This document shows positions 1 to 64,000 of a DNA stretch of 64,000 nucleotides, one piece after another (within the stretch, counting starts at the first letter, position 1; each line of letters opens with the position of its first letter). This stretch comes from an uncultured Eubacteriales bacterium (lineage in GTDB: Bacteria > Bacillota > Clostridia > Christensenellales > Aristaeellaceae). The DNA lies in assembly GCA_902781945.1 (NCBI GenBank), contig CACZLE010000003.1, forward strand, positions 39,637-103,636. The letters are read 5' to 3'. The notes below the pieces were generated by a model that ran no database searches, was not told the DNA's origin, and saw only the letters and a program-made list of their open reading frames with translations. Made by a program: the position numbers and the translations under genes.

Positions 1-93
1 GGTGGTGCGCAGCAGGGCCACGCGGGCCTCGCCGCCGCATACGGTCATGCGCAGCAGGGCGTCGTTTTCATCAAAAGCGGTATTGTTCATCAT
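1..93 (-). CDS. N-terminal end of a gene continuing past the left window edge (possibly Hsp33/HslO-like chaperone)
   Basis: ATGATG at 93-88 overlaps the TGA stop (90-92) of the upstream methyltransferase. The frame stays open to base 1 (MMNNTAFDENDALLRMTVCGGEARVALLRTT). The family guess rests only on a D.L.R...G..RV...TT pattern. Confidence 0.3.
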   Translation of the reverse strand, partial: MMNNTAFDENDALLRMTVCGGEARVALLRTT

Positions 94-845
94 CTATGTT
101 TCTCCTTTGGCCGGATGGCACTCACGTGCCAGCGGGGGCATTTTTCCCCGGGCGCACGCAATGTGCGGTCTCCGTAGAACCGCACGTCCTCAAATCCGGT
201 CTCCTGTAAATATTGGGTCAGTTCCTCCCGGCTGTGGGCCCGCTGGGTCTGATTTTCCTCCAGGCGGGCATAGCTTCCGTCCGGCTGCCGGACGAAGATG
301 GAGAGGCGCATGGACACCGTATGGTCGCGGGGGTTCCATGCGTTCTGCCAGATGTAGGCGATGTCCTCCTCCAGGCTGCCCAGGGTTTGGTCCCCCAGGG
401 TGTTTTGCAGCTTATAGGGGGTGGACAGGTCGAAGATCAGCGCCCCGCCGGGACGGAGGGCCTGATAGGCGGATTTCAGAAAGGCCCGCGCCTGATCGGG
501 CTTGGTCAGATAGTTCAGGCCGTCGCAGGTGCACAGGATGGCGTTTTGCCGCTTGTGCAGCCGCAAGCGGCGCATATCCTGGCGCACGAAGGGGATCTGC
601 ATCCCCGCGTCCCGGGCCTTGCCCAGGGCCACGGACAGCATGTCCTGGCTGAGGTCCACCCCCGTCATCTGATAGCCCAGAAGCCTGAGCGGTATGGTCA
701 GGCTGCCCGTGCCGCAGGCGCATTCGCATACGGGGCCGCCTTCGACGCCGCATTTGCGCAGCAGATGGGCGTAATATTCCGCCCAGCCTGCGTAATCCAC
801 GTTTTGCATCAGCCGGTCATAGACCGCCGCGAAGGCCGTGTACAT
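90..845 (-). CDS. class I SAM-dependent methyltransferase
   Basis: 251-aa ORF with N-terminal AAVYDRLM..DY..W, a glycine-rich SAM loop (CECACGTGSLT) and an acidic loop (GVDLSQDML), typical of UbiE/SmtA-like methyltransferases. Confidence 0.85.
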   Translation of the reverse strand: MYTAFAAVYDRLMQNVDYAGWAEYYAHLLRKCGVEGGPVCECACGTGSLTIPLRLLGYQMTGVDLSQDMLSVALGKARDAGMQIPFVRQDMRRLRLHKRQNAILCTCDGLNYLTKPDQARAFLKSAYQALRPGGALIFDLSTPYKLQNTLGDQTLGSLEEDIAYIWQNAWNPRDHTVSMRLSIFVRQPDGSYARLEENQTQRAHSREELTQYLQETGFEDVRFYGDRTLRAPGEKCPRWHVSAIRPKEKHR

Positions 846-851
846 GGGTTT

Positions 852-1007
852 TCAGCGTTCCTTTCTTCGCCGCATGGCGGCAACCATCCCGCCCACGCGG
901 CCCGTTTCCTGGGCGCTCAGCCCGGCCCAGCCCACGCGCAGCAGCTTGTCGGTGAGGCCCAACTGGGCGGCGGCGCGATATTTCAGTTCCATTTCTTCCT
1001 TGTTCAT
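852..1007 (-). CDS. small acid-soluble spore protein, alpha/beta type (51 aa)
   Basis: Absent from the ORF track because it is under 60 aa. GGAGGTGA sits 6 nt upstream of the ATG at 1007. Protein MNKEEMELKYRAAAQLGLTDKLLRVGWAGLSAQETGRVGGMVAAMRRRKER carries the clostridial SASP core (LK.E.A..LGLTDK...VGW..L...E.GR.GG.MV). Confidence 0.8.
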   Translation of the reverse strand: MNKEEMELKYRAAAQLGLTDKLLRVGWAGLSAQETGRVGGMVAAMRRRKER

Positions 1008-1053
1008 GTGCGGTCACCTCCGCCCATAGCATGCGCGGAGAGGCGCGTGTTTA

Positions 1054-2073
1054 TCAGGCCTGGATGTCGTCCGTGGGCTCGTCTTCCTCGGTGAAGTCCT
1101 CGTCCTCCTCCTTGGCCAGGCCGCGGTTGACCACCGCGCCCTCGATGCGGCTGTTGATGAAGCGGTCAAACACGCCGTTGGTAAAGGAGGCGTGGACGAA
1201 CCGGGTGAAGGCGAAGCCGATGACGATGTAATACAGGCCCAGGCCCAGCATGGCGTACACCCACTGGCCCAGGAACAGCGTCACCGCCGTGGCGATCAGG
1301 GCGGGGATCAGGGTGGCCAGGCGCACGCCCACGGTCATGGGCAGCCGGGCCACGGCCAGCATCAGGCCGTTTTTGATCAGCTGGCGGAAGGTGAGCTGGT
1401 AGCTGACCATCAGGGGATACATGAACACGAGGCCCAGATACCAAATGAGCCCCAGGCCCAGCGTCAGCATCTGCGGCACCATGAACAGGGGGTTTTTGCC
1501 CATCATCTGGCCGTAGAAGCGATAGCACACAAAGAGGATGAAGGGCAGGATGGCCGTGATGGCGGAGACACCCAGGGCCTGCTTCCAGTTTTCCTTGGCC
1601 GCGTCCTTAAAGTCGCCCCAGGCGAAGGCGTGCTCGTCCCGGGCCCAGTTGCGGGTCACGTAGGCCATGCCCGCCTGCACGGGACCGGTGATCAGGATGC
1701 AGGGGATGAGCAGCAGCAGGGACATCTGCACGATGCCCTCCACCGGGGCGCTGCTGGCGGGAACAAGCACGTTGCCGGCGTCGTCCACCTGCTCCGCGTA
1801 CACAAAGACGGAATAGGCGTTGCCGTTTTCGTCCTCCACCCGCTGAATGTCGCTGGCGGAGGCCACGGCGTTGATCAATATGACCAGCACGATCATGGTG
1901 GGGATCCAGGCCGCGAATACCGTCAGATTCAAACGGCAGATGCCCGACAGGCGCACCCGCAGCATTTCCCAGAAAAGCTGCCAGCGGTTCTTGGGCAGAT
2001 CCTCCTTGCGGTAGTCGCCCTTGCCGCTCTTGCCGTAATAATAGCTGTTCATCAAACGAGAAAACATAGTCAT
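1054..2073 (-). CDS. multi-pass membrane protein, YesL/DUF624-like, with acidic C-terminal tail
   Basis: 339-aa ORF with N-terminal NRWQLFWEMLRVRL..NLTV, typical of the YesL family. It has several hydrophobic helices and the tail EEDEDFTEEDEPTDDIQA. Confidence 0.6.
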   Translation of the reverse strand: MTMFSRLMNSYYYGKSGKGDYRKEDLPKNRWQLFWEMLRVRLSGICRLNLTVFAAWIPTMIVLVILINAVASASDIQRVEDENGNAYSVFVYAEQVDDAGNVLVPASSAPVEGIVQMSLLLLIPCILITGPVQAGMAYVTRNWARDEHAFAWGDFKDAAKENWKQALGVSAITAILPFILFVCYRFYGQMMGKNPLFMVPQMLTLGLGLIWYLGLVFMYPLMVSYQLTFRQLIKNGLMLAVARLPMTVGVRLATLIPALIATAVTLFLGQWVYAMLGLGLYYIVIGFAFTRFVHASFTNGVFDRFINSRIEGAVVNRGLAKEEDEDFTEEDEPTDDIQA

Positions 2074-2111
2074 TCTCCTCCGATCAGAGTTTCAGGGCTA
2101 TATTATATCAT

Positions 2112-2165
2112 AAAACAAAATAAAAGAAAATACGTCTCCGCCGGGAAATGGCCCCGGGGAGACGT
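2112..2165 (-). terminator. rho-independent terminator downstream of the UPF0210 gene
   Basis: Hairpin ACGTCTCCGCCGGG / CCCGGGGAGACGT (2132-2165), followed on the minus strand by a T-rich tract (2112-2131). Confidence 0.7.
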
Positions 2166-2194
2166 GTTTGCAAATTGTTCATATTGCAGGTTGT

Positions 2195-3541
2195 TCAGTT
2201 CCGCAGCGCGTTCAGCGGCGCGGGGATGCGCCCGCCCCGGGCGATGAAGTCCTCGCAGCTGTATTTGTTGACGGGCATCACCGGCGCGAAGCCCAGCAGT
2301 CCGCCGAATTCCACCTGGTCGCCCGCCTGCTTGCCGATGGCGGGGATGATGCGCACGGCGGTGGTCTTGCTGTTGATCATGCCGATGGCGGCCTCGTCGG
2401 CGATGATGCCGCTGATGGTGGCGGCGCTGGTGTCCCCGGGCACGGCGATCATATCCAGGCCCACGGAGCACACGCAGGTCATGGCCTCCAGCTTTTCCAG
2501 CGTCAGCGCGCCGCAGCGGGCGGACTCGATCATGCCGATGTCCTCGCTGACGGGGATGAAGGCCCCGCTCAGGCCGCCCACGTGGTTGCTGGCCATGACG
2601 CCGCCCTTTTTCACCGCGTCGTTGAGCAGCGCCAAGGCCGCGGTGGTGCCGGGGGCTCCGGCCATCTCCAGTCCCATTTCCATCAGGATATGGGCCACGC
2701 TGTCGCCCCGGGCCGGGGTGGGGGCCAGGGAAAGGTCCACGATGCCGAAGGGGATGCCCAGCCGCTGGCTGGCCTCCCGGGCCACCAGCTGGCCCACCCG
2801 GGTGATCTTGAAGGCCGTGCGCTTCACCGTCTCCGCCACCACGTCAAAGGGCGCGCCCTTGATGGATTCCAGGGCGGTCTTGACCACGCCGGGGCCGGAA
2901 ATGCCCACGTTGATGGCGCATTCCGGCTCGCCCACGCCGCAGAAGGCCCCCGCCATAAAGGGATTGTCCTCCACCGCGTTGGCGAACACCACCAGCTTGG
3001 CGCAGCCCAATCCGTCCTGGTCCGCCGTCAGCTCGGCGGTTTTGCGGATGATTTGCCCCATTTCCCGCACGGCGTTCATGTTGATGCCCGCCTTGGTGGA
3101 GGCTACGTTGACCGAGCTGCACAGCCGCTCGGTGGTACTGAGCACCTCCGGGATGGAGCTTAGCAGCCGTTCATCGGCAGCAGTTGCGCCCTTTTGCATC
3201 AGCGCGGAATAACCGCCCAGGAAGTTGACGCCCATCTCCTTGGCCGCCCGGTCCAGATATCGGGCGATGAGCCGGGGATCGCCCTGGCAGATCAGGCTCA
3301 CCGGCGTCACGGAAATGCGCTTGTTCACGATGGGGATGCCCAGCTCCCGCTCGATCTCCTCGCCGGTTTTCACCAGGTCTTTCGCCGTGCGGCAGATCTT
3401 TTCATAGGCCCGCCGCCCGGTCTCCTCGGGGTCGCGGTCGGCGCAGTCCAGCAGGTTGATCCCCAGCGTGATGGTGCGGATATCAAAATTCTCCTCCTGG
3501 ATCATGCGCAGGGTTTGCAGTATTTCACCGGTTTCTATCAT
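2195..3541 (-). CDS. UPF0210 / DUF711 family protein (function unknown)
   Basis: 448-aa ORF starting [33 protein letters not shown], the characteristic N-terminus of the UPF0210 family. It lies immediately downstream of its usual ACT-domain partner. Confidence 0.85.
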
Positions 3542-3553
3542 GGCTTTTTCCCC

Positions 3554-3826
3554 TTATATCCTGTGCATGGCGTCGAAAATATCCATCCGCTGCATGTGGA
3601 TGGTCATGTTCATCTCGTCCCGGATGGGCTGCAAGGCCTCGTCGATCTCGCTGAAGGTCTTGTGGGCGCCGTCCAGGTCCACGATCATCATCATGGTGAA
3701 GTAGCCGCCCAGGATGGTCTGGGTGATATCCAGGATATTGATGTTCATTTCGTACAGCCTGGTGGACACCCGGGCGATGATGCCGGTGGCGTCCAGGCCG
3801 GTGACGGAAATCAGGGCTTTGGTCAT
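3554..3826 (-). CDS. ACT domain protein, UPF0237 family
   Basis: 90 aa from MTKALISVTGLDATGIIARVSTRLYEMNINILDITQT (ACT fold signature). Conserved partner of UPF0210. I chose the internal ATG because the longer ORF start adds a non-homologous extension. Confidence 0.85.
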   Translation of the reverse strand: MTKALISVTGLDATGIIARVSTRLYEMNINILDITQTILGGYFTMMMIVDLDGAHKTFSEIDEALQPIRDEMNMTIHMQRMDIFDAMHRI

Positions 3827-3956
3827 GGTTTTCACGCTCCTTCGATAGAAAATATTATACCTGTTTCCGACCAAATTGCAACCGGGAATGCAGGCTTGTT
3901 TTGTTTATAAACTGTGCTATCATGTTCGGACATCCAACAAAGGAGGATTGTGAACC

Positions 3957-4643
3957 ATGAAAAAGTATCTTGCGGAATGCATCGGCGCCATGACGCTGGT
4001 GGTGCTGGGCTGCGGCACCGCCATGCTGGTGGGCTGCGACGCCGTGAACGGCGGCGGCTATATCCTGACCGCCCTGGCCTTCGGCCTGACCATCGTGGCC
4101 ATGGCCTACTCCATCGGCAACGTTTCCGGCTGCCACATCAACCCCGCCGTGTCCCTGGCCATGCTGATCCGGGGCGACCTGAGCGTGAAGGACTTTATCG
4201 GCTATGTCATCTCCCAGTGCGCGGGCGCGCTGATCGGCGCGGGTCTGCTGAACCTCATCTTTAAGCTGGGCGGCGTCAGCGACATGACCGGCGGCCTGGG
4301 CTCCAACGGCCTTTCCGGCGTGGGCGGCAATGCCCTGGCCGGCCTGCTGGTGGAGATCGTGCTCACCTATATCTTCGTCACCGCCATCCTGGGCGTCACC
4401 AGCAAGAAGGCCAATCACGGCTCCTTCGCGGGCCTGGTCATCGGCCTCACCCTGGTGGTGGTGCATATCCTGGGCATCGGCCTCACCGGCACCTCCGTCA
4501 ATCCCGCCCGTTCCTTCGGCCCCGCCCTGGTGGCTGCCCTCAGCGGCAACAGCGAGCCCCTGGCCGCCCTGTGGGTGTTCATCGTGGGCCCCATGATCGG
4601 CTCCGCCCTGGCCGCCTGCGTGTACAAGGCGCTGGAAAAATAA
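3957..4643 (+). CDS. aqpZ: aquaporin / MIP family channel
   Basis: 228 aa with two NPA boxes (HINPAVS and SVNPARS) and six hydrophobic helices. GGAGG lies upstream of the ATG. Confidence 0.9.
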   Translation: MKKYLAECIGAMTLVVLGCGTAMLVGCDAVNGGGYILTALAFGLTIVAMAYSIGNVSGCHINPAVSLAMLIRGDLSVKDFIGYVISQCAGALIGAGLLNLIFKLGGVSDMTGGLGSNGLSGVGGNALAGLLVEIVLTYIFVTAILGVTSKKANHGSFAGLVIGLTLVVVHILGIGLTGTSVNPARSFGPALVAALSGNSEPLAALWVFIVGPMIGSALAACVYKALEK

Positions 4644-4656
4644 GAGGCAATAAGGA

Positions 4657-5155
4657 ACGCGCTTTCTAAAGAAAGCTGTGCAAAGACTTTTGGCGGGCGA
4701 ACAGACTTGAACACACTATCAGGCAATTTCCGCCAGTTTAGCCTATGGGGGACTGCAAAGAGCCGTCTGGGGCCAATGAAAAAGCCAGGAGCCGTCAGAT
4801 TGGAGCAAGCTCCATCTGCCGTCTCCCGGCTTTTTCGGGATTGCTTCGCAATCCTCGGCCTGCTGCGCAGGCCGCCCCCAGACTCGCTTGGCCTGATAAC
4901 CAAACATGGGTGCAGCCCCCGCGACAGAAATGACGTCGGCTTGCCGACGTCAATGCTGCGACAGCAGCATAGCCGCATAAGCAAAAGTGACCGGATCGAG
5001 CTTGCTCGCTTCCGGTCATCTTTTGTGTTGCGGCGTATTTCCGGAGCACGCTCCCCCAAGCCCTATCCAATCAACTGGCGGAAGCATCTAACATCGACAC
5101 CCCAAGCAACATCGCCCGCCAAAAGTCTTTGCACAGCTTTCTTTAGAAAGCGCGT
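4657..5155. repeat. 499-bp non-coding element bounded by perfect 44-bp inverted repeats (MITE-like or structured-RNA-like)
   Basis: 4657-4700 (AACGCGCTTTCTAAAGAAAGCTGTGCAAAGACTTTTGGCGGGCGA) is the exact reverse complement of 5112-5155. A second inverted match, TTCCGCCAGTT, lies about 27 nt inward on both arms. The interior holds at least 5 perfect short hairpins (4839-4853, 4857-4873, 4932-4951, 4953-4970, 4988-5018). No credible ORF. Confidence 0.6.
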
Positions 5156-5170
5156 AACCTCATCCCCTCG

Positions 5171-6616
5171 TCACAGCGCAATGGGCACCGCGTCCGGCTC
5201 GATGGGGCACACGTAGCCCTCGGCGGCACGCTCGGCAAATTCCGCCTTGGCCTGGGACAGCAGCTCGGGATCGGTGAGCAGGTCGATGGCGGTGGCGGCC
5301 AGCACCTTGCCCGCCAGCAGCATGCCCTTGTGGGCCAGGCCGCTCTTGCCGCAGGCCACGATCTGCCAGGAGTGGCCCGGCACGCCCGCGGGCCAGCAGA
5401 CGGTGTTGATCTGGGAGGTGGGCGTCAGCCAGCTCACGTCGCCCACGTCCGTGCTGCCCGGGGTGAAGTTGGTGCCGGAGTACAGGGGCGGGATGAAATC
5501 GTTGATGGCCTTCGTCCCGTTGTCGGACAGGGCCTGGACCTCCTTGCGGATGGCCGGATCGAAGCGCGCGCCGTCGATGCCGCGAATGCCGCTGCCGCCA
5601 TAGGTGGCCTTTAATGCGTTGGCCAGGGCCCAATCCTCGGCGTCATATTCCGGCAGGCCGATCTCGCACAGGTTGCCATAGAGCGCTTTTTCGATGGTGA
5701 AGTTGGGCAGCAGCTCCGCCGTGCCGTCAATGAAGGTGCGCTGGAAGGTGGTGCCCGTCATCAGGGCCGCGCCCTTGGCGATGTCGTCCACCCGGGCCTG
5801 CAGCTTGATGGAATCCGCCACCCGGTTGGCCCGCACCATGTAGAGCACCGAGGCCTTGGCCTGCACCACGTTGGGGGAGACGCCGCCCGCGTCCGTGATG
5901 GCGTAATGGATGCGGCAGTCCTCGGTCATGTGCTCCCGCAGGAATTGCACGCCCACGTTCATCAATTCCACCGCGTCCAGGGCGCTGCGCCCGTTGTAGG
6001 GATCGCCCGCCGCGTGGGCGGCCACGCCGGAAAACTGATACAGCACCTGAATGCAGCTGTTATTGGTGCCCGTGACGGTCTGGTTGGCGTCGCCGGGATG
6101 CCAGCACAGGGCCGCGTCCAGCTTGCGCCACAGGCCCTCCCGGGCCATGTACGCCTTGCCCGCGCCGCCTTCCTCGCCTGGACAGCCGTAATAGATCACC
6201 GTGCCCGGCGCGCCGGAGGTCTCCAGATATTGCTTGACGGCCACCGCCGCCGCCAGGGAGCCCACGCCCAGCAGGTTATGCCCGCAGCCGTGTCCGCTGC
6301 CGCCGGCCTCCACGGGATCGGGGGCGCAGACGCCCGCTTTCTGGCTCAGGCCGGACAGGGCGTCAAATTCGCCCAAAATCCCGATGACGGGACGTCCGCT
6401 GCCAAAGCTGCCGGAAAAGGCGGTTTTGATGCCGCAGAGGTTTTCCTCCACCGTGAAGCCCAGCTCCCGCAGGGTCTGGCAGTAGAGGGATGCGGCGGAG
6501 AATTCCTTCAAGCTCAGTTCCGGTTTTTCCCAGATCTGGTCCGCCAGGGAATGATACAGCGCCGCGCCCTCCTCCACGGAGGCCACGGCGGCTTTTTTCA
6601 ATTGCTCGTTTTTCAT
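5171..6616 (-). CDS. M20 family amidohydrolase (AbgB / aminobenzoyl-glutamate utilisation protein B-like)
   Basis: 481 aa. N-terminus (LADQIWEKPELSLKEF.S...) and the metal-site region GHGCGHNLLG match M20D/AbgB-type peptidases. It is the last gene of the amino-acid ABC operon. Confidence 0.85.
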   Translation of the reverse strand: MKNEQLKKAAVASVEEGAALYHSLADQIWEKPELSLKEFSAASLYCQTLRELGFTVEENLCGIKTAFSGSFGSGRPVIGILGEFDALSGLSQKAGVCAPDPVEAGGSGHGCGHNLLGVGSLAAAVAVKQYLETSGAPGTVIYYGCPGEEGGAGKAYMAREGLWRKLDAALCWHPGDANQTVTGTNNSCIQVLYQFSGVAAHAAGDPYNGRSALDAVELMNVGVQFLREHMTEDCRIHYAITDAGGVSPNVVQAKASVLYMVRANRVADSIKLQARVDDIAKGAALMTGTTFQRTFIDGTAELLPNFTIEKALYGNLCEIGLPEYDAEDWALANALKATYGGSGIRGIDGARFDPAIRKEVQALSDNGTKAINDFIPPLYSGTNFTPGSTDVGDVSWLTPTSQINTVCWPAGVPGHSWQIVACGKSGLAHKGMLLAGKVLAATAIDLLTDPELLSQAKAEFAERAAEGYVCPIEPDAVPIAL

Positions 6617-6618
6617 GT

Positions 6619-7383
6619 TTACAGCACCTTGGACAGGAAGTCCTGCAAGCGGGGATTCTGCGGATGATTGAAAACGGCGTCGGGCGTGCCTTCCTCCAGG
6701 AGCTTGCCGTCGGCCATGAACAGGATGCGGCTGCCCACCTCCCGGGCGAAGCCCATTTCATGGGTCACCACCACCATGGTCATGCCCTCCTGGGCCAGCT
6801 TTTTCATCACGTCCAGCACCTCGCCCACCATTTCGGGGTCCAGGGCGCTGGTGGGCTCGTCAAAGAGCATCACGTCCGGCTCCATGGCCAGGGCGCGCAC
6901 GATGGCCACGCGCTGCTTCTGTCCGCCGGACAGCTGGATGGGATAGGCGTTGGCGCGGTCCGCCAGGCCCACGCGGCCCAGCAGCTCCATGGCCTTTTTG
7001 TCGGCCTCCTCCTGGCTCATGCCCTTCACCTTCACGGGGGCCAGGGTCATGTTCTGCAGGATGGTCTTGTGGGGGAACAGATTGAAGTGCTGGAACACCA
7101 TGCCCATCTTTTCCCGGTGCAGGTCGATGTTCAGCTTTTTGCCGTCCGGGCCCTTTTTCTGGGTGATGTCGGTGCCCTCGAAGATGATGGAGCCGCTGGT
7201 GGGCGTTTCCAGCAGGTTGAGGCTGCGCAGGAAGGTGCTCTTGCCCGAGCCCGAGGGCCCGATGATCACCATCACGTCGCCCTTGTTGATGTCCACGCTC
7301 ACGCCGTCCAGGGCCTTGATGGCATCTCCGTTATAATATTTTTTCAGATCCTTTACCTGGATCAGCTTATCTGATGTCGCCAC
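6619..7383 (-). CDS. amino acid ABC transporter ATP-binding protein (GlnQ-like)
   Basis: Walker [10 protein letters not shown], signature [11 protein letters not shown], Walker [15 protein letters not shown] start at 7383 chosen because AAGGAGG lies 7 nt upstream; the ATG at 7407 sits inside that SD region. Confidence 0.9.
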
Positions 7384-8056
7384 GGCGAAGCCTCCTTTCA
7401 AAGACACCCAGCAGCTTGGTCAGCACGAAGGTGAGCACAAAATAGATGATGGCCACCATGATCAGCGGCTCGATGGTCAAATAGGTGGCGCCCTTGACCA
7501 CCAGCACCTGGGTCATCAGATCGCCGATGAAGAAGGTGGACGCCAGGGAGGTATCCTTGACGATCATGATGAACTCGTTGCCCAGGGCGGGCAGGATGTT
7601 TTTGATGGCCTGGGGCAGGATGATCTGCGTCATGGTCAGCTTATGGCTCATGCCCAGGCTGCGGGCGGCCTCGGTCTGGCCGATATCCACCGCCTGGATG
7701 CCGGAGCGGATGATCTCGGACACGTAGGCGGCGCTGTTGCACACCAGGGCGATGGCCACGCAGGCGTACTGCTGCTTTTTGAGCAGGGGCACCAGCTGGG
7801 GCAAGGCAAAATAGAACAGATACAATTGCAGCAGCATGGGCGTGCCGCGGATGATCTCGGTGTAGATGCCCGCGATCCAGCGCAGCGGGGCGATCTTGGA
7901 CATGCGCATGAAGGCGATCAGCGCGCCCAGGATGGCGCCCACCGCCACGGTGATGGCGGCCAGCGACAGGGTGTAGCCCATGCCGGTCAGCAGGAACTTG
8001 TCCCAGTATTTGGCAGTCAGCTTGACGATGTTTTGACCGATGGTTGCAAAATTCAT
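7367..8056 (-). CDS. amino acid ABC transporter permease (His/Glu/Gln/Arg/opine family)
   Basis: 229 aa with multiple TM helices and an EAA-type loop ([24 protein letters not shown]). Confidence 0.9.
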
Positions 8057-8136
8057 AGAAATCCCCTTACACAGAAGATACGGGGCGTTCCTTGGGGAAC
8101 GCCCCGGCGATCATTGGTTTATGGGAAAGGCCGGGA

Positions 8137-8979
8137 TCACTCCACGGACACTTCCAGCGCGCCCTCGGAAGCGGCCAGCTCCAGCGCGGCGTCGTACCAT
8201 TCGCCGTAGTAACCGGCGGCATAGGCCTTGGCCAGCGCTTCGTTGACGGCGGCCAGCAGGGCGGTTTCGCCCTTGCGCAGCATCACCACGTTGGCTTCGT
8301 ACTCGGCGGCCACCTCAAACTGCCAGTCGCAGATGACCAGGTCGGGATTGTTGGCAATGATCTGCTCGCCGTTGCCCTTGGCCACGGCCAGGGCTTCGAT
8401 GTTGGCGGCCTGCAGCTCCATGACGCCCACGCCGATCTCACCGATGATCTTCAGGTTGGCGCCTGGCAGCTGCTCCTCTACCAGCATCTGCTGCAGGGAG
8501 GCGTTCTGCGCGCCCACGTCCAGGCCGTCGAAGGCCTCGGCGGAGGTATACTTTTCAGCGTCGGCGGCACGGATCAGAAGCACCTGCTCGGTCTCGTTGT
8601 CACCGGCGTAATAATAATCGGAAAGCTCAAAGTTTTCGGCGCGGGATTCGGTCCAGCTGTAACCGGAGATGGACAGGTCCACGGCATCCATGGCCACGGC
8701 GGTCTGGCAGGCGTCAAAGTTCATGGCCTGGATCTCCAGGGCCACGCCCAGTTCACCCGCGATGAACTGCGCCAGGGACACGTCGAAGCCCACATACTGC
8801 TCCTGGCCGGTCTTGGTGGAATCCACAAACTCCATGGGGCTGAAGTCTGGGGACAGGGCCACGGTCAGCACGCCCGCCTTCTTGATATCATCCACCTCGT
8901 CGGCCAGCGCGGGCACGGTCAGAGCGGCGGTGAGCAGCAGCGCCAGAGCGATGCAAACGATCTTTTTCATAGCTTTCAT
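8137..8979 (-). CDS. amino acid ABC transporter substrate-binding protein
   Basis: Signal peptide MKAMKKIVCIALALLLTAAL followed by an SBP_bac_3-like body (GVLTVALSPDFSPMEF...). First gene of the operon. Confidence 0.9.
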   Translation of the reverse strand: MKAMKKIVCIALALLLTAALTVPALADEVDDIKKAGVLTVALSPDFSPMEFVDSTKTGQEQYVGFDVSLAQFIAGELGVALEIQAMNFDACQTAVAMDAVDLSISGYSWTESRAENFELSDYYYAGDNETEQVLLIRAADAEKYTSAEAFDGLDVGAQNASLQQMLVEEQLPGANLKIIGEIGVGVMELQAANIEALAVAKGNGEQIIANNPDLVICDWQFEVAAEYEANVVMLRKGETALLAAVNEALAKAYAAGYYGEWYDAALELAASEGALEVSVE

Positions 8980-9237
8980 TGTCTTGCCCTCCAATGGATC
9001 AAGTTTTATTAACACGCATTATTATACACATGATCCCCCAAAAGTCAAGGGGTATTTTGCAAAAAAGTCAAATAGAATTTTGTATTTATGCACAATGAAT
9101 GTATAACTGCATAACCTGGGGCGATCTGTCCAAAGGATGGCCGCATATCACATGCGCATGCGTCCCGCCCGTTTTGCCGCTAAAAAAGGAGGCTGTGTCA
9201 GTCACAAGCACAGACATGGAAAAAACATGGCAAACTA

Positions 9238-9266
9238 TTGACAAAAAATACAGTTTCTGATATATA
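9238..9266 (+). promoter_or_regulatory. sigmaA-type promoter for the 9380-13541 ABC operon
   Basis: TTGACA (9238-9243), 17-nt spacer, TATATA (9261-9266). A leader of about 110 nt with two GC hairpins follows. Confidence 0.5.
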
Positions 9267-9379
9267 TTGATATGGATTCATAGGCTCCGGCGCCGATGCC
9301 GGAATAAAAATCGTGTCTTGCGCCGCGTTTCCGCGCGGCGGGGCAAATATATCTCATCTTCACAAGGAGGCATTCCTGT

Positions 9380-10504
9380 ATGAAAAAGTTCCTTGCTCTT
9401 TTGATGGCCGCCTGCATGCTGCTCTCCGCCGTGCCCGCCCTGGCGGACGTGGCCGACACCGTGGCCGCCGCCGCTGATCTGACCCACGACGAATTGGTGG
9501 AAAAGGCCCTGGCCGAGACCGGCACCTTCGTGGTGGCCGGCACCACCAGCCGCATCACCACCGCTGCCGAGGCCTTCGCCGAGCTGTACGGCATCGAGAT
9601 CAACTCCACCAACCTGAAGGACCTGGAGATCTACACCAAGCTGGAGTCCGAGTCCATCGACATGGTGATGATCCAGGACGGCGCCCAGCTGCTGGACGCC
9701 ATTGACGCCGGCATCGTCATCAACTATGTGCCCGCCAGCGTGAAGGCCGACGTGAGCGAGGAGGACCAGTATCCCCTGGCCCACCAGTTCACCAACAAGC
9801 TCTTCATCTATAATAACCTGGGCGACGACGTGCCCGCCATCCACAACGTGTGGGAGCTGACCGATCCCTCCATGAAGGAGCGCATCATCTTCAAGAGCCC
9901 CACCGGCGAGCAGGTCAACATGAACTTCCTGATCATGCTGACCAGCGAAAAGTGGTCCAAGAAGCTGGAAGAAGCCTACAAGGCCTGGAAGGGCGAGGAC
10001 ATCGACTTGGGCGATTATCCCACCGCGGGCCATAAGTGGATCGCCGAATTCCTGCCCAACTGCCAGTTTGGCAAGTCCGACACCAACATCGCCGAGGAGA
10101 TCAGCCAGGAGACCGCCGCGGGCAAGATCGGCCTGTTCGTGCTGTCCAAGCTCCGCTCCTCCTCCGTCCTCAGCGACAACCTGACTCCTGCCCAGTATGC
10201 CGCCTCCGCCGAGGGCTACACCGTCGAGCCCTTCTCCGGCTTCATGTATCCCATCTACGCCATGGTGTCCGCCAACGCCAACCGTCCCTATACCGCCATG
10301 CTGTTCATCGAATACGTGATGACCGCTGAGGGCTTCGCCCCCTGGGGCAAGAGCATCGGCGCCTATTCCGGCAACAGCGCCATCCCCGAGAAGGAAGGCG
10401 ATCTGCCCCTGTCCGTGTGGAAGGACACCCTGGTGGAGGAGGACCCCGAGTACATCCTGGACAACTTCGAGGTGGAGGACTTCGTCCGCCAGTACCTGCA
10501 ATAA
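9380..10504 (+). CDS. ABC transporter substrate-binding protein (FbpA/AfuA-type family 1 SBP; substrate unknown)
   Basis: 374 aa with signal peptide MKKFLALLMAACMLLSAVPALA. Genetically linked to a fused two-domain permease and a PotA/FbpC-like ATPase. Confidence 0.8.
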   Translation: MKKFLALLMAACMLLSAVPALADVADTVAAAADLTHDELVEKALAETGTFVVAGTTSRITTAAEAFAELYGIEINSTNLKDLEIYTKLESESIDMVMIQDGAQLLDAIDAGIVINYVPASVKADVSEEDQYPLAHQFTNKLFIYNNLGDDVPAIHNVWELTDPSMKERIIFKSPTGEQVNMNFLIMLTSEKWSKKLEEAYKAWKGEDIDLGDYPTAGHKWIAEFLPNCQFGKSDTNIAEEISQETAAGKIGLFVLSKLRSSSVLSDNLTPAQYAASAEGYTVEPFSGFMYPIYAMVSANANRPYTAMLFIEYVMTAEGFAPWGKSIGAYSGNSAIPEKEGDLPLSVWKDTLVEEDPEYILDNFEVEDFVRQYLQ

Positions 10505-10522
10505 TCCATCGGCCTTGTATTT

Positions 10523-10562
10523 CCGGCGGGGCGGGTTTCCCGTCCCGCCGGATTCTTTTTTA
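10523..10562 (+). terminator. intra-operon terminator/attenuator after the SBP gene
   Basis: 13-bp GC stem CCGGCGGGGCGGG / CCCGTCCCGCCGG (10523-10551), followed by ATTCTTTTTTT. Confidence 0.7.
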
Positions 10563-10606
10563 TTCCTGAGACATCCTGCCGCAAGCCCTAAAAGGGGGAT
10601 CATGCC

Positions 10607-12433
10607 ATGCAACAAACCCAGACCGGAAAGGTAAAGTTCTCCAGGATAAAAGGCCGGCTGCACGCCTGGTTTTCCAAGCCCGCCAACATCATTCTCCTGG
10701 TCTTTCTCATCGCGCTGACGGTGCTGACGCTCTACCCGCTTCTGTCCCTGCTGATGGAGACCTTCACCGTCCACATGGGCAAGGAGGCGCGGGCAGCCAA
10801 GCTGCCGGTGGGCGCTTTTACCTGGTATCATTTTCAGCGCGTATTCGCCACCAGGGACAACAATTACAGCTGGATCCAGTTTTATAAGCCGCTGCTGAAC
10901 ACGCTGGCGGTGTCCGTCACCTCCTCCGTCATCGCCATCCTGTTTGGGGGCATGGTGGCCTTCCTGGTGACGCGAACCAACCTGAAATACAAAAAATTCG
11001 TCTCCGCGGTGTTCACCTTTCCCTATATCATGCCCTCCTGGACGCTGGCGCTGTTCTGGGAGACCTTCTTCAAGAACGTGAACATCGGACTTAAGACCTC
11101 CAACGGCATCATGGCCTCGGTGTTCGGGGTCTACATGCCCGAGTGGTTCGTATACGGCTATTTCCCCATCGCCCTGGTGCTGGGGCTGCACTACGCGCCC
11201 TTCGCCTATATCCTCATCGGCGGCATCCTGCGCAACATGGACGCCAACCTGGAGGAAGCGGCCACCATCCTGCGCACCCCCCGGTGGCGCATCATCTGGC
11301 GCATCACCCTGCCCATCGTCAAGCCCGCCATGCTGTCCACCTTCCTATTGGTGTTCGCCAGCTCCATGAGCGCCTATTCCGTGCCCGTGTTCCTGGGCTC
11401 GCCCGTGCGCTACTATGTGCTGAGCACCACCATGAAGGAGCTGATGAACACCTACAAGGGCCAGGCCTACATCATCGTGGGCGTCATGATCCTCTTTGGC
11501 GTGGCCATCCTGATGCTCAATCAAAAGGTGACCAACAGCCGCAAACAGTTTACCACCGTCACGGGCAAGAGCGGCCAGATCAGCAAGATCGACCTCAAGC
11601 GGGCCAACGCGCCCATCGCCATCATCCTGGTGATCATCCTGCTGCTGGTGGCCGTGGTGCCCCTGGTCACCTTCGCCCTGGAGTCACTCATCATCAAGGC
11701 GGGGGATTACAGCCTGGGCAACATGACGCTGGACTTCTGGGTCGGCACGGGGCTGGACAAGCGCCTGGATCAGGGCGACAGCACTGGCATCCTGCTCAAT
11801 CCCAAGGTGTGGAAAGCCCTGGGATACAGCCTGGGTCTGGCCGTCACCTGCTCTGTGATCGCCGGCACCAGCGGCATCCTGGTGGGCTACGGCGTGGCCA
11901 AGCGCCGGGGCAGCCGCCTGGCCAACTGGGTCAGCAGCCTGTCCTTCTTCCCCTACCTCATGCCCTCCCTGGCCTTCGGCGCCATCTACCTGGCCATGTC
12001 CTCCAATATCACCTGGCTCCACGGCTTCCTGCTCCTGGCCCTGGTGGGCTCGGTCAAATACCTGCCCTTCGCCAGCCGCAGCGGCGTCAACGCCATGCTG
12101 CAACTGTCCGGCGAAATCGAGGAGGCCGCGCTCATCACCGGCGTGCCCTGGTGGAAGCGTATGCTGCGGGTGATCTTCCCCATCCAGAAATCCAGCTTCC
12201 TGTCCGGCTATCTGCTGCCCATGGTCAGCTGCATGCGCGAGCTAAGTCTGTTCGTGCTGATCGTGCCCACCAGCAACACGATCCTCACCACCATGCTGAT
12301 GCAGTACAGCGAAAAGGGCTGGGCCCAGTTCGGCAACGCGATCAATCTGCTGATCATCGTCGTCGTGCTGCTGGTGAACTTCACGGTCAACAAGCTGACC
12401 GGTGCATCTATCGATAAGGGAGTGGGTGGCTGA
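10607..12433 (+). CDS. ABC transporter permease, fused double-domain (FbpB-like, about 12 TM)
   Basis: 608 aa with two BPD_transp_1-type halves, each with an EAA-like loop (EEAATILRTPRWRIIWRITLP and EEAALITGVPWWKRMLRVIFP). Confidence 0.9.
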   Translation: MQQTQTGKVKFSRIKGRLHAWFSKPANIILLVFLIALTVLTLYPLLSLLMETFTVHMGKEARAAKLPVGAFTWYHFQRVFATRDNNYSWIQFYKPLLNTLAVSVTSSVIAILFGGMVAFLVTRTNLKYKKFVSAVFTFPYIMPSWTLALFWETFFKNVNIGLKTSNGIMASVFGVYMPEWFVYGYFPIALVLGLHYAPFAYILIGGILRNMDANLEEAATILRTPRWRIIWRITLPIVKPAMLSTFLLVFASSMSAYSVPVFLGSPVRYYVLSTTMKELMNTYKGQAYIIVGVMILFGVAILMLNQKVTNSRKQFTTVTGKSGQISKIDLKRANAPIAIILVIILLLVAVVPLVTFALESLIIKAGDYSLGNMTLDFWVGTGLDKRLDQGDSTGILLNPKVWKALGYSLGLAVTCSVIAGTSGILVGYGVAKRRGSRLANWVSSLSFFPYLMPSLAFGAIYLAMSSNITWLHGFLLLALVGSVKYLPFASRSGVNAMLQLSGEIEEAALITGVPWWKRMLRVIFPIQKSSFLSGYLLPMVSCMRELSLFVLIVPTSNTILTTMLMQYSEKGWAQFGNAINLLIIVVVLLVNFTVNKLTGASIDKGVGG

Positions 12434-12434
12434 T

Positions 12435-13541
<1,107 letters not shown>

Positions 13542-13621
13542 ACCCATAAACACGCAAACGCATAGAGACGCAATGCCGAAAGATCACGGCATTGCGCCTC
13601 TGCGCGTTCCAGGGAGGGCTT

Positions 13622-14137
13622 ATGCTTTATCACGGTACAATTCTGGAAGGCTTGCAGGTCATCCAGGCGAACGCCAAATCTCATACGAGCGGAAAACGGG
13701 TTGCCTATTTTACCGAAGACAGGTGCTACGCGCTGGTCTGCTGCAGGAGCAGGGATGAAAACTTTGTGACCATGGGCCTGCGGGAAGATGAAAAGCAGCA
13801 CTATTTTGAACGGTTCCCCGATCAGCTGAAAATCCTTTACGGCGGAAAATGCGGATATCTGTATATCCTGGAGGATATGACCGGTTTGCAAAACACAAAA
13901 GCCCATACCTGGGAAAGCGAAAAGGACGTGGCTGTTCAGCGGTGCGAGACCGTTGCGGACGTATATTCCGAAATATTAAAAGAAGAAAAAGCCGGGAATA
14001 TCATCATCCACCGATATGCGGACATCGATCCCGCAGAGCAGAAGCTGTACGCGAACTATATCAGGGATCATATGGGCGAAGAAGGCGAAGCGATGGCACG
14101 TTTTTACCGGGCGCATTTTTCGGCGCTGTGGGATTAA
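13622..14137 (+). CDS. hypothetical protein (171 aa), family not recognised
   Basis: GGGAGGG sits 4 nt upstream of the ATG. The protein starts MLYHGTILEGL.., has non-repetitive protein-like composition and is tightly linked (12 nt) to the next gene. Confidence 0.7.
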   Translation: MLYHGTILEGLQVIQANAKSHTSGKRVAYFTEDRCYALVCCRSRDENFVTMGLREDEKQHYFERFPDQLKILYGGKCGYLYILEDMTGLQNTKAHTWESEKDVAVQRCETVADVYSEILKEEKAGNIIIHRYADIDPAEQKLYANYIRDHMGEEGEAMARFYRAHFSALWD

Positions 14138-14149
14138 AGGAGGCACAAT

Positions 14150-14590
14150 ATGGACATCTGGGAAAAGCTCTATGAGGCGGCCAGGGCGCAGTATCACCCT
14201 GAGGACGTGTCGCCTTTCGTCTACGCCCATCACGTGGTCGCCGCTTTGGAGGCGGAGAACGGAGAGATCTTCACGGGCTTTTGCATCGAGGGCTGCAGCG
14301 GCGTCATGAACCTGTGCGCCGAGCGGGTGGCTGCCCTCAATATGTACGTAAACAGCGGCCAGACCGTCATCCGGAGGCTCATCGCCTTCCGGGATCAGCC
14401 GCCCCGGGGCGATATCGAGGGCAGCGGCATGCCCTGCGGCGCGTGCCGGGAATTTTTGATGCAGCTGGCCTATGAAAACCGGAACATGGAAATCATGACC
14501 GATTATGAGTCGCGCCAAACCGTTCGCCTGGGCGAGCTGATGCCGGGCTGGTGGGGGACGAGCCGCTACGAAACCGGCGCGGATTCCTGA
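14150..14590 (+). CDS. cytidine deaminase-fold protein (CDA / blasticidin-S deaminase-like)
   Basis: 146 aa with zinc/catalytic motifs CAER (LCAERVAAL) and PCGACRE. The C-terminal LMPGWWG resembles the tetrameric CDA/BSD tail. AAGGAGG upstream. Confidence 0.8.
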   Translation: MDIWEKLYEAARAQYHPEDVSPFVYAHHVVAALEAENGEIFTGFCIEGCSGVMNLCAERVAALNMYVNSGQTVIRRLIAFRDQPPRGDIEGSGMPCGACREFLMQLAYENRNMEIMTDYESRQTVRLGELMPGWWGTSRYETGADS

Positions 14591-14743
14591 CGCCCTTTTC
14601 CACAAATTATTACAAGAGTAAAAATTTTTTGCAAAGGGCTTGCAATCTTATCCCGCATATGATAAAATAATCAAGCTGTCAAAAGAGCTTTCCCGCGGCA
14701 ATGCCGCGTGACTAAGGCATTTCCGACAGGGAGGTGTAACGAA

Positions 14744-14962
14744 ATGGGCAAGTTTTGCCAGGTGTGCAACAAGGGTTTGATGAATGGCAACCGCGTGAGC
14801 CATGCTGAGAACAAGACCGGTCGTATGTATGCGCCCAACGTCCAGCGCGTCCGCGTGCTGGTGGATGGCCGTCCTACGCACCTGAACGTGTGCACCCGCT
14901 GCCTGCGCAGCGGCAAGGTTGTGCGTGCGCTGCCTAAGATGAGCGCGCCCGTGGAAGCCTGA
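14744..14962 (+). CDS. rpmB: 50S ribosomal protein L28
   Basis: MGKFCQVCNKGLMNGNRVSHAENKTGRMYAPNVQRVRVLVDG is a classic L28 sequence. GGGAGGTG upstream. Confidence 0.9.
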   Translation: MGKFCQVCNKGLMNGNRVSHAENKTGRMYAPNVQRVRVLVDGRPTHLNVCTRCLRSGKVVRALPKMSAPVEA

Positions 14963-14980
14963 TTCCGGCACACATAAAAA

Positions 14981-15012
14981 AGCCTTCCGCCCTTTGGCGG
15001 GAGGCTTTTTTG
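14981..15012 (+). terminator. rho-independent terminator after rpmB
   Basis: AGCCTTCCGCC / GGCGGGAGGCT stem followed by TTTTTTG. Confidence 0.8.
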
Positions 15013-15081
15013 TTTCCCGTGGACTTTTTTCTCCTGTAATGTTATAATGAATCGAATCCTGCGAATGAGAGAGGTTAGGAC

Positions 15082-16212
15082 ATGGCAAAACGGGCGGTGT
15101 GCATCAGCTGCTTCGACTTCTACGATCACCGGGTGGAGCTGGTGATGGATCAATTGCGGCAGCGCGGGTATGAATGCACCTATATCACCGGGGATTTCAG
15201 TCATTTCACCCGGGAAAAATACAAGATCGACGTGCCCGGCGGCGAGCAGGTGCCCACGATCCCTTACCATAAAAATATGTCCGTCATGCGTCTGGTGTCC
15301 CATCAGGCCTTTACCCGGGCGGTTTTCAAACGCGTGCGCCAGTTGAAACCCGATCTGCTGTACGTCATGACTCCGCCCAACAGCCTGTGCAAGGAAGCGG
15401 GCAAGTATAAACAGCGGCATCCGGAAACCACCTTCGCGGTGGACCTGTACGATCTATGGCCGGAGACCTTCCCCAGCCACGGGGCCAAGAAAATCCTGGC
15501 CCTGCCCTTCGCTCTGTGGCAGGCGGAACGGGATCTGGGCCTCAAGCACGCGGATATCGTCTATACGGAGTGCGATCTGTACCGCCAGGTGCTGCATAAG
15601 CAGCTGCGGGGCAAGCGGGTGTATACGCTGCCCATCTGCCGGGAGCGCGTCACCTGCGGTCCCCATCCCCAGGCCCCCGAGGGCGAGGCCCTGAGCCTGT
15701 GCTATCTGGGCACCATCGGGAAGCTATTGGATATCGACGTGGTGGAGGAACTGCTGCGGCAGATGGCGGTGCGCAGGCCCGTCAAGCTGCATATCATCGG
15801 CGAGGGCGAAAACCGGGAGGAGCTGATCCAGCGGGCCACCACCGCCGGGGCGGAGGTCATTTATCATGGCCGCATCTACGATCCCGACAAGCGGCAGAAG
15901 ATCTTTGACCAGTGCCATTTTGGCATCAACATCATGAAAACCAGCGTGCTGGTGGGCCTCACCATGAAGTCCCTGGATTATTTTGCCGGAGGCCTGCCGG
16001 TGCTCAATACCATCGAGGGCGACACCCGGTCCCGGGTCAGCTTCTATCAGGCGGGCATTGAGGTGGACCGGAACGACCTGGTGCAGACTGCCCGCCGGGC
16101 GGCGCGCATGACCAATGAGGAGAACACCCGGATGCGCCTCAATACCCTGAAACTGTTTGAAAACAACTATTCCATCCAGCACGTGCGGGATATCCTTTCG
16201 GATCTGGGGTGA
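15082..16212 (+). CDS. glycosyltransferase, GT4/GT1-type
   Basis: 376 aa. The C-terminal half shows the GT-B retaining-transferase pattern (HIIGEGENREEL...IYHGRIYD...GLTMKSLDYFAGGLPVLNT). Confidence 0.8.
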   Translation: MAKRAVCISCFDFYDHRVELVMDQLRQRGYECTYITGDFSHFTREKYKIDVPGGEQVPTIPYHKNMSVMRLVSHQAFTRAVFKRVRQLKPDLLYVMTPPNSLCKEAGKYKQRHPETTFAVDLYDLWPETFPSHGAKKILALPFALWQAERDLGLKHADIVYTECDLYRQVLHKQLRGKRVYTLPICRERVTCGPHPQAPEGEALSLCYLGTIGKLLDIDVVEELLRQMAVRRPVKLHIIGEGENREELIQRATTAGAEVIYHGRIYDPDKRQKIFDQCHFGINIMKTSVLVGLTMKSLDYFAGGLPVLNTIEGDTRSRVSFYQAGIEVDRNDLVQTARRAARMTNEENTRMRLNTLKLFENNYSIQHVRDILSDLG

Positions 16213-16215
16213 ACC

Positions 16216-17160
16216 ATGGGACAGGCAAAGATCGCCATTCTGCTGGCTACCTATAACGGCGGGGAGTATCTGCGGCAGCTGCTGGATTCCCTGTGGGCGC
16301 AGACCGAACGGGACTGGCAATTGCTGGTGTCCGACGACGGCTCCCGGGACGGCACCCGGGGGATCCTGGCGGAATATCAGCGGCGGGAGCCGGACAGGCT
16401 GCGCTTGCTGGAGCATGACCGCCCCACGGGCAGCAGCAAGGATAATTTTTTGTACCTCACGTCCTTCGCGGGGGAGTATACTTATGTGATGTACTGCGAT
16501 CAGGACGACGTATGGAAGCCGGACAAGATCGAAAAGACCCTGGGGAAGATGCGGGAGACCGAGGCTGGCGATCCTGCCGTTCCCTGCCTGGTGCACACCG
16601 ATCTGGCCGTGGTGGACGAAAACCTGCGCCCGCTGCACGACAGCTTCATTTATTCCTCCATGCTGGACCCCGGGCGGGATCAGCTGAACCATTTGCTGAT
16701 CCAGAACGTGGTCACCGGCTGCACGGTGATGATCAACCACGCCCTGTGGGAATTGGCCATGCTGCCGGCGGATGCCTCGAAGATCGTCATGCACGATATG
16801 TGGCTGGCCCTGCTGGCCGCGTGCCGGGGCCGCATCGGCTTTTTGCCGCAGGCCACCATCCTCTACCGCCAGCACGGCGATAACGTGGTGGGGGCCAAGG
16901 ACGTGCGCAGCCTGCGGTATATCGCCTCTTTTGCCGGGAGGCTGAAGCAGAACAGCCGATCCCTGCGGCGCTGTCAGGCCCAGGGCCTGGAACTGTGCCG
17001 CGTGCTGGGGGACAGCCTCACCGACGGGCAGCGGCAGTTGCTCCTGGCCTGGGGGCACATCCGGCAAAAGAACAAGCTGGCCCGCTGGGCCACCCTCAAA
17101 CGGCATCACATCTGGCTGCTGGGCGCAAAACGGCGGCTGGCGGAACTTATACTGATATAA
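16216..17160 (+). CDS. glycosyltransferase family 2 (rhamnosyltransferase-like)
   Basis: AILLATYNGGEYLRQLLDSLWAQT, LLVSDDGSRDGT and DQDDVW (DxD) motifs. Confidence 0.85.
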   Translation: MGQAKIAILLATYNGGEYLRQLLDSLWAQTERDWQLLVSDDGSRDGTRGILAEYQRREPDRLRLLEHDRPTGSSKDNFLYLTSFAGEYTYVMYCDQDDVWKPDKIEKTLGKMRETEAGDPAVPCLVHTDLAVVDENLRPLHDSFIYSSMLDPGRDQLNHLLIQNVVTGCTVMINHALWELAMLPADASKIVMHDMWLALLAACRGRIGFLPQATILYRQHGDNVVGAKDVRSLRYIASFAGRLKQNSRSLRRCQAQGLELCRVLGDSLTDGQRQLLLAWGHIRQKNKLARWATLKRHHIWLLGAKRRLAELILI

Positions 17161-17175
17161 CAGGAGGTCAGGCAC

Positions 17176-18228
17176 ATGATCAAGGTCGGCGTCATCGGCT
17201 GCGGCACCATCGCCAACGCGGCCCATATCCCATCCTACATGAAGAACCCCGACGTGGAGATCGCGTATTTCTGCGATATCATCCCGGAGCGGGCGGAAAA
17301 GGCCGTGCGCGAATACGGCTGCGGCAAGGCCGTGGTGGATTATCACGATGTGATCAACGATCCCGCCGTGGACGCCGTGTCCGTGTGCACGCCCAACGGC
17401 GCCCATCCCATGATCGCCATCGACGCCCTGCGGGCGGGCAAGCACGTGCTGTGCGAGAAGCCCGCCGCCCGCACCTGGCCGGAGGTGGAAAAAATGATCG
17501 CCGCCCAGCACGAGACCGGCAAGATCCTGGCCATCGGCGTGGTGAACCGCTTCAACGACAGCGTGCGCAAAATCAAGCAGTATATCGACGAAGGCCGCCT
17601 GGGCAACGTGCATCACGTGTACGTCAGCTTCCGGCAGCACCGCAGCATCCCCGGCCTGGGCGGGGCCTTCACCACCAAGGCCATGGCGGGCGGCGGCGTG
17701 CTCATCGACTGGGGCGTGCACTATCTGGATATCGTCATGTTTTGCTGCGGCGATCCCGCGCCCCTCACCGTCAGCGGCGAGTGCTTCTCCAAGCTGGGCC
17801 GCGATATCCCCGGCTACACCTACAAGGACATGTGGGCCGGTCCGCCCAAGCTGGACGGCACCTACGACGTGGAGGAATCCGTCACGGGCCTGGTGCGCAC
17901 CAGCGGCCCGGTGATCACCTTCAACGGCGCCTGGGCGCAGAATATTGCCGAAAAGGAATGCTTCATCGATTTCATGGGCGACAAGGCGGGCATTCGCCTG
18001 CAATACCTGGGCTACTTCACCCTCTATACCGCCGAGCACGGCGCGCTGGTGCAGTATACGCCCGAATTTGAGATGACCGATATGTTCCAGAACGAGATCG
18101 ACGCCTTCGTCCGCAGCGTGCGGACCGGTGAGCGCCTCCCCAGCGTCATCGACAGCGTGGCCCCCACCGCCAGACTGATGCAGGCCGTGTACGACAGCGC
18201 GGAGCAGCATCGGGAGATCGTGCTTTAA
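17176..18228 (+). CDS. Gfo/Idh/MocA family oxidoreductase
   Basis: N-terminal Rossmann IKVGVIGCGTIANAAHIPSY and the LCEKPAA motif. 350 aa. Confidence 0.85.
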   Translation: MIKVGVIGCGTIANAAHIPSYMKNPDVEIAYFCDIIPERAEKAVREYGCGKAVVDYHDVINDPAVDAVSVCTPNGAHPMIAIDALRAGKHVLCEKPAARTWPEVEKMIAAQHETGKILAIGVVNRFNDSVRKIKQYIDEGRLGNVHHVYVSFRQHRSIPGLGGAFTTKAMAGGGVLIDWGVHYLDIVMFCCGDPAPLTVSGECFSKLGRDIPGYTYKDMWAGPPKLDGTYDVEESVTGLVRTSGPVITFNGAWAQNIAEKECFIDFMGDKAGIRLQYLGYFTLYTAEHGALVQYTPEFEMTDMFQNEIDAFVRSVRTGERLPSVIDSVAPTARLMQAVYDSAEQHREIVL

Positions 18229-18230
18229 TC

Positions 18231-18260
18231 AAAAAAATCCGCCAAATCGGCGGATTTTTT
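18231..18260. terminator. bidirectional rho-independent terminator between convergent genes
   Basis: AAAAAAATCCGCC-AAATC-GGCGGATTTTTT: a perfect stem flanked by A and T runs. Confidence 0.85.
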
Positions 18261-18262
18261 GA

Positions 18263-20269
18263 TTATGTATGCAGCCAAACCCGCATTTCTCCCTCGCCCC
18301 GGTTGGCCCAGGCGAAATAGGGGATCAGGGTCAAGTCGACGTCTGTCATTTCCGGCTCTTTCCAATCATCGTACAGGGGCGCGTCCGGCACGGGTACCCG
18401 CTTGGCCGCCACGCGGAGCACGGGCAGGGAAATGGCGCCAATGGCCTGTGTTTCCACCCGCACCTCCGCCTGGGGCAAAGCCCGGATCAGGTGCAGCAGC
18501 TTGCCGTTGTCCGCCTCCTCGGCGCAATAGACCAGCGGCCCGCGGGCGTAGCAGAGCTGCCCGGCGGTCTCCCGGATCAGGGGATGCCCCATGAGCCTGC
18601 GCACGGGCATGGCGAAATCCAGGGAGATCGATTCCCCTTTTCGCCAGCTTCCGGCCAGATAGAGATAGCCCTTCTCCTGCCGCTGTTCCTTTCCGGGGGC
18701 CTGAACGGTAAAGCCGTTTGTCCAATCCGGGATGCGGAAGGCAAGGACGCCCTCCGCCGCGCCGTCGGTTACGGTCAGGCGTATCTTTCCGTTCCGCAGC
18801 AGATCCGCCTGCAAATCCAGCGTTATTTTGCCGCCGTTCAGCTCCGTATCGATGCGGCTGCTGACGTACAGATGCACGAACAGCGCGTCGGCGCTTTGTG
18901 TAAAGGCATATGCGCCCAGGGAGCTCAGCAGCCGGGAGATGTTGGGCGGGCAGCAGGCGCAGCCGAACCACTTTTGCCGCTGGGGCTGCACGTGCTTCAG
19001 GCGGTCATCCGTATGACAGGCCGCCGGGTCCACCTCCAGGGGATTGACGTAGAAAAAGCTCGTGCCGTCCAGGGCCATGCCTGCCAGCACGGTGTTGTAC
19101 AGCGCCCGTTCCATGGCGTCCGCGTAGCGGCTGTCGGCGTCCATTTGCAGCATCCGCCGGGCGAAAAACACCAGGCCGATGGCGGCGCAGGTCTCGGAAT
19201 AGGCAGTGTCGCCGGGCAGATCATAGGGCCGGGAAAAGGCCTCGCCCACGTGGGTGCCGCCCACACCGCCGGTGACGTACATTTTTTCTTCCACGGCGGA
19301 ATGCCACAGCCGCAGGCAGGCGTCCCGCATGTCCGCGTCGCCGTTCAGCCGGGCGGCGTCCGCCATACCGCTGCACAGGTACATCTGCCGCACCGCATGG
19401 CCGGTGGCCTCCTTCATCTGCCGCACGGGCATGTGAGCCTGGTAATAGGCGTAGCGCTCCGCCGTCACGGGCAGTTCGGGCAGGCCGTCCTTTCTCCGCC
19501 GGGCGTTCTCCTCCAGGGCGAAGGTGCTGGGTTCTGTGCCCCGTACGTCCAGGAAGAAATTGGCCAGTTCCAGCCATTCCGGCTCGCCTGTGGCCTCATA
19601 AAGCCGCAGCAGGGCCATTTCGGCGATCTCGTGGCCCGGGCAGGCCCGCTCTCTGCCGGGGCCGAAGCGCCGGGCGATGCAGGCGGCGAAGCGGCGGGCG
19701 ATGTCCAGCAGGTCCTCCCGGCCCGTGGCCTCCTTCCAGGCCACCGCCGCCTCCACCAGATGGCCGAAGCAGTACAGCTCGTGGTGATCCTTCAGATTGG
19801 TAAACCGGTTCTCGATGCCGGTGATGGTGTAGAAGGTGTTCAGGTAGCCGTCGGCCTCCTGGGCTGCGCCGATGGCGTCGATGGCCGTCTGCACCTGGGC
19901 TTGCAGGGCCTCATCCGGAGCCATGGCCAGCTGATAGGCCGCGGCCTCGATCCACTTGTACCCGTCGCTGTCCTGAAATACCCAGCCGTAAAACAGATTG
20001 GGATCAGCCTGGGCGGGGGAGGGCCCCTCCGTCACCATGCCCCGGGGCTTCTGCCGGGGGATATAGGGCCCGCCAGCCTTTCGGGCAGCCACCACCCGGG
20101 CGGCGGCCCGCATGTTGTGCATCCACCAGCTGGGGGCGGCCCCGGGCACCCGGTCATTCAGCGCCTCCCATTGATAGGGCAGCACGGCGGAGCGGATCAG
20201 CGCCTGTTCTCTTTTCCAGAAGGCGTCCGTGATTTGTATATTGCGCAGCGGCAGCGGCTTGGAAGTCAT
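18263..20269 (-). CDS. glycoside hydrolase family 127 (DUF1680, beta-L-arabinofuranosidase-like)
   Basis: 668 aa from MTSKPLPLRNIQITDAFW, with FQDSDGYKWIEAAAY and HELYCFGHLVEAAV motifs typical of GH127. I chose the internal ATG at 20269; the longer ORF extends into the promoter/riboswitch region. Confidence 0.85.
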   Translation of the reverse strand: MTSKPLPLRNIQITDAFWKREQALIRSAVLPYQWEALNDRVPGAAPSWWMHNMRAAARVVAARKAGGPYIPRQKPRGMVTEGPSPAQADPNLFYGWVFQDSDGYKWIEAAAYQLAMAPDEALQAQVQTAIDAIGAAQEADGYLNTFYTITGIENRFTNLKDHHELYCFGHLVEAAVAWKEATGREDLLDIARRFAACIARRFGPGRERACPGHEIAEMALLRLYEATGEPEWLELANFFLDVRGTEPSTFALEENARRRKDGLPELPVTAERYAYYQAHMPVRQMKEATGHAVRQMYLCSGMADAARLNGDADMRDACLRLWHSAVEEKMYVTGGVGGTHVGEAFSRPYDLPGDTAYSETCAAIGLVFFARRMLQMDADSRYADAMERALYNTVLAGMALDGTSFFYVNPLEVDPAACHTDDRLKHVQPQRQKWFGCACCPPNISRLLSSLGAYAFTQSADALFVHLYVSSRIDTELNGGKITLDLQADLLRNGKIRLTVTDGAAEGVLAFRIPDWTNGFTVQAPGKEQRQEKGYLYLAGSWRKGESISLDFAMPVRRLMGHPLIRETAGQLCYARGPLVYCAEEADNGKLLHLIRALPQAEVRVETQAIGAISLPVLRVAAKRVPVPDAPLYDDWKEPEMTDVDLTLIPYFAWANRGEGEMRVWLHT

Positions 20270-20328
20270 ATCGATCACCCTTTCCTGTTCATTATAGAGG
20301 CAAATGTGCCTGGAATCAATATTTCCCG

Positions 20329-20357
20329 TTGATTTTCCGGGCGATATGCGGTATAAT
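20329..20357 (+). promoter_or_regulatory. sigmaA-type promoter of the cobalamin operon
   Basis: TTGATT (20329-20334), 17-nt spacer, TATAAT (20352-20357). Confidence 0.55.
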
Positions 20358-20374
20358 TTTTCCCGTAATTGAAT

Positions 20375-20546
20375 ATGCGGACCAGGTGCCCGGGGGCTAC
20401 GCCCGGGTGAAAAGGGAAGTCCGGTGAAAAACCGGCGCAACAGCCATTACTGTGATCGGTTCCGCGGCGCAAATGCCATTGAGCGTATGCTTGAGAAGGC
20501 GCGCCCGCAGGGGAAAAGCCCCAGCCGTCAGCCAGGAGACCTGCCT
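20375..20546 (+). promoter_or_regulatory. cobalamin (AdoCbl) riboswitch
   Basis: AAAAGGGAAGTCCGGTGAAAAACCGGCGCA core plus an exact B12-box consensus AGCCAGGAGACCTGCC at 20530-20545. Located upstream of btuF-like and cbi genes. Confidence 0.85.
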
Positions 20547-20708
20547 TGTCCGTGATACATGTGGATTTCTTGGGCAAGGGAGAAGGTCCGCAATTTGCAA
20601 GGACGGGCAAAACCGGTCTTGTTTTGAGCGTACGCAGGCCCCATTTTCCCAAATGCGGGCGTTTTCTTTTTTGCTCCGGAGATAAATATCTTTATTGGAG
20701 GTCAAACC

Positions 20709-21806
20709 ATGAAACGCATCGTTGCCATCCTGGCCGCTCTGGTCCTCCTGTGCGGCTGCCTGCCTGCCCTGGCGGAGCTGAACGTCACCGGCTCCATGGA
20801 GCTGGAATACGCCAAGCAGTTCACCGTGGATTATATCGAGGGCGGCTATGCCCTGATCACCAATTCCGACGGCGCGCGCTTCCTCACCATCCCCGAAGGC
20901 GCTGAGATCCCCGCCGATCTGGACGAGGACATCGTGCCCCTGCAATTGCCCCTCAGCAACCTGCTCATTTCCTCCACCCCCACCGTGTCCCTGATCAACG
21001 CCATCGGCGCCCTGGACGCCGTGACCATGACCACCCAGGAATACAGCGGCTGGTATATCGACGAAGTGAAGGCTGCCATGGACGCGGGCAAGCTGAGCTA
21101 CATCGGCAGCTACAAGGAGCCGGATTTTGAGGTGCTCACCGCCAATCCGCCGCCCTTCAGCGTGTTCAGCACCATGCTGGACAGCGTGCCCGACGTGGCC
21201 GAAAAGCTCAAGGAACTGGGCATCCCCTACCTGCGGGACACCAGCACCTATGAGACCCATCCCCTGGGCCGCATGGAGTGGGTGAAGCTCTACGGCCTGC
21301 TGCTGGGCAAGGAAAAAGAAGCCCAGGCTCACTTTGAAAGCCAGAAGGCCCTGGTGGACGGCATCGGCGCGGAAAGCACCGGCAAGACCGTGGCCATGTT
21401 CTACATCACCAGCAAGGGCGACCTGTACACCCGCAAGGCGGGCGACTACATGGTCAAGATGCTGGAGCTGGCCGGCGGCGAATACGCGCTGCCCGATCTC
21501 AAGCCCGAGGAGAGCGGCACCCAGAAGATCGAGGCCGAGGAGTTCTACGCCGGGGCCGGCGACGCCGATTACATCGTGTACATCTGGTCCATGGGCGGCA
21601 AGCCCGAAACCATGGACGCCTTCCTGGAGCGCAGCGAGATCCTCAAGGATTTCAAGGCCGTGAAGGAAGGCAACGTGTGGTTCACCACCCCCGATTACTT
21701 CCAGGTCAACGACACCCTGGGCTCCATGATCCTGGACTTCAACAAAATGCTGACCAACACCGATGAAACCGTGAAGGAATTCACCTACCTGTTCCAGCTG
21801 CAATGA
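20709..21806 (+). CDS. btuF: cobalamin/corrinoid ABC transporter substrate-binding lipoprotein (BtuF/FhuD-type)
   Basis: Lipobox LLCGC, periplasmic-binding-protein type 2 layout. First gene after the B12 riboswitch. Confidence 0.8.
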   Translation: MKRIVAILAALVLLCGCLPALAELNVTGSMELEYAKQFTVDYIEGGYALITNSDGARFLTIPEGAEIPADLDEDIVPLQLPLSNLLISSTPTVSLINAIGALDAVTMTTQEYSGWYIDEVKAAMDAGKLSYIGSYKEPDFEVLTANPPPFSVFSTMLDSVPDVAEKLKELGIPYLRDTSTYETHPLGRMEWVKLYGLLLGKEKEAQAHFESQKALVDGIGAESTGKTVAMFYITSKGDLYTRKAGDYMVKMLELAGGEYALPDLKPEESGTQKIEAEEFYAGAGDADYIVYIWSMGGKPETMDAFLERSEILKDFKAVKEGNVWFTTPDYFQVNDTLGSMILDFNKMLTNTDETVKEFTYLFQLQ

Positions 21807-22834
21807 AAAAAAGTACCGCGACAGCCCGTGTCGCAGTGATGTTCGCGCTGCTGGTATTCGCGTTTGGCGCCGTCCTGGTGCTGAACGTGAATACCGGCAG
21901 TTTGTCCATAGCGCCGGGCGAAATCTTCAAAATCATCCTGCATGGCGGCGCCGACGGCACCCCGGCGGGCAACGTGATCTGGAAGATCCGCCTGCCCCGG
22001 CTCCTGGCCGCCGCTGTGCTGGGCGGGGCGCTGTCGGTGTCCGGCTTTCTTTTGCAGACCTTTTTCCGCAATCCCATCGCCGGGCCCTATGTGCTGGGTA
22101 TCTCCAGCGGGGCCAAAATGCTGGTGGGCGTCGCCATGATCTTTCTGCTGCGCCGCCTGTCCGGCGTGCCCTTCTGGGTCATGATGGCGGCGGCCTTCCT
22201 GGGCTCCATGCTGGTGACGGGGTTTGTGCTGCTGTTTGCCCGGCGTGTCAAGAGCATGTCGGCCCTTTTGGTTATCGGTATCATGATCGGCAGCGTGTGC
22301 ACGGCGGTGACGGATTTCTTCATCACCTTCGCGGATGAAGCCAACGTGGCCAACCTGCACGCCTGGTCCATGGGCAGCTTTTCCGCCATTTCCTGGCGGA
22401 GCCTGCACATCGCCTCCGCCGTCATCTTCGCGGCGGTCATCGGGGCCTTCCTGCTCAGCAAACCCATCGCCGCCTATCGTCTGGGGGAAAATTACGCCCG
22501 CAGCATGGGCGTCAACGTGCGCCTGTTCCGGGTGGCGCTCATCGGCCTGTCCAGCGTGCTTTCCGCGGCGGTCACGGCCCTGTCCGGCCCCATCTCCTTT
22601 GTGGGTGTGGCGGCCCCCCATATGACCAAGCTGCTCTTTGGCACCGCCAGGCCCGCGGTCATCATCCCCGGCTCCTTTCTCCTGGGAGCGGTGTTCTGCA
22701 TGGGCTGCGACCTCATTGCCCGCACGGCCTTTTCGCCCTCGGAATTGGCCATCAGCACGGTGACGGCGGTGTTTGGCGCGCCGGTGGTCATCGCCCTGAT
22801 GCTGAAACGGCAAAGGAGGCGGGACAATGGATGA
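21803..22834 (+). CDS. btuC: FecCD-family ABC permease (BtuC-like)
   Basis: 343 aa, about 10 TM helices, LPRLLAAAVLGGALSVSG motif. ATGA overlap with btuF. Confidence 0.9.
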   Translation: MKKSTATARVAVMFALLVFAFGAVLVLNVNTGSLSIAPGEIFKIILHGGADGTPAGNVIWKIRLPRLLAAAVLGGALSVSGFLLQTFFRNPIAGPYVLGISSGAKMLVGVAMIFLLRRLSGVPFWVMMAAAFLGSMLVTGFVLLFARRVKSMSALLVIGIMIGSVCTAVTDFFITFADEANVANLHAWSMGSFSAISWRSLHIASAVIFAAVIGAFLLSKPIAAYRLGENYARSMGVNVRLFRVALIGLSSVLSAAVTALSGPISFVGVAAPHMTKLLFGTARPAVIIPGSFLLGAVFCMGCDLIARTAFSPSELAISTVTAVFGAPVVIALMLKRQRRRDNG

Positions 22835-23897
22835 TTTCCTCTTTTCCGCCCGGGACCTGGCCGTGGGCTATCAAAAAAAGCCGCTGATCTCCGGTATCAA
22901 CGTGGATTTGAAGCGGGGCCAGATCCTGACCCTCATCGGCCCCAACGGCGCGGGTAAAAGCACCGTGCTCAAAACCGTCACCCGCCAGCTTGCGCCGGTG
23001 GCGGGCCGGGTGTATATTGATGGAAAGGACCTGCAGGCCTATGCCCCCGCGGAGCTGGCCCGGCGCATGGCCGTGGTGCTCACCGAGCGGGTGCGCCCGG
23101 AGATGATGACCTGCTACGAGGTGGCTGCCATGGGCCGCTATCCCCACACGGGGCGGTTCGGGGCTTTGACAAAGCATGACCACGAGGTGGTGCGCTCGGC
23201 GCTCCGGCGCGTGCGGGCGGAGGATATCGCCGAGCGGGATTTTGACCGCATCAGCGACGGCCAGCGCCAGCGGGTGCTGCTGGCCCGGGCCCTGTGCCAG
23301 GAGCCGGAACTGCTGGTGCTGGACGAGCCCACCTCCTTCCTGGATATCAGGCACAAGATCGACCTCCTGGACATCCTGCTGGAGGAGACCAGGAGCCGCG
23401 GAACCACGGTGATCCTGTCCCTCCATGAAATCGACCTGGCGGAAAAGATCAGCGACCTGGTGATGTGCCTGAAAGGGGACCGGGTGTGGAGGCTGGGCAG
23501 GCCCGCGGAGGTCTTTTCCGACGAGGCCATCGCCGCCCTCTATGACCTGGAGCGCGGCAGCTATCTCACCAGCCGGGGCAGCATCGAGCTTTCCCGTCCC
23601 GAGGGCGCTCCCCAGGTCTTCGTGCTGGGCGGCGGGGGACGGGGCCTTGCCTGGTATCGCCTGCTGCAAAAGCGCCGCGTGCCCTTTGCCGCCGGGGTCC
23701 TGACGGAAAACGACGTGGAATTCCCCGTGGCCCAGGCCCTGGCCGCACAGGTGTTTATGCGGGCTGAGGACGCGAAAAAAAGCCTGCTCGCCTGCGAAGC
23801 GGTGATCGACGCCGGGTATCCGGCCAACGCCGAGCTGGTGGATTTTGCTCAAAAGAACAACAGGAAGATCATAAGGAGCGCCGATGAACTGGATTGA
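22827..23897 (+). CDS. btuD: ABC ATP-binding protein (BtuD/FecE-like) with about 100-aa C-terminal extension
   Basis: Walker A GPNGAGKST, signature ISDGQRQRVLLAR, Walker B LVLDEPTSFLD. An extra domain lies after about aa 255 (VFVLGGGGRGLAWYRLL...). Confidence 0.9.
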   Translation: MDDFLFSARDLAVGYQKKPLISGINVDLKRGQILTLIGPNGAGKSTVLKTVTRQLAPVAGRVYIDGKDLQAYAPAELARRMAVVLTERVRPEMMTCYEVAAMGRYPHTGRFGALTKHDHEVVRSALRRVRAEDIAERDFDRISDGQRQRVLLARALCQEPELLVLDEPTSFLDIRHKIDLLDILLEETRSRGTTVILSLHEIDLAEKISDLVMCLKGDRVWRLGRPAEVFSDEAIAALYDLERGSYLTSRGSIELSRPEGAPQVFVLGGGGRGLAWYRLLQKRRVPFAAGVLTENDVEFPVAQALAAQVFMRAEDAKKSLLACEAVIDAGYPANAELVDFAQKNNRKIIRSADELD

Positions 23898-25050
23898 TGT
23901 GATCAGCGCCGGGCCGGGCGGGGCGGAGCTGTTGACCGCCCAGGCGAAGGCCGCCATCGAAAACGCCGAGGCCGTATTCTGCGCCCAGCGGAACGCGGAC
24001 CTGGCATCCCCGGATAAGCGGCGGCCCCTGACGCCCTTTGAGGATGCCATGGCGGCCATGGAAGGGCTGACCCATCCCGCCGTGCTGGTGTCCGGGGACG
24101 CGGGGCTGTACAGCATGCTGGGGCTGCTCACCCGGCGCTTTGGCCGGGAATGCCTGCGGGTGATCCCCGGCGTCAGCAGCCTGCAGGCCTTCTGCGCCCG
24201 GCTTTCCATCCCTTGGCAAAACGCCAAGATTTTGTCTGCCCATGGACGGGATTGCGCCCCCGAGGCCCTGTGCCATTACGCCCGCACAAACCCGGCGGTG
24301 CTGCTCCTGCTGGACGGGGAGCATGATCCCCATTGGGCGCGCCGGAGCCTGGACGCGGGCGGCCTGGCCGACCTGCCCTTGACCGTGGGGGAGCGGATTT
24401 CCCTGCCGGATGAATGTATTGCGTCCTATGAAAATCGCCCCTATGATCCCCTAAGCGTCGCTCTGATCCAAAATGAGCGCCCGCTTCCCGGATTACCCGC
24501 AATCGGCCTGCCGGACGACGCGTTCCTCCGGGGCAAAACCCCCATGACCAAGCGGGAGATCCGCATTCAGGTGTTGGCCGCGCTGCAATTGCCGCCGGAC
24601 GCCGTGGTGTGGGACGTGGGCGCGGGCACGGGCAGCGTGTCCGTGGAGTGCGCCCGCCAATGTCCCTTGGGCGCTGTCTACGCCGTGGAGCGGGGCGGGG
24701 ACGCTCTGGCGCTGATCGAACAGAATAAACAGCAATTCCATCTGCAAAATCTGCATGTGATCCCGGGCGAGGCTCCCGAGGTTCTGGCTGATCTGCCTGC
24801 GCCCACTCATGTGTTCCTGGGCGGCACGGGCAAGCGGACGAAAGAAATCTATGACACTCTTCCCTCTGGCGTCCGCGTCGTCGCCACGGCGGTGACGATG
24901 GAAAGCGCCCAGGAATTCGCCGCTCTGCTGCCGGATTACGAGGCCGCCCAAATCGCCGTTTCCCGGCTGGAAAAAGTGGGCGCTTACCGCATGTTCCGGG
25001 CGTCAAACCCCGTCTTTGTATTTTCCGCCGTCAAAGGAGAAAACCCATGA
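23884..25050 (+). CDS. cbiET: bifunctional cobalt-precorrin-7 (C5)-methyltransferase / cobalt-precorrin-6B (C15)-methyltransferase, decarboxylating (CbiE-CbiT fusion)
   Basis: 388 aa. The N-terminal tetrapyrrole methylase half carries VSGDAGLYS. The C-terminal half carries PMTKREIR and the SAM motif VWDVGAGTGSVS. Confidence 0.9.
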   Translation: MNWIDVISAGPGGAELLTAQAKAAIENAEAVFCAQRNADLASPDKRRPLTPFEDAMAAMEGLTHPAVLVSGDAGLYSMLGLLTRRFGRECLRVIPGVSSLQAFCARLSIPWQNAKILSAHGRDCAPEALCHYARTNPAVLLLLDGEHDPHWARRSLDAGGLADLPLTVGERISLPDECIASYENRPYDPLSVALIQNERPLPGLPAIGLPDDAFLRGKTPMTKREIRIQVLAALQLPPDAVVWDVGAGTGSVSVECARQCPLGAVYAVERGGDALALIEQNKQQFHLQNLHVIPGEAPEVLADLPAPTHVFLGGTGKRTKEIYDTLPSGVRVVATAVTMESAQEFAALLPDYEAAQIAVSRLEKVGAYRMFRASNPVFVFSAVKGENP

Positions 25051-25793
25051 TCTATTTTATCGGCGCCGGCCCCGGGGCCAAGGACCTGATCACCGTGCGG
25101 GGCATGCGGCTTTTGCAGCAGGCGAAGCTGGTGATCTACGCGGGCTCCCTGGTCAATCCCGAGCTGCTGGAATACTGCGCCACGGATTGCCGCGTCCTGA
25201 ACAGCGCCTCCATGACCCTGGAGCAGGTGATCGCGGCCTTTCGGGAGGCTGATCCCCAGGCCGTCACCGTGCGGCTGCACACGGGCGATCCCTCTATTTA
25301 CGGGGCCATCCGGGAGCAGATGGATGCCCTGGACGCGCTGGGCCTTGCCTATGAGGTAGTGCCCGGGGTCAGCTCCATGAACGCCGCTGCCGCCGTCCTC
25401 CATGCCGAATATACCCTGCCTGGGGTCAGCCAGACCGTCATCGTCAGCCGCCGGGCGGGCCGCACGCCCATGCCGGCAGGCGAATCCATCCCCGAGCTGG
25501 CGGCCCACGGGGCTTCCATGGCGCTGTTTTTGAGTGCCGGTATGCTCGGGGAACTTTGCGCGGAATTGATCCGGGGCGGCTACGCCCCCGAGACTCCGGC
25601 GGCCCTGGTCTATAAGGCCACCTGGCCGGACGAGCGCGTCATTCGCGGCACCCTGGCCACCCTGCCCGAGCTGGCCGCTGACGTGGGCCGCACCGCTCTG
25701 GTGCTGGTGGGCGGCTTCTTGCAGGGACCCTATGACCGGTCCAAACTCTATGATCCCAGCTTTTCCCACATGTTCCGGGAGGCGGAAAAATGA
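25047..25793 (+). CDS. cbiF: cobalt-precorrin-4 C11-methyltransferase
   Basis: MIYFIGAGPGAKDLITVRG and LHTGDPSIYGAI are tetrapyrrole methylase signatures. ATGA overlap upstream. Confidence 0.9.
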   Translation: MIYFIGAGPGAKDLITVRGMRLLQQAKLVIYAGSLVNPELLEYCATDCRVLNSASMTLEQVIAAFREADPQAVTVRLHTGDPSIYGAIREQMDALDALGLAYEVVPGVSSMNAAAAVLHAEYTLPGVSQTVIVSRRAGRTPMPAGESIPELAAHGASMALFLSAGMLGELCAELIRGGYAPETPAALVYKATWPDERVIRGTLATLPELAADVGRTALVLVGGFLQGPYDRSKLYDPSFSHMFREAEK

Positions 25794-26677
25794 AGATCAG
25801 CGCCATCGCCTTCACCGAAAAGGGCCAAAGCTGGGCCGATATCCTGGACATTCCCGTGGATCGGGGCGTGCCGGTGATGCAATGGACCCGGGAGCATTTT
25901 GCTGTCTCCGACGCCCTGCTCTTCATCGGGGCCTGCGGCATCGCCGTGCGGGCCATCGCGCCCTTGATCAAGGATAAGACCACCGATCCCGCCGTGGTGG
26001 TCATGGACGAGGCCGGGCAGCACGTGATCCCGCTGCTCTCCGGACATATCGGCGGGGCCAACGCCCTGGCGATTCAGATTGCGGAAAAAACCGGGGCCAC
26101 CCCCGTGGTCACCACCGCCACCGATCTGCGGGGCATCCCCGCCATCGATACCTGGGCGGTGGAAAACGACTGCGCCATCCAGAATCCGGCGGCCATCAAG
26201 GCCGTTTCCGCCGCCGCCCTGGCGGGGAGGACCGTGGGCGTTGCCATCACCGAGCGCGATATCCGGCCGCCCTTCCCGGTGACGCTGTACCTGCGGCCCC
26301 GCACGCTGGCGCTGGGGGTGGGCTGCAAAAAGGATACCGATCCCAGCATTTTTGAAGAAAATGCCCTGGATTTCCTGCGGCAGTGCGGGGTGTCCCTGCT
26401 GTCCGTCCGGGCGCTGGCTACCATCGATATCAAGCGGGACGAGCCCGCTCTGACCCGCTTCTGCGAAAAATACCGCCTGCCGCTCTTGACCTATTCAGCC
26501 GACGCCCTGCGGGCCGTGCCCGGGGTTTTCGCCCATTCGGACTTTGTGCAAAAGACCGTGGGCGTGGGCAACGTGTGCGAGCGGGCGGCGGTGCTGGCCT
26601 CCGGCGGGGTGCTGCTGATGGGCAAAACGGCCCGGGAGGGGATCACCCTTGCCCTGGCCGGGGAGCAGAACACATGA
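25790..26677 (+). CDS. cbiG: cobalt-precorrin-5A hydrolase
   Basis: 295 aa, CbiG pattern (GACGIAVRAIAPLIKDKTTDPAVVVMDE..., LSGHIGGAN). Position between cbiF and cbiD. Confidence 0.85.
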   Translation: MKISAIAFTEKGQSWADILDIPVDRGVPVMQWTREHFAVSDALLFIGACGIAVRAIAPLIKDKTTDPAVVVMDEAGQHVIPLLSGHIGGANALAIQIAEKTGATPVVTTATDLRGIPAIDTWAVENDCAIQNPAAIKAVSAAALAGRTVGVAITERDIRPPFPVTLYLRPRTLALGVGCKKDTDPSIFEENALDFLRQCGVSLLSVRALATIDIKRDEPALTRFCEKYRLPLLTYSADALRAVPGVFAHSDFVQKTVGVGNVCERAAVLASGGVLLMGKTAREGITLALAGEQNT

Positions 26678-27717
26678 GCGCCCTGCGGGAGGGCTTCACC
26701 ACCGGCAGCTGCGCCGCAGCCTGCGCTCTGGCCTCCTGCCTGTGGCAGCGGGACGGGGTCTGCCCCTCTCAAGTGGCGCTGACCGTGCCCGAGGGCCGCA
26801 CCTATATGCCCGAGATCCACGCCATCGGCCCCTATCGCTGCGCGGTGTACAAGGACAGCGGCGACGATCCGGATATTACCAACGGCAGCGAGGTGTGGGC
26901 CCAGGTGCAATTGCTGCCGGAGGGCTCCGTCCGGTTTCAGGCGGGGGAGGGCGTGGGCACAGTGACCCTGCCCGGCCTCAAGGTGGCCGTGGGGGAGCCC
27001 GCCATCAATCCCGTGCCCCGGCGCATGATCGAGGACGCCGTGCGCAGCGTGTTTCCGGAAAAGGGCGCCCTCGTTACCGTAGGCGTCACCGGCGGGCGAG
27101 AGCTGGCTCAAAGGACCTTCAATCCCCGGCTTGGCATCGTGGACGGCCTGTCCATATTGGGCACCACGGGTGTCGTGCGGCCCATGAGCGAGGAAGCCCT
27201 CACCGACACCATCCGCCTGGAGCTGGCCTTGCGGAAAGCCAACGGAGCAGATGTAATCGCCCTGGTGTTTGGCAGCCAGGGAGAGGAAGCTCTGCGCAGA
27301 CTTCGGCCCGATTTGCCCTGCGTGCAGATCAGCAACTACGTGGGCTTCGCCCTGGACGCTGCGGCGGAACTGGGCTTTTGCCGCGTCCTGTTGGCGGGCC
27401 AGCCGGGCAAGCTGTGCAAGGTTTCCGGTGGCAGCATGCAAACCCACAGCCGCTATGGCGATGGCCGCAAGGAGCCCGTCTGCACTCACCTGGCGCTGCT
27501 GGGCGCGCCCGTGGCGCTTTTGCGGACCGTCATGGAAAGCCCCACCCTGGACGGGGTCATCGCGCCCATTCGGCAGGCGGGGTACAGCGCCGTGTGGAAC
27601 AGCCTGTGCGCCGCCGCCAGCCGTTATTGCATGGCCCGGACGCGGAACCGGCTGCGGGTGGATACCCTGATGCTGGACGCCGCGGGCCAGCCCATAGGAG
27701 AATATATCGATGAATAA
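26674..27717 (+). CDS. cbiD: cobalt-precorrin-5B (C1)-methyltransferase
   Basis: Starts MSALREGFTTGSCAAA (canonical CbiD N-terminus). The ATG at 26674 overlaps the cbiG stop (ATGA). Confidence 0.9.
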   Translation: MSALREGFTTGSCAAACALASCLWQRDGVCPSQVALTVPEGRTYMPEIHAIGPYRCAVYKDSGDDPDITNGSEVWAQVQLLPEGSVRFQAGEGVGTVTLPGLKVAVGEPAINPVPRRMIEDAVRSVFPEKGALVTVGVTGGRELAQRTFNPRLGIVDGLSILGTTGVVRPMSEEALTDTIRLELALRKANGADVIALVFGSQGEEALRRLRPDLPCVQISNYVGFALDAAAELGFCRVLLAGQPGKLCKVSGGSMQTHSRYGDGRKEPVCTHLALLGAPVALLRTVMESPTLDGVIAPIRQAGYSAVWNSLCAAASRYCMARTRNRLRVDTLMLDAAGQPIGEYIDE

Positions 27718-28231
27718 ACTGCATGTTTATACCGGCCCCGGCAAGGGCAAAACCACCGCGGCCATGGGCCTGGCCCTGCGCAGCCTGGGCCACGGCAACG
27801 CCGTCCTGGTGGCCCAGTTCATGAAACGGGCCAATTCCGGCGAGTTGGCCGCCCTGCGGAAGCTGAACGCCTGCGTGCTCACGGCCCCGCCCATTTCCGG
27901 CTTCACCTTCCGCATGGACGCCGAGACCCAGGTGAAAACCGCCGCGGAGCAAACCGCGCTGATCCCGGAGATCCTGCGGAAAATCGCGGAAATCGCCCCG
28001 AAAACCATCATTTTGGACGAGCTGGGAATCGCCCTGACCACCGGCATGGTCGCCCGGGAGGACGCGGAAAAATTGATCGACGCAGCCCTGATATCCGGTG
28101 AGACCGCCGTGACCGGGCGCAGCGTGCCCGATTGGCTGCTGGAAAAAGCCGACTATGTCAGCCGCATCCAGGCGGACAAACATCCCTACGCCACCGAAAA
28201 ACTGCCCGCGCGCAAAGGAGTTGAATGGTAA
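27710..28231 (+). CDS. cobO: cob(I)yrinic acid a,c-diamide adenosyltransferase (CobA/CobO/BtuR type)
   Basis: MNKLHVYTGPGKGKTTAAMGLALRSLGHG P-loop and ILDELG motif. Confidence 0.9.
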   Translation: MNKLHVYTGPGKGKTTAAMGLALRSLGHGNAVLVAQFMKRANSGELAALRKLNACVLTAPPISGFTFRMDAETQVKTAAEQTALIPEILRKIAEIAPKTIILDELGIALTTGMVAREDAEKLIDAALISGETAVTGRSVPDWLLEKADYVSRIQADKHPYATEKLPARKGVEW

Positions 28232-28842
28232 TGCAGCCCATGGACATCGAACGGCGCAGCATGGAGATCATTGAATCCGAGCTGCAGGTCGCCCTGCCCG
28301 AAGATATCAAGCCCATCGTCAAGCGGGTCATCCACGCCACGGCGGATTTTTCCTTTGCCGAAACCCTGCATTTTACCCCGGGGGCGGTGTCCCTGATGCG
28401 GCAGATGCTGGCCTCCGGGGCCGCTGTGATCACCGATACCAATATGGCCCTGGCGGGGATCAGCAAGCCCGCCCTGGCGAAACTGGGGGCGTCCGCCCGC
28501 TGCTTCATGGCGGAGGAGGACGTGGCCCGGGAGGCCAGGGAGCGCGGCCAGACCCGGGCCTTCGTCTCCATGGAAAAGGCCCTGGCGCTGCCGGGGAAAA
28601 AGCTGCTGGTGTGCGGCAACGCCCCCACCTTCCTGTTCCCGCTGCTGGACATGGAACGGCAGCCGGAAGACGTGGCCGTCATCGGTGTGCCCGTGGGCTT
28701 CGTCAACGTGGTGGAGGCCAAGGATCGCCTGTGGCATAGCGGCATCCCCTGCATCGCGGCCCTGGGCAGACGCGGCGGCAGCAACGTGGCCGCGGCCATC
28801 GTCAACGCCCTCTTGTACGGCATTCCGGGGGTGCGTCCATGA
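28225..28842 (+). CDS. cbiC: cobalt-precorrin-8 methylmutase
   Basis: 205 aa with IERRSMEIIESEL.., VIHATADF and GNAPTFL motifs of CbiC/CobH. Confidence 0.9.
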   Translation: MVMQPMDIERRSMEIIESELQVALPEDIKPIVKRVIHATADFSFAETLHFTPGAVSLMRQMLASGAAVITDTNMALAGISKPALAKLGASARCFMAEEDVAREARERGQTRAFVSMEKALALPGKKLLVCGNAPTFLFPLLDMERQPEDVAVIGVPVGFVNVVEAKDRLWHSGIPCIAALGRRGGSNVAAAIVNALLYGIPGVRP

Positions 28843-30137
28843 GGATACTGGTGGCGGGCACGGGCAGCGGCTGCGGCAAAACCACGGCCTCCATCCTGCT
28901 GATGGCGGCCCTCAGGCAGCGGGGCCTGGACGTGGCTCCCTACAAGGCGGGCCCGGATTACATCGATCCCGGCTTCCATCAGGCGGTGTGCGGGCGGCCC
29001 TCCTATAATCTGGATACCTGGCTCATGGGGGAAGGCACCCTTCATCGGCTGCTGCGTCGCCCTGCCGACATCGCGGTGATCGAGGGCGTCATGGGCTATT
29101 ATGACGGCCTGGACGCGGTGTCCCTGCGGTGCTCCACCTGGGAGCTGGCGAGGCTTACCCGCACGCCTGTTATCCTGGTGGCGGACGCCTCCGGCGGCGC
29201 GGCCAGCGTGGCGGCTGCGGTGAAGGGCTTCCAAACCCTGGCGCCGGACAGCGGTATCGCGGGGGTGCTGGTCAACCGCGTGTCCGGCCCCAGCCATTAC
29301 GCGCTGGTGGAGCAGGCGGTTTCCCATTATACCGGCCTGCCCTGCGTGGGCTATCTGACCAAGCAGCAAAAGCTGGAGCTGCCCAGCCGCCATCTGGGCC
29401 TGGTCACCGCCCGGGAGACCCCCGATCTGCTGCCCCGCGTCCGGCAGGCCGCCCAGCAGGCGGCGGAGACCCTTGACATTGACAAAATATTGTCTTTGGC
29501 TTCCCTGGCTCCTGATCTGCCGAAGGTTCCTGATCCGCAAATGCCCGATTATCGCGGCTTCCGTCTGGGCGTGGCCCTGGACGAAGCCTTTCATTTCTAT
29601 TATCAGGATAATTTGGATGCTCTGCGCCGGGCGGGTATGGAGCTGGTTTTCTTTTCGCCTTTGAGGGACGCCCATCTGCCGGAAAAGCTGGATGGCCTCT
29701 ACATCGGCGGCGGCTATCCCGAGGTGCACGCGGAAGGTTTGCGGGGCAATGCGTCCCTGCGGGCCGAGCTGCGGGCCGCCCTGGAAAGGGGCCATTCCTG
29801 CTATGCCGAGTGCGGCGGGCTCATGTACCTGGGCCGCGAAATTGACGGCGTGGAAATGGTGGGCTTTTTGCCTTTAAACTGCCGCATGACGGACAGGCTG
29901 CAGCGCTTTGGCTACGTCACCGTGACGGACAAAAGCGGCCTCAGCTTTCCGGCCCATGAATTCCATCACGCCGTGGCGGAGAGCGATTCGGCTCCGGTTT
30001 ACACCTTGCGCAAGGCCTCCCGTCCGGATAAAACCTGGACCTGCGGCTATGAAAAGAAAAACACCCTGGCGGCCTTCGCCCATGTATATTTTGGCGACAG
30101 GCCGGAATTGATCTGGAGGTTCTGGCCCCATGGCTGA
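28839..30137 (+). CDS. cbiA: cobyrinate a,c-diamide synthase
   Basis: MRILVAGTGSGCGKTT P-loop, KAGPDYIDP, and a C-terminal glutamine amidotransferase region (AECGGLMYLG). Confidence 0.9.
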   Translation: MRILVAGTGSGCGKTTASILLMAALRQRGLDVAPYKAGPDYIDPGFHQAVCGRPSYNLDTWLMGEGTLHRLLRRPADIAVIEGVMGYYDGLDAVSLRCSTWELARLTRTPVILVADASGGAASVAAAVKGFQTLAPDSGIAGVLVNRVSGPSHYALVEQAVSHYTGLPCVGYLTKQQKLELPSRHLGLVTARETPDLLPRVRQAAQQAAETLDIDKILSLASLAPDLPKVPDPQMPDYRGFRLGVALDEAFHFYYQDNLDALRRAGMELVFFSPLRDAHLPEKLDGLYIGGGYPEVHAEGLRGNASLRAELRAALERGHSCYAECGGLMYLGREIDGVEMVGFLPLNCRMTDRLQRFGYVTVTDKSGLSFPAHEFHHAVAESDSAPVYTLRKASRPDKTWTCGYEKKNTLAAFAHVYFGDRPELIWRFWPHG

Positions 30138-30837
30138 GCTTGTGATCTTTGGCGGCACGGCGGAGGGGCGGCAGGCGGCCCTGGCCCATCCCGGGGCGGC
30201 GGTGTGCGTCACCAGCGCCTACGCCCGGGAGCTGCTGCCCGCCGATGCGTACGTGCGCGTGGGACGGCTGAATGCCGAGGAAATGCTTGCGTTTCTTCAA
30301 AAAGAGCAGCCGAAAAAGGTGATCGACGCCACCCATCCCTACGCCTTGCAGGCTACGGCCAACATCGCCGTCTGCTGCCGGACGCTGGGCATCCCGCTGG
30401 AGCGCGTCTCCCGGCCCGTCACGCCGGGGGCTTGGCGGCAGGAGGCGCAGCACGTGGCTTCCCCCGAAGCCGCCGCCCGGGCAGCGCTTAAAATCCGTGG
30501 AAACATCCTGCTGACCACCGGCAGCCATACCCTGAGCGTCTATACGGCTATCCTGCCGCCGGAGCGGCTGTGGGCCCGGGTGCTGCCCACGACGGAAGCC
30601 CTGGGACTGTGCGCGGCGGCGGGGCTGCCCTCCGCCCATATCATCGCCATGCAGGGGCCCTTCTCGGCGGCTTTCAACGCCGCCCTTTACGACCAGCTGG
30701 ACATCGCCTGCATGATCACCAAGGATTCCGGCCAGCCCGGCGGGGTGGAGGAAAAGGTGCTGCCCGCCCTGCAAAGGGATATTCACGTCATCATGATCGA
30801 CAGACCCAAGGAGGAAACATGCGCGGAAAAACGCTGA
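30130..30837 (+). CDS. cbiJ: cobalt-precorrin-6A reductase
   Basis: 235 aa with the CbiJ/CobK pattern (IFGGTAEGR, IDATHPYA, ITKDSG). Confidence 0.85.
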   Translation: MAELVIFGGTAEGRQAALAHPGAAVCVTSAYARELLPADAYVRVGRLNAEEMLAFLQKEQPKKVIDATHPYALQATANIAVCCRTLGIPLERVSRPVTPGAWRQEAQHVASPEAAARAALKIRGNILLTTGSHTLSVYTAILPPERLWARVLPTTEALGLCAAAGLPSAHIIAMQGPFSAAFNAALYDQLDIACMITKDSGQPGGVEEKVLPALQRDIHVIMIDRPKEETCAEKR

Positions 30838-32321
30838 TGATCCAGGGCACGGCCTCGTCCGTGGGCAAAAGCATACTGTGCGCGGCCTTCCTGCGGATAC
30901 TCAAGCAGGACGGCTACCGCGCGGCCCCCTTCAAGGCCCAGAATATGGCCCTCAATTCCTTTGTGACCCGGGATGGCCGGGAGATGGGCCGGGCCCAGGT
31001 GACCCAGGCCCAGGCGGCGGGGGTGGAGCCCGACGTGCGCATGAACCCCGTGCTCCTGAAGCCCACCGGAGACCGCCGCTCCCAGGTCATTGTGGAGGGC
31101 CGGGCCGTGGGCAACATGACCGCCATGGAGTATCACCGCTACAAGCCCGAGCTGCGCCAGAAGATCCGGGAGATCTACGACGCGCTGGAAAACGATTACG
31201 ATTACGTGGTCATCGAGGGCGCGGGCAGCCCGGCGGAAATCAATCTGCGGGAGGGCGACATCGTCAATATGTCCATGGCAAAAGCCGCGGACGCCCCCGT
31301 GATCCTGGTGGGGGATATCAACCTGGGCGGCGTGTTCGCGTCGCTCCTGGGCACGGTGATGCTGCTGACCGAGGAGGAACGAAAGCGCGTCAAGGGCGTG
31401 ATCATCAACAAATTCCGGGGAGACGTGCGCATATTGGAGCCGGGCCTTCGCATGCTGGAGGAGCGCATCCACATTCCCGTGCTGGGCGTGGTGCCCTGGA
31501 TGGACGTGGAGATCGAGGACGAGGACAGCGTCACCGAGCGCTTCCACCGGGCGGCGGGCCAGGGCGATCTGGATATCGCCGTGGTGCGCCTGCGGCATAT
31601 CTCCAATTTTACCGATTTTCAAGCCCTCACATTGCAGCCCGGCGTGCGGGTGCGCTATGCCGAGCGGCCCGGCGAATTGGAGTCCGCCGATATCATCCTG
31701 CTGCCCGGCACCAAGAACACCATCGAGGATCTGATGGACCTGCGCAACCGCGGCCTGGACGCGCCCATCATCCGCCATGCCCGCCGGGGCGGGATGGTCA
31801 TGGGCATCTGCGGCGGCTATCAGATGCTGGGCCAGGTGCTGCGGGACCCGGAGCATGTGGAATCCAACGTGCCCGAGGCCGCCGGGCTGGGATTGCTTGA
31901 CATGGAGGTGACGTTCGCCTCCGAAAAATACACCGCCCAGTCCGTGGGCACCGTCGAGAGCGACGTGGACTGGCTTACGGACCTGCGGGGGATGAACGTG
32001 GACGGCTATGAGATCCACGCCGGGCACAACGCCTTCGGTCCGGAGTGCCATCCCTGGCTCACCGTGCGGGGCCAGGTGGACGGGGTGAGCAACCCGGAGG
32101 GAAACGTGCTGGGCAGCTACCTGCACGGCCTGTTTGACGACGGCCAGTTCTTTGCCGCCCTGGCGGCCCACGCGCGGCGCATGAAGGGGATAACGGGCGA
32201 AGTCCAAAAAGCGCTGACCATGGAGGAATTCCGGGAGCGTGAGTTTGACCGCCTGGCCGAGACCGTGCGGGCCAGCGTGGACATGGAGGCCATATACCGC
32301 ATCCTGCGGGGGGAATGCTGA
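30819..32321 (+). CDS. cbiP: cobyric acid synthase
   Basis: Starts MRGKTLMIQGTASSVGKS, with GAGSPAEINL and a C-terminal GATase (ICGGYQMLG). GGAGGA upstream of the ATG at 30819. Confidence 0.9.
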   Translation: MRGKTLMIQGTASSVGKSILCAAFLRILKQDGYRAAPFKAQNMALNSFVTRDGREMGRAQVTQAQAAGVEPDVRMNPVLLKPTGDRRSQVIVEGRAVGNMTAMEYHRYKPELRQKIREIYDALENDYDYVVIEGAGSPAEINLREGDIVNMSMAKAADAPVILVGDINLGGVFASLLGTVMLLTEEERKRVKGVIINKFRGDVRILEPGLRMLEERIHIPVLGVVPWMDVEIEDEDSVTERFHRAAGQGDLDIAVVRLRHISNFTDFQALTLQPGVRVRYAERPGELESADIILLPGTKNTIEDLMDLRNRGLDAPIIRHARRGGMVMGICGGYQMLGQVLRDPEHVESNVPEAAGLGLLDMEVTFASEKYTAQSVGTVESDVDWLTDLRGMNVDGYEIHAGHNAFGPECHPWLTVRGQVDGVSNPEGNVLGSYLHGLFDDGQFFAALAAHARRMKGITGEVQKALTMEEFREREFDRLAETVRASVDMEAIYRILRGEC

Positions 32322-33265
32322 TGAAGGAATATATGCTGGCCCTGGGGGCCGGGTTTGTGCTGGATCTGCTGCTGGGGGACCCGGAATGGCTGTATCATCC
32401 GGTGCGGATCATCGGCAAATATATCTCCTGGATGGAGAAAAGGCTGCGCCAAAGGGGCGGAAACCTGCGGAAAAGCGCCGTTTTTCTCACAGCCTCCACG
32501 GTGGCTGCCACCATGGCGGCGGCGGGGCTGATCCTGTATCTTTTGTCGCTGCTGGGCCGCTGGCCCTGCTTGATCGGCATGGCCCTGCTGGATTGGATGG
32601 GCCTGGCCATGACCTCCATGGCGAAAGAGGCCCGGGGCGTGCAAACTGCCCTGAAGCGCGGCATTGAGACGGGACGCAGGCAGGTGGCCCGCATCGTGGG
32701 CCGGGATACGGCCAGCCTGACCGCCGAAGAAGTGGTGAAGGCCGCCGTGGAGACCGTGGCGGAGAACACCACCGACGGCGTCATCTCGCCCATGGTCTAC
32801 GCCTTTATCGGAGGACCGGTGCTGCTGTGGGGCTTCAAGGCCGCCAGCACCCTGGATTCCATGGTGGGCTATCTGGATGAAAAATACCGGGATATCGGCT
32901 GGAGCAGCGCGCGGCTGGACGACGTGCTGAACTTTGTTCCTGCCCGGCTCACGGCGGGACTTATGATCCTGGCGGCGTATTTCCTGCACCTGGACGGCAA
33001 AAACGCCGCCCGCGTCGTACGCCGGGACCACGCCAACCACAAAAGCCCCAACTGCGCCTGGAGCGAGGCCGCCGCCGCCGGGGCCCTGCATATTCAATTG
33101 GGCGGCACCCACGATTACTTTGGCAAGCCGGTGTACAAGCCCACCATCGGGGACGATGACCGCCCGGCGGAATCTGCCGATATCGGCAAAACCGTGGGGC
33201 TGCTGTTTGGAGCCGCGGGAGCGATGCTGCTCCTTTTGACCGTCATTACATTGTTATTAGGGTAA
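32315..33265 (+). CDS. cbiB: adenosylcobinamide-phosphate synthase
   Basis: 316-aa membrane protein with LLLGDPEWLYHPVRIIG, the CbiB/CobD signature. Confidence 0.9.
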   Translation: MLMKEYMLALGAGFVLDLLLGDPEWLYHPVRIIGKYISWMEKRLRQRGGNLRKSAVFLTASTVAATMAAAGLILYLLSLLGRWPCLIGMALLDWMGLAMTSMAKEARGVQTALKRGIETGRRQVARIVGRDTASLTAEEVVKAAVETVAENTTDGVISPMVYAFIGGPVLLWGFKAASTLDSMVGYLDEKYRDIGWSSARLDDVLNFVPARLTAGLMILAAYFLHLDGKNAARVVRRDHANHKSPNCAWSEAAAAGALHIQLGGTHDYFGKPVYKPTIGDDDRPAESADIGKTVGLLFGAAGAMLLLLTVITLLLG

Positions 33266-33270
33266 ATTGC

Positions 33271-34299
33271 ATGCAAAAACTTGATGAATCCGCCCGCCAG
33301 GCGGCCCTGCGCCGCTGGGACGCCGTGGCCAAGCCCCTGCGTTCCCTGGGGGCCTTTGAACCCATGATCGCCCAGATCGCCGCCATCCAGGGCACGGCGG
33401 ACGTGCGCTTGTCGCCCCGGTGCGCCCTGGTATTCTGCGGCGATCACGGGGTGGTGGCCCAGGGCGTCAGCCAGAGCGGCAGCGACGTGACGGCCAAGGT
33501 GGCCCGGGCGGTGGCTGGCGGCGAATCCAACATCAACCTGATGGCCGCCGCGGCCCATGCCGACGTGTTCGCCGTGGATATGGGCATGGCGGAGACCGTC
33601 CCCGGCGTCATCGACTGCCGCCTGGGCGCGGGCACGGCGGATATGACCCAGGGCCCCGCCATGACCCGGCAGCAAGCGGAACAGGGCCTGCGGGCGGGCC
33701 GCGACCTGGTGGGGCAGATGAAGCAGAAGGGCTACCGCCTGATGGCCGTGGGGGAAATGGGCATCGGCAACACCACCGCCGCCGCGGCGCTGGCCTGCGC
33801 ATTGCTGGGGGGCGACGTGGAAAAATGGACGGGCCGGGGCGCGGGCTTATCCGATGCGGGCCTGCGGCGCAAACGACAGGCCGTGCGGCAGGCCTTGACG
33901 GTCAATCAGCCCACCGACGCCCTGGACGCCCTGGCAAAGCTGGGGGGCTTTGAGATCGCGGGCATGGCCGGGGCCTTCCTGGGCGGCGCGGAGCACGGCG
34001 TGCCCATGGTCGTCGACGGGGTGATCTCCGCCGTGGCCGCCCTGATCGCCCAGCGCATCCAGCCCGGCGCGCGGCAATTCCTGCTGCCCTCCCATGCCAG
34101 CCGGGAGCCCGCCGCCATGGCGATCATGGAGGCCCTGGAGCTCCGTCCCGTCATCGAGGCCGGCCTGGCCCTGGGGGAGGGGACGGGGGCTGTGATGCTC
34201 TTTCCGCTGCTGGATATGGCCTATCGGGTCTATGCGGGTTCCCACACGTTTGACAGTTTGCAAATGGAAGCCTACAAGCCACAGGAGGGCGCAAAATGA
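33271..34299 (+). CDS. cobT: nicotinate-nucleotide--dimethylbenzimidazole phosphoribosyltransferase
   Basis: 342 aa with KPLRSLGAFE, GEMGIGNTT and the DGVISAVAAL motifs of CobT. Confidence 0.9.
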   Translation: MQKLDESARQAALRRWDAVAKPLRSLGAFEPMIAQIAAIQGTADVRLSPRCALVFCGDHGVVAQGVSQSGSDVTAKVARAVAGGESNINLMAAAAHADVFAVDMGMAETVPGVIDCRLGAGTADMTQGPAMTRQQAEQGLRAGRDLVGQMKQKGYRLMAVGEMGIGNTTAAAALACALLGGDVEKWTGRGAGLSDAGLRRKRQAVRQALTVNQPTDALDALAKLGGFEIAGMAGAFLGGAEHGVPMVVDGVISAVAALIAQRIQPGARQFLLPSHASREPAAMAIMEALELRPVIEAGLALGEGTGAVMLFPLLDMAYRVYAGSHTFDSLQMEAYKPQEGAK

Positions 34300-34799
34300 T
34301 CCTGCTGGTCATCGGCGGCAGCGGCAGCGGCAAGTCCGCCTTCGCGGAGGCCCGCACCGCCGCTTTCCCCGCCGAAAAAAAGTATTATGTGGCCACCATG
34401 CAGGCGGGAGACGCCGAATCCCGCCGTCGGGTGGCGCGCCATCGGGCCCAGCGGGCGGGCCTGGGGTTTGATACCGTGGAATGCCCGCGGAACCTGGGCA
34501 GCTTTGCGCCCGAGCCCGGCGCTGCCGTACTGCTGGAGGATCTGCCCAATCTGCTGGCCAACGAGATGTTTGGCGGCGGCGATCCGGACCGCATCCTGCC
34601 GGATATTTTATCCCTGGGGGAGAAATGCGCCCTGCTCACCGTCGTGACCGGCGACGTGTTTGCCGACGGCGTTTTCTACGGCGGGGAGACGGAGGAATAT
34701 ATCCGCCGCCTGGCCCTGCTGGGGCGGGAGATCGCGGCGAGGGCGGACACCGTGGCGGAGGTCGTCGCCTCCCTGCCCTGCTATTTGAAAGGAAACTGA
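34296..34799 (+). CDS. cobU: adenosylcobinamide kinase / adenosylcobinamide-phosphate guanylyltransferase (CobU/CobP family, divergent C-terminus)
   Basis: MILLVIGGSGSGKSAFAE P-loop and ARHRAQR histidine region. The usual NEVGxGIVP segment is replaced by GDVFADGVFY. Confidence 0.8.
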   Translation: MILLVIGGSGSGKSAFAEARTAAFPAEKKYYVATMQAGDAESRRRVARHRAQRAGLGFDTVECPRNLGSFAPEPGAAVLLEDLPNLLANEMFGGGDPDRILPDILSLGEKCALLTVVTGDVFADGVFYGGETEEYIRRLALLGREIAARADTVAEVVASLPCYLKGN

Positions 34800-34800
34800 T

Positions 34801-35559
34801 ATGCGCGTTTTCAGCTCTCTGGTCATCGCCTTTTCCACCTATTCCCGGCTGCCCATGCCCCGGGTGGACTGGACCGACGCCAACCGCCGCTACGCCCTGT
34901 GCTTTTTCCCGCTGATCGGCCTGGCGGTGGGGGGCATCCTGGCCCTGTGGCTGTGGGTCTGCGATCTGCTGGCCCTGAACGCCTTTTTGCGCGGGGCTAT
35001 CGGCGCGGCGATCCCGCTGCTGGTCACCGGCGGCATCCACATGGACGGCCTCATGGATACCAGCGACGCCCTGGCCAGCTGGCAGCCCCGGGAAAAGCGG
35101 CTGGAGATCCTCAAGGATCACCACGTGGGGGCCTTTGCGGTCCTCGTCTGCGCGGGGTATCTGCTGGTGATGGCGGGCCTGCTCAGCGAATGCGGTCTGG
35201 GGGACGCCGTCTCCCTGACGGCCTGCTTCCTGCTGTCCCGGGCGGCCAGCGCGGCCCTGTCGGTCAGCTTGAAACAGGCCCGGCCCGGCGGCATGCTGGA
35301 GGGCTTCGCTCGCACGGCGGCGGGCAGGGCGGTGCTGATCTGCGCGGCCCTGTACGGCTTTTGCGGCGTCTTTGCCGTCTGCGCCCGCAGCCCCTGGGGC
35401 CTGCTGATGCCGGCGGCGCTGGGCGCGGTGACGGTCTGGTACATCCATATGGCCCGTAAAAACTTCGGCGGCGTCACCGGCGATCTGGCGGGCTGGTTTT
35501 TGCAGATGGCGGAATTATGCATGATCGCCGCCGTGGTATTGGGGGGAAAGCTGCTGTGA
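34801..35559 (+). CDS. cobS: adenosylcobinamide-GDP ribazoletransferase (cobalamin synthase)
   Basis: 252-aa polytopic membrane protein with FSTYSRLPMP, GGIHMDGLMDTSDA and GGVTGD motifs. Confidence 0.9.
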   Translation: MRVFSSLVIAFSTYSRLPMPRVDWTDANRRYALCFFPLIGLAVGGILALWLWVCDLLALNAFLRGAIGAAIPLLVTGGIHMDGLMDTSDALASWQPREKRLEILKDHHVGAFAVLVCAGYLLVMAGLLSECGLGDAVSLTACFLLSRAASAALSVSLKQARPGGMLEGFARTAAGRAVLICAALYGFCGVFAVCARSPWGLLMPAALGAVTVWYIHMARKNFGGVTGDLAGWFLQMAELCMIAAVVLGGKLL

Positions 35560-35873
35560 AGCTGTATATCGGCGGGGCCTGGCAGGGCCAGGAGGAGCTG
35601 GCGCGAAGGGAATGCCCGGAGGGCGAGATCATCCCGGATTTTCATGAAATCATGCGGCGGCATACCGAGGACGCCCGGGAGTTTGCCGAGGCCTTTTATC
35701 GGGCGCATCCGCAGGCCGTGGTGACGGCCAACGAGGTGGGCGGCGGCATCGTGCCCATGGACCCGGAGGAGCGCGCCTGGCGGGAGGCCTGCGGGCGGGC
35801 GCTGTGCGTGCTGGCCGGGCATGCCGATCAGGTGACCCGGGTGGTCTGCGGCCTCGGGGTGCGGCTCAAATGA
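35556..35873 (+). CDS. CobU-like protein lacking a functional P-loop (C-terminal CobU homology only)
   Basis: GTG at 35556 overlaps the cobS TGA (GTGA), with GGGGGGAAAG upstream. 105 aa ending ANEVGGGIVPMDPEERAWREACGRALCVLAGHADQVTRVVCGLGVRLK, colinear with the CobU C-terminal third. The N-terminus reads GGAWQGQEE instead of GxxxxGKS. Confidence 0.6.
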   Translation: MKLYIGGAWQGQEELARRECPEGEIIPDFHEIMRRHTEDAREFAEAFYRAHPQAVVTANEVGGGIVPMDPEERAWREACGRALCVLAGHADQVTRVVCGLGVRLK

Positions 35874-36421
35874 GCGTGCTGCTGATCCGCCATGGCCAGA
35901 CGGCGGGCAATCTGGCCCATCGCTATATCGGCGGCCGTACCGACGAACCCCTGTGCGAAGAAGGGATCGAGGCCTTGAAAAACGGCCATTATCCGCCGGT
36001 TCGCCGGGTGTTGGTCAGTCCCATGCTGCGCTGCCGTCAGACCGCGGCCATCCTCTATCCGGAGATCGTGCCGGAGGTCGTGCCGGATTTGCGTGAATGT
36101 GATTTTGGCCGCTTCGAGGGCAAGAGCTGCGCCGAGCTGAACGGCGATCCCGCCTATCAGGCGTGGATCGACAGCGGCGGCGCGCTGCCCTTTCCGGAGG
36201 GCGAGGCCCGGGAGGACTTCATCGCCCGCTGTGTCCGGGCCTTTGAGGGCGTTTCTGATCTGTGGCGGGAGGATACCGCCCTCATCGCCCACGGCGGCAC
36301 GCTCATGGCCATTATGCAGGCCTATGCGCTGCCCCGGCGGGATTATTTTGATTATCAGGTCAAAAACGGACAAGGATTCCGGCTTTATTCGGACGGAAGC
36401 TGGGAAAATTTGTATTTTTAA
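35870..36421 (+). CDS. cobC: alpha-ribazole phosphatase (histidine phosphatase family)
   Basis: MSVLLIRHGQTAGN (RHG catalytic motif) and a later AHGGT. ATGA overlap with the preceding gene. Last gene of the cob operon. Confidence 0.85.
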   Translation: MSVLLIRHGQTAGNLAHRYIGGRTDEPLCEEGIEALKNGHYPPVRRVLVSPMLRCRQTAAILYPEIVPEVVPDLRECDFGRFEGKSCAELNGDPAYQAWIDSGGALPFPEGEAREDFIARCVRAFEGVSDLWREDTALIAHGGTLMAIMQAYALPRRDYFDYQVKNGQGFRLYSDGSWENLYF

Positions 36422-36431
36422 CGTTTGTATA

Positions 36432-36460
36432 TTGACTTTCCATGCGCACGCTCCTATAAT
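36432..36460 (+). promoter_or_regulatory. near-consensus sigmaA promoter
   Basis: TTGACT (36432-36437), 17-nt spacer, TATAAT (36455-36460). Confidence 0.65.
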
Positions 36461-36483
36461 GATGCCGAACAGAATATGAAAGA

Positions 36484-36590
36484 GTTCTTCAGGGCAGGGT
36501 GCAAGTCCCTACCGGCGGTAAAGCCCGCGAGCCGAAAGGTTGATCCGGTGAGATTCCGGGGCCGACAGTATAGTCTGGATGGAAGAAGAT
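36484..36590 (+). promoter_or_regulatory. FMN riboswitch (RFN element) aptamer
   Basis: GTTCTTCAGGGCAGGGTGCAAGTCCCTACCGGCGGTAAAGCCCGCGAGCC...GGTGAGATTCCGGGGCCGACAGTATAGTCTGGATGGAAGAAG reproduces the conserved RFN core strings. The P1 helix is TTCTTC/GAAGAA. Confidence 0.9.
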
Positions 36591-36612
36591 GCTTCTTTGC
36601 CATGGTGTTTCA

Positions 36613-36645
36613 CCTCCTGAAAAGCTCTTTTCAGGAGGTTTTTTC
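36613..36645 (+). terminator. riboswitch expression-platform terminator that also sequesters the SD
   Basis: 12-bp stem CCTCCTGAAAAG / CTTTTCAGGAGG followed by TTTTTT. The 3' arm contains AGGAGG (36633-36638), the SD for the TTG start at 36646. Confidence 0.85.
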
Positions 36646-37500
36646 TTGCGCCGGACATTGAAGCCCTACTTGTATTTGTTGCCCATGCTGGTCTTTGCCG
36701 TGGGCTTTGTCTATTATCCCTTTGCCAAAACCGTGGCCCAGAGCGTGTCCATCGTCAATTTCCGGGGCGAGATCACGGGCTTCGCGGGGCTGGAGAACTT
36801 CCGCTATCTCTTTTCCCGGCGGGAATTCTCCATCGCCATGCAAAATACGCTCAAGCTCATGTTCATCAACGTGCCCGTCACCCTGGCCCTCACCTGCCTC
36901 CTGGCCTGGTTCAGCAACAGCCGCACCTTTTTAAGTCCCGTTTATGAAACTCTGCTGGCCCTGCCCATGACGGTATCCATGCCCGTCATCACCCTGATCT
37001 TCAAGGTGCTGCTCAACCCCTCCGTGGGCTTCGTCAATTACGCGCTGAACCTGGATGTGGGCTGGTACACGGACCGGCACACCGCCATGGCGGGCATTCT
37101 GATGCTGACGGTGTGGATGGGCATTGGCTTCAATTACGTGCTGATCCTGAACGCTTTCCGGGGCATCCCCGAGGACCTGATCGGCTGCGCCCGGCTGGAT
37201 GGCGCGGGGCCCCTGCGGATGCTGTTTTCCATTCAGCTGCCGCTGATCTCGCCCACCCTGCTCTATGTGGTGTGCACCAACATGATCCAGGCTATGATGA
37301 CCAGCGGCCCGGTGATGATATTGACCCAGGGCGGGCCCAGCCGCTCCACCACCACCCTGATCTATCTCATGTACACGGCGGGCTACCGCTCGGCCAATTA
37401 CAGCCTGGCGGCCTGCGTCAGCCTGGTGGCCTTCGCCCTGACCTTCGGGTTCGCGGTGATGCTGTTCGTGCTGGAGGGAAGGCGGGTGCATTATCAATGA
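36646..37500 (+). CDS. CUT1-family ABC permease (UgpA/MalF-like)
   Basis: TTG start 7 nt after AGGAGG. 284 aa beginning (M)RRTLKPYLYLLPMLVF. EAA loop CARLDGAGPLRMLFSIQLP. The ATG at 36589 offered by the ORF track lies inside the riboswitch. Confidence 0.85.
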   Translation: MRRTLKPYLYLLPMLVFAVGFVYYPFAKTVAQSVSIVNFRGEITGFAGLENFRYLFSRREFSIAMQNTLKLMFINVPVTLALTCLLAWFSNSRTFLSPVYETLLALPMTVSMPVITLIFKVLLNPSVGFVNYALNLDVGWYTDRHTAMAGILMLTVWMGIGFNYVLILNAFRGIPEDLIGCARLDGAGPLRMLFSIQLPLISPTLLYVVCTNMIQAMMTSGPVMILTQGGPSRSTTTLIYLMYTAGYRSANYSLAACVSLVAFALTFGFAVMLFVLEGRRVHYQ

Positions 37501-38309
37501 AGAAAACCGTCAAAGGGATTTTCGGCCTGCTGATCGGCTGCCTGCTCATGTTCCCGGTGTTCTACGGCCTGATGGGGGCCTTCAAGACCCCGGCGGAGTT
37601 CATCGGATGGCCGCCCACGGTGCTGCCCCGCAGCTTTGCGAATCTCGATAATTTCCGCGCCGTGTTCACCCAGGCCCCCATGCTGCGCTATCTCCTCAAT
37701 TCCATGATCACCGCCTGCCTTACCTCCGTGGTGCGGCTGGCCATGGCTTTGCTGGCGGCCTACGCCTTCGCCTTCTTTGAATTCAAGGGACAAAAGGTGT
37801 TGTTCTTCCTTTTATTGGGCACCATGATGCTGCCGGCGGACACCCTGCTGATCACCAACTATCAGACCGTGTCCCGGCTGGGGCTACTGGATACCTATCT
37901 GGGCATCTGCGTCGTTTCCTTCGTGGGGGCCACCCAGATGTTCATGCTGCGCCAGCATTTTCTCACCTCGCCCACCGCCGTGCGGGAGGCCGCCCAGCTG
38001 GACGGCTGCGGGGATATGCGCTTCATCCTGTCCATCCTGGCCCCCATGAGCTGGCCCACGCTGGTGATCCTGTTCATGCAGAGCTTCGTGGCCCAGTGGA
38101 ACACCTATCTGTGGCCCCTGATGGTCACCAACACCACCCTCATGCGCACGGTGCAGGTGGGCATCACCATGCTGACCACCATCGAGGGCACCAATTATGA
38201 AACCATCCTGGCGGGATCCGCCGTGGCCATGGTACCGGCCATCGTGCTGTTTGTGGCCCTGCGCCGCAGCATGAACCGCGCCATCGGCGGCGGAGCCATG
38301 GTGGGCTGA
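37497..38309 (+). CDS. CUT1-family ABC permease (UgpE/MalG-like)
   Basis: ATGA overlap with the previous gene. 270 aa. EAA loop EAAQLDGCGDMRFILSILAP. Confidence 0.9.
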   Translation: MKKTVKGIFGLLIGCLLMFPVFYGLMGAFKTPAEFIGWPPTVLPRSFANLDNFRAVFTQAPMLRYLLNSMITACLTSVVRLAMALLAAYAFAFFEFKGQKVLFFLLLGTMMLPADTLLITNYQTVSRLGLLDTYLGICVVSFVGATQMFMLRQHFLTSPTAVREAAQLDGCGDMRFILSILAPMSWPTLVILFMQSFVAQWNTYLWPLMVTNTTLMRTVQVGITMLTTIEGTNYETILAGSAVAMVPAIVLFVALRRSMNRAIGGGAMVG

Positions 38310-38341
38310 ACCTGATATTCTTTTATAAGGAGGAATATATT

Positions 38342-39634
38342 ATGAAGAAACTGCTTTCCCTGCTGCTGGCTTTGGCGCTTTTCATGGGCTTGACGGCCTG
38401 CGCCCAGGCGGAAACCACCCGGATCGTCCTGTGGCACTCCATGTCCGAGGAGGCGGGGGCGCTGATGGACAAATACGTGCGGGAATTCAACGATACCGTG
38501 GGCAAGGAGCAGGGCATCCAGGTGGAGGCCGTGTTCCAGGGCACCTATGCCGAGGCCGTTACCAAGATGAACGGCATGCTGATGAACGGCCAATTGGACG
38601 CCCTGCCCGACGTGATGCAGCTGGACGCCACGGGCAAGGTCTCCTTTGCCGCGGCGGAGAACGCCTACACCGTGGACGCGGCCCTGGCTGAGCATCCCGA
38701 GGCCGATCTTTCCGGCATCCTGGCCCCGGCCCTGACCAACTGGCAGCTGTCCGGCGCGCAGCTGGGCCTGCCCTTCGCCACCTCCACCACTGTGACCTAT
38801 TACAATAAGACCGCCCTGGAGGCCGCTGGCTTTGCCGCCCCCGAGACCCTGACGGATATCGGAAAGATGGCCGCGCTGGCCGCGGACGGCGTGACCGTCT
38901 ACGCCTGCGTGCCCAACACCCCCACCCTGGCCAACTGGCTGGGCCAGCTGGGCAGCGACCTGGTGGACAACCACAACGGCACCGAGGGCACGGCCACCGC
39001 TCTGGACTGCGTTGAGAACGGCGCCCTGGCGGAGTTCCTGACCGCCTGGAAGGACCTGTACGCCACCGGCGCGCTGGCCAACGCCAACGCCTCCACAGAT
39101 GAATTCGTGGCGGGCCGCCAGCTGATCATGACCAGCTCCTCCTCCAGTATCGCCTCCCTGCTGGGCCGCATCGGCGAGGCTTTTGAGCTGGGTGTCAGCG
39201 GCTATCCCCGGGTCAATGAAAACGCCGCCGCCGGAGCCACCGTGTCCGGCAGCTGCCTGGTGATGTTTGATCACGGCGAGGCCCGCCGCGCCGCCGCCTG
39301 GGCCCTGACGGGCTATTTGACCAGCGCCGACGTGCAGGCCGATTTTGCCCGGGGCACCGGCTATCTGCCCGCCAACGCCGCCGCCGCGGAAAGCGAAGCC
39401 TGGCAGGCGCTGATCGCGGAATATCCCCAGTATCAGGTGGGCCTGGAGCAGCTGATGGCCACCCCCGACACCATGCGCAGCGTCACCGTGGGCCCCTCCG
39501 CCGATTTCTACTACGCCATCATGAACGATATATCCGACATGCTGGACAGCGATCTTTCCGTGGAGGAAACCGTGGAGATCCTGGGGGATGACCTGAACGG
39601 CATGCTGGAGCAGTATCTGCGGGCCAATCCCTGA
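38342..39634 (+). CDS. ABC substrate-binding lipoprotein, family 1 (UgpB-like)
   Basis: Lipobox LTAC in MKKLLSLLLALALFMGLTACAQ, then IVLWHSMSEEAG...VFQGTYAEA, typical of UgpB-type SBPs. AAGGAGG upstream. Confidence 0.9.
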   Translation: MKKLLSLLLALALFMGLTACAQAETTRIVLWHSMSEEAGALMDKYVREFNDTVGKEQGIQVEAVFQGTYAEAVTKMNGMLMNGQLDALPDVMQLDATGKVSFAAAENAYTVDAALAEHPEADLSGILAPALTNWQLSGAQLGLPFATSTTVTYYNKTALEAAGFAAPETLTDIGKMAALAADGVTVYACVPNTPTLANWLGQLGSDLVDNHNGTEGTATALDCVENGALAEFLTAWKDLYATGALANANASTDEFVAGRQLIMTSSSSSIASLLGRIGEAFELGVSGYPRVNENAAAGATVSGSCLVMFDHGEARRAAAWALTGYLTSADVQADFARGTGYLPANAAAAESEAWQALIAEYPQYQVGLEQLMATPDTMRSVTVGPSADFYYAIMNDISDMLDSDLSVEETVEILGDDLNGMLEQYLRANP

Positions 39635-39642
39635 GGTGGAGC

Positions 39643-40539
39643 ATGGAAATATCCACCTCCACCAATATCTGCGCGTTCCAGCGGGGCCGTGAACGGCTGC
39701 CGGTGGAATTCAGCATCGAAACCTGCGCGAAGGCCGGATACCGGGTGCTGGACATCAATTTCTGCATGGCCATGAACCCGGAATCCCCCCTGCGGGGGCC
39801 GGACTGGGAGGATTACGTCCGCTCCATCGGCGATCTGGCCGCGCAATACGGCATCCGCTTCAATCAGTCCCATCTGCCCTATTATGACGTGTGGGCCAAG
39901 CGGGATACCCCGGATGCGAGGATCATGGAGGAGCTGATCCGCCGCTCCATCCGGGGCACGGCCCTGCTGGGGGCCCGCTGGGCGGTGACCCACCCCTTCA
40001 CCGTGTGGGACGCGGGCCAGGATATGGCCCTGTCCAAGCGGGCGAATCTGCAATATTATGCGCCCCATGTGGAATTGGCCCGGCAATGCGGCGTGGGCAT
40101 CGCCCTGGAAAACGACTTTGAATACCAGGGCAGCCTGCGGCGGGTCTATTGCGCCAGCGTCTATGAATTGATGGACCTGTGCGACGCCTTCGGCGATCCG
40201 GAGCATGTGGGGATCTGCTATGATTTCGGCCACGCCAACCTGACCGGCGGCAGCCATCGGCAAAATCTGAACGCCATCGGAAAGCGCCTGAAAGCCGTCC
40301 ACGTGCAGGACAATCACGGCCAGAGCGACGAGCATCTGCTGCCCTTCTTCGGCTCCATCGACTGGGAGCAGGCCATGCTGGGCCTGGCGGAAAGCGACTA
40401 TACGGGGGATTTGACCTTCGAGATCCAGGAATACGGCAGATACCTGCCCCGGGACATGAAGCACCTGGCCGTGGAACAGTCCCTGGCCGTGGGGGAAAGG
40501 CTGCTGACCCTTTGGAAAAAGGGCGCGGAGTCAATGTAA
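39643..40539 (+). CDS. xylose isomerase-like TIM-barrel protein (sugar phosphate isomerase/epimerase, AP_endonuc_2 family)
   Basis: 298 aa with IALEND, FGHANL and HVQDNHGQSDEHLLPFFGSIDW metal-site patterns of this superfamily. It starts 8 nt after the SBP stop. Confidence 0.8.
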   Translation: MEISTSTNICAFQRGRERLPVEFSIETCAKAGYRVLDINFCMAMNPESPLRGPDWEDYVRSIGDLAAQYGIRFNQSHLPYYDVWAKRDTPDARIMEELIRRSIRGTALLGARWAVTHPFTVWDAGQDMALSKRANLQYYAPHVELARQCGVGIALENDFEYQGSLRRVYCASVYELMDLCDAFGDPEHVGICYDFGHANLTGGSHRQNLNAIGKRLKAVHVQDNHGQSDEHLLPFFGSIDWEQAMLGLAESDYTGDLTFEIQEYGRYLPRDMKHLAVEQSLAVGERLLTLWKKGAESM

Positions 40540-40740
40540 GAATATGAAGGCGTTTTCTGCTTTGCTTTTTTGTGATTTTCTTACTTTTTTTGAAAAAAAG
40601 GGTGGACATACAAAAAGTAATGTGGTATATTTATGGCTGAGTATTTCTGCTTTTTGCGTGCTTTTTTGTACGCTTGGACGGAGAAACTCTTGCGTTAGCA
40701 CGGAATGCATGACGGACTGAAACGGCAAAGGAAGCGTTCA

Positions 40741-41769
40741 ATGAGCAGATTTCGCGGCCATCATTCCCCACCGACCAGACGCCGGACGACAGTGAAGTTC
40801 GCCATCGCGCTGGCCGCGGCCCTCATCCTGGTGGTGGGCGGCTATTTGGTGGGTGAGTGGCTGGAGAACCGTTCCTACCAAGAGGAACGTCAGCAGATGA
40901 GCGAGAATTTCGGCCTGCTGCCCACCATGGAATACCAGGGGCAGACCTACATGCGCAGGCCGGAAGTCACCACCATGCTGCTGATGGGCGTGGATCAGCA
41001 CATGGACGAGGAGCCCACGGGCAGCCGTCACGGCGGACGCGCGGACTTCCTGCTGCTGATGGCCCTGGATCACAAAAACCAGAAGGTCTATCAGCTGCAA
41101 ATCGACCGCGACACCTTTACCGAGGTCCCCGTTGTGGGTGTGCTGGGCAACGAGGTCGGCACCCGCGCCATGCAGATCTGCCTGGCCTACAACTACGGCA
41201 ACAACAACGAGGAACGCTGCCGCCACACCGTGCAGGCCGTGCAGATGCTGCTCAACGACGAGCCCATCGAACTGGCCCTGGCGGTCAAGCTGGACGGTAT
41301 CGCGGTGCTCAACCAGGCCTTGGGCGGCATCCGGGTGACCATCCCGGAGGATATGACCGTTGTGGATCCCGCCTTTACGGCAGGGGCCACCCTGACCCTG
41401 ACGGATGCCCAGACCGAAAAGCTGGTGCGCGCCCGCATGACGGTGGGGGACGGGCTGAACGTCTCCCGTATGCGCAGGCAGCGGACCTTCCTGGAGGCTG
41501 CCACCCGGCAGCTGCGCAGCATGCTGGCGTCGGATTCCGACTTCGCCGGCAGGCTCTTTGACTCGCTGGAAGCGATTTCCAGCTACACCAATGTGACCCG
41601 CGGACGGCTGATCAACGAGGCCAACCGCGCGTACAACTATGATATTCAACCCGTCGATACATTGGCGGCTGAATATAAGATCGGCGCGCAGGAGCTGATG
41701 GAATGCCATGTGGACAAGGATGCAGTTACGGCATGGCTGATCAAAACGCTCTACGAGCCGAAAAATTGA
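40741..41769 (+). CDS. LCP family (LytR-CpsA-Psr) glycopolymer transferase
   Basis: N-terminal TM helix, then TMLLMGVDQ...GGRADFLLLMALD...QIDRDT core motifs. Confidence 0.85.
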   Translation: MSRFRGHHSPPTRRRTTVKFAIALAAALILVVGGYLVGEWLENRSYQEERQQMSENFGLLPTMEYQGQTYMRRPEVTTMLLMGVDQHMDEEPTGSRHGGRADFLLLMALDHKNQKVYQLQIDRDTFTEVPVVGVLGNEVGTRAMQICLAYNYGNNNEERCRHTVQAVQMLLNDEPIELALAVKLDGIAVLNQALGGIRVTIPEDMTVVDPAFTAGATLTLTDAQTEKLVRARMTVGDGLNVSRMRRQRTFLEAATRQLRSMLASDSDFAGRLFDSLEAISSYTNVTRGRLINEANRAYNYDIQPVDTLAAEYKIGAQELMECHVDKDAVTAWLIKTLYEPKN

Positions 41770-41783
41770 AGGGAGATAAAACA

Positions 41784-42416
41784 ATGAAAAAGACGATTGC
41801 GTTACTGTTGGTGGCCGTGATGGCGCTGTCTCTGACCTCTGCCTTCGCGAGCAGCCCTAAGAACTATGAGGAGCCCGTCACGGTGGTCACCCCCACTCCC
41901 GCTCCCGCTGCTCCCGCCGCCCCCGCTGCTCCTGCTGAAGAAGTAGAGGAAGAAGTCGAAGCCGAAAACCTGGTCGTTGCCGTCGTGGAGAGCGAAGCGG
42001 TGGACGAGGCTGTCGAAGAGATCAAAAAGATGGTCGCCGAAGAAAAGCCCGTCATTGAGTACTTCCCTGAAGAAACTCAGGAAGAAGTGAAGGCTGTTCT
42101 GCCCGAGACCGTGAAGGCTGAGGATCTGGAACTGAATGAGTTCGTCGGCATGGCCGTGGACAACTTTGAACAGGTTGTTGAAGAAGCGGACGAAGTTCGC
42201 GTTATCATCGCCTTCACCACCAAGTATGATCCTGAGCAGGAAGTGTTCCCCCTGATCGGTCTGGTGGACGAGGCCGGCAATGTGACCTGGGTTCTGATTG
42301 AAGCTGAAGTGCAGGAAGACGGCTCTCTGATGCTGATCATCCCCACCGACGTGCTGGAGAAGATGGGCAACGCCGCTTCCGTTCAGGTTGCTATTCTGAG
42401 CACTCCTCAGAAGTAA
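41784..42416 (+). CDS. secreted acidic protein, unknown function
   Basis: Signal peptide MKKTIALLLVAVMALSLTSAFA, a PTPAPAAPAAPAAPA linker and a Glu/Val-rich body. GGGAG sits 9 nt upstream of the ATG. Confidence 0.7.
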   Translation: MKKTIALLLVAVMALSLTSAFASSPKNYEEPVTVVTPTPAPAAPAAPAAPAEEVEEEVEAENLVVAVVESEAVDEAVEEIKKMVAEEKPVIEYFPEETQEEVKAVLPETVKAEDLELNEFVGMAVDNFEQVVEEADEVRVIIAFTTKYDPEQEVFPLIGLVDEAGNVTWVLIEAEVQEDGSLMLIIPTDVLEKMGNAASVQVAILSTPQK

Positions 42417-42430
42417 TCGATAAGTAATTG

Positions 42431-42466
42431 CGTACCCGATGGCCATATTAGCGGCCATCGGGTACG
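42431..42466 (+). terminator. strong hairpin after the acidic-protein gene (terminator candidate, no clear U-tract)
   Basis: 14-bp perfect stem CGTACCCGATGGCC / GGCCATCGGGTACG. Confidence 0.5.
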
Positions 42467-42565
42467 TATGATACGTTCTACAGACCAAATGGAGGCGGTC
42501 AGCATCCGACCGCGTTGTTTGGTTTCATGGGCTAAAAAACACAGTGGATAGAGCGGAGGATACCC

Positions 42566-43366
42566 ATGGCATCACCGGAAACAAAGGCATTACTGGAAAA
42601 TGAAAACCGCAAGCAGGGCATGCAGTCGGATACGATGGAAATCGATCTGGTTGAGTTGATGTACCGTTTGCTGGAAAAGGCGAAATATATCATTCTGGCA
42701 GCGCTGCTGGGAGCGATCATTTCCGGTGCATATACGGTTTTCCGGATCACGCCTTTGTACACCGCGACCTCCAAGCTGTATGTGGTCAACAGCGCCAACT
42801 CGGTCATCGACCTGTCCGCGCTGAACATGGGCACGCAGCTGGCGTCGGACTACAAGGAAGTCTTTTCCAACTGGCATGTGCATGAGCGCGTGCTGCAAAA
42901 GCTGGATCTTCCCTATAGTTATAAGCAGCTGAACGATATGGTTTCCGTCTCCAATTCCGAGTCCCAGCGTATCCTGCACATCAAGGTGACCTCTCCTTCG
43001 CCGGAGGAGGCCAAGCTGCTGGCGGATACCTACGCGCAGGTGGCACAGGAATTCATCGCAGAGACCATGAGCACCCAGCGCCCCAACATCTTCCAGGAAG
43101 CGCTGCGGCCCACGGCTCCTTCTTCGCCCAACAAGACCCGCAACATCATCCTGGGCTTCATGCTGGGAGCCATCCTGGCCGCCGGCATCGTGGTGGTGCA
43201 GTTCATCGTGGACGACAGGATCCACAGCGAAGAGGACATTACCAAATACCTGGATCTGCCCGTGCTTGGCATGATGCCCAGCCAGCGGCAGGAAGTAAAG
43301 GGTAATAAAAAGAAGCAGCCGCACAAGAAGGACAGCAATACCAAGCGGGAGGAGACTGAAAAATGA
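42566..43366 (+). CDS. Wzz/CpsC-type polysaccharide chain-length determinant (BY-kinase transmembrane modulator)
   Basis: 266 aa with EIDLVELMYRLLEKAKYIIL plus TM, a second TM near the C-terminus and a lysine-rich tail. GGAGGA upstream. Confidence 0.85.
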   Translation: MASPETKALLENENRKQGMQSDTMEIDLVELMYRLLEKAKYIILAALLGAIISGAYTVFRITPLYTATSKLYVVNSANSVIDLSALNMGTQLASDYKEVFSNWHVHERVLQKLDLPYSYKQLNDMVSVSNSESQRILHIKVTSPSPEEAKLLADTYAQVAQEFIAETMSTQRPNIFQEALRPTAPSSPNKTRNIILGFMLGAILAAGIVVVQFIVDDRIHSEEDITKYLDLPVLGMMPSQRQEVKGNKKKQPHKKDSNTKREETEK

Positions 43367-44079
43367 AACTGGCACAATTCAGACGCCTGAACCCGCTGGA
43401 TTACTCCGGCACGGAAGCCGTGAACACCATTTGTTCCAACTTGTCCTTCTCCGGACGGCATGTGCGGAAGATCGTCATTACCAGCTGCAATTCCGGCGAC
43501 GGCAAGAGCTATATGAGCGTGCAGATCGCCTATAACCTGGCCCAGCGCGGCAAGCGCGTGCTGCTGATCGACGCGGACTTGCGCAAATCCAATCTGGTCA
43601 GCCGCTATGGCATCACCACCGACGGCGAAATGACCGGCCTGGTGCACTATCTGGCAGGCTACAACGGACTGGAGGACGTGATCTACCGCACCAATATGGA
43701 GAACTTCCATCTGCTGCCGGTGGGCCGCGATATCGCCAATCCCATCCCGCTGCTGGACGCGCCCGCGTTCTCCGATCTGCTCAATTTCCTGGCGGAAAAG
43801 TACGACATGGTATTGTTGGACGCTCCGCCGGTGGGTCTGGTCATCGACGCGGCGGAAATCGCCCGCTGCTGCGACGGCGTGCTGCTGGTGGTCAAACACA
43901 GCCACACCCATCGCAAGGAAATGCAGGCGGCCAAGCAGCAGCTGGAACAGACCGGCTGCCCCATCCTGGGCTGCGTGCTCAACGACGTGTCCTTCGACAG
44001 TATCAGCGCGAAAAAATATTACAACAAGTCCTATTATTCCCATTACGGAGATTATTACCGTAAGAATAATAAGGACTGA
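43363..44079 (+). CDS. CpsD/CapB-type tyrosine-protein kinase (BY-kinase)
   Basis: Walker A SGDGKS, A' LLIDADLRKS, Walker B VLLDAPPV, and a C-terminal tyrosine cluster YYNKSYYSHYGDYYRK. Confidence 0.9.
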   Translation: MKLAQFRRLNPLDYSGTEAVNTICSNLSFSGRHVRKIVITSCNSGDGKSYMSVQIAYNLAQRGKRVLLIDADLRKSNLVSRYGITTDGEMTGLVHYLAGYNGLEDVIYRTNMENFHLLPVGRDIANPIPLLDAPAFSDLLNFLAEKYDMVLLDAPPVGLVIDAAEIARCCDGVLLVVKHSHTHRKEMQAAKQQLEQTGCPILGCVLNDVSFDSISAKKYYNKSYYSHYGDYYRKNNKD

Positions 44080-44094
44080 TCGCAGGGAACCGAA

Positions 44095-44808
44095 ATGCAG
44101 TTTGCCGATTTGCACCACCATGTGATCTACGGGGTAGACGATGGTCCGCAGACCTTCGAGGATGCGCAGGCCATGCTCCGCAGAGCCCATGAGAATGGGG
44201 TCACGGATATTGCCGCCACCTCCCATGCTACGCCAGGCCGTCATCGTTTTCCCATGGATACCTACCTGGAGCATCTGCGCAAAGAGCAGGCGTGGGCGGA
44301 CGAACAGGGCCTGGGGATCCGGCTGCATACCGGCTGTGAGATTCTGTATACGGACGAGACGGTTCGTCTGCTGCAGGACAACGCGATTCCCACCATTGAC
44401 GGCACGCGGCTGATCCTGGTGGAATTCCTGCCCGCAAACGATTTCAACCATATCCAGAATGCCGTGCGCAGGCTGGGCAACGCGGGTTACACCGTGATCG
44501 TGGCCCATGCGGAGCGGTATGACGGAACGCGCAAGGTGGAGGATCTGCGCGCCTTGCGGGAAGATCTTGGCGCATATATTCAAATCAATGCCCATACCTT
44601 CATTTCTCCCGGTGGTTTCTTCGCGAAGCGCTGGCTGAGAAAGGTGATGGAGAATGGATGCTGCGACCTGGCCGCCACGGACGCCCATAACACGTCCAGC
44701 CGCTCCTGCCAGATGAAAAAGTGTCATGAGACGATCATCAAGGAATGGGGACAGGACACCGCGAACAGCTTGTGCATCGAAACGCCCCGTCAATTACTGG
44801 GCATATAA
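44095..44808 (+). CDS. CpsB/YwqE-type PHP-family tyrosine-protein phosphatase
   Basis: DLHHHVIYGVDDGP and TSHATPG motifs. 237 aa. Confidence 0.85.
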   Translation: MQFADLHHHVIYGVDDGPQTFEDAQAMLRRAHENGVTDIAATSHATPGRHRFPMDTYLEHLRKEQAWADEQGLGIRLHTGCEILYTDETVRLLQDNAIPTIDGTRLILVEFLPANDFNHIQNAVRRLGNAGYTVIVAHAERYDGTRKVEDLRALREDLGAYIQINAHTFISPGGFFAKRWLRKVMENGCCDLAATDAHNTSSRSCQMKKCHETIIKEWGQDTANSLCIETPRQLLGI

Positions 44809-45009
44809 GAAACAGCTTCATATATGGCCTCGACAAAGTGATGCTTTGGCGGGCTTTTTTTATGCGTAGATCGAAAAGCAACTGCGGCTGTACGCGGGAA
44901 CAGAGACAATTTGGAATATCTTTGGTTGCGGAAACGAACAAAATCATATATAATATAGTTTGGTATGGTTTAGTTTTTGTCTGATAAGATACAAGAGAGG
45001 TGGAAATCG

Positions 45010-45897
45010 ATGAAGGGAATCATTCTGGCGGGCGGCGCGGGAACGCGGCTGTATCCATTGACCATGGTGACCTCCAAGCAATTGCTGCCGATTTACGATA
45101 AACCGATGGTCTATTATCCCTTGTCCACACTGATGCTGGCGGGGATCAAGGATATCCTGGTGATCAGCACGCCGGAGGATACCCCCCGCTTTGAGCATCT
45201 GCTGGGCGATGGAAGCCAGTTTGGCATTTCCCTGTCCTACAAGGTGCAGCCCAGCCCGGACGGCCTGGCCCAGGCGTTCATCCTGGGGGAAGAGTTTATA
45301 GGTGACGACGCCTGCGCCATGGTGCTGGGCGACAATATCTTTTATGGCAACGGCTTTGGCAGGATCCTGCGTTCCACTGTGGAGAATGCGGAGAAGAATG
45401 GCCGGGGCACGGTGTTCGGCTATTATGTGACCGATCCGGAACGCTTTGGCGTGGTGGATTTTGATGCAAACGGCAAGGCTGTCAGCATCGAGGAAAAGCC
45501 GGCCCATCCCAAGAGCAATTATGCGGTGACGGGCCTGTATTTCTATCCGGCGGGGGTCAGCGCCCGGGCAAAGCAGGTCAAGCCTTCCGCCCGGGGAGAA
45601 CTGGAAATCACCACGCTGAACGCCATGTATTTGCAGGACGGCCTGCTGGACGTGCAGCTGCTGGGCCGCGGCTTTGCCTGGCTGGACACCGGCACCATGG
45701 ACAGCCTGGTGGAGGCGGCGGATTTTGTGCGCATGGTGGAAAAGCGACAGGGCATCAAGATTTCCGCCCCGGAGGAAATCGCCTATAAATATGGCTGGAT
45801 CAGCCATGAGCAGCTGCTGGAATCGGCGGAAAAATATGGCAAGAGCCCCTATGGCGCGCATCTGCGCGCGGTAGCGGAAGGCAAGGTGCAATACTGA
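45010..45897 (+). CDS. rfbA: glucose-1-phosphate thymidylyltransferase
   Basis: [36 protein letters not shown] is a canonical RmlA N-terminus. Confidence 0.95.
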
Positions 45898-46460
45898 TGA
45901 ATAAGATCGAAACAAGTCTGCCCGGCGTATACATCATCGAGCCCCGGGTCTTCGGCGACCAGCGCGGGTATTTTATGGAAACCTGGTCCACCCGAAATTT
46001 TGAGGAAATGGGCCTGCATTATGATTTTGTGCAGGACAATCAGAGCTATTCCAGCCAGAAGGGCATCCTGCGGGGCATTCATTTCCAGAACGCGCCCTAT
46101 GCCCAGGCGAAGCTGGTGCGGGTCACCCGGGGAGCGGTGCTGGACGTGGCGGTGGATCTGCGGCGCGGCAGCCCCACCTATAAGCAATGGGTGGCGGTGG
46201 AACTGAGCGCCGAAAACAAGCGCATGGTCATGATCCCCCGGGGCTTCGGCCACGGTTTCAAGACCCTGACGGAGGATGTGGAATTCTGCTACAAGGTGGA
46301 TAACCTGTACAGCAAGGAATGTGATCGGGGCATACGCTTTGACGATCCGGAAATCGGCGTGGATTGGGGCGAGGTGACCCGGGAGCTGCTCAGCGAGAAG
46401 GATACCTATTCTCCGCTGCTGCGGGATTCGGACTGCAATTTCATATACGGGGAGGTATAA
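45897..46460 (+). CDS. rfbC: dTDP-4-dehydrorhamnose 3,5-epimerase
   Basis: GVYIIEPRVFGDQRGYFMETW and RGIHFQ motifs. Confidence 0.95.
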   Translation: MNKIETSLPGVYIIEPRVFGDQRGYFMETWSTRNFEEMGLHYDFVQDNQSYSSQKGILRGIHFQNAPYAQAKLVRVTRGAVLDVAVDLRRGSPTYKQWVAVELSAENKRMVMIPRGFGHGFKTLTEDVEFCYKVDNLYSKECDRGIRFDDPEIGVDWGEVTRELLSEKDTYSPLLRDSDCNFIYGEV

Positions 46461-46463
46461 ACC

Positions 46464-47498
46464 ATGGGCCAGACCATCATTGTCACCGGCGGCGCCGGTT
46501 TTATTGGCAGCAACTTCATTTTTCATATGCTCAAGGCGCATCCGGAGGACCGCATCGTCTGTCTGGATAAGCTGACCTACGCGGGTAATCTGTCCACCCT
46601 CCAGTCCGTCATGGATCATCCGGCTTTCCGCTTTGTCAAATTGGATATCTGTGACCGGGAGGGCGTCTACCGCCTGTTTGAGGAGGAGCATCCCGATATC
46701 CTGGTCAATTTTGCCGCGGAGAGCCACGTGGACCGCAGCATCGAGGATCCCGGCGTGTTCCTGCAAACCAATATCCTGGGTACGGCCACGCTGATGGATG
46801 CCTGCCGCAAGTACGGCATCGGGCGCTATCATCAGGTGTCCACCGACGAGGTGTACGGCGATCTGCCCCTGGATCGGCCCGACCTGTTCTTCACGGAGGA
46901 GACCCCCATCCATACCAGCAGCCCGTACAGCGCCTCCAAAGCCAGCGCTGATCTGCTGGTCATGGCCTATCACCGCACCTTCGGTCTGCCCGTGACCATC
47001 AGCCGGTGCTCCAACAACTATGGCCCCTATCACTTCCCGGAAAAGCTGATCCCCCTGATGATCGCCAACTGCCTGAACGACAAACCCCTGCCTGTCTATG
47101 GCCAGGGCCTCAACGTGCGGGATTGGCTCTATGTGGAGGACCATTGCCGCGCCATCGACCTGATCATCCACAATGGACGCGTGGGCGAGGTCTACAACGT
47201 GGGCGGCCACAACGAAATGCGCAACATCGATATCGTCAAGCTCATCTGCAAGGAGCTGGGCAAGCCCGAAAGCCTGATCACCTATGTGGCGGACCGCAAG
47301 GGCCACGATATGCGCTATGCCATCGATCCCACCAAGATCCACAATGAACTGGGATGGCTGCCCGAAACCAGGTTTGCCGACGGCATCAAAAAGACCGTAA
47401 AATGGTATCTGGAAAACCGCGGCTGGTGGGAGGAGATCATCAGCGGCGAATATCAGAACTACTATGAAAAGATGTACGGCAGCAGGGAGAAAGCCTGA
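46464..47498 (+). CDS. rfbB: dTDP-glucose 4,6-dehydratase
   Basis: IIVTGGAGFIGSNF, STDEVYG and YSASKA motifs. Confidence 0.95.
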   Translation: MGQTIIVTGGAGFIGSNFIFHMLKAHPEDRIVCLDKLTYAGNLSTLQSVMDHPAFRFVKLDICDREGVYRLFEEEHPDILVNFAAESHVDRSIEDPGVFLQTNILGTATLMDACRKYGIGRYHQVSTDEVYGDLPLDRPDLFFTEETPIHTSSPYSASKASADLLVMAYHRTFGLPVTISRCSNNYGPYHFPEKLIPLMIANCLNDKPLPVYGQGLNVRDWLYVEDHCRAIDLIIHNGRVGEVYNVGGHNEMRNIDIVKLICKELGKPESLITYVADRKGHDMRYAIDPTKIHNELGWLPETRFADGIKKTVKWYLENRGWWEEIISGEYQNYYEKMYGSREKA

Positions 47499-48373
47499 TG
47501 AAAGTATTTGTGACGGGCGTGGGCGGCCAGCTGGGCCACGACGTGGTGGAGGAGCTGCTGCGGCGCGGCCATGAAGCCGTGGGCTCCGATCTGACACCGC
47601 CCGCTGTGCCGCTGGATATCACGGATGAAATTGCCGTGGGAAAAATGATCGCTGAGATCCATCCCGACGCGGTGATCCATTGCGCCGCCTGGACGGCGGT
47701 GGATGCGGCGGAGGAACCGGAAAACCGGGAGAAGGTCTTTGCCATCAATGCGGGCGGCACCCGGAATATCGCCGCGGCCTGCCGGGCTGCGGAGGCCAAA
47801 ATGATCTATATCAGCACGGATTACGTGTTTGACGGCCAGGGGGAGCAGCCCTGGCGGCCCGATGATCCGGCTTTCGCCCCGCTGAACGTCTACGGCCAGA
47901 GCAAGCTGGCGGGCGAGCGGGCGGTGGAAGAACTGCTGGAGCAGTATTTCATCGTGCGCATCGCCTGGGTCTTTGGCAAAAACGGCAAAAATTTCGTCCG
48001 GACCATGCTGAACGTGGGCCGCACCCATGATACGGTCCGGGTGGTCAACGACCAGTTTGGCACGCCCACCTATACCTTCGATCTGGCGCGGCTGCTGGTG
48101 GACATGGCGGAGACGGAAAAATATGGCCGCTATCATGTGACTAATACCGGCGGCTATATCTCCTGGTATGATTTCACCCGGGAGATCTACCGTCAGGCCG
48201 GATTGGATACCCGTGTGATCCCCGTGACCACGGAGGAATATGGCCTCAGCCGCGCGGCACGCCCGCGCAATTCCCGGCTGAACCAGGAAAAGCTGCGTCA
48301 GATGGGCTTTGAGCCCCTGCCTGTCTGGCAGGACGCCCTGGGCCGGTATCTGAAAGAACTTGAACAAGAGTAA
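47498..48373 (+). CDS. rfbD: dTDP-4-dehydrorhamnose reductase
   Basis: MKVFVTGVGGQLG, ISTDYVFDG and YGQSKLAGE motifs. Confidence 0.95.
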   Translation: MKVFVTGVGGQLGHDVVEELLRRGHEAVGSDLTPPAVPLDITDEIAVGKMIAEIHPDAVIHCAAWTAVDAAEEPENREKVFAINAGGTRNIAAACRAAEAKMIYISTDYVFDGQGEQPWRPDDPAFAPLNVYGQSKLAGERAVEELLEQYFIVRIAWVFGKNGKNFVRTMLNVGRTHDTVRVVNDQFGTPTYTFDLARLLVDMAETEKYGRYHVTNTGGYISWYDFTREIYRQAGLDTRVIPVTTEEYGLSRAARPRNSRLNQEKLRQMGFEPLPVWQDALGRYLKELEQE

Positions 48374-48389
48374 AGGAACCGAGCAACAG

Positions 48390-50396
48390 ATGAAAGCACT
48401 GATTTTAAATTCCGGTCTGGGCCGCCGCATGGGCGTGCTCACCTCGGAGCATCCCAAATGCATGACGGAGATCTCCGGTACCGAGACCATCCTCAGCCGC
48501 CAATTGCGGCTGCTGGCCGCGGCGGGCATCCGGGATGTGGTGATCACCACCGGCTATTTTGATAACATCATCGTCAATTACTGCCATTCCCTGCGGCTGC
48601 CGCTGGAAATCACCTTTGTGCACAATCCGCGCTATGCCGAAACCAACTATATTTACAGCATCTATTGCGCCCGGGAGCTGCTGGACGACGATATCCTGCT
48701 GATGCATGGCGATCTGGTGTTCGAGCCCTCGGTGCTGGACGACCTGCTGGCGGAAAAGCGCAGCTGCATGAAGGTCAGCTCCACCCTGTCCCTGCCGGAA
48801 AAGGATTTCAAGGCCGTGGTGCGCGATGGCCGCGTCTATCAGGTGGGCGTGGAGTTTTTCAGCTCCGCCATGGAGGCCCAGGCCCTCTATAAGCTGAACC
48901 GCGCCGATTGGCGGGTCTGGCTGGATGAGATCGTCCGCTTCTGCGAGTCCGGCCAGGACAATTGCTATGCTGAAAAGGCCCTGAACGGCATTTCGGACCG
49001 CTGCCCCATTTACGCCTGCGACGTGGGCAACCGCCTGTGCGCCGAGATCGATACCCCGGAAGATCTGGCGGCGGTGTCGGGACGGCTGGCGGAAATCGAA
49101 AACCGCACGGTGTATATGTGCTTTTCCACCGATATGATCCATTCCGGTCATATCGCCATCATCCGCAAGGCGGAAAAGCTGGGCAAGCTCATCGTGGGCG
49201 TGCTCTCGGACGAGGCCGTGGTGTCCTATAAGCGCTTCCCCCTGCTGCCCTTCGACGAGCGCAAGACCATGTTTGAAAACATCACCGGCGTATGGCGGGT
49301 GGTGGAGCAGAACACCCTGAGCTACAAGGAAAACCTGCTCAAATACAAGCCCACCTACGTGGTGCACGGGGACGACTGGTGCACGGGCTTCCAGCGTCCG
49401 GTGCGGGACGAGGTGTGCGCCGTGCTGGCCTCCTATGGGGGACAGCTGGTGGAGTATCCCTATGCCGCGGACGAAAAATTCAAGGAATTGGACAAGCGCG
49501 CCCGGGCGGAATTGTCCACCCCGGATATCCGCCGCGCCCGCCTCAAAAAGGTGCTGGCCATGAAGGGCCTGGTCACCGCCATGGAGGCCCACAGCGGCCT
49601 TACCGGCCTCATCGTGGAAAACACCGTGGTGGAGGAGGAAGGCGGCGCCCGGCAGTTTGACGCCATGTGGATCAGCTCCCTGTGCGATTCCACCGCCAAG
49701 GGCAAGCCGGATATCGAGCTGGTGGATATGACCAGCCGCTTCCGCACCCTGGACGACATCTGCGAGGTGACCACCAAGCCCATCATCTTTGACGGCGACA
49801 CCGGCGGCCTCACCGAGCATTTTGTCTACACCGTCCGGTCCCTGGAGCGCATCGGCGTGTCCATGGTGATTATCGAGGACAAGACGGGCCTGAAAAAGAA
49901 CAGCCTCTTTGGCACCGAGGTGGCCCAGACCCAGGATACCGTCGAGCATTTTTGCGAAAAGATCCGGGCGGGCAAAAACGCCCAGCGCACCCGGGATTTC
50001 ATGATCTGCGCCCGCATCGAAAGCCTGATCCTGGAGCAGGGCATGGAGGACGCGCTCAGCCGTGCCTTCGCCTATGTGGAGGCCGGAGCCGACGCCATCA
50101 TGATCCACAGCCGCCGGAAGGACCCGGCGGAGATCTTTGAATTTGTGGAGCGCTTCCGCGCCCGGGACGCCGTGACACCCCTGGTGGTGGTGCCCACCTC
50201 CTTTAATACCGTCACCGAGGAAGAATTCAAGGCCCGGGGCGTCAATATCGTCATCTACGCCAATCAGCTGACCCGCACGGGCTTCCCCGCCATGCAGAAC
50301 GCCGCCCGCTTGATCCTGCAATCCCACCGAGCCAAGGAATGCGACGACATCTGCATGCCCTTCAAGGATATCATCCGTCTGATCCCGGAGGAATGA
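48390..50396 (+). CDS. three-domain protein: LicC/PntC-like nucleotidyltransferase + HxGH cytidylyltransferase + phosphoenolpyruvate mutase
   Basis: aa 1-240 carry MKALILNSGLGRRMG (NTP_transf_3 type). aa about 245-375 carry MCFSTDMIHSGHIAII (HxGH). The C-terminal 290 aa carry DGDTGG and the PEP-mutase-diagnostic EDKTGLKKNS (EDKx5NS, nt 49875-49904). Confidence 0.85.
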   Translation: MKALILNSGLGRRMGVLTSEHPKCMTEISGTETILSRQLRLLAAAGIRDVVITTGYFDNIIVNYCHSLRLPLEITFVHNPRYAETNYIYSIYCARELLDDDILLMHGDLVFEPSVLDDLLAEKRSCMKVSSTLSLPEKDFKAVVRDGRVYQVGVEFFSSAMEAQALYKLNRADWRVWLDEIVRFCESGQDNCYAEKALNGISDRCPIYACDVGNRLCAEIDTPEDLAAVSGRLAEIENRTVYMCFSTDMIHSGHIAIIRKAEKLGKLIVGVLSDEAVVSYKRFPLLPFDERKTMFENITGVWRVVEQNTLSYKENLLKYKPTYVVHGDDWCTGFQRPVRDEVCAVLASYGGQLVEYPYAADEKFKELDKRARAELSTPDIRRARLKKVLAMKGLVTAMEAHSGLTGLIVENTVVEEEGGARQFDAMWISSLCDSTAKGKPDIELVDMTSRFRTLDDICEVTTKPIIFDGDTGGLTEHFVYTVRSLERIGVSMVIIEDKTGLKKNSLFGTEVAQTQDTVEHFCEKIRAGKNAQRTRDFMICARIESLILEQGMEDALSRAFAYVEAGADAIMIHSRRKDPAEIFEFVERFRARDAVTPLVVVPTSFNTVTEEEFKARGVNIVIYANQLTRTGFPAMQNAARLILQSHRAKECDDICMPFKDIIRLIPEE

Positions 50397-51445
50397 CCAT
50401 GGAGCAGCTCACCCTGTTCGATCTGAGCGACCTGCGCCCGCTGCTGGCTGGCAAGCGGTTCCTGCTGGTGCACGGGCCTTTCTTTGACAGCCTGCCCATC
50501 GCCTCGTTCTTTTCCGCGCTGGACGCCGTGCCCTTTACCGGCTTTACGCCCAATCCCCTCTACGAACAGGTGGCGGTGGGCGTGGACCGCTTCCGGGAAA
50601 ACGGCTGCCAGGCCATTGTGGCCGTGGGCGGCGGCAGCGCCATGGACGTGGCCAAGTGCGTCAAGCTCTTTTGCCGTATGGAGCCCGCGGTCAATTATCT
50701 GACCCAGGAAAAACGGGATACCGGCGTGCCGCTGTACGCCATTCCCACCACGGCGGGTACGGGCAGCGAGGCCACCCGCCACGCGGTGATCTATTATCGG
50801 GGGGAGAAGCAGTCCGTGTCCCATCCCAGCATCGTGCCGGACGCCGCCGTGCTGCTGCCCCAAGTGCTGGAGGGCCTGCCCCTCTATCAGAAAAAGTGCA
50901 CCCTGCTGGACGCCCTGTGCCAGGCCATCGAGTCCTGGTGGTCTAGGAGCGCCACGGAAGAGAGTGCCGCCCATTCCCGGCGGGCCATCCGGGGCATCCG
51001 GGAGAACTGGCAGGCCTATATTGAGCACGGCGACGCCGAAGCCGCCCACCAGATCCTGCTGGCGGCCAACGAGGCCGGCAAGGCCATCACCATCACCGCC
51101 ACCACGGCCCCCCATGCCATGAGCTATAAGCTGACCTCCCTCTATCATCTGCCCCACGGCCACGCCGTGGCCCTGAGCATGGCCCAGGTGTGGCCCTACA
51201 CCCGGGATCACGCCGGGGAGGATGTTCGCCTGCAAAAGGTGCTGGCGGAGTTGGAGGACCTGGGCGGCTATGGCTGGTTCATGGAGCTGCTGCGCAGCCT
51301 GGACATGGCTTCTCCCGTGGCCGGGGATCGGGAGGCGGAATTGCGCCTGCTGACGGCCTCCGTCAATCCCATCCGCCTGCAAAATCATCCCATCCCGCTC
51401 AGCGCCGAGACGCTGCGGGCGTTTTATGAAAAAATCGTGCAATAA
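50393..51445 (+). CDS. iron-containing (group III) alcohol dehydrogenase, phosphonoacetaldehyde reductase-like
   Basis: GGGSAMDVAK, PTTAGTGSE and LPHGHAVAL motifs. ATGA overlap with the PEP mutase gene. Confidence 0.8.
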   Translation: MTMEQLTLFDLSDLRPLLAGKRFLLVHGPFFDSLPIASFFSALDAVPFTGFTPNPLYEQVAVGVDRFRENGCQAIVAVGGGSAMDVAKCVKLFCRMEPAVNYLTQEKRDTGVPLYAIPTTAGTGSEATRHAVIYYRGEKQSVSHPSIVPDAAVLLPQVLEGLPLYQKKCTLLDALCQAIESWWSRSATEESAAHSRRAIRGIRENWQAYIEHGDAEAAHQILLAANEAGKAITITATTAPHAMSYKLTSLYHLPHGHAVALSMAQVWPYTRDHAGEDVRLQKVLAELEDLGGYGWFMELLRSLDMASPVAGDREAELRLLTASVNPIRLQNHPIPLSAETLRAFYEKIVQ

Positions 51446-51501
51446 ATACAAGGGGAGAGCGCCGCGCGTTCTTCCTTTTTGCGTTTCAGGAGGCGATACC
51501 C

Positions 51502-52002
51502 ATGGAGATCAGAAAGACCCGGCTGGAAGATCTGAACACCGTCATGGTCCTTTATGCCCATGCCCGGGCTTTTATGGCGGAGCAAGGCAATCCCAATCAA
51601 TGGGGTCCCACCTGCTGGCCTCCGGAGGACCTGATCCGCCAGGATATCGCCCGGGGCAAGAGCTACGTCTGCCTGTCGGAGGGACGGATCGTGGGCGTGT
51701 TCTATTTTGATCAGGGGCCGGACATCGAGCCCACCTACGCCCAGATCGAGGACGGCGCCTGGCGGGACCAAAGCCCCTACGGCGTGGTGCACCGCATCGC
51801 GTCGGACGGCACCCAGCGGGGGACGGGGGCCTTCTGCATCAACTGGGCCTATGGGCAATGCGGCCATCTGCGCATCGATACCCATGGGGACAACCGGGTG
51901 ATGCAGGGCTTGCTTGCCAAGCTGGGTTTCGTCCATTGCGGCACCATCCACGTGCGGGAGGATAACGATCCCCGCCTGGCCTATGAAAAGACGGGCTTGT
52001 AA
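51502..52002 (+). CDS. GNAT family N-acetyltransferase
   Basis: 166 aa with a GNAT-like core (GRIVGVFYF...HRIASDGTQRGTGAF) and a C-terminal GFVHCG. AGGAGG upstream. Confidence 0.75.
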   Translation: MEIRKTRLEDLNTVMVLYAHARAFMAEQGNPNQWGPTCWPPEDLIRQDIARGKSYVCLSEGRIVGVFYFDQGPDIEPTYAQIEDGAWRDQSPYGVVHRIASDGTQRGTGAFCINWAYGQCGHLRIDTHGDNRVMQGLLAKLGFVHCGTIHVREDNDPRLAYEKTGL

Positions 52003-52025
52003 TTGCATGGGCGATATGGTATAAT
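51997..52025 (+). promoter_or_regulatory. sigmaA-type promoter with extended -10
   Basis: TTGTAA, 17-nt spacer ending in TGG, then TATAAT (52020-52025). Confidence 0.5.
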
Positions 52026-52092
52026 CAATGCAAGTTCTATCGTTGTTTCTGCATACATTTACGGAAGGAAACTGTCGTTGAGGAGGAGCCAT

Positions 52093-54087
52093 ATGAAAAA
52101 GAGCACAGCGATCACGATCATAGCCATCCTTGCGGTGATCATCGCCATTCTGGGCATTCTGTTCTTCACCAATCAAAAGAAGAACGGCGACGAGATCAGC
52201 AGCCTGAAAGAGCTTGCCGCCTCCCGTTCGGCCCAGTTGGACGCGCTGGAGGCTACGCTGAACGATAAAGAAACCAGCCTGGCCGCCCAGGAGGGCGAAT
52301 TGGAGACCGTGCGGGCCGCCTTTGCGGATCAGACCCAGGAGCTGGAGCAGTTGAAGGGCGAATCCACCCAGGCCGCCAGCGCCCTGGAGGAGCTCAAGGC
52401 CACCCTGTCCGCCAAGGAGCAGGAGGCTGCCGCCGCCCTGGAGAACGCCAAGGCCAGCGCCGCCCAGGCGGCGGAAAAGGCCGCGGGCGAGCTGGCGGAC
52501 GCCAAGGCCGCTGCCGCCGCCGAGCTGGAGCGCTTCCAGACCAGCGCCCAGGAGACTGCAGCCGCCGCTGCCGCCGATTTGGAGAACGCCCGGAGCCAGG
52601 CTGCCGCCGAGCTTGAAAAGGTAAAGACCGCCGCCGCCACGGAGTTGCAGACGGCCAAGGCTGCCGCCGAAGAAAAGCTGGCCGCCGTGCAGAAGGACGC
52701 GGCCGAAGCCGCCAAGGCTGCCGCCGCGGAGATGGAATCTTTCAAGACGAACGCCGCCGCGGAGCTGGAGAGCGTGAAGGCTGCCGCTGCTGAGGCCGCC
52801 CAGACCGCCGCCGCAGAGTTGGCATCTGCCAAGGAGACTGCCGCTGCCGAGTTGGAGAGCGCCAGGGCCGCTGCCGCCGCTGAATTGAAGAAGGTCCAGG
52901 CCGATGCTGAGGAAGAGGTGGCGGCGGTGCGCAAGGAGGCCGCCGAGGCCGCCAAGGCCGCTGCTGCGGAGCTGGAAACCGTCAAGGCCGATGCCGCCGC
53001 GGAACTGGAGGCCGTAAAGGCCGAGGCGGAAAAGGCTGCCCAGACCGCTTCCGCCGGGCTGGAGAACCTGAAAGAGGAAGCCCGCCAGGCTGTGGCGGCT
53101 GAAATGGAAACGTTGAAGGCGGAGGCATCCCAGGCGGCGGAAAAGGCCGCCGCGGAGCTGGAGAGCGTCAAGACCGCTGCTGCTGCCGAGCTGGAAAAGG
53201 CGAAGGCCGATGCGGCTGCCGAACTGGAGAAGGTGAAGGCGGACGCCGCCAAGGCTGGCGAAGCCGCCGCTGCGGAACTGGAGAAGGTGAAGGCGGACGC
53301 CGCCAAGGCTGGCGAAGCCGCCGCTGCCGAGCTGGAAAAAGTCAAAGCGGACGCAGCGAAAGCCTCCGAAGCCGCTGCCGCCGAGCTGGAAAAAGTCAAA
53401 GCGGACGCAGCGAAAGCCTCCGAAGCCGCTGCCGCCGAGCTGGCTGCCGCCAAGGCCGAGGCCGCCCAGGCCATGGAAAACGTGGCCGCAGAGATCGAAA
53501 AGGTGAAGACCGAGGCTGCCGCTGCCATGGATAACGCCGCCGCGGAGCTGGCCTCCGCCAAGGCCGAAGCTGCCCAGACCGCCGCCGCTGAATTGGCCGC
53601 CGCCAAGGAGAACGCCGACGCCGCCCTGTCCGCGCTGACCGCGGAACTCACCGCCGCCAAGGCTGAGATCCAGCAGAAAGCTGCCGATTACGCCGACCTG
53701 GAAAGCAAGGCGGAGTACAAGGGCCTGTCCTTTGACGAGATGATGGCCGCGCAGAAGCAGCTGAACAGCGCCCTGTGGGCCTCGGATGAATGGGAATCCG
53801 TGGTGATGCCCTGCGGCGTGTACGCCATCGGCCAGGATATCCCCGCCGGACGCTGGACCATCCGCGCCAGCGAGGGCCCCGCGGAGGTCAAGGTGGGCAA
53901 TCACCTGGACGAGACCGGGAACGAGCTGGTGGAGCCCTATGTGATGCACTTTACGGATGACAAGAGCCTGAATTATGATGTGGGCGTGGTCTGGAACCTG
54001 CAGGAGGGCTCCTACCTGGTGGTGAATCAGAACCCCGTCACCTTCACCCAGACCCCCGCTTCTCCCTTCGAGTTCGTCACCAAATAA
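52093..54087 (+). CDS. membrane-anchored Ala/Glu/Lys-rich coiled-coil repeat protein with globular C-terminal domain
   Basis: AGGAGG at 52081. N-terminal TM (ITIIAILAVIIAILGILFF), about 500 aa of A/E/K heptad/hendecad-like repeats, then a non-repetitive domain of about 130 aa (SDEWESVVMPCGVYAIGQDIPAGRWTI...). Confidence 0.8.
   Translation: MKKSTAITIIAILAVIIAILGILFFTNQKKNGDEISSLKELAASRSAQLDALEATLNDKETSLAAQEGELETVRAAFADQTQELEQLKGESTQAASALEELKATLSAKEQEAAAALENAKASAAQAAEKAAGELADAKAAAAAELERFQTSAQETAAAAAADLENARSQAAAELEKVKTAAATELQTAKAAAEEKLAAVQKDAAEAAKAAAAEMESFKTNAAAELESVKAAAAEAAQTAAAELASAKETAAAELESARAAAAAELKKVQADAEEEVAAVRKEAAEAAKAAAAELETVKADAAAELEAVKAEAEKAAQTASAGLENLKEEARQAVAAEMETLKAEASQAAEKAAAELESVKTAAAAELEKAKADAAAELEKVKADAAKAGEAAAAELEKVKADAAKAGEAAAAELEKVKADAAKASEAAAAELEKVKADAAKASEAAAAELAAAKAEAAQAMENVAAEIEKVKTEAAAAMDNAAAELASAKAEAAQTAAAELAAAKENADAALSALTAELTAAKAEIQQKAADYADLESKAEYKGLSFDEMMAAQKQLNSALWASDEWESVVMPCGVYAIGQDIPAGRWTIRASEGPAEVKVGNHLDETGNELVEPYVMHFTDDKSLNYDVGVVWNLQEGSYLVVNQNPVTFTQTPASPFEFVTK
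53221..53436 (+). repeat. four tandem 54-bp coding repeats (18 aa: ELEKVKADAAKA[G/S]EAAAA)
   Basis: Units 53221-53274 and 53275-53328 differ by 1 nt. Units 53329-53382 and 53383-53436 are identical. The two pairs differ at 12 synonymous sites and 1 non-synonymous codon (counted by hand). Confidence 0.9.
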
Positions 54088-54189
54088 GGATTTCGGCATT
54101 GAAAATCCTCTGTTCCTATGCTATCATACAAGGCGCGGACATCCCATGGCGGGGTGCCGCGCCTTTTTGAAATACAGCGGAGGCACAGC

Positions 54190-55539
54190 ATGACGCAGCT
54201 CAATCTGATGACGGAAGGCAGCCCGCGGCGCAGGATCCTGCGCTTCGCCCTGCCCATCCTGGGCGGATATTTTTTCCAGCAGCTCTATAACACGGTGGAC
54301 GCGCTGATCGTGGGCAATTTTCTGGACGCGGACGCCCTGGCGGCGGTGACCTCCACCTCCTCCTATATGTATCTGCTCATCGGCTTCGTGACGGGCTTTT
54401 CCACCGGCGCGGGGATCATCATCGCCCGCCACATCGGCGCGGGCAACGCGGAAAACACCCGCAAGGCCGTGCATACGGCGGTGGCGCTGGGATTGGTGCT
54501 CAGCGCCTTGCTGACGGCGGTGGGCATCCTGATCACCCCGCCCATCCTGCGGCTGATGGGAACGCCGGAGGGGGTCATTGGCCGCTCCTCCGCCTATCTG
54601 CGGGTTTATTTCGCCGGGTCCTTCGCCCTGGTGATGTACAATATGCTGGTCAGCATCCTGCAGGCCTCCGGGGAGAGCCGCTTCCCACTGTTATGCCTGG
54701 TGGCCAGCTCCTTGGTCAATATCGCCCTGGACGTGGTGTTCGTGGCCCTTTTCCATATAGATGTGGAGGGCGCAGCCCTGGCCACGGTACTTTCCGAGGT
54801 GCTCAGCCTGATTCTGGTGGCATGGAGGCTGCTGCGCACGCGGGAAAGCATCCGCCTGGAGCCCCGGCGGATCGCCTTTGACCTGCATAACCTCAAATTC
54901 ATCCTGCGCTACGGCTTCCCCACGGCCATGCAGGGCTGCGTCATCGACCTGTCCAACATGCTCATCCAGTCCTATATCAACAGCTTTGGCCGGGACGCCA
55001 TGGCGGGCATCGGAGCCAGCCTGAAAATCGAGGGCTTCATGTTCCTGCCGGTCACGGCCTTCTCCATGGCGCTCACCACCTTCGTCTCCCAGAATGTGGG
55101 CGCCCGGCGCATGGACCGCGTGCGGGAGGGCACGGCGTTTGGCCTGCGCTGCACGGCGGCCCTGCTGCTGGGCCTGGGCGTGCTGGCCCGGTTCTGCGCC
55201 CCCTGGATGATCGCCTTCTTCAACGCCGATCCTGAGATCATCCGTTACGGCGCGGGCCGCACCACTGTCTGCGCCCTGTTCTATTGCCTGCTGGGCTTTT
55301 CCCATACCGCCTCCGCCGTGATGCGCGGCCTGGGCAAGCCCATGACGCCCATGCTGGTCATGCTGGTATGCTGGTGCGCCGTCCGCGTGGCGCTGCTGTT
55401 CACCGTGGGTCAGTTTTTCCACGATATCCGTCTGGTTTATTGGGTGTATCCCTTCACCTGGACGCTGTCCACCCTGGTCTACCTGATCGATTTCAAGCGG
55501 ATGCGGCTGTTCAGCCGGACAGAAAACGCAAATTTGTGA
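54190..55539 (+). CDS. MATE family efflux transporter
   Basis: ILRFALPILGGYFFQQLYNTVDALIVGNFL is a typical MATE N-terminus. 449 aa, about 12 TM. Confidence 0.9.
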   Translation: MTQLNLMTEGSPRRRILRFALPILGGYFFQQLYNTVDALIVGNFLDADALAAVTSTSSYMYLLIGFVTGFSTGAGIIIARHIGAGNAENTRKAVHTAVALGLVLSALLTAVGILITPPILRLMGTPEGVIGRSSAYLRVYFAGSFALVMYNMLVSILQASGESRFPLLCLVASSLVNIALDVVFVALFHIDVEGAALATVLSEVLSLILVAWRLLRTRESIRLEPRRIAFDLHNLKFILRYGFPTAMQGCVIDLSNMLIQSYINSFGRDAMAGIGASLKIEGFMFLPVTAFSMALTTFVSQNVGARRMDRVREGTAFGLRCTAALLLGLGVLARFCAPWMIAFFNADPEIIRYGAGRTTVCALFYCLLGFSHTASAVMRGLGKPMTPMLVMLVCWCAVRVALLFTVGQFFHDIRLVYWVYPFTWTLSTLVYLIDFKRMRLFSRTENANL

Positions 55540-55584
55540 TGATTCCTAAGGAATCTCTGTTTCAATCAGCGGCATCTCTTATAG

Positions 55585-55755
55585 GAAAGACATATTCCGG
55601 GTGAATGCTTGATCCCTCTCGCTGATGCGCATGAAGTGAGTATTGACGAGCTCTGCGGCGTTGCCAAGATGCGAACGGTGGAGGATGAACTGAGAGAGAA
55701 AGTTGACCGCACCATTGGCACCTCGCGAACCCAAGATTTGGCCCAAAGCCCATAG
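55585..55755 (+). pseudogene. orphan C-terminal fragment of an XRE/Cro-type HTH protein
   Basis: An open frame begins right after a TAG, with no start codon: ...LIPLADAHEVSIDELCGVAKMRTVEDELREKVDRTIG. The L..LA....VS.DEL.G pattern is the end of a Cro/C1 HTH domain. Confidence 0.4.
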
Positions 55756-55871
55756 AATAACCTGGCTTTTTTGTGGATCGTGCTTTTCGCTCCGTGGCCC
55801 TGAAAAGGCTGAAATCGCCCTTCGGGCCGCGGCAAAAAACGCAAAAAGAAAAACCCTTGAAAATCAAGGGT

Positions 55872-56273
55872 TCAGCCCATCTTCAAACCCCTGTTTTCAG
55901 GCGAAAACAGGGGTTTTCCATATCCACAACTCGAAACAAGAGAAAAAAATAAAGCCTTTATCAGGCGTTTCATATTTTGTACCGCGGCGGTCAGAAAGCA
56001 CTGCTCCCGCATGTTCTGGATACCGAGCATGCGGGCATAGCGGAGGCCGTGGTTTTCTTTCGCCTCCGCAAAGGATCGTTCAATTGTCTGCTTTCTCCAG
56101 CTGTAAATGCGTTTTCCCTTGTGCGTCTTCGTAAAATGTATAATATCGTCCAGGGAATCCTGCCATACATGCCTTTCCACCATCCTTCTGCTTATGCTTG
56201 TTCCAAAGCATTCGTTTCTTCGCGGACAATTCCGGCATTTCTTGCTGTCGCTGAAGTATGATGCCAATGGCAA
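55872..56273 (-). mobile_element. truncated DDE transposase (IS1182/IS5-superfamily C-terminal region only)
   Basis: CRNCPRRNEC...GKRIYSWRKQTIERSFAEAKENHGLRYARMLGIQNMREQCFLTAAVQNMKRL matches the C-terminal zinc-ribbon plus DDE_Tnp_1_6-type tail. The N-terminal part of about 300 aa is missing. Confidence 0.7.
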
Positions 56274-56400
56274 TACCTACGGCAGTCCCCAAACCACCGG
56301 CGCGGATGGCACCGCGACCTGGACGCAGCTGCCTTATGGAGCCTACTCCGTGAAGGAAACCGGCACGCCTACCGGCTATAACGTAGATCTGAACCAATAT
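56246..56400 (+). pseudogene. fragment of a Cna-B (SpaA/prealbumin-fold) surface protein
   Basis: LKYDANGNTYGSPQTTGADGTATWTQLPYGAYSVKETGTPTGYNV is a single Cna-B repeat. It has no start, signal peptide or LPXTG, and it abuts the transposase fragment. Confidence 0.5.
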
Positions 56401-56434
56401 GAACAGAATTATTCACCGTATCGGAGGTGTGCTT

Positions 56435-56740
56435 ATGTTCCTGGTCAAATTGCCTTTCCGTATTCTTTCTCTGACTGTCCTGGCGCTGCTGATCGTGATC
56501 CGCGTCGCAAGCCTGCTCGTGACCGGTATTTCATCTCTTGTGACCAACCTGATCGGGATGACCGCCGTGCTGGCGGCGGCTGGCATCTGGATGTTCCAGT
56601 TGGGCCGTGACCATGATGCTTACATGATGATGATGCTGGCCTTTGGCCTGTTCCTGATCCTGGCTCCGAAGGCCGCTGATTGGATCGTAGATAAAGCCAC
56701 TACGCTGATTGCAAAAATCACCTTTCTGATTACTGTCTAA
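56435..56740 (+). CDS. small membrane protein (101 aa), unknown function
   Basis: GGAGGTG sits 6 nt upstream of the ATG at 56435. Three hydrophobic helices. Followed by a hairpin at about 56760-56795. Confidence 0.55.
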   Translation: MFLVKLPFRILSLTVLALLIVIRVASLLVTGISSLVTNLIGMTAVLAAAGIWMFQLGRDHDAYMMMMLAFGLFLILAPKAADWIVDKATTLIAKITFLITV

Positions 56741-56941
56741 AAGAACCGCATAAGAAAAACGGGAAGTGGCTTCAAAACAGCTTCCCGTCTTCCATACCCC
56801 GAAGAATTATGCCACTTTTTCATAGTTGAATAGATTGCGCCTGCTTTTTTCGCAGGATCTGGGATATATCTGAAAATGGCCCTGCTTGCCAACTATGGTA
56901 AGCAGGGCTTTGCCGTTCAAAGGGGGATTTTGTTCTTTCTA

Positions 56942-58147
56942 TTATTGATCCAACAATTCCGTGATCATCTGGTCGGCCATGGAGAGGCACCGGGGGAGAT
57001 GGAAGGGGCCCTTGAAGGTGCTGCCCTTGGTGGAGGGCATGGTGGGCTTGCCGTCGCGGCGGAGATATCCGTACCATTCGCCGTTTTCGGGATCGGCAAA
57101 CACTTCTTTGCAATAATCCAGCGTTTTGCAGAACCATTCGTAGTATTTTTCATCTCCGGTATCCCGGTAAGCCATGAGAGAAGAGATCAGGATTTCATTG
57201 TGGGGCCACCACAGCTTCATATCATGCTCATAGGCTTCGGGGGGCAGGCCCTTGCAGTCGATAAAGTAGAGGAGGCCGCCGTATTCCTTGTCCCAGCCCG
57301 CATTGATGGCGTCGTTGAAGATGGCTTCCGCCTGCTTGTGAAGCTCTTTATCGCCTTTGTGATTGGCGTATTCCATCAGGAACCAGGTGCACTCGATATC
57401 GTGACCGGGGTTCACGATACGGCCCTCGGTCACGCTACCGCGAAATTCGCCGTTAGGGCCCACATTTTCCAGCGTGCAGTGCATATCGGGCTTGCGATGA
57501 TATTTGAAGATCTCTTCCACGCACTGCTGGGAGCGGGCGTCATATTCCTCTGCATGGGCGGGGTCCACCCGGCGCAGCACGGAGCAGATGTTCAGGTAGA
57601 TCATGGGATTTCCCAGAGCGCGGCCTGTGCGGGTTTCGGGGATGGTCCTGGGTCCCATGCCCACCGGGTCTTCCATCAGGCCCTGATATAGCTTCCAGTA
57701 CAGGTCGTATGCGAAGCGGGCGCGGTCCAGATACACTTGCTCGCCGGTCAGACCGTAATACTCCGCGTTGGCGATGGCATAGAAGCTCTCGGAGAAGAAG
57801 TAGCGGCGCTGGCGCAGGGGTTTGCCCTCGGCGGTGACGGTGAAATACATGCGGTTGCCCTTGTCCCGGTTGATGCAGTGAGCCTCCATGAAGTCCAGAC
57901 AGGACTTGGCAAACGCCATCCATTCTGTTTTCTTGCCGTAGAGATGGCACAGCCAGCTGTATGTCTAGGCGCATCTTCCCTGCATCCATACGCTCTTGTC
58001 GGTGGAATAAATGTTGCCCCAGCGGTCCAGACAGGTGTACACGCCGCCGTTTTCATGATCCCAGCCGTGGGTGAGCCAGAAATCCGCGCAGCGATTCAGT
58101 TCCTCCCGGATCCATTGCTGCTGGGATACGAGTAATTCCTTGTTCAT
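56942..58147 (-). pseudogene. N-acylglucosamine 2-epimerase (AGE family) interrupted by one in-frame TAG
   Basis: The two ORF-track pieces (57965..58225 and 56942..57919) are in the same frame. The N-terminal piece runs MNKELLVSQQQWIREELNRCADFWLTHGWDHENGGVY...WMQGRCA, then TAG (57965-57967), then TYSWLCHLYG... continues into the AGE core. GAGGAG lies upstream of the ATG at 58147. Confidence 0.8.
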
Positions 58148-58163
58148 GGATATCTTCCTCTCC

Positions 58164-59078
58164 TCAGCAGAATTGCCGAATGGCCTGGCGGATGTGCTTG
58201 GCCGCGATTTCCACTTTGCCCTCATCGCCGGGTTGCAGCCCGATCAAAGGCTTGCGGACGGAACCCAGGTCCAGCCCTTCGTTGATCTTCAGCACGCCCT
58301 TGATGACAGCATACATATTGCCTTTGCAGGCGCACAGCTCGGAAATGATGGCGTTGACCTCGTGCTGGATCGGCGCGGCTTCTTCGTATTTGCCCGCCCG
58401 CACCAGCGTGTCCATTTTGAGGAACAGCTCGGGCATAGCGCCATAGGTGCCGCCGATTCCGCCCGCCGCGCCGATTGCCCGGCCGGATACGAACTGCTCG
58501 TCGGGACCGTTGAAGACCACGCAGTTTTCGCCGCCGATGCGCACGAAGGTGTCAATGTCCTGGGTGGGCATAGAGGAGTTTTTCACGCCGATGACCCGGG
58601 GATTCTTCCGCATTTCGGTGAACAGGGAGGGCGTCAGCGCCACGCCTGCCAGCTGGGGAATATTGTAGATCACAAAATCCGTGTTGGGCGCGGCGGAGGA
58701 AATATCGTTCCAGTATTGGGCGATGGCGTACTCGGGCAGATGGAAGTAGATGGGCGGGATGGAAGCGATGGCGTCCACGCCCAGGCTTTCGGCATGGGCG
58801 GCCAGCTGCATGGATTCGTGGGTGTTGTTGCAGCCCACGTGGGCGATGACGGTGCATTCGCCCTTGATTTCCGCCATGACAGCTTCCAGGGTGGCCATGC
58901 GTTCTTCCTTTTCCAGGTAGATGCATTCGCCGGAGGAGCCGCCCACATAGAGGCCCTTGACACCCTTGTTCACCAGGTGACGGGCCAATTTCCGGGTGCG
59001 CTCGGCGCTCACGTTGCCCTGCTCGTCATAGCAGGCATAGAAGGCGGGGATAACGCCGCAGTATTTTTCCAAGCTCAT
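58164..59078 (-). CDS. nanA: N-acetylneuraminate lyase
   Basis: DHDPS/NAL fold with GLYVGGSSGE and Schiff-base lysine context VIGVKNS. Sits in a locus with an AGE epimerase and a sugar ABC importer. Confidence 0.85.
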   Translation of the reverse strand: MSLEKYCGVIPAFYACYDEQGNVSAERTRKLARHLVNKGVKGLYVGGSSGECIYLEKEERMATLEAVMAEIKGECTVIAHVGCNNTHESMQLAAHAESLGVDAIASIPPIYFHLPEYAIAQYWNDISSAAPNTDFVIYNIPQLAGVALTPSLFTEMRKNPRVIGVKNSSMPTQDIDTFVRIGGENCVVFNGPDEQFVSGRAIGAAGGIGGTYGAMPELFLKMDTLVRAGKYEEAAPIQHEVNAIISELCACKGNMYAVIKGVLKINEGLDLGSVRKPLIGLQPGDEGKVEIAAKHIRQAIRQFC

Positions 59079-59103
59079 GGTAGTTGTCTCTCCTTTTGCC
59101 TGC

Positions 59104-60003
59104 TTATCCCTTCACAGCGCCCATGGTAATGCCGCGGGTGAAGAATTTCTGGAACAGCAGGAAGATGATGATGATGGGGATGGAGCCCAGGGCCGCGCCG
59201 GCCATGATCAGGCCGTAATCGGTGGAGAGCTCGCTTTGCAGCTTGGCGATGCCCAGGGAGATGGTAAGCACCTTGGTATCGTTGAGCATGATCAATTGCA
59301 GGAAGTAATCGTTCCAGGCCGTGATGAAGGTAAAGATGGCCAGGGCGCCTATGCCGGGCTTGATCATGGGCAGGATGATATCTATGAAGGTACGCGCCTC
59401 ACCCGCGCCGTCGATGCGGGCAGCCTCCAGCATTTCATTGGGGATGCCTTCGGAAAACTGCTTCATCAGGAACACGCCAAAGGGCCAGCCCACGGTGGGC
59501 AGGATGACAGCCCACAGGGTGTTATGGAGCTTTAAGAAAGCCATTTCCTTGAGCAGCGGGATCAGGATGACCTGCTTGGGCAGGGCCATGGCGCACACGA
59601 ACAGCGAGAACAGGAAGGTGCGGCCCCGGAAGTTCTTTTTGGCCAGGGCGTAACCGCCCATGGCGGCCGAAACGCAGGTAAGGCCCATGGCGGCAGCGCA
59701 CAGCAGCACGGTATTGAACAGCCAGGTAAAGGCCGGCTTCTGGAACAGGCGCTCGTAATTGCCCACGGTGGGGTTGAGCGGGAACCAGACCGGCACCCGG
59801 GCGTTGATGACCTGCTGGGTCTTGAAGGAGCCGGTCACGATCCAGTACAGCGGGAAGATAAACAGAATGGTCAGGAAGATCAGGAAGGCGATGCTGAGCA
59901 CCCGATAGGGCGTCAGGGCATGAACGCTGTGATCCGTGGTATCCGTTTCGGGAGAGCGTTTCTTCATCCGGGAAGGCAGATCGGCTTTTTGAATGGCAGA
60001 CAT
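59104..60003 (-). CDS. CUT1 sugar ABC permease (MalG-like)
   Basis: 299 aa. EAA loop EAARIDGAGEARTFIDIILP. Confidence 0.9.
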   Translation of the reverse strand: MSAIQKADLPSRMKKRSPETDTTDHSVHALTPYRVLSIAFLIFLTILFIFPLYWIVTGSFKTQQVINARVPVWFPLNPTVGNYERLFQKPAFTWLFNTVLLCAAAMGLTCVSAAMGGYALAKKNFRGRTFLFSLFVCAMALPKQVILIPLLKEMAFLKLHNTLWAVILPTVGWPFGVFLMKQFSEGIPNEMLEAARIDGAGEARTFIDIILPMIKPGIGALAIFTFITAWNDYFLQLIMLNDTKVLTISLGIAKLQSELSTDYGLIMAGAALGSIPIIIIFLLFQKFFTRGITMGAVKG

Positions 60004-60021
60004 CAGTCGTTCCTCCCTTCC

Positions 60022-60939
60022 TTAGCCGTTATCGGTCTTGGCCAGTCTGAACTGAATGGCGCTGAATACGGCGATGATGATGGCCAGGATGATGCCCATG
60101 GCGCTGCCATAGCCGTAGCGGTTCAGCTTGAAGGCCTGATAGTAGATATAGTACATGATGGTCTGGGTGGAGTTGTTGGGTCCGCCCGAAGTCAGCAGCT
60201 GGATCAGGGCGAAGCACTGGAAGCTGTTGATGGTGGTGATGACCAGGATGTACAGCGTGGTGGGCATGATCTGCGGCCATTTGATGCGCCAGAACACCTG
60301 CATGTTGGTGGCGCCGTCCACCGAGGCGGCCTCGGTCAGCGAATGATCCACGTTGCTCAGCGCGCTGACGTACAGCACGATGGGCTGGCCCACCGAGGTG
60401 GTGAGCAGGATGGTGATGATGCACCACAGCGCCGTGGAGGGATCGCCCAGCCAGTTCATATTCTTGCTGATGATGCCCAGCGATTTGAACAGGTAATTGA
60501 GCACGCCCGTATAGTTGTTGAAGATCCACTTCCACACCACCGTGACGGCTACAGAGCCCGTGACCACGGGCAGGTAGAATACGCAGCGGAAGAAGGAGGT
60601 ATTCAACGGGCGCATTTTGAAGATAATGGAAGCCACCCACAGCGAGAACATGCAGGTGACGGGCACGCTGACCACCACGATGATGATGGTATTGACCAGC
60701 GCCTTGCTGAAGATGGGATCGCCGAACATCTCCTTATAGTTGTTCAGACCAACGAAGGAGAAATCGGTCATGGTATAGTTGAAGAAGCTGGTCACCAGAC
60801 ACATGCCCATGGGGAAAATGACGAAACCCAGGAAAAACAGCAGGCTGGGGGCCATGAAGATATAGCCCGCTATGTTTTCACGGCGCCGCGCTTCCTTCAT
60901 CCCGCGGGACAGGGTTGCTTGCGACATATGAAACACCAA
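60022..60939 (-). CDS. CUT1 sugar ABC permease (MalF-like)
   Basis: 305 aa. EAA loop EAASVDGATNMQVFWRIKWP. Confidence 0.9.
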   Translation of the reverse strand: MVFHMSQATLSRGMKEARRRENIAGYIFMAPSLLFFLGFVIFPMGMCLVTSFFNYTMTDFSFVGLNNYKEMFGDPIFSKALVNTIIIVVVSVPVTCMFSLWVASIIFKMRPLNTSFFRCVFYLPVVTGSVAVTVVWKWIFNNYTGVLNYLFKSLGIISKNMNWLGDPSTALWCIITILLTTSVGQPIVLYVSALSNVDHSLTEAASVDGATNMQVFWRIKWPQIMPTTLYILVITTINSFQCFALIQLLTSGGPNNSTQTIMYYIYYQAFKLNRYGYGSAMGIILAIIIAVFSAIQFRLAKTDNG

Positions 60940-61020
60940 CTTTCTGTGATAGAAAGGGCGCCCCCCGCCCGAACGGGGAAACGGGGGGCGCCGGGATTAT
61001 GCGTTTTTACAGGATGCGGA

Positions 61021-62280
61021 TCACTTGGCGTTGGCCTCGGTCATATACACAGCCACTTCATCGGCCACGTTGCCGGAGGCAAATACACGCTGCAGCAGGT
61101 TCCACCAGGCGGTGCGCTGGGCTGCCCAGTTGGGAGCGATCTGGTAGTAGCCGCCGAAGTAGGGAGAGAAGGCGTCGTAGGCGGCATTGGCTTCCTTTTC
61201 GGTGCCGGTGTAGATATCGCCGATGGCGCGGGTGGCGAAGTAGCCGGTGGCGTACACGCTCTTGGGCGCCTGGGTGGCGTCGTTGCACATGAACTTGATG
61301 AATTCCTTGGCAGCGTTGGCGCGGGCTTCATCGCCGTTGTCAAAGATGCCGAAGCCCCAGATGCCGCCGTCCAGCGTGGGCACGCCGTCATCGGAGGGGA
61401 AGGCCACGGCGTAGGGCTCCACGTTCTCAGCCAGGGTGTCCTTGTTGTTGGTTTCCAGGGCAGCGTTCCAGCAGAAGCACATGGAAGCCGTGCCGTTGCA
61501 GAACAGGCTGATGGCGTCGCCGGCCACGATGCCGGGGTCAACGGTCATGATGCCTTCCTGGACCATGTCGTACAGCTTCTGCAGGCCCTTGATGTTGGCC
61601 TCGCTGTCCATGGTATAGGTGGTGAAGGTTTCATCGGTGAAGGTGCCGCTGTACAGGTTGTACACCAGCGCGCGGGTGCCCTGGTCGCCGCCCTGGCCGC
61701 CGCAGTACACGATGCCGGTCACGGGGGTGAAGCCGGCCTCGGTCAGCGCGCGGCAGGCGTTCTCGAAGTCCTCGGTGGTCCAGGTGCGGGTCTCTTCGTT
61801 GATGTACTTCATGGCGTCCGCCGCCTCGAAGGCCTTCTTGTTGATGACCATGCAGTGGGTGGTCATGCACAGCGGATACTCATAGTACTTGCCGTCCGCG
61901 CCCTTGCAGGAGCCGGATACGGTTTCATAGATGGTCTTGCCCTCTTCGGTTTCAAACAGATCGGACAGGTCCAGCATCTTGCCAGCCGCGCCCCAGTTGG
62001 CAACCAGGCGCTCGGGGCCTTCGAAGATGACGTCGGGAGTGGTCTTGGCTTCGATGGCCGTGGTCACCTGATCATCGCCGGACTGATAATCCAGGAACTG
62101 CACGTTGACCTTGATATCAGGATAGGCGGCGTTGAAGTCAGCGATCAGGGAAGCGACGGTGGCATCGTCCGTCCAACTGCCGATGGGGTAGGTCCACAGG
62201 GTGATTTCCACGCCGTCAGCCAAAGCGAAGGCGGGAATCATCAGCATCAAGCACAGGAGCAGAGCGAGCAACTTCTTCAT
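61021..62280 (-). CDS. sugar (probably sialic acid) ABC substrate-binding protein, family 1
   Basis: Signal peptide MKKLLALLLCLMLMIPAFALA. 419 aa. First gene of the nan operon. A GC-rich terminator hairpin follows at about 60975-61010. Confidence 0.85.
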   Translation of the reverse strand: MKKLLALLLCLMLMIPAFALADGVEITLWTYPIGSWTDDATVASLIADFNAAYPDIKVNVQFLDYQSGDDQVTTAIEAKTTPDVIFEGPERLVANWGAAGKMLDLSDLFETEEGKTIYETVSGSCKGADGKYYEYPLCMTTHCMVINKKAFEAADAMKYINEETRTWTTEDFENACRALTEAGFTPVTGIVYCGGQGGDQGTRALVYNLYSGTFTDETFTTYTMDSEANIKGLQKLYDMVQEGIMTVDPGIVAGDAISLFCNGTASMCFCWNAALETNNKDTLAENVEPYAVAFPSDDGVPTLDGGIWGFGIFDNGDEARANAAKEFIKFMCNDATQAPKSVYATGYFATRAIGDIYTGTEKEANAAYDAFSPYFGGYYQIAPNWAAQRTAWWNLLQRVFASGNVADEVAVYMTEANAK

Positions 62281-62349
62281 GGATGGGTTCCTCCTTTAAT
62301 ATTGGTCGGTGTATTCTCTCCAAAGCGGGAGAAAACTTTGCTTGCTTAA

Positions 62350-62378
62350 AATGTACTACAAATAATATCTTCTGTCAA
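62350..62378 (-). promoter_or_regulatory. sigmaA-type promoter of the nan operon
   Basis: On the minus strand: TTGACA (62378-62373), 17-nt spacer, TACATT (62355-62350). Confidence 0.5.
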
Positions 62379-62437
62379 TAGCTTTTCAGAAAAATAATTT
62401 TTTTTTGACGATTATTTGACCAGATTATTCTTTTCTG

Positions 62438-62466
62438 TTGACAGAACAAGAAATGCAAATTATAAT
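62438..62466 (+). promoter_or_regulatory. consensus sigmaA promoter of the regulator gene
   Basis: TTGACA (62438-62443), 17-nt spacer, TATAAT (62461-62466). Confidence 0.65.
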
Positions 62467-62506
62467 TGGATATACGAAACATCCTACAAACTACACGAGG
62501 GGCGGG

Positions 62507-63208
62507 ATGCGAATGACAGAAGACGGCAAGAATGAAAAACTGTACATCCATGCGTTTCGGGAGATACGCAGCTATATTCTGGAGCACAGGCTCGGTCCCG
62601 GCGATCTGCTGCCCACCGAACAGCAGCTTTGTGCCCAATTGGGAGTGAGCCGCAACGTGCTGCGCGAGGCGATCAAGAGCATGGAGCTGATGGGCATGGT
62701 GAAGGCCTGCCCGGGACGGGGCACGGAGGTGCGGGAATTCAGCGTGGATTTCATTTTTCAGAATGTGCTGTTTTTCCACATGGATGGCCAGGAAAAGCAT
62801 GTGCGGGAAATGTTCTCCATCCGCAAGGCCCTGGAAATGAGCTTCATGCGTCAGGCCTTTGATTCCATCACCCCGGAGGACATCGCCGAAATGCGCGCCT
62901 GCGCCACGGAGATCCGCCGACGTTGGGAAAAGGGCGAAATGTTTGAGGAAGCGGACAGACGCTTTCATACCGCCCTGTTTCGGTCGCTCAACAACGCCGT
63001 GCTGAATTCGATGCTGGACGCCATCTGGGCGGTGGACAGCGGTTTTCAATTGGAGGCGAAAATGCCTCATCTGGCCAGCACCGTCACAAAGCATGAGCGC
63101 ATCGTGGACGCCCTGGAGCAATACGATTATCTTGCCTTTGCCCAGGCGATGCTGGCGCACTATTCATCAGGGAAATACACGCAAACAGATTCTTACGAAG
63201 AATACTGA
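62507..63208 (+). CDS. GntR-family transcriptional regulator, FadR/FCD subfamily
   Basis: wHTH region LPTEQQLCAQLGVSRNVLREAIKSMELMGMV, then a helical FCD domain. I used the ATG at 62507, downstream of the promoter; the ORF-track TTG start is the -35 box. Confidence 0.85.
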   Translation: MRMTEDGKNEKLYIHAFREIRSYILEHRLGPGDLLPTEQQLCAQLGVSRNVLREAIKSMELMGMVKACPGRGTEVREFSVDFIFQNVLFFHMDGQEKHVREMFSIRKALEMSFMRQAFDSITPEDIAEMRACATEIRRRWEKGEMFEEADRRFHTALFRSLNNAVLNSMLDAIWAVDSGFQLEAKMPHLASTVTKHERIVDALEQYDYLAFAQAMLAHYSSGKYTQTDSYEEY

Positions 63209-63238
63209 AAATATAAATAGAAGAGGAGTCATAACAAA

Positions 63239-63880
63239 ATGAAAAAGCATATCGTCTGCCTGGGCGATTCCAATACCCACGGCTACTGCGCCGATCCCAC
63301 CGACTGCGCGGACGGCGGCAACCGCTTTAACGAGGAAGAACGCTGGACGTGCCTGCTTCAAAAAGCGCTGGGGGAGGATTATCTGGTGCTGGAGGAGGGC
63401 CTGGGAGGCCGCACCTCGGTTTTTGCCGATCCGCTCCATGAGGGGATGGACGCGCTGAACGTGGCCTATCCGCTGCTGATGAGCCATGAGCCCGTGGATT
63501 TATTGATTATCATGCTGGGCACCAATGATACCAAGGAGCGATTTAGCGCCAACGCCGCCGCCATTGCCGCGGGCATGGAACGGCTGATCAAAAAATGCAA
63601 GGATACGGAGTGCTGGGGAGCGCATGAGCCCAACATCCTGGTGGTATGCCCGCCGCCCTTGGGAGACGGCTTCCATGACGAGGTGATGGGCAAAGGCTGC
63701 GTGGAAAAATCAAAGGCATTGCCGCCCTTTCTGAAAGCCGTGGCCGAGCGGAACGGCGTCCACTATCTGGATGCAAAAGACTGCGAATTCAATTCTGTGG
63801 ACTTTACCCATTTGACCCGAAAAGGGCATACGCAGTTAGCCCAGCTGCTTTCGGATGCGATACCCGGCTGGATAGCGTAA
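63239..63880 (+). CDS. SGNH/GDSL hydrolase (candidate sialate O-acetylesterase)
   Basis: Block I IVCLGDSNTHG, block II GLGGRT, block III GTND. Confidence 0.8.
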   Translation: MKKHIVCLGDSNTHGYCADPTDCADGGNRFNEEERWTCLLQKALGEDYLVLEEGLGGRTSVFADPLHEGMDALNVAYPLLMSHEPVDLLIIMLGTNDTKERFSANAAAIAAGMERLIKKCKDTECWGAHEPNILVVCPPPLGDGFHDEVMGKGCVEKSKALPPFLKAVAERNGVHYLDAKDCEFNSVDFTHLTRKGHTQLAQLLSDAIPGWIA

Positions 63881-63898
63881 TGCTGTTATGCTGTGCCT

Positions 63899-64000
63899 CT
63901 AATCCAAGAGTATGGTTATGGCATGGCCTGCGATGTAGAATGGAGCTATCTTCAGAGCATATAACTCCGTTACCATGAAGATTTCGATAATTGTGCCTTC
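63899..64000 (-). CDS. C-terminal end of an unidentified gene entering from the right window edge
   Basis: The frame is open from base 64000 to the TAG at 63901-63899 (...EGTIIEIFMVTELYALKIAPFYIAGHAITILLD). GC is lower than in the neighbours. No family recognised. Confidence 0.25.
   Translation of the reverse strand, partial: EGTIIEIFMVTELYALKIAPFYIAGHAITILLD

Follow-up and report, generated by a model that had tools for sequence, protein, structure and literature searches.

The Ugp system of E. coli and M. tuberculosis (UgpBAEC-UgpQ) includes a cytoplasmic TIM-barrel phosphodiesterase, UgpQ, which splits the ester once it has been imported. The operon described here lies in a 64,000-nucleotide stretch of DNA, the whole of which we call the window. 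It shares with the Ugp system a UgpB-like substrate-binding protein (SBP) and UgpA/E-like permeases, and a UgpC-type ATPase is present in homologous loci. Likewise, both combine transporter genes with a cytoplasmic TIM-barrel (phospho)esterase, an esterase role that is predicted for the window protein. In contrast, the three transport proteins of the window stay far below the NCBIfam equivalog cutoffs of their best matches: permease 1 to UgpA (140.9 bits vs 335), permease 2 to UgpE (140.9 bits vs 297) and the SBP to UgpB (92.4 bits vs 411). The ligand-loop motif reads MQLDATGK in the window SBP and FEVGT in UgpB, the esterase families are the AP_endonuc_2 superfamily and GDPD, respectively, and the window operon is predicted to be regulated by FMN, whereas Ugp is regulated by phosphate.

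The leader RNA and the operon behind it

A sigma-70-type promoter, TTGACT-17 nt-TATAAT, is present on the forward strand at 36432..36460 and matches the consensus at 11 of 12 positions. No other promoter-like site occurs in 36200-36800 (mean in shuffles, 0.4), and the closest relative, L001, keeps it as TTGACA...TATAAT. Downstream lies a P1-closed FMN riboswitch aptamer (RF00050; 36481..36594, forward strand), the single FMN riboswitch of the window, which scores 113.9 bits (E 8.8e-26) against a gathering score of 66.2, with a match spanning model positions 1-138 of 138. With R1, a model of our own, the score is 136.4 bits. FMN-type variants of altered specificity have their phosphate-contacting Gs replaced (PMC6298564); the window aptamer, unlike these, agrees with the Rfam consensus at the conserved positions and retains the conserved G and A.

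The expression platform (36612..36645, forward strand) is an intrinsic terminator with a 12-bp stem (36612-36639), a 4-nt loop and T6. The hairpin has a folding energy of -17.6 kcal/mol, and the alternative antiterminator pairing, a duplex of the P1 5' strand with the terminator 5' arm, has -12.5 kcal/mol. The Shine-Dalgarno (SD) motif AGGAGG (36633..36638, forward strand) sits in the terminator 3' arm, 7 nt ahead of the TTG start at 36646; it is the sole ribosome-binding site for the first gene and is sequestered in the stem. Many related loci also show this layout, with CAGGAGG in the stem, and in 28 of 34 FMN-positive loci the aptamer is succeeded by a comparable terminator hairpin with a T-run, the stem sequences differing among them. 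Promoter, aptamer, terminator with U6, and SD with TTG start had all been proposed in a first-pass annotation of this DNA. Every element it listed was found at, or a few bases from, its assigned position, with the aptamer scoring far above the RF00050 threshold.

Four genes follow on the forward strand. Permease 1 (36646..37500; UgpA/MalF-like, CUT1 type; Pfam BPD_transp_1, E 1.7e-15) is kept in all related loci, and its TTG start yields an N-terminus like that of its homologues (RRTLKPYLYLLP vs KKRNLKPLLFLLP). Its stop overlaps the start of permease 2 (37497..38309; UgpE/MalG-like; BPD_transp_1) in an ATGA. After a gap of 32 nt comes the lipoprotein SBP (38342..39634; Pfam SBP_bac_8, E 2.9e-34; lipobox LTAC), which has a UgpB-like fold and forms its own family. 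A TIM-barrel metalloenzyme of the AP_endonuc_2 superfamily is encoded 8 nt further on (39643..40539; PF01261, E 2.9e-25). The close packing previously noted for these genes, with the overlap at 37497 and gaps of 8-32 nt, thus holds, as does the lack of an ATPase gene within the four-gene operon. The only MalK-like ATPase of the window (12402-13541) sits behind a fused permease of another ABC system. In homologous loci a UgpC-type ATPase adjoins the permeases (451 bits vs cutoff 432), making clear the class of the missing ATPase.

With moderate confidence, we read the operon as an FMN-repressed CUT1/Ugp-like importer of a flavin, likeliest FAD and/or FMN, whose cargo would be trimmed by a cytoplasmic metallo-phosphoesterase. 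We infer regulation in vivo, the ATPase partner, the cargo and the enzyme reaction as follows. Transcription would start at the TTGACT/TATAAT promoter. When FMN is ample, the bound aptamer would lock P1, and the 12-bp hairpin and U-tract would form, ending transcription before the first gene and leaving the sole SD buried in any full-length RNA. When FMN is scarce, the P1 5' strand would pair with the terminator 5' arm, allowing read-through and exposing the SD. The lipoprotein SBP would take its ligand extracellularly, the two permeases would translocate it, and a UgpC/MsmK-type ATPase encoded elsewhere would power import. The endonuclease IV/MJ1311-like enzyme may then hydrolyse a phosphoester or pyrophosphate of the cargo (FAD, for instance, would yield FMN and AMP) and so refill the FMN pool sensed by the riboswitch. 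Direct bacterial uptake of FMN and FAD is described for Listeria RibU (PMC9060500).

Recurrence of the pairing and riboswitch-free sister operons

The comparison covered 70 homologous loci whose upstream DNA could be read, each species being represented by one genome. The first-pass annotation had raised the question of whether RF00050 recurs at orthologous operons, and it does: an FMN riboswitch is present at 33 of the 70 loci, a count that includes L051 and L053, and additionally on the metagenome contigs L084 and L085. In 31 species-level genomes it precedes the same set of permease-permease-SBP genes. Most of the FMN-positive loci belong to rumen or gut Christensenellales-like Clostridia, they occupy at least three distinct regions of the SBP tree, and the curated RF00050 model gave 100-126 bits on 11 sampled loci. 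The arrangement varies, the riboswitch being placed between permE and the SBP gene in L051, 1.4 kb upstream in L053, and convergent or antisense in L086, where the convergent riboswitch would turn the operon on at high FMN. The pairing of riboswitch and transporter is not due to chance, and its occurrence in over 30 uncultured species from gut and rumen probably marks a family of flavin uptake systems not described before.

The remaining 37 loci carry no riboswitch. Many of them are six-gene operons in which a class I (DhnA-type) aldolase and a Zn alcohol dehydrogenase sit directly 3' of the TIM gene, and such operons occur in Spirochaetes, Lachnospiraceae and Oscillospiraceae. No kinase was found in the aldolase-containing operons. 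Riboswitch-positive and riboswitch-negative SBPs have 74 positions conserved at 95% or more in both groups and differ consistently at one position only, so the two groups probably share a ligand class. The presence of aldolase and dehydrogenase in riboswitch-free operons shows that the family is not purely vitamin-scavenging. In Alkalibaculum (L088) a 52%-identical aldolase and dehydrogenases follow a mannose-type PTS, indicating that the two enzymes are not specific to flavins. For a trace cofactor, a catabolic operon of its own would be unusual. The earlier description of the operon as a new flavin import module stands as regards its novel architecture and recurring riboswitch; about half of the homologous loci are riboswitch-free, and the flavin cargo is predicted.

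The sister operons suit a different view, in which the transporter imports a non-flavin organophosphate (for instance a phosphodiester of ribitol or glycerol, derived from teichoic acids or lipids) and one clade captured an FMN riboswitch unrelated to flavin supply. The phosphoesterase would free a polyol phosphate, which the dehydrogenase and aldolase of the sister operons would degrade to DHAP. All components are Ugp-like, the kinase-free six-gene operons appear catabolic and recur without the riboswitch in the three groups named, the enzyme pair serves a PTS in L088, and the SBP pocket residues are common to both clades. However, an FMN OFF riboswitch marks genes needed at low FMN, which no non-flavin nutrient accounts for, and a single accidental capture is hard to reconcile with an association that recurs in 33 species, across at least three regions of the SBP tree, and in four geometries. 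Furthermore, all experimentally tested transporters under a canonical FMN riboswitch are flavin transporters (PMC4418817). We thus regard a non-flavin cargo as unlikely.

Predicted cargo and the TIM-barrel enzyme

The SBP, whose AlphaFold model has a mean pLDDT of 89.3, has as its nearest PDB structures the dinucleotide-binding 7c0v, UgpB with G1P (9lff), and the UgpB proteins of E. coli and M. tuberculosis. The ligands of these nearest solved relatives are phosphomonoesters and phosphodiesters (G1P/G3P, glycerophosphocholine and a dinucleotide), in agreement with the suggestion of the first-pass annotation that a UgpB-type pocket would suit a ribityl-phosphate ligand. T. thermophilus U3GBP (PDB 7c0f, 7c0v) is the top Foldseek match and the second-best sequence match, at an identity of ~22-23%, and shows that this SBP sub-cluster can accommodate a dinucleotide-sized phosphodiester. 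Its mutant-defined ligand residues are matched only in part in the window SBP; F79 and N81, for example, align with D95 and T97.

The TIM-barrel protein has no signal peptide. It was initially called xylose-isomerase-like, and while the TIM barrel is borne out, its profile is closest to MJ1311 (PDB 3wqo; E 2.6e-20) and endonuclease IV (6e-7), ahead of D-tagatose 3-epimerase (5e-3). Nine residues, H77, H117, E156, D194, H197, H220, D229, H231 and E260, do not vary among 30 homologues and correspond to all nine metal ligands of the trinuclear centre of endonuclease IV; the protein shows no sign of DNA binding. Foldseek with the structural model (mean pLDDT 89.9) also places MJ1311 first (TM 0.73-0.81), though identity is only ~21% and MJ1311 itself has no assigned function; sugar 3-epimerases come right after, a ranking that does not separate phosphoesterases from epimerases. 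The nine ligands and the nearness of the profile to MJ1311 and endonuclease IV point to phosphoester hydrolysis, and a phosphoesterase is more likely than a sugar isomerase. FAD contains a pyrophosphate, whereas endonuclease IV and CbiR, a small-molecule phosphodiesterase of the same superfamily that acts on a cofactor nucleotide loop, cleave phosphodiesters.

The first-pass annotation counted the TIM barrel in the module, but its gene is absent from 18 of 33 FMN-positive related loci; the enzyme is accessory to the transporter, and the cargo would be useful without it. In two of these riboswitch-positive loci, L015 and L017, a cytoplasmic phosphodiesterase/nucleotide pyrophosphatase (PF01663) is encoded in its place behind the SBP gene. 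That this position can hold either of two unrelated phosphoesterases suggests a cargo with a phosphoester.

That the TIM gene is missing from over half of the FMN-positive loci also suits import of an unphosphorylated flavin (riboflavin itself or a precursor such as 6,7-dimethyl-8-ribityllumazine), with a TIM barrel that is a sugar-type isomerase or epimerase or is unrelated to phosphate chemistry. The logic of the riboswitch fits this equally well, riboflavin is the cargo of most known FMN-riboswitch-controlled importers (PMC4418817), and the E-D-H-E tetrad of the epimerases, which Foldseek puts just behind MJ1311, lies entirely among the conserved residues. Yet the other five ligands of endonuclease IV are invariant as well, and by profile the epimerases rank behind endonuclease IV. 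Moreover, the closest solved SBP relatives all bind organophosphates, a nucleotide pyrophosphatase replaces the TIM gene at two loci, and the kinase-free aldolase operons indicate that the cargo enters already phosphorylated. An unphosphorylated cargo therefore seems doubtful.

The phosphodiester chemistry of endonuclease IV and CbiR would match a flavin analogue with a true phosphodiester, mainly F420 (deazaflavin-phospholactyl-glutamate), a methanogen cofactor plentiful in the rumen, or else riboflavin 4',5'-cyclic phosphate, and the hosts are gut and rumen anaerobes that share their habitat with methanogens; but the riboswitch senses FMN, which a deazaflavin is unable to refill, no F420-dependent genes occur in the neighbourhoods examined, and this wholly speculative reading is very improbable. 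A CbiR-type unit for cobamide remodelling or alpha-ribazole salvage, tied to the cobS and cobC-like phosphatase genes that end just upstream (34801-36421), is largely refuted and barely credible: CbiR is the best NCBIfam match of the TIM protein and 25% of cbiR homologues adjoin transporter genes, but the score (36.5 bits) is far under the equivalog cutoff of 105, the operon has its own promoter and an FMN rather than a cobalamin riboswitch, and the cob neighbourhood is not kept at related loci.

Known flavin importers and the fin genes

Most known families of flavin importers were first predicted from the position of FMN riboswitches and validated later (PMC4418817). RibU/ECF, RibM/PnuX, ImpX, RibN, RibZ, RibV, RibXY and RfuABCD homologues have, like the window, a canonical RF00050 aptamer and a terminator platform directly upstream of the transporter genes. 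A full-text literature search found no published description of a CUT1/Ugp-like importer under an FMN riboswitch, and the earlier claim that no known flavin importer family is of this type holds for those in PMC4418817. RibXY has COG0600/COG0715 proteins (sulfonate/nitrate/taurine-type) and RfuABCD a Bmp-family SBP with BPD_transp_2 permeases, whereas the window encodes two BPD_transp_1 permeases and an SBP_bac_8 lipoprotein; the remaining families are carriers of the secondary or ECF type. None comes with a phosphoesterase, the role predicted for the TIM barrel here.

The flavin-induced neighbourhood (fin) of Clostridium scindens is proposed to mediate anaerobic cleavage of the riboflavin side chain, in a model where enzymes of the aldolase and alcohol dehydrogenase types free a triose from FMN (PMC13492142). 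Induction at high FMN, as predicted for L086 with its convergent riboswitch, would be a point in common with fin. The fin neighbourhood contains a RibF-like kinase and permeases, while the ABC system and TIM barrel are absent from it; conversely, the window operon lacks the aldolase and dehydrogenase. The six-gene sister operons, in contrast, carry both of the enzyme types named for fin, their aldolase being of class I.

An FMN riboswitch in front of a four-gene ABC importer operon

Flavin supply is a major cross-feeding axis among gut and rumen microbes, and riboflavin auxotrophy is common in Firmicutes. Importer families under a canonical FMN riboswitch have, once tested, turned out to be flavin transporters in every case (PMC4418817). 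The first-pass annotation had read from the sequence a near-consensus promoter, an FMN aptamer closed by a P1 helix, and a 12-bp terminator with six Us whose 3' arm holds the sole Shine-Dalgarno before a TTG start, and our analysis bears out all of these. The sigma-70-type promoter, TTGACT-17-TATAAT (36432-36460, plus strand), matches the consensus at 11 of 12 positions and is the only one in 36200-36800. With the curated Rfam covariance model RF00050 the aptamer (36481-36594, plus strand) reaches 113.9 bits (gathering score 66.2; E 8.8e-26), and the cmscan alignment covers the whole model, positions 1-138 of 138. No second FMN riboswitch is found in the 64-kb window. The alignment agrees with the conserved consensus positions GGGCAGGGUG, ACCGGCGGU, CCGGUGA, GCCGACAGUAUAGUC and GGAUGG. 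The ligand-contacting nucleotides, placed on the crystal numbering by eye, are kept, both the Gs that touch the ribityl chain and its phosphate and the As that pair with the isoalloxazine ring or stack against it. In FMN-riboswitch variants of altered specificity those contacting Gs are replaced by As (PMC6298564); since the G-rich strings contacting the ribityl phosphate are matched here, the window aptamer is not such a variant.

The aptamer is followed by a 12-bp hairpin (stem 36612-36639, plus strand; -17.6 kcal/mol) and a run of TTTTTT. The only Shine-Dalgarno, AGGAGG (36633-36638, plus strand), lies within the 3' arm of this terminator, 7 nt before the TTG at 36646. In an alternative fold, the terminator 5' arm can pair with the 5' strand of P1 (-12.5 kcal/mol), which, going by predicted pairing, is the usual antiterminator design. 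FMN-dependent termination of transcription would gate a high-affinity importer that depends on a substrate-binding protein (SBP), and sequestration of the Shine-Dalgarno would reinforce it. The closest species-level relative, L001 (93% SBP identity), keeps the promoter and aptamer and lacks the P1 3' strand, the terminator, the Shine-Dalgarno and the first permease codons, about 45 nt being deleted or replaced (L001:4186-4310 compared with window 36580-36660). Its leader has either decayed, possibly to constitutive expression, or reflects an assembly error in the MAG.

The four genes are tightly packed on the plus strand, as had been annotated. Permease 1 (permA, 36646-37500, TTG start) and permease 2 (37497-38309), joined by an ATGA overlap, both match Pfam BPD_transp_1. 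They are followed by a lipoprotein SBP (38342-39634; lipobox LTAC; Pfam SBP_bac_8) and a TIM-barrel protein (39643-40539; Pfam AP_endonuc_2, PF01261) that has no signal peptide. Two MalF/MalG-type permeases together with a cluster-D SBP place the transporter in the CUT1/Ugp type. The operon itself contains no ATPase gene, again in line with the annotation. CUT1-class importers commonly share a distant ATPase. Spirochaetes, Flexilinea and others encode an ATPase of UgpC type (451 bits, cutoff 432) ahead of the permeases at their homologous loci, and at three further loci (L081-L083) it is divergent from permA. Judging from these loci, the ATPase of the module is presumably a shared UgpC/MsmK-type protein encoded elsewhere.

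The window holds one MalK-like ATPase (12402-13541; 379 aa, with a MalK OB fold), which follows a fused two-domain BPD_transp_1 permease of 608 aa (the pair spans 10607-13541) and is 40% identical to the UgpC-type ATPases of related loci. It was set aside as a dedicated partner of the module, since it sits behind the fused permease of another ABC system. Upstream, the module is flanked by the end of a cobalamin operon, with cobS (34801-35559, plus strand) and, as the last gene before it, a cobC-like histidine phosphatase (35804-36421, plus strand). These two genes have a cobalamin riboswitch (RF00174, 102.6 bits) some 14 kb ahead of them on their own strand, at 20367-20562. Downstream lies a capsule/exopolysaccharide locus (40705-45897) comprising LytR_cpsA_psr (40705-41769), an acidic Ala/Pro/Glu-rich lipoprotein with no Pfam match (within 41703-42416), Wzz (42566-43366), a tyrosine-kinase-like ATPase (43363-44079), CpsB (44095-44808) and a sugar nucleotidyltransferase (44977-45897). 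One homologous locus, L002, has this LytR/capsule neighbourhood in common with the window, yet lacks the TIM gene.

Recurrence of the riboswitch-importer pairing

We scanned an SBP profile against one genome per species (185,579 species) and recovered 80 loci. A tblastn map of these loci shows the same permease-permease-SBP order wherever the contig reaches far enough. Ten of the 80 were set aside, as they carry too little upstream DNA for a judgement. With our own covariance model, built from 25 aptamers, a strong FMN riboswitch (111-140 bits) was detected at 33 of the 80 loci, that is, 33 of the 70 evaluable ones, so the riboswitch does recur ahead of orthologous operons. The curated RF00050 model confirmed all 11 loci sampled (100-126 bits), and two metagenome contigs, L084 and L085, display the same arrangement. 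A hairpin with a T-run follows the aptamer in 28 of 34 loci, often with CAGGAGG in its 3' arm, while the stem sequences vary. Most carriers are uncultured Clostridia from rumen and gut that bear the label Christensenellales or Christensenellaceae, joined by some Oscillospiraceae-like MAGs. In a neighbour-joining tree of the SBPs, riboswitch-positive loci occupy most of the window's clade; the riboswitch also appears in two further places, at L072 and at L051/L053, interleaved with negative loci. Together, the conservation of the pairing across species indicates that it is not due to chance.

Some loci depart from the common layout. The FMN riboswitch of L051 (1961-2078) is placed between permease 2 and the SBP gene, and that of L053 lies 1.4 kb upstream, beyond an opposite-strand gene. 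After the SBP gene, L051 also carries a T-box leader (3589-3877, 94.8 bits). Two low-scoring hits of the riboswitch model were dismissed as chance matches: L064:12042-12173 (17.5 bits), inside a flavoprotein gene, and L093:1436-1538 (11.5 bits). Directly upstream of the FMN riboswitch and on the same strand, L084 (1320-6378) and L053 (1313-2485) encode a Bmp/PnrA-family lipoprotein, for which we detected no riboswitch of its own. In L084, two BPD_transp_2 permeases and a fused double ATPase go with it, giving a set built like RfuABCD and nucleoside importers, which is a separate neighbour of the module.

Cargo of the importer and function of the TIM-barrel protein

As the predicted signal is FMN scarcity, the imported compound should restore FMN. 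The best NCBIfam matches of the window proteins are UgpA (140.9 bits, cutoff 335), UgpE (140.9, cutoff 297) and UgpB (92.4, cutoff 411), and with all three scores under the cutoffs we rejected true equivalogs of the sn-glycerol-3-phosphate system UgpBAE; by these scores the permeases and SBP are Ugp-like, not Ugp. By sequence and by fold (predicted structure, mean pLDDT 89.3), the nearest solved relatives of the SBP are a dinucleotide-binding SBP of Thermus thermophilus, UgpB with glycerol-1-phosphate, E. coli UgpB, and M. tuberculosis UgpB with glycerophosphocholine. The ligands of these relatives are phosphomonoesters or phosphodiesters in all cases. The SBP keeps the shared motifs PF-x-[ST]-S-T...YYNK and TGY-[LV]-P, whereas the ligand loop, FEVGT in UgpB, reads MQLDATGK here and includes an invariant Lys. 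Comparison of 81 SBPs finds 74 positions with at least 95% conservation both in the riboswitch-positive and in the riboswitch-negative set, and just one position at which the two sets consistently differ; the family as a whole thus probably shares a single class of ligand.

The TIM-barrel protein had been described as xylose-isomerase-like. The barrel stands, but its closest relatives by profile are others: a profile of the family run against the PDB finds MJ1311 (E 2.6e-20), then endonuclease IV (four entries, E 6e-7 to 2e-3), and places D-tagatose 3-epimerase below them (E 5e-3). Residues H77, H117, E156, D194, H197, H220, D229, H231 and E260 fall on the metal-ligand positions of endonuclease IV and MJ1311, and all nine are invariant in 30 homologues with identity down to 54%. 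We take the nine endonuclease IV ligands to be 3 His, Glu, Asp-x-x-His, His, Asp-x-His and Glu on the barrel strands, and MJ1311, going also by our alignments, presumably retains them. The Glu-Asp-His-Glu tetrad of isomerases and epimerases, which holds a single metal in those enzymes and includes their two catalytic Glu residues, is present as a subset of the nine. Foldseek ranks epimerases (TM ~0.7) just behind MJ1311 and gives TM ~0.7 for the entire superfamily without separating its branches, so ligand residues and profile ranking were used to decide between phosphoesterase and epimerase. On these residues, we predict a metal-dependent phosphoesterase that, like CbiR, acts on a small molecule; the operon context argues for such a substrate over AP-site DNA. 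CbiR itself (NF041277), a phosphodiesterase of cobamide remodelling, is the best NCBIfam match, yet was rejected: the score is 36.5 bits against a cutoff of 105, the TIM gene sits in a separate transcription unit behind the FMN riboswitch, and the cob neighbourhood is unconserved at related loci. In L082 the copy of the module has no riboswitch, and some 9 kb from it (15319-20906) a second, longer AP_endonuc_2 protein (329 aa) is encoded, with a histidine phosphatase, an NTP_transf_3 protein, a radical SAM enzyme and a methyltransferase as neighbours. This group has the look of a genuine CbiR or lower-ligand cobamide cluster, to be told apart from the TIM protein of the window.

The TIM gene directly follows the SBP gene in 15 of the 33 riboswitch-positive loci and is missing there in the other 18. 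In L015 (7223-8539) and L017 (7223-8572) it is replaced by a cytoplasmic type I phosphodiesterase/nucleotide pyrophosphatase (PF01663) whose gene overlaps the SBP stop codon, and in L057 two PF01663 copies (1668-3056 and 8407-9681) flank the transporter. That two unrelated phosphoesterases are used in one slot suggests a cargo with a phosphoester or pyrophosphate bond; that both are often absent suggests that it can be used in the form in which it enters. FAD (yielding FMN and AMP) and FMN fit both points. NPP-family enzymes can hydrolyse FAD.

Together, the SBP relatives, the phosphoesterase signature and the pyrophosphatase substitution lead us to favour FAD or FMN over riboflavin as the predicted cargo. 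Listeria offers a bacterial precedent, its RibU taking up FMN and FAD directly (PMC9060500). We regard it as probable that a flavin, in whatever form, is the cargo; the fuller statement, a phosphorylated flavin processed by a hydrolytic TIM enzyme, stands at about even chances. A non-flavin organophosphate is unlikely to be the cargo.

Riboswitch-free relatives and comparison with known systems

Our covariance model found no FMN riboswitch at 37 of the 70 evaluable loci. Eleven of the riboswitch-free loci, searched against all of Rfam, contained no other riboswitch and two tRNAs only. Likewise, an all-against-all blastn of 34 upstream regions revealed no common novel leader motif, the similarity being confined to close relatives. 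Many riboswitch-free loci carry two more genes behind the TIM gene, for a DhnA-type class I aldolase and a Zn alcohol dehydrogenase, with start codons that often overlap the preceding stop (L052, L055, L062, L066, L045, L046, L048, L086, L089, L091 and L093). Lachnospiraceae are among the MAGs that repeat this six-gene operon (L086, L089, L091, L093), and there the aldolase family is tied to the module. No kinase is found among the six genes, so the aldolase substrate is probably imported in phosphorylated form or freed as a phosphate ester by the TIM enzyme.

These sister operons allow two readings of the ligand. In one, the ligand is a flavin nucleotide whose ribityl chain the six-gene operons would cleave, by dehydrogenation at C4' and subsequent aldol cleavage, which would give DHAP and formylmethylflavin. 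Support comes from a Lachnospiraceae MAG (GCA_022791755.1), which carries a complete RF00050 riboswitch (111.5 bits) on the minus strand at L086:10838-11130, also seen in L087, convergent with the 3' end of the permease-permease-SBP-TIM-aldolase-dehydrogenase operon. It has its own promoter (TTGACA-17-TATACT) and its own terminator, and no ORF is found behind it. From this layout, antisense transcription under FMN control may activate the operon when FMN is plentiful: if the antisense strand is read through at low FMN, the operon would be FMN-inducible, which is a catabolic logic. The other reading assumes a polyol-phosphate ester of a more general kind, with FMN control as a clade-specific addition. 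Consistent with this, a mannose-type PTS in Alkalibaculum (L088) is followed by a 52%-identical aldolase and two dehydrogenases, and the antisense arrangement is known from one species, with no further antisense FMN riboswitch in L089-L094. The flavin-induced fin neighbourhood of C. scindens is proposed to use the same enzyme types, aldolase and dehydrogenase (PMC13492142); as the aldolase family also occurs at a mannose-type PTS, the parallel with the sister operons remains an analogy.

A scheme that joins all of these elements is, as a whole, doubtful. In it, the SBPs would bind FAD or FMN, and the MJ1311/endonuclease IV-like TIM enzyme would be a new kind of FAD-cleaving phosphoesterase yielding FMN. 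In Christensenellales-like bacteria the module would serve as an FMN-repressed vitamin scavenger. The sister operons of Spirochaetes, Lachnospiraceae and Oscillospiraceae would instead catabolise FMN, the Zn dehydrogenase oxidising it at C4' and the class I aldolase splitting the product into DHAP and formylmethylflavin, and at least one Lachnospiraceae species would turn the operon on at high FMN through its convergent antisense riboswitch. This would supply the anaerobic route, so far missing, by which formylmethylflavin and hydroxyethylflavin arise as flavin catabolites in the gut. The sister operons are a concrete candidate for anaerobic cleavage of the flavin side chain, and should they form such a pathway, the importance of the finding would be considerably greater.

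The module is a solid, testable lead, and its transporter family is new among the FMN-riboswitch importers described. If the preferred reading of a phosphorylated-flavin importer is correct, it adds a binding-protein-dependent, high-affinity family of flavin importers, spread widely among the uncultured Clostridia of rumen and gut. It may then be the first ABC system dedicated to phosphorylated flavins, and MJ1311-type proteins, so far an orphan branch within the endonuclease IV superfamily, would gain their first functional context. Auxotrophy predictions from metagenomes that are limited to RibU, PnuX and other known families would then overlook the uptake capacity of its carriers. Our search of the literature, which was partial and leaves absence unproven, found no published report of a Ugp-type or ABC sugar-transporter operon under an FMN riboswitch.

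The known flavin importers RibU, RibM/PnuX, ImpX, RfnT, RibN, RibZ, RibV, RibXY and RfuABCD were each rejected as the identity of the transporter, since their substrate component belongs to a different family. This separation was made at the level of domain families. It upholds the annotation's claim that the importer falls outside these families, Pfam giving BPD_transp_1 and SBP_bac_8 only. RfuA is a Bmp-family protein. RibXY is built from COG0600/COG0715 components (PMC4418817). Flavin importers under FMN riboswitches are of a well-known kind, but the transporter family of the module lies outside those described (PMC4418817). Ugp with UgpQ likewise combines an SBP-dependent importer with a cytoplasmic esterase; the module is alike in this, but its predicted esterase belongs to a different superfamily.

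Follow-up and report, generated by a model that had tools for sequence, protein, structure and literature searches.

A truncated, ppd-less variant of a widespread tri-domain PEP mutase cassette is retained under purifying selection in a clade of Clostridia

In the fosfomycin pathway of Streptomyces wedmorensis, the cytidylyltransferase (CyTase) domain of Fom1 makes CMP-2-hydroxyethylphosphonate (CMP-HEP) (PMC6697681). PEP mutases (Ppm) fused to PF12804, to PF01467 or to both have been inventoried, and among 1485 motif-bearing Ppm the class carrying both accounts for 2.9% (Rice et al., 2019, Nat Commun 10:3698, PMC6697681). Two further groups can be compared with the locus described here, namely PntC (Tde1415, Ari1348) together with LicC, and the PhpC-type reductases and HEP dehydrogenases (PhpC, FomC, DhpG, AglG, P. 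fungorum PhpC and PsrA). PhpC enzymes are very divergent from one another, with a mean identity of 39%, and the NCBIfam model TIGR03405 represents PsrA, a close PhpC homologue (PMC13576164).

The locus lies in a 64-kb stretch of Clostridia DNA (hereafter the window) and contains a single 668-aa ORF joining a nucleotidyltransferase (NTase), a CyTase and a Ppm domain, an arrangement reported in a preliminary description of this DNA and confirmed by Pfam and NCBIfam (Table 1). The Pfam matches (PF12804/PF00483 at aa 1-122, PF01467 at aa 248-342 and PF13714 at aa 390-642) correspond to the architecture of the double-fusion class of Rice et al.; whereas that class was counted and never characterised, it appears here as a tight family with a conserved order of tri-domain gene, Fe-ADH and Ppd. 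Domains 2 and 3 reproduce the CyTase-Ppm architecture of Fom1, the adjoining Fe-ADH corresponds to FomC, and the gene that follows in relatives of the locus corresponds to Fom2 (Ppd). Unlike Fom1, however, the protein has an extra N-terminal LicC/PntC-like domain, and unlike the fosfomycin cluster, the window holds no equivalent of Fom2, Fom3, Fom4 or FomD and places the genes in a cell-surface polysaccharide locus rather than an antibiotic cluster. The flanking LCP, Wzz, BY-kinase and rmlACBD genes had already been recognised and were recovered by Pfam gene calls, along with CpsB. NCBIfam also matched the LCP domain, and the 210-237 aa ORF of the same module has no family match. The tri-domain gene starts 16 nt after the rmlD stop, and an in-frame TTG is present 5' of its ATG, at 48360.

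Table 1. Features of the tri-domain locus and its surroundings (positions in the window)
Feature	Position	Strand	Basis and remarks
LCP (LytR_cpsA_psr), 210-237 aa ORF, Wzz, BY-kinase (CbiA/AAA_31), CpsB phosphatase	40705..44808	+	Pfam, same-contig gene calls (L001)
rmlA, rmlC, rmlB, rmlD (dTDP-rhamnose synthesis)	45009..48373	+	Pfam NTP_transferase, dTDP_sugar_isom, Epimerase/GDP_Man_Dehyd, RmlD_sub_bind
Tri-domain NTase-CyTase-Ppm gene	48390-50396	+	668 aa counted from ATG
Domain 1, LicC/PntC-like sugar-nucleotidyltransferase fold, aa 1-235	48390..49094	+	PF12804/PF00483, PDB matches, motifs
Domain 2, Fom1-type cytidylyltransferase, aa 236-375	49095..49514	+	PF01467, HSGH, 5X3D similarity
Domain 3, PEP mutase, aa 376-668	49515..50396	+	TIGR02320, EDKx5NS, catalytic residues
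Fe/Zn alcohol dehydrogenase (ADH), inferred phosphonoacetaldehyde reductase (PhpC/FomC-type)	50399..51445	+	PF00465 + PF25137, 348 aa
Terminator-like hairpin, 13 pairs, then T-rich tail	51450..51478	+	5 nt past ADH stop

Domain 1 scores 42.8 bits against PF12804 (cut-off 27), and its top PDB matches are LicC (1JYK, 43 bits) and Tde-PntC (6PD1, 40 bits), in agreement with its first assignment as LicC/PntC-like. It shares the fold family and the GxGxR...K signature of PntC and LicC, although at 40-43 bits it is only distantly similar to them. The residues of its motifs, GxGxR (GLGRR, aa 9-13), PK (22-23), HGD (106-108) and EIDxPxD (219-225), are conserved at about 99% in an alignment across 80 species, and because these catalytic motifs are conserved the domain is probably an active second nucleotidyltransferase. 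Neither an AEP transaminase nor a choline kinase occurs in the cassette, and AEP is not an obvious substrate of this domain given that the transaminase is missing.

Domain 2, which had been described as TagD-like, proved rather to be of the Fom1 type, matching the CyTase domain of Fom1 (PDB 5X3D) with 130 bits and 48% identity over 124 aa, as against 35 bits for TagD (1COZ). It lies directly upstream of the Ppm domain, and its HxGH motif reads HSGH (aa 251-254), with H251, G253 and H254 conserved at 99-100% and S252 at 87%. By analogy with Fom1, and from the Ppm/Ppd/ADH context in relatives, this domain would make CMP-HEP, the Fom1 product, from CTP and 2-HEP. The likeness to Fom1 and the pairing of the tri-domain gene with Fe-ADH and Ppd in relatives support the earlier view of a CMP-2-hydroxyethylphosphonate-type cassette.

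Domain 3 belongs to the bona fide PEP mutase family and is predicted to convert PEP to phosphonopyruvate. It matches the NCBIfam PEP_mutase model TIGR02320 with 401.2 bits (cut-off 319.55) and carries the expected EDKx5NS motif as EDKTGLKKNS (aa 496-505, nt 49875-49904), each position of which is 95-100% conserved in the family. Sister models scored lower (Pphn_pyruv_hyd, 142.5 bits for a cut-off of 374.4; prpB, 92.3 for 354.4; CPEP mutase, 39.7 for 420). All three remain far below their cut-offs, including the methylisocitrate lyase and CPEP models, whose families had been named as the alternative. An alignment with 1M1B showed identity at all nine positions that we take to be the catalytic and Mg-binding residues of the Mytilus PEP mutase (D58, D85, D87, E114, K120, N122, S123, R159 and H190).

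The following gene encodes an Fe-ADH whose start may be placed at ATG 50393, giving an ATGA overlap with the tri-domain stop, or at ATG 50399. The overlap noted earlier thus exists with the first of these starts; a Shine-Dalgarno sequence (GGAGGA, 50386-50391) lies 1 nt from ATG 50393 and 7 nt from ATG 50399, and the independent gene call is also 50399, so that the two genes are adjacent and an overlap is not necessary. They are probably translationally coupled. The PhpC/FomC-type assignment stood as far as the family is concerned (PF00465, shared with the PhpC-type enzymes, and PF25137), but the protein falls far under the cut-off of TIGR03405, the sole PhpC-type model (135.4 bits for 423.7; second-best NCBIfam match, with ErcA similar at 137.6). 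Given how divergent PhpC enzymes are, sequence alone cannot fix the ADH substrate. Gene context suggests phosphonoacetaldehyde, as ADH orthologues are flanked by Ppm and Ppd: they are encoded with ppm and ppd in 67-71 related loci, and in the window ppm adjoins the ADH and ppd is absent.

The tri-domain protein has relatives in at least 590 stretches of species-representative genomes. The best 80 of these are full length and 74-94% identical to the window protein, and one representative at 50% identity spans the three domains, making the tri-domain class one tight family. A mutase that bears two nucleotidyltransferase domains is therefore not unusual, contrary to what had been proposed, the more so as the class was already part of the published inventory (PMC6697681). 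Neighbourhoods were counted in these best 80 of the at least 590 related loci, 75 of which have room downstream. In 73 of the 75 the tri-domain gene is followed directly by an Fe-ADH orthologue, and Ppd is present in 71, as an adjoining 372-aa ThDP enzyme in 67 and cut by the contig end in four more. This enzyme was identified as Ppd by TIGR03297 (467 bits, cut-off 312.5) and by PF02776 and PF02775. A LicD or Glyphos_transf (TagF-like) gene occurs within 10 kb in 36 of the 80 loci, and one locus at 84% identity (L090) shows, by independent gene calls, a full polysaccharide locus in the order GT2, GT2, LicD, EpsG, GT4, Glyphos_transf, tri-domain gene, Fe-ADH, TPP enzyme and flippase. The canonical cassette thus has the gene order [LicD and/or TagF-like transferase]-[NTase-CyTase-Ppm]-[Fe-ADH]-[Ppd]. 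Our literature search found no paper characterising the tri-domain NTase-CyTase-Ppm family, and to our knowledge no member has been studied biochemically.

From its homology with Fom1, Fom2 and FomC, which act early in fosfomycin synthesis, a five-step route can be proposed for this cassette. The Ppm domain would convert PEP to phosphonopyruvate, which Ppd would decarboxylate to phosphonoacetaldehyde, pulling the unfavourable mutase equilibrium; the ADH would then form 2-hydroxyethylphosphonate (HEP), the Fom1-type domain would turn HEP into CMP-HEP, and a LicD or TagF-like enzyme would move the phosphonyl group onto a glycan.

The window departs from this arrangement at both ends. In Pfam-annotated gene calls covering the whole window and its flanks, from 4.8 kb upstream to 6 kb downstream (~75 kb; calls taken from L086, L005, L004, L001 and L088), there is no TPP enzyme, class-V aminotransferase, LicD, Glyphos_transf or CDP-alcohol transferase, and neither a TIGR03297-type Ppd nor another phosphonopyruvate-consuming enzyme stands beside ppm. 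A tblastn search of the window with four Ppd proteins from related loci (E<=10, SEG off) gave nothing meaningful, and one with LicD and TagF-like transferases from related loci (E<=1e-3) gave no match. The earlier statement that ppd, aminotransferase and LicD are missing from the 64 kb is therefore upheld, and the window encodes no LicD, TagF-like or CDP-alcohol-type transferase that could serve Pnt/Lic-type surface tailoring. The terminator-like hairpin, the top-ranked such site in 40000-56500, occupies the position that ppd has in relatives. We rejected the idea that the window conceals a ppd or the remains of one, given the outcome of the tblastn search and a spacer of just 56 nt, hairpin included, between the ADH and the next gene. 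That next gene, which encodes 166 aa, lies beyond the hairpin and is unique to the window's clade; it was rejected as the missing pathway enzyme, having no Pfam or NCBIfam match and a PDB match to a GNAT acetyltransferase (2PC1, 52 bits). The preliminary description had further proposed that the phosphonate decorates a rhamnose polysaccharide, a claim that our analysis does not support: co-transcription with rmlACBD is all that suggests it, and the window contains no phosphonate-attaching transferase.

The truncated order rmlACBD, tri-domain gene, ADH and terminator-like hairpin is stable, being common to assemblies at 100%, 97% and 94% identity. Partial cassettes also occur elsewhere, with the tri-domain gene and ADH lacking ppd (L037, L042), the tri-domain gene and Ppd lacking ADH (L010, L080), or the tri-domain gene alone (L014), and ppd has been lost independently at least three times while the tri-domain gene and ADH stayed intact. 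The absence of ppd reflects a derived truncation, specific to this lineage, of a normally ppd-bearing cassette and is not, as had been thought, an unusual feature of the system.

Such a truncation could be a decaying or functionless remnant, recombination having put only the two middle cassette genes behind rmlD, with no phosphonate made and loss under way. The cassette flanks are indeed gone on both sides (upstream transferases and downstream ppd), the hairpin stands where ppd is expected, a transposase fragment lies near (55818-56129), and the partial cassettes of other species fit the same picture. We nevertheless regard decay as unlikely, since neither gene is disrupted and purifying selection acts on both. 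Between the window and L006 (dS 0.25-0.41), the tri-domain gene has a dN/dS of 0.128 (N-terminal domain 0.17, CyTase 0.08, Ppm 0.11) and the ADH one of 0.24, comparable to the rml genes (rmlB, rmlC and rmlD, 0.06-0.14). Neither gene shows a frameshift or stop across assemblies at 94-100% identity, and the tri-domain protein keeps 306 of the 307 columns conserved at >=95% in the family. The recurrence of partial cassettes in other species could also mean ongoing decay.

A different possibility is that the clade dispenses with Ppd, the equilibrium being pulled by ADH reduction of phosphonopyruvate to phosphonolactate in a VlpB-like manner or by cytidylylation of phosphonopyruvate by one of the fused nucleotidyltransferase domains, which would yield a C3 nucleotide-activated phosphonate and not CMP-HEP. 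VlpB reduction, PalB transamination and FrbC condensation are known Ppd-independent branch points (PMC8942020). Purifying selection on a Ppm domain that has no local ppd would fit, as would the repeated losses of ppd beside an intact tri-domain gene and ADH. The N-terminal NTase is fused directly to an Fe-ADH in some other proteins, so that the pathway steps may follow another order. Against this, the ADHs of ppd-less loci are indistinguishable from the others at conserved positions: the window ADH keeps 92 of the 96 columns conserved in ppd-linked orthologues, and its four deviations, like the one of L037 and the zero of L042, fall within the canonical range of 0-13. With no shared substitutions at these columns, a neofunctionalised ADH in ppd-less loci was rejected; the small loop deletion near aa 276-279 is also present in ppd-linked L016 and L058. 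A search for clade-specific changes at conserved sites of the tri-domain protein returned L61I only. We know of no Fe-ADH of the cassette type that reduces phosphonopyruvate, and on the whole we consider a Ppd-independent route very unlikely. Its extreme form, in which NTase-CyTase-Ppm and Fe-ADH are a self-sufficient two-gene unit in ppd-lost lineages making a C3 product such as CMP-phosphonolactate, seems to us highly improbable; if true, it would explain the frequent fusion of nucleotidyltransferases to the enzyme that opens the pathway.

Ppd would likewise be unneeded if the genes served salvage or catabolism, the ADH interconverting exogenous HEP and phosphonoacetaldehyde and the CyTase domains activating HEP or AEP scavenged from the diet or from neighbouring microbes. 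PhpC-type enzymes work in both directions and have been adopted for HEP catabolism, many phpC genes lie outside clusters with pepM and ppd (PMC13576164), and phosphonate producers are frequent in the same habitats. However, the gene calls show no phnX, phnA/phnY, phnW or phosphonate transporter beside the cassette, the Ppm domain would be superfluous and yet has the lowest divergence and a dN/dS of 0.11, and a transferase would still be absent from the window. We give this use only a slim chance.

On balance we lean towards the window being a truncated copy of a widespread phosphonoglycan cassette whose genes still work, with Ppd and transferase coming from another locus. In this clade the two middle cassette genes are attached to the end of the rmlACBD operon, and the other locus would possibly be a second cassette, which is plausible because some MAGs hold two copies (L040 with L064; L068 with L071). 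We consider a Ppd encoded at another genomic locus the likeliest explanation and adopt it here as an assumption; HEP and CMP-HEP as products, Ppd acting in trans and a glycan as target are what we infer for the window. Two separate functions, Ppd and transferase, must then both be encoded elsewhere. The missing local decarboxylase and transferase make a modest puzzle, not a new pathway.

The window adds a ppd-less, still-constrained variant to a known cassette. Among gut and rumen Clostridia, at least 590 species genomes carry the cassette, those of the cultured strains [Clostridium] symbiosum ATCC 14940 and Ruminococcus flavefaciens ND2009 among them, so that gut microbes may commonly decorate their surface glycans with hydroxyethylphosphonate-type groups. 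Were a complete genome of this kind to contain no Ppd at all, it would suggest that the PEP mutase equilibrium is pulled in a new way; the more probable lesson is that a phosphonate pathway can be divided between loci, and cluster-based genome mining with ppm and ppd as joint requirements would overlook such pathways.

Three Pfam domains were recovered in the tri-domain protein: MobA-like/NTP_transferase (NTase, aa 1-122), cytidylyltransferase-like (CyTase, aa 248-342) and PEP_mutase (Ppm, aa 390-642). The C-terminal part matched the NCBIfam PEP mutase equivalog TIGR02320 (401 bits, cut-off 319.55) and scored far below the respective cut-offs of the phosphonopyruvate hydrolase, methylisocitrate lyase and carboxy-PEP mutase models. 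Its identification as a PEP mutase in the preliminary description is thus upheld, and the affinity to isocitrate lyase or carboxy-PEP mutase considered there as the alternative was not observed. The motif EDKTGLKKNS lies at aa 496-505 (nt 49875-49904), and an identical residue is aligned at each of D58, D85, D87, E114, K120, N122, S123, R159 and H190 of the Mytilus enzyme (1M1B), which we take to be its catalytic or Mg-binding residues. The middle domain, initially regarded as TagD-like, is much closer to the cytidylyltransferase domain of Fom1 (PDB 5X3D; 130 bits, 48% identity over 124 aa) than to TagD (35 bits). By sequence criteria, the Ppm and CyTase domains qualify as a PEP mutase and a Fom1-type domain.

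The proposed LicC/PntC affinity of the N-terminal domain was recovered, but it is distant (43 bits to LicC 1JYK, 40 bits to PntC 6PD1). Over the 80 species of related loci, conservation of its GxGxR, PK, HGD and EIDxPxD motifs reaches about 99%, so that this domain is probably catalytic. In a protein library clustered at 50% identity, close relatives of this domain (47-61% identical) are joined directly to an Fe-alcohol dehydrogenase (Fe-ADH) in four proteins of 589-616 aa (P0181, P0221, P0256 and P0262), and a fifth protein (P0125, 751 aa) has the order NTase-CyTase-Fe-ADH, without Ppm. Such 'Rosetta-stone' fusions establish a functional link between the ADH step and the N-terminal domain; no description of either arrangement was found in the literature searched.

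The ADH encoded downstream is a member of PF00465 that falls under the curated cut-off of TIGR03405 (PsrA), the sole PhpC-type model. PsrA is highly similar to a verified PhpC, and PhpC enzymes are very divergent from one another (PMC13576164). An ATGA overlapping the tri-domain stop, as first described, is present at 50393, but a correctly spaced GGAGGA (50386-50391) and independent gene calls favour the ATG at 50399. Only 16 nt separate the end of rmlD from the tri-domain start, and a terminator-like hairpin follows the ADH, so that the tri-domain gene and the ADH appear to share one transcription unit with rmlACBD.

Features of the phosphonate cassette and its surroundings in the window
Feature	Position (nt)	Strand	Remarks
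Cobalamin operon	about 20709-36421	+	long
Tri-domain ORF	48390-50396	+	668 aa
Fe-ADH gene	from ATG 50399; alternative ATG 50393	+	directly after tri-domain gene
Terminator-like hairpin	51450-51478		13 bp, T-rich tail; 5 nt past ADH stop
GNAT-type acetyltransferase	51502-52002	+	166 aa; PDB 2PC1 52 bits; no Pfam match at E<0.01
Ala-rich protein	52003-54087; gene call from about 52093	+	646-694 aa; no Pfam or NCBIfam match
MurJ/MatE-like flippase gene	54118-55539		
DDE_Tnp_1_6 transposase fragment	55818-56129	-	103 aa; just downstream of flippase gene
Sugar-acid utilisation-like cluster	56942-62280	-	GlcNAc 2-epimerase family, DHDPS/NanA-like lyase, two ABC permeases, solute-binding protein
GntR regulator and GDSL lipase	62438-63880	+	

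The presence of two nucleotidyltransferase domains on one mutase had been considered unusual. However, the class was already tallied in 2019: 33% of Ppm enzymes are fused to PF12804, 23.6% to PF01467 and 2.9% to both (Rice et al., 2019, PMC6697681), and by its domain content the tri-domain protein belongs to the last class. When one genome per species was scanned, at least 590 stretches encoding relatives were recovered, of which the best 80 are full length and 74-94% identical. Their sources are Oscillospiraceae, Lachnospiraceae, Ruminococcus, R. flavefaciens ND2009 and [Clostridium] symbiosum ATCC 14940, together with a few MAGs that carry the label Treponema, Sphaerochaetaceae, Gastranaerophilales, Bacteroides (thetaiotaomicron) or Prevotella. 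In a word-indexed protein search, the best 120 of 8000 matches were all 655-675 aa long and at least 81% identical; all carry the CyTase-Ppm core and all but five slightly shorter entries the N-terminal NTase. The name 'phosphoenolpyruvate mutase' is attached to some of them, which stem from MAGs of Clostridia or Ruminococcus. A single representative of the 50%-identity library (P0121) spans all three domains; the other matches are either fragments or proteins that have the Ppm domain with just one partner, CyTase (about 433 aa, Fom1-like) or NTase (about 550-580 aa). This census, which the preliminary description had proposed, shows one tight and widely distributed family, given the numerous genomic relatives and the lone representative. 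While the tri-domain protein remains 74-94% identical across families and nominal phyla, the adjoining ADH is merely 40-57% and the phosphonopyruvate decarboxylase (Ppd) about 65-80% identical, a contrast suggesting that constraint is very strong, that horizontal spread was recent or that contigs were mis-binned.

To survey gene order, all ORFs of the 80 best related loci were extracted and clustered. In 73 of the 75 loci with room for it, an ADH orthologue comes directly after the tri-domain gene. Next to the ADH, 67 loci encode a protein of about 372 aa with a GDG...NN motif, and in a further four this protein is truncated by a contig end. It carries TPP_enzyme_N and TPP_enzyme_C and matches the Ppd model TIGR03297 (467 bits, cut-off 312.5). 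In 36 of the 80 loci there is a LicD (20 loci) or CDP-glycerol glycerophosphotransferase-like gene (19 loci) no more than 10 kb away, in many cases immediately upstream. In an 84%-identical relative, independent gene calls give the order GT2, GT2, LicD, EpsG, GT4, Glyphos_transf, tri-domain, Fe-ADH, TPP enzyme, flippase, acyltransferase. The canonical cassette corresponds to the enzyme set of the first fosfomycin steps (Fom1, Fom2, FomC), sited in a polysaccharide locus.

The window departs from this arrangement. It corresponds to positions 26786-90785 of contig ERZ27280330 k141_290830, and five overlapping loci, whose genes had been called and matched to Pfam beforehand, cover all of it together with 4.8 kb upstream and 6 kb downstream. 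Among the called genes of the window and these flanks there is no ThDP enzyme, class-V aminotransferase, LicD, TagF-like or CDP-alcohol transferase, and hence locally neither a Ppm-Ppd core pair nor a tailoring transferase. Searching the window by tblastn with proteins from related loci gave nothing meaningful for Ppd (E<=10) and no matches for LicD and TagF-like proteins (E<=1e-3). The absence of ppd, aminotransferase and LicD reported earlier is correct. The same ppd-less order (rmlACBD, tri-domain, ADH, 166-aa GNAT, Ala-rich protein) is common to assemblies at 100%, 97% and 94% identity; an assembly artefact is therefore ruled out, and the loss is real and stable in this clade. The nearest relative with ppd is 83.5% identical (locus L007). 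Two other species (loci L037 and L042) also carry the tri-domain gene and ADH without ppd while their nearest relatives retain it, so that ppd has been lost at least three times. Other variants, with neighbours identified by eye only, are tri-domain and Ppd without ADH (L010, and L080 of R. flavefaciens ND2009) and, in L014, a solitary tri-domain gene with housekeeping genes after it.

In the 'capsule-like' locus (40705-55539), LCP, Wzz, BY-kinase and CpsB make up a regulatory module, which is accompanied by the rml genes and a flippase. Glycosyltransferases for initiation or elongation are missing from the locus, as is a polymerase; a GT4 and a GT2 at 15082-17160 lie closest. The transposase fragment makes a rearrangement near the end of the locus plausible. 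The GNAT gene, 3' of the hairpin, is confined to the window's clade among the 80 related loci. The Ala-rich protein has, besides a hydrophobic segment at its N-terminus and a C-terminal domain without repeats, a very long repeat region rich in Ala, Glu and Lys, in which the gene shows 54-nt tandem repeats (53215-53443, 4.2 copies, 91% matches). The size of the protein differs among strains (646, 664 and 712 aa). Further away, the cobalamin operon has a corrinoid/iron ABC importer (Peripla_BP_2, FecCD, ABC) and, after it, cbi/cob genes, namely TP_methylase (twice), CbiG, CbiD, CobA/CobO, CbiC, CbiA, CbiJ, CobQ-like, CobD, CobT, CobU, CobS and a CobC-like phosphatase.

Are the tri-domain gene and ADH of the window a dead remnant? 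Comparison with the equally ppd-less locus L006 gave a dN/dS of 0.128 over the tri-domain gene (NTase 0.17, CyTase 0.08, Ppm 0.11) and of 0.24 over the ADH, at dS 0.25-0.41; rmlB, rmlC and rmlD gave 0.06-0.14. Moreover, the tri-domain protein retains 306 of the 307 columns with 95% or higher conservation among the other species, and the ADH 92 of the 96 columns where conservation in ppd-linked ADHs is 90% or higher, within the canonical range of 0-13 deviations. Both genes are thus under constraint, which argues against a dead remnant. A Ppd-independent route in the ppd-less clade would be new chemistry, and we consider it very improbable. The ADHs of L037 and L042 deviate at one and no conserved column, respectively, no substitution at these columns is common to them and the window, and the ADH shows no sign of an altered substrate, which lends such a route no support. 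These results fit a Ppd and a transferase that would be encoded elsewhere in the genome. In each of two MAGs, MGBC165045 (L040 and L064) and Lapin-003-2__bin46 (L068 and L071), a full tri-domain-ADH-Ppd cassette occurs on both of two separate contigs, so that some genomes carry the cassette twice.

The one oddity of the window is modest, a constrained truncation lacking ppd. For the tri-domain family as a whole, the production of CMP-2-hydroxyethylphosphonate and its use in glycan decoration, as originally proposed for this cassette, are well supported by homology and gene context.
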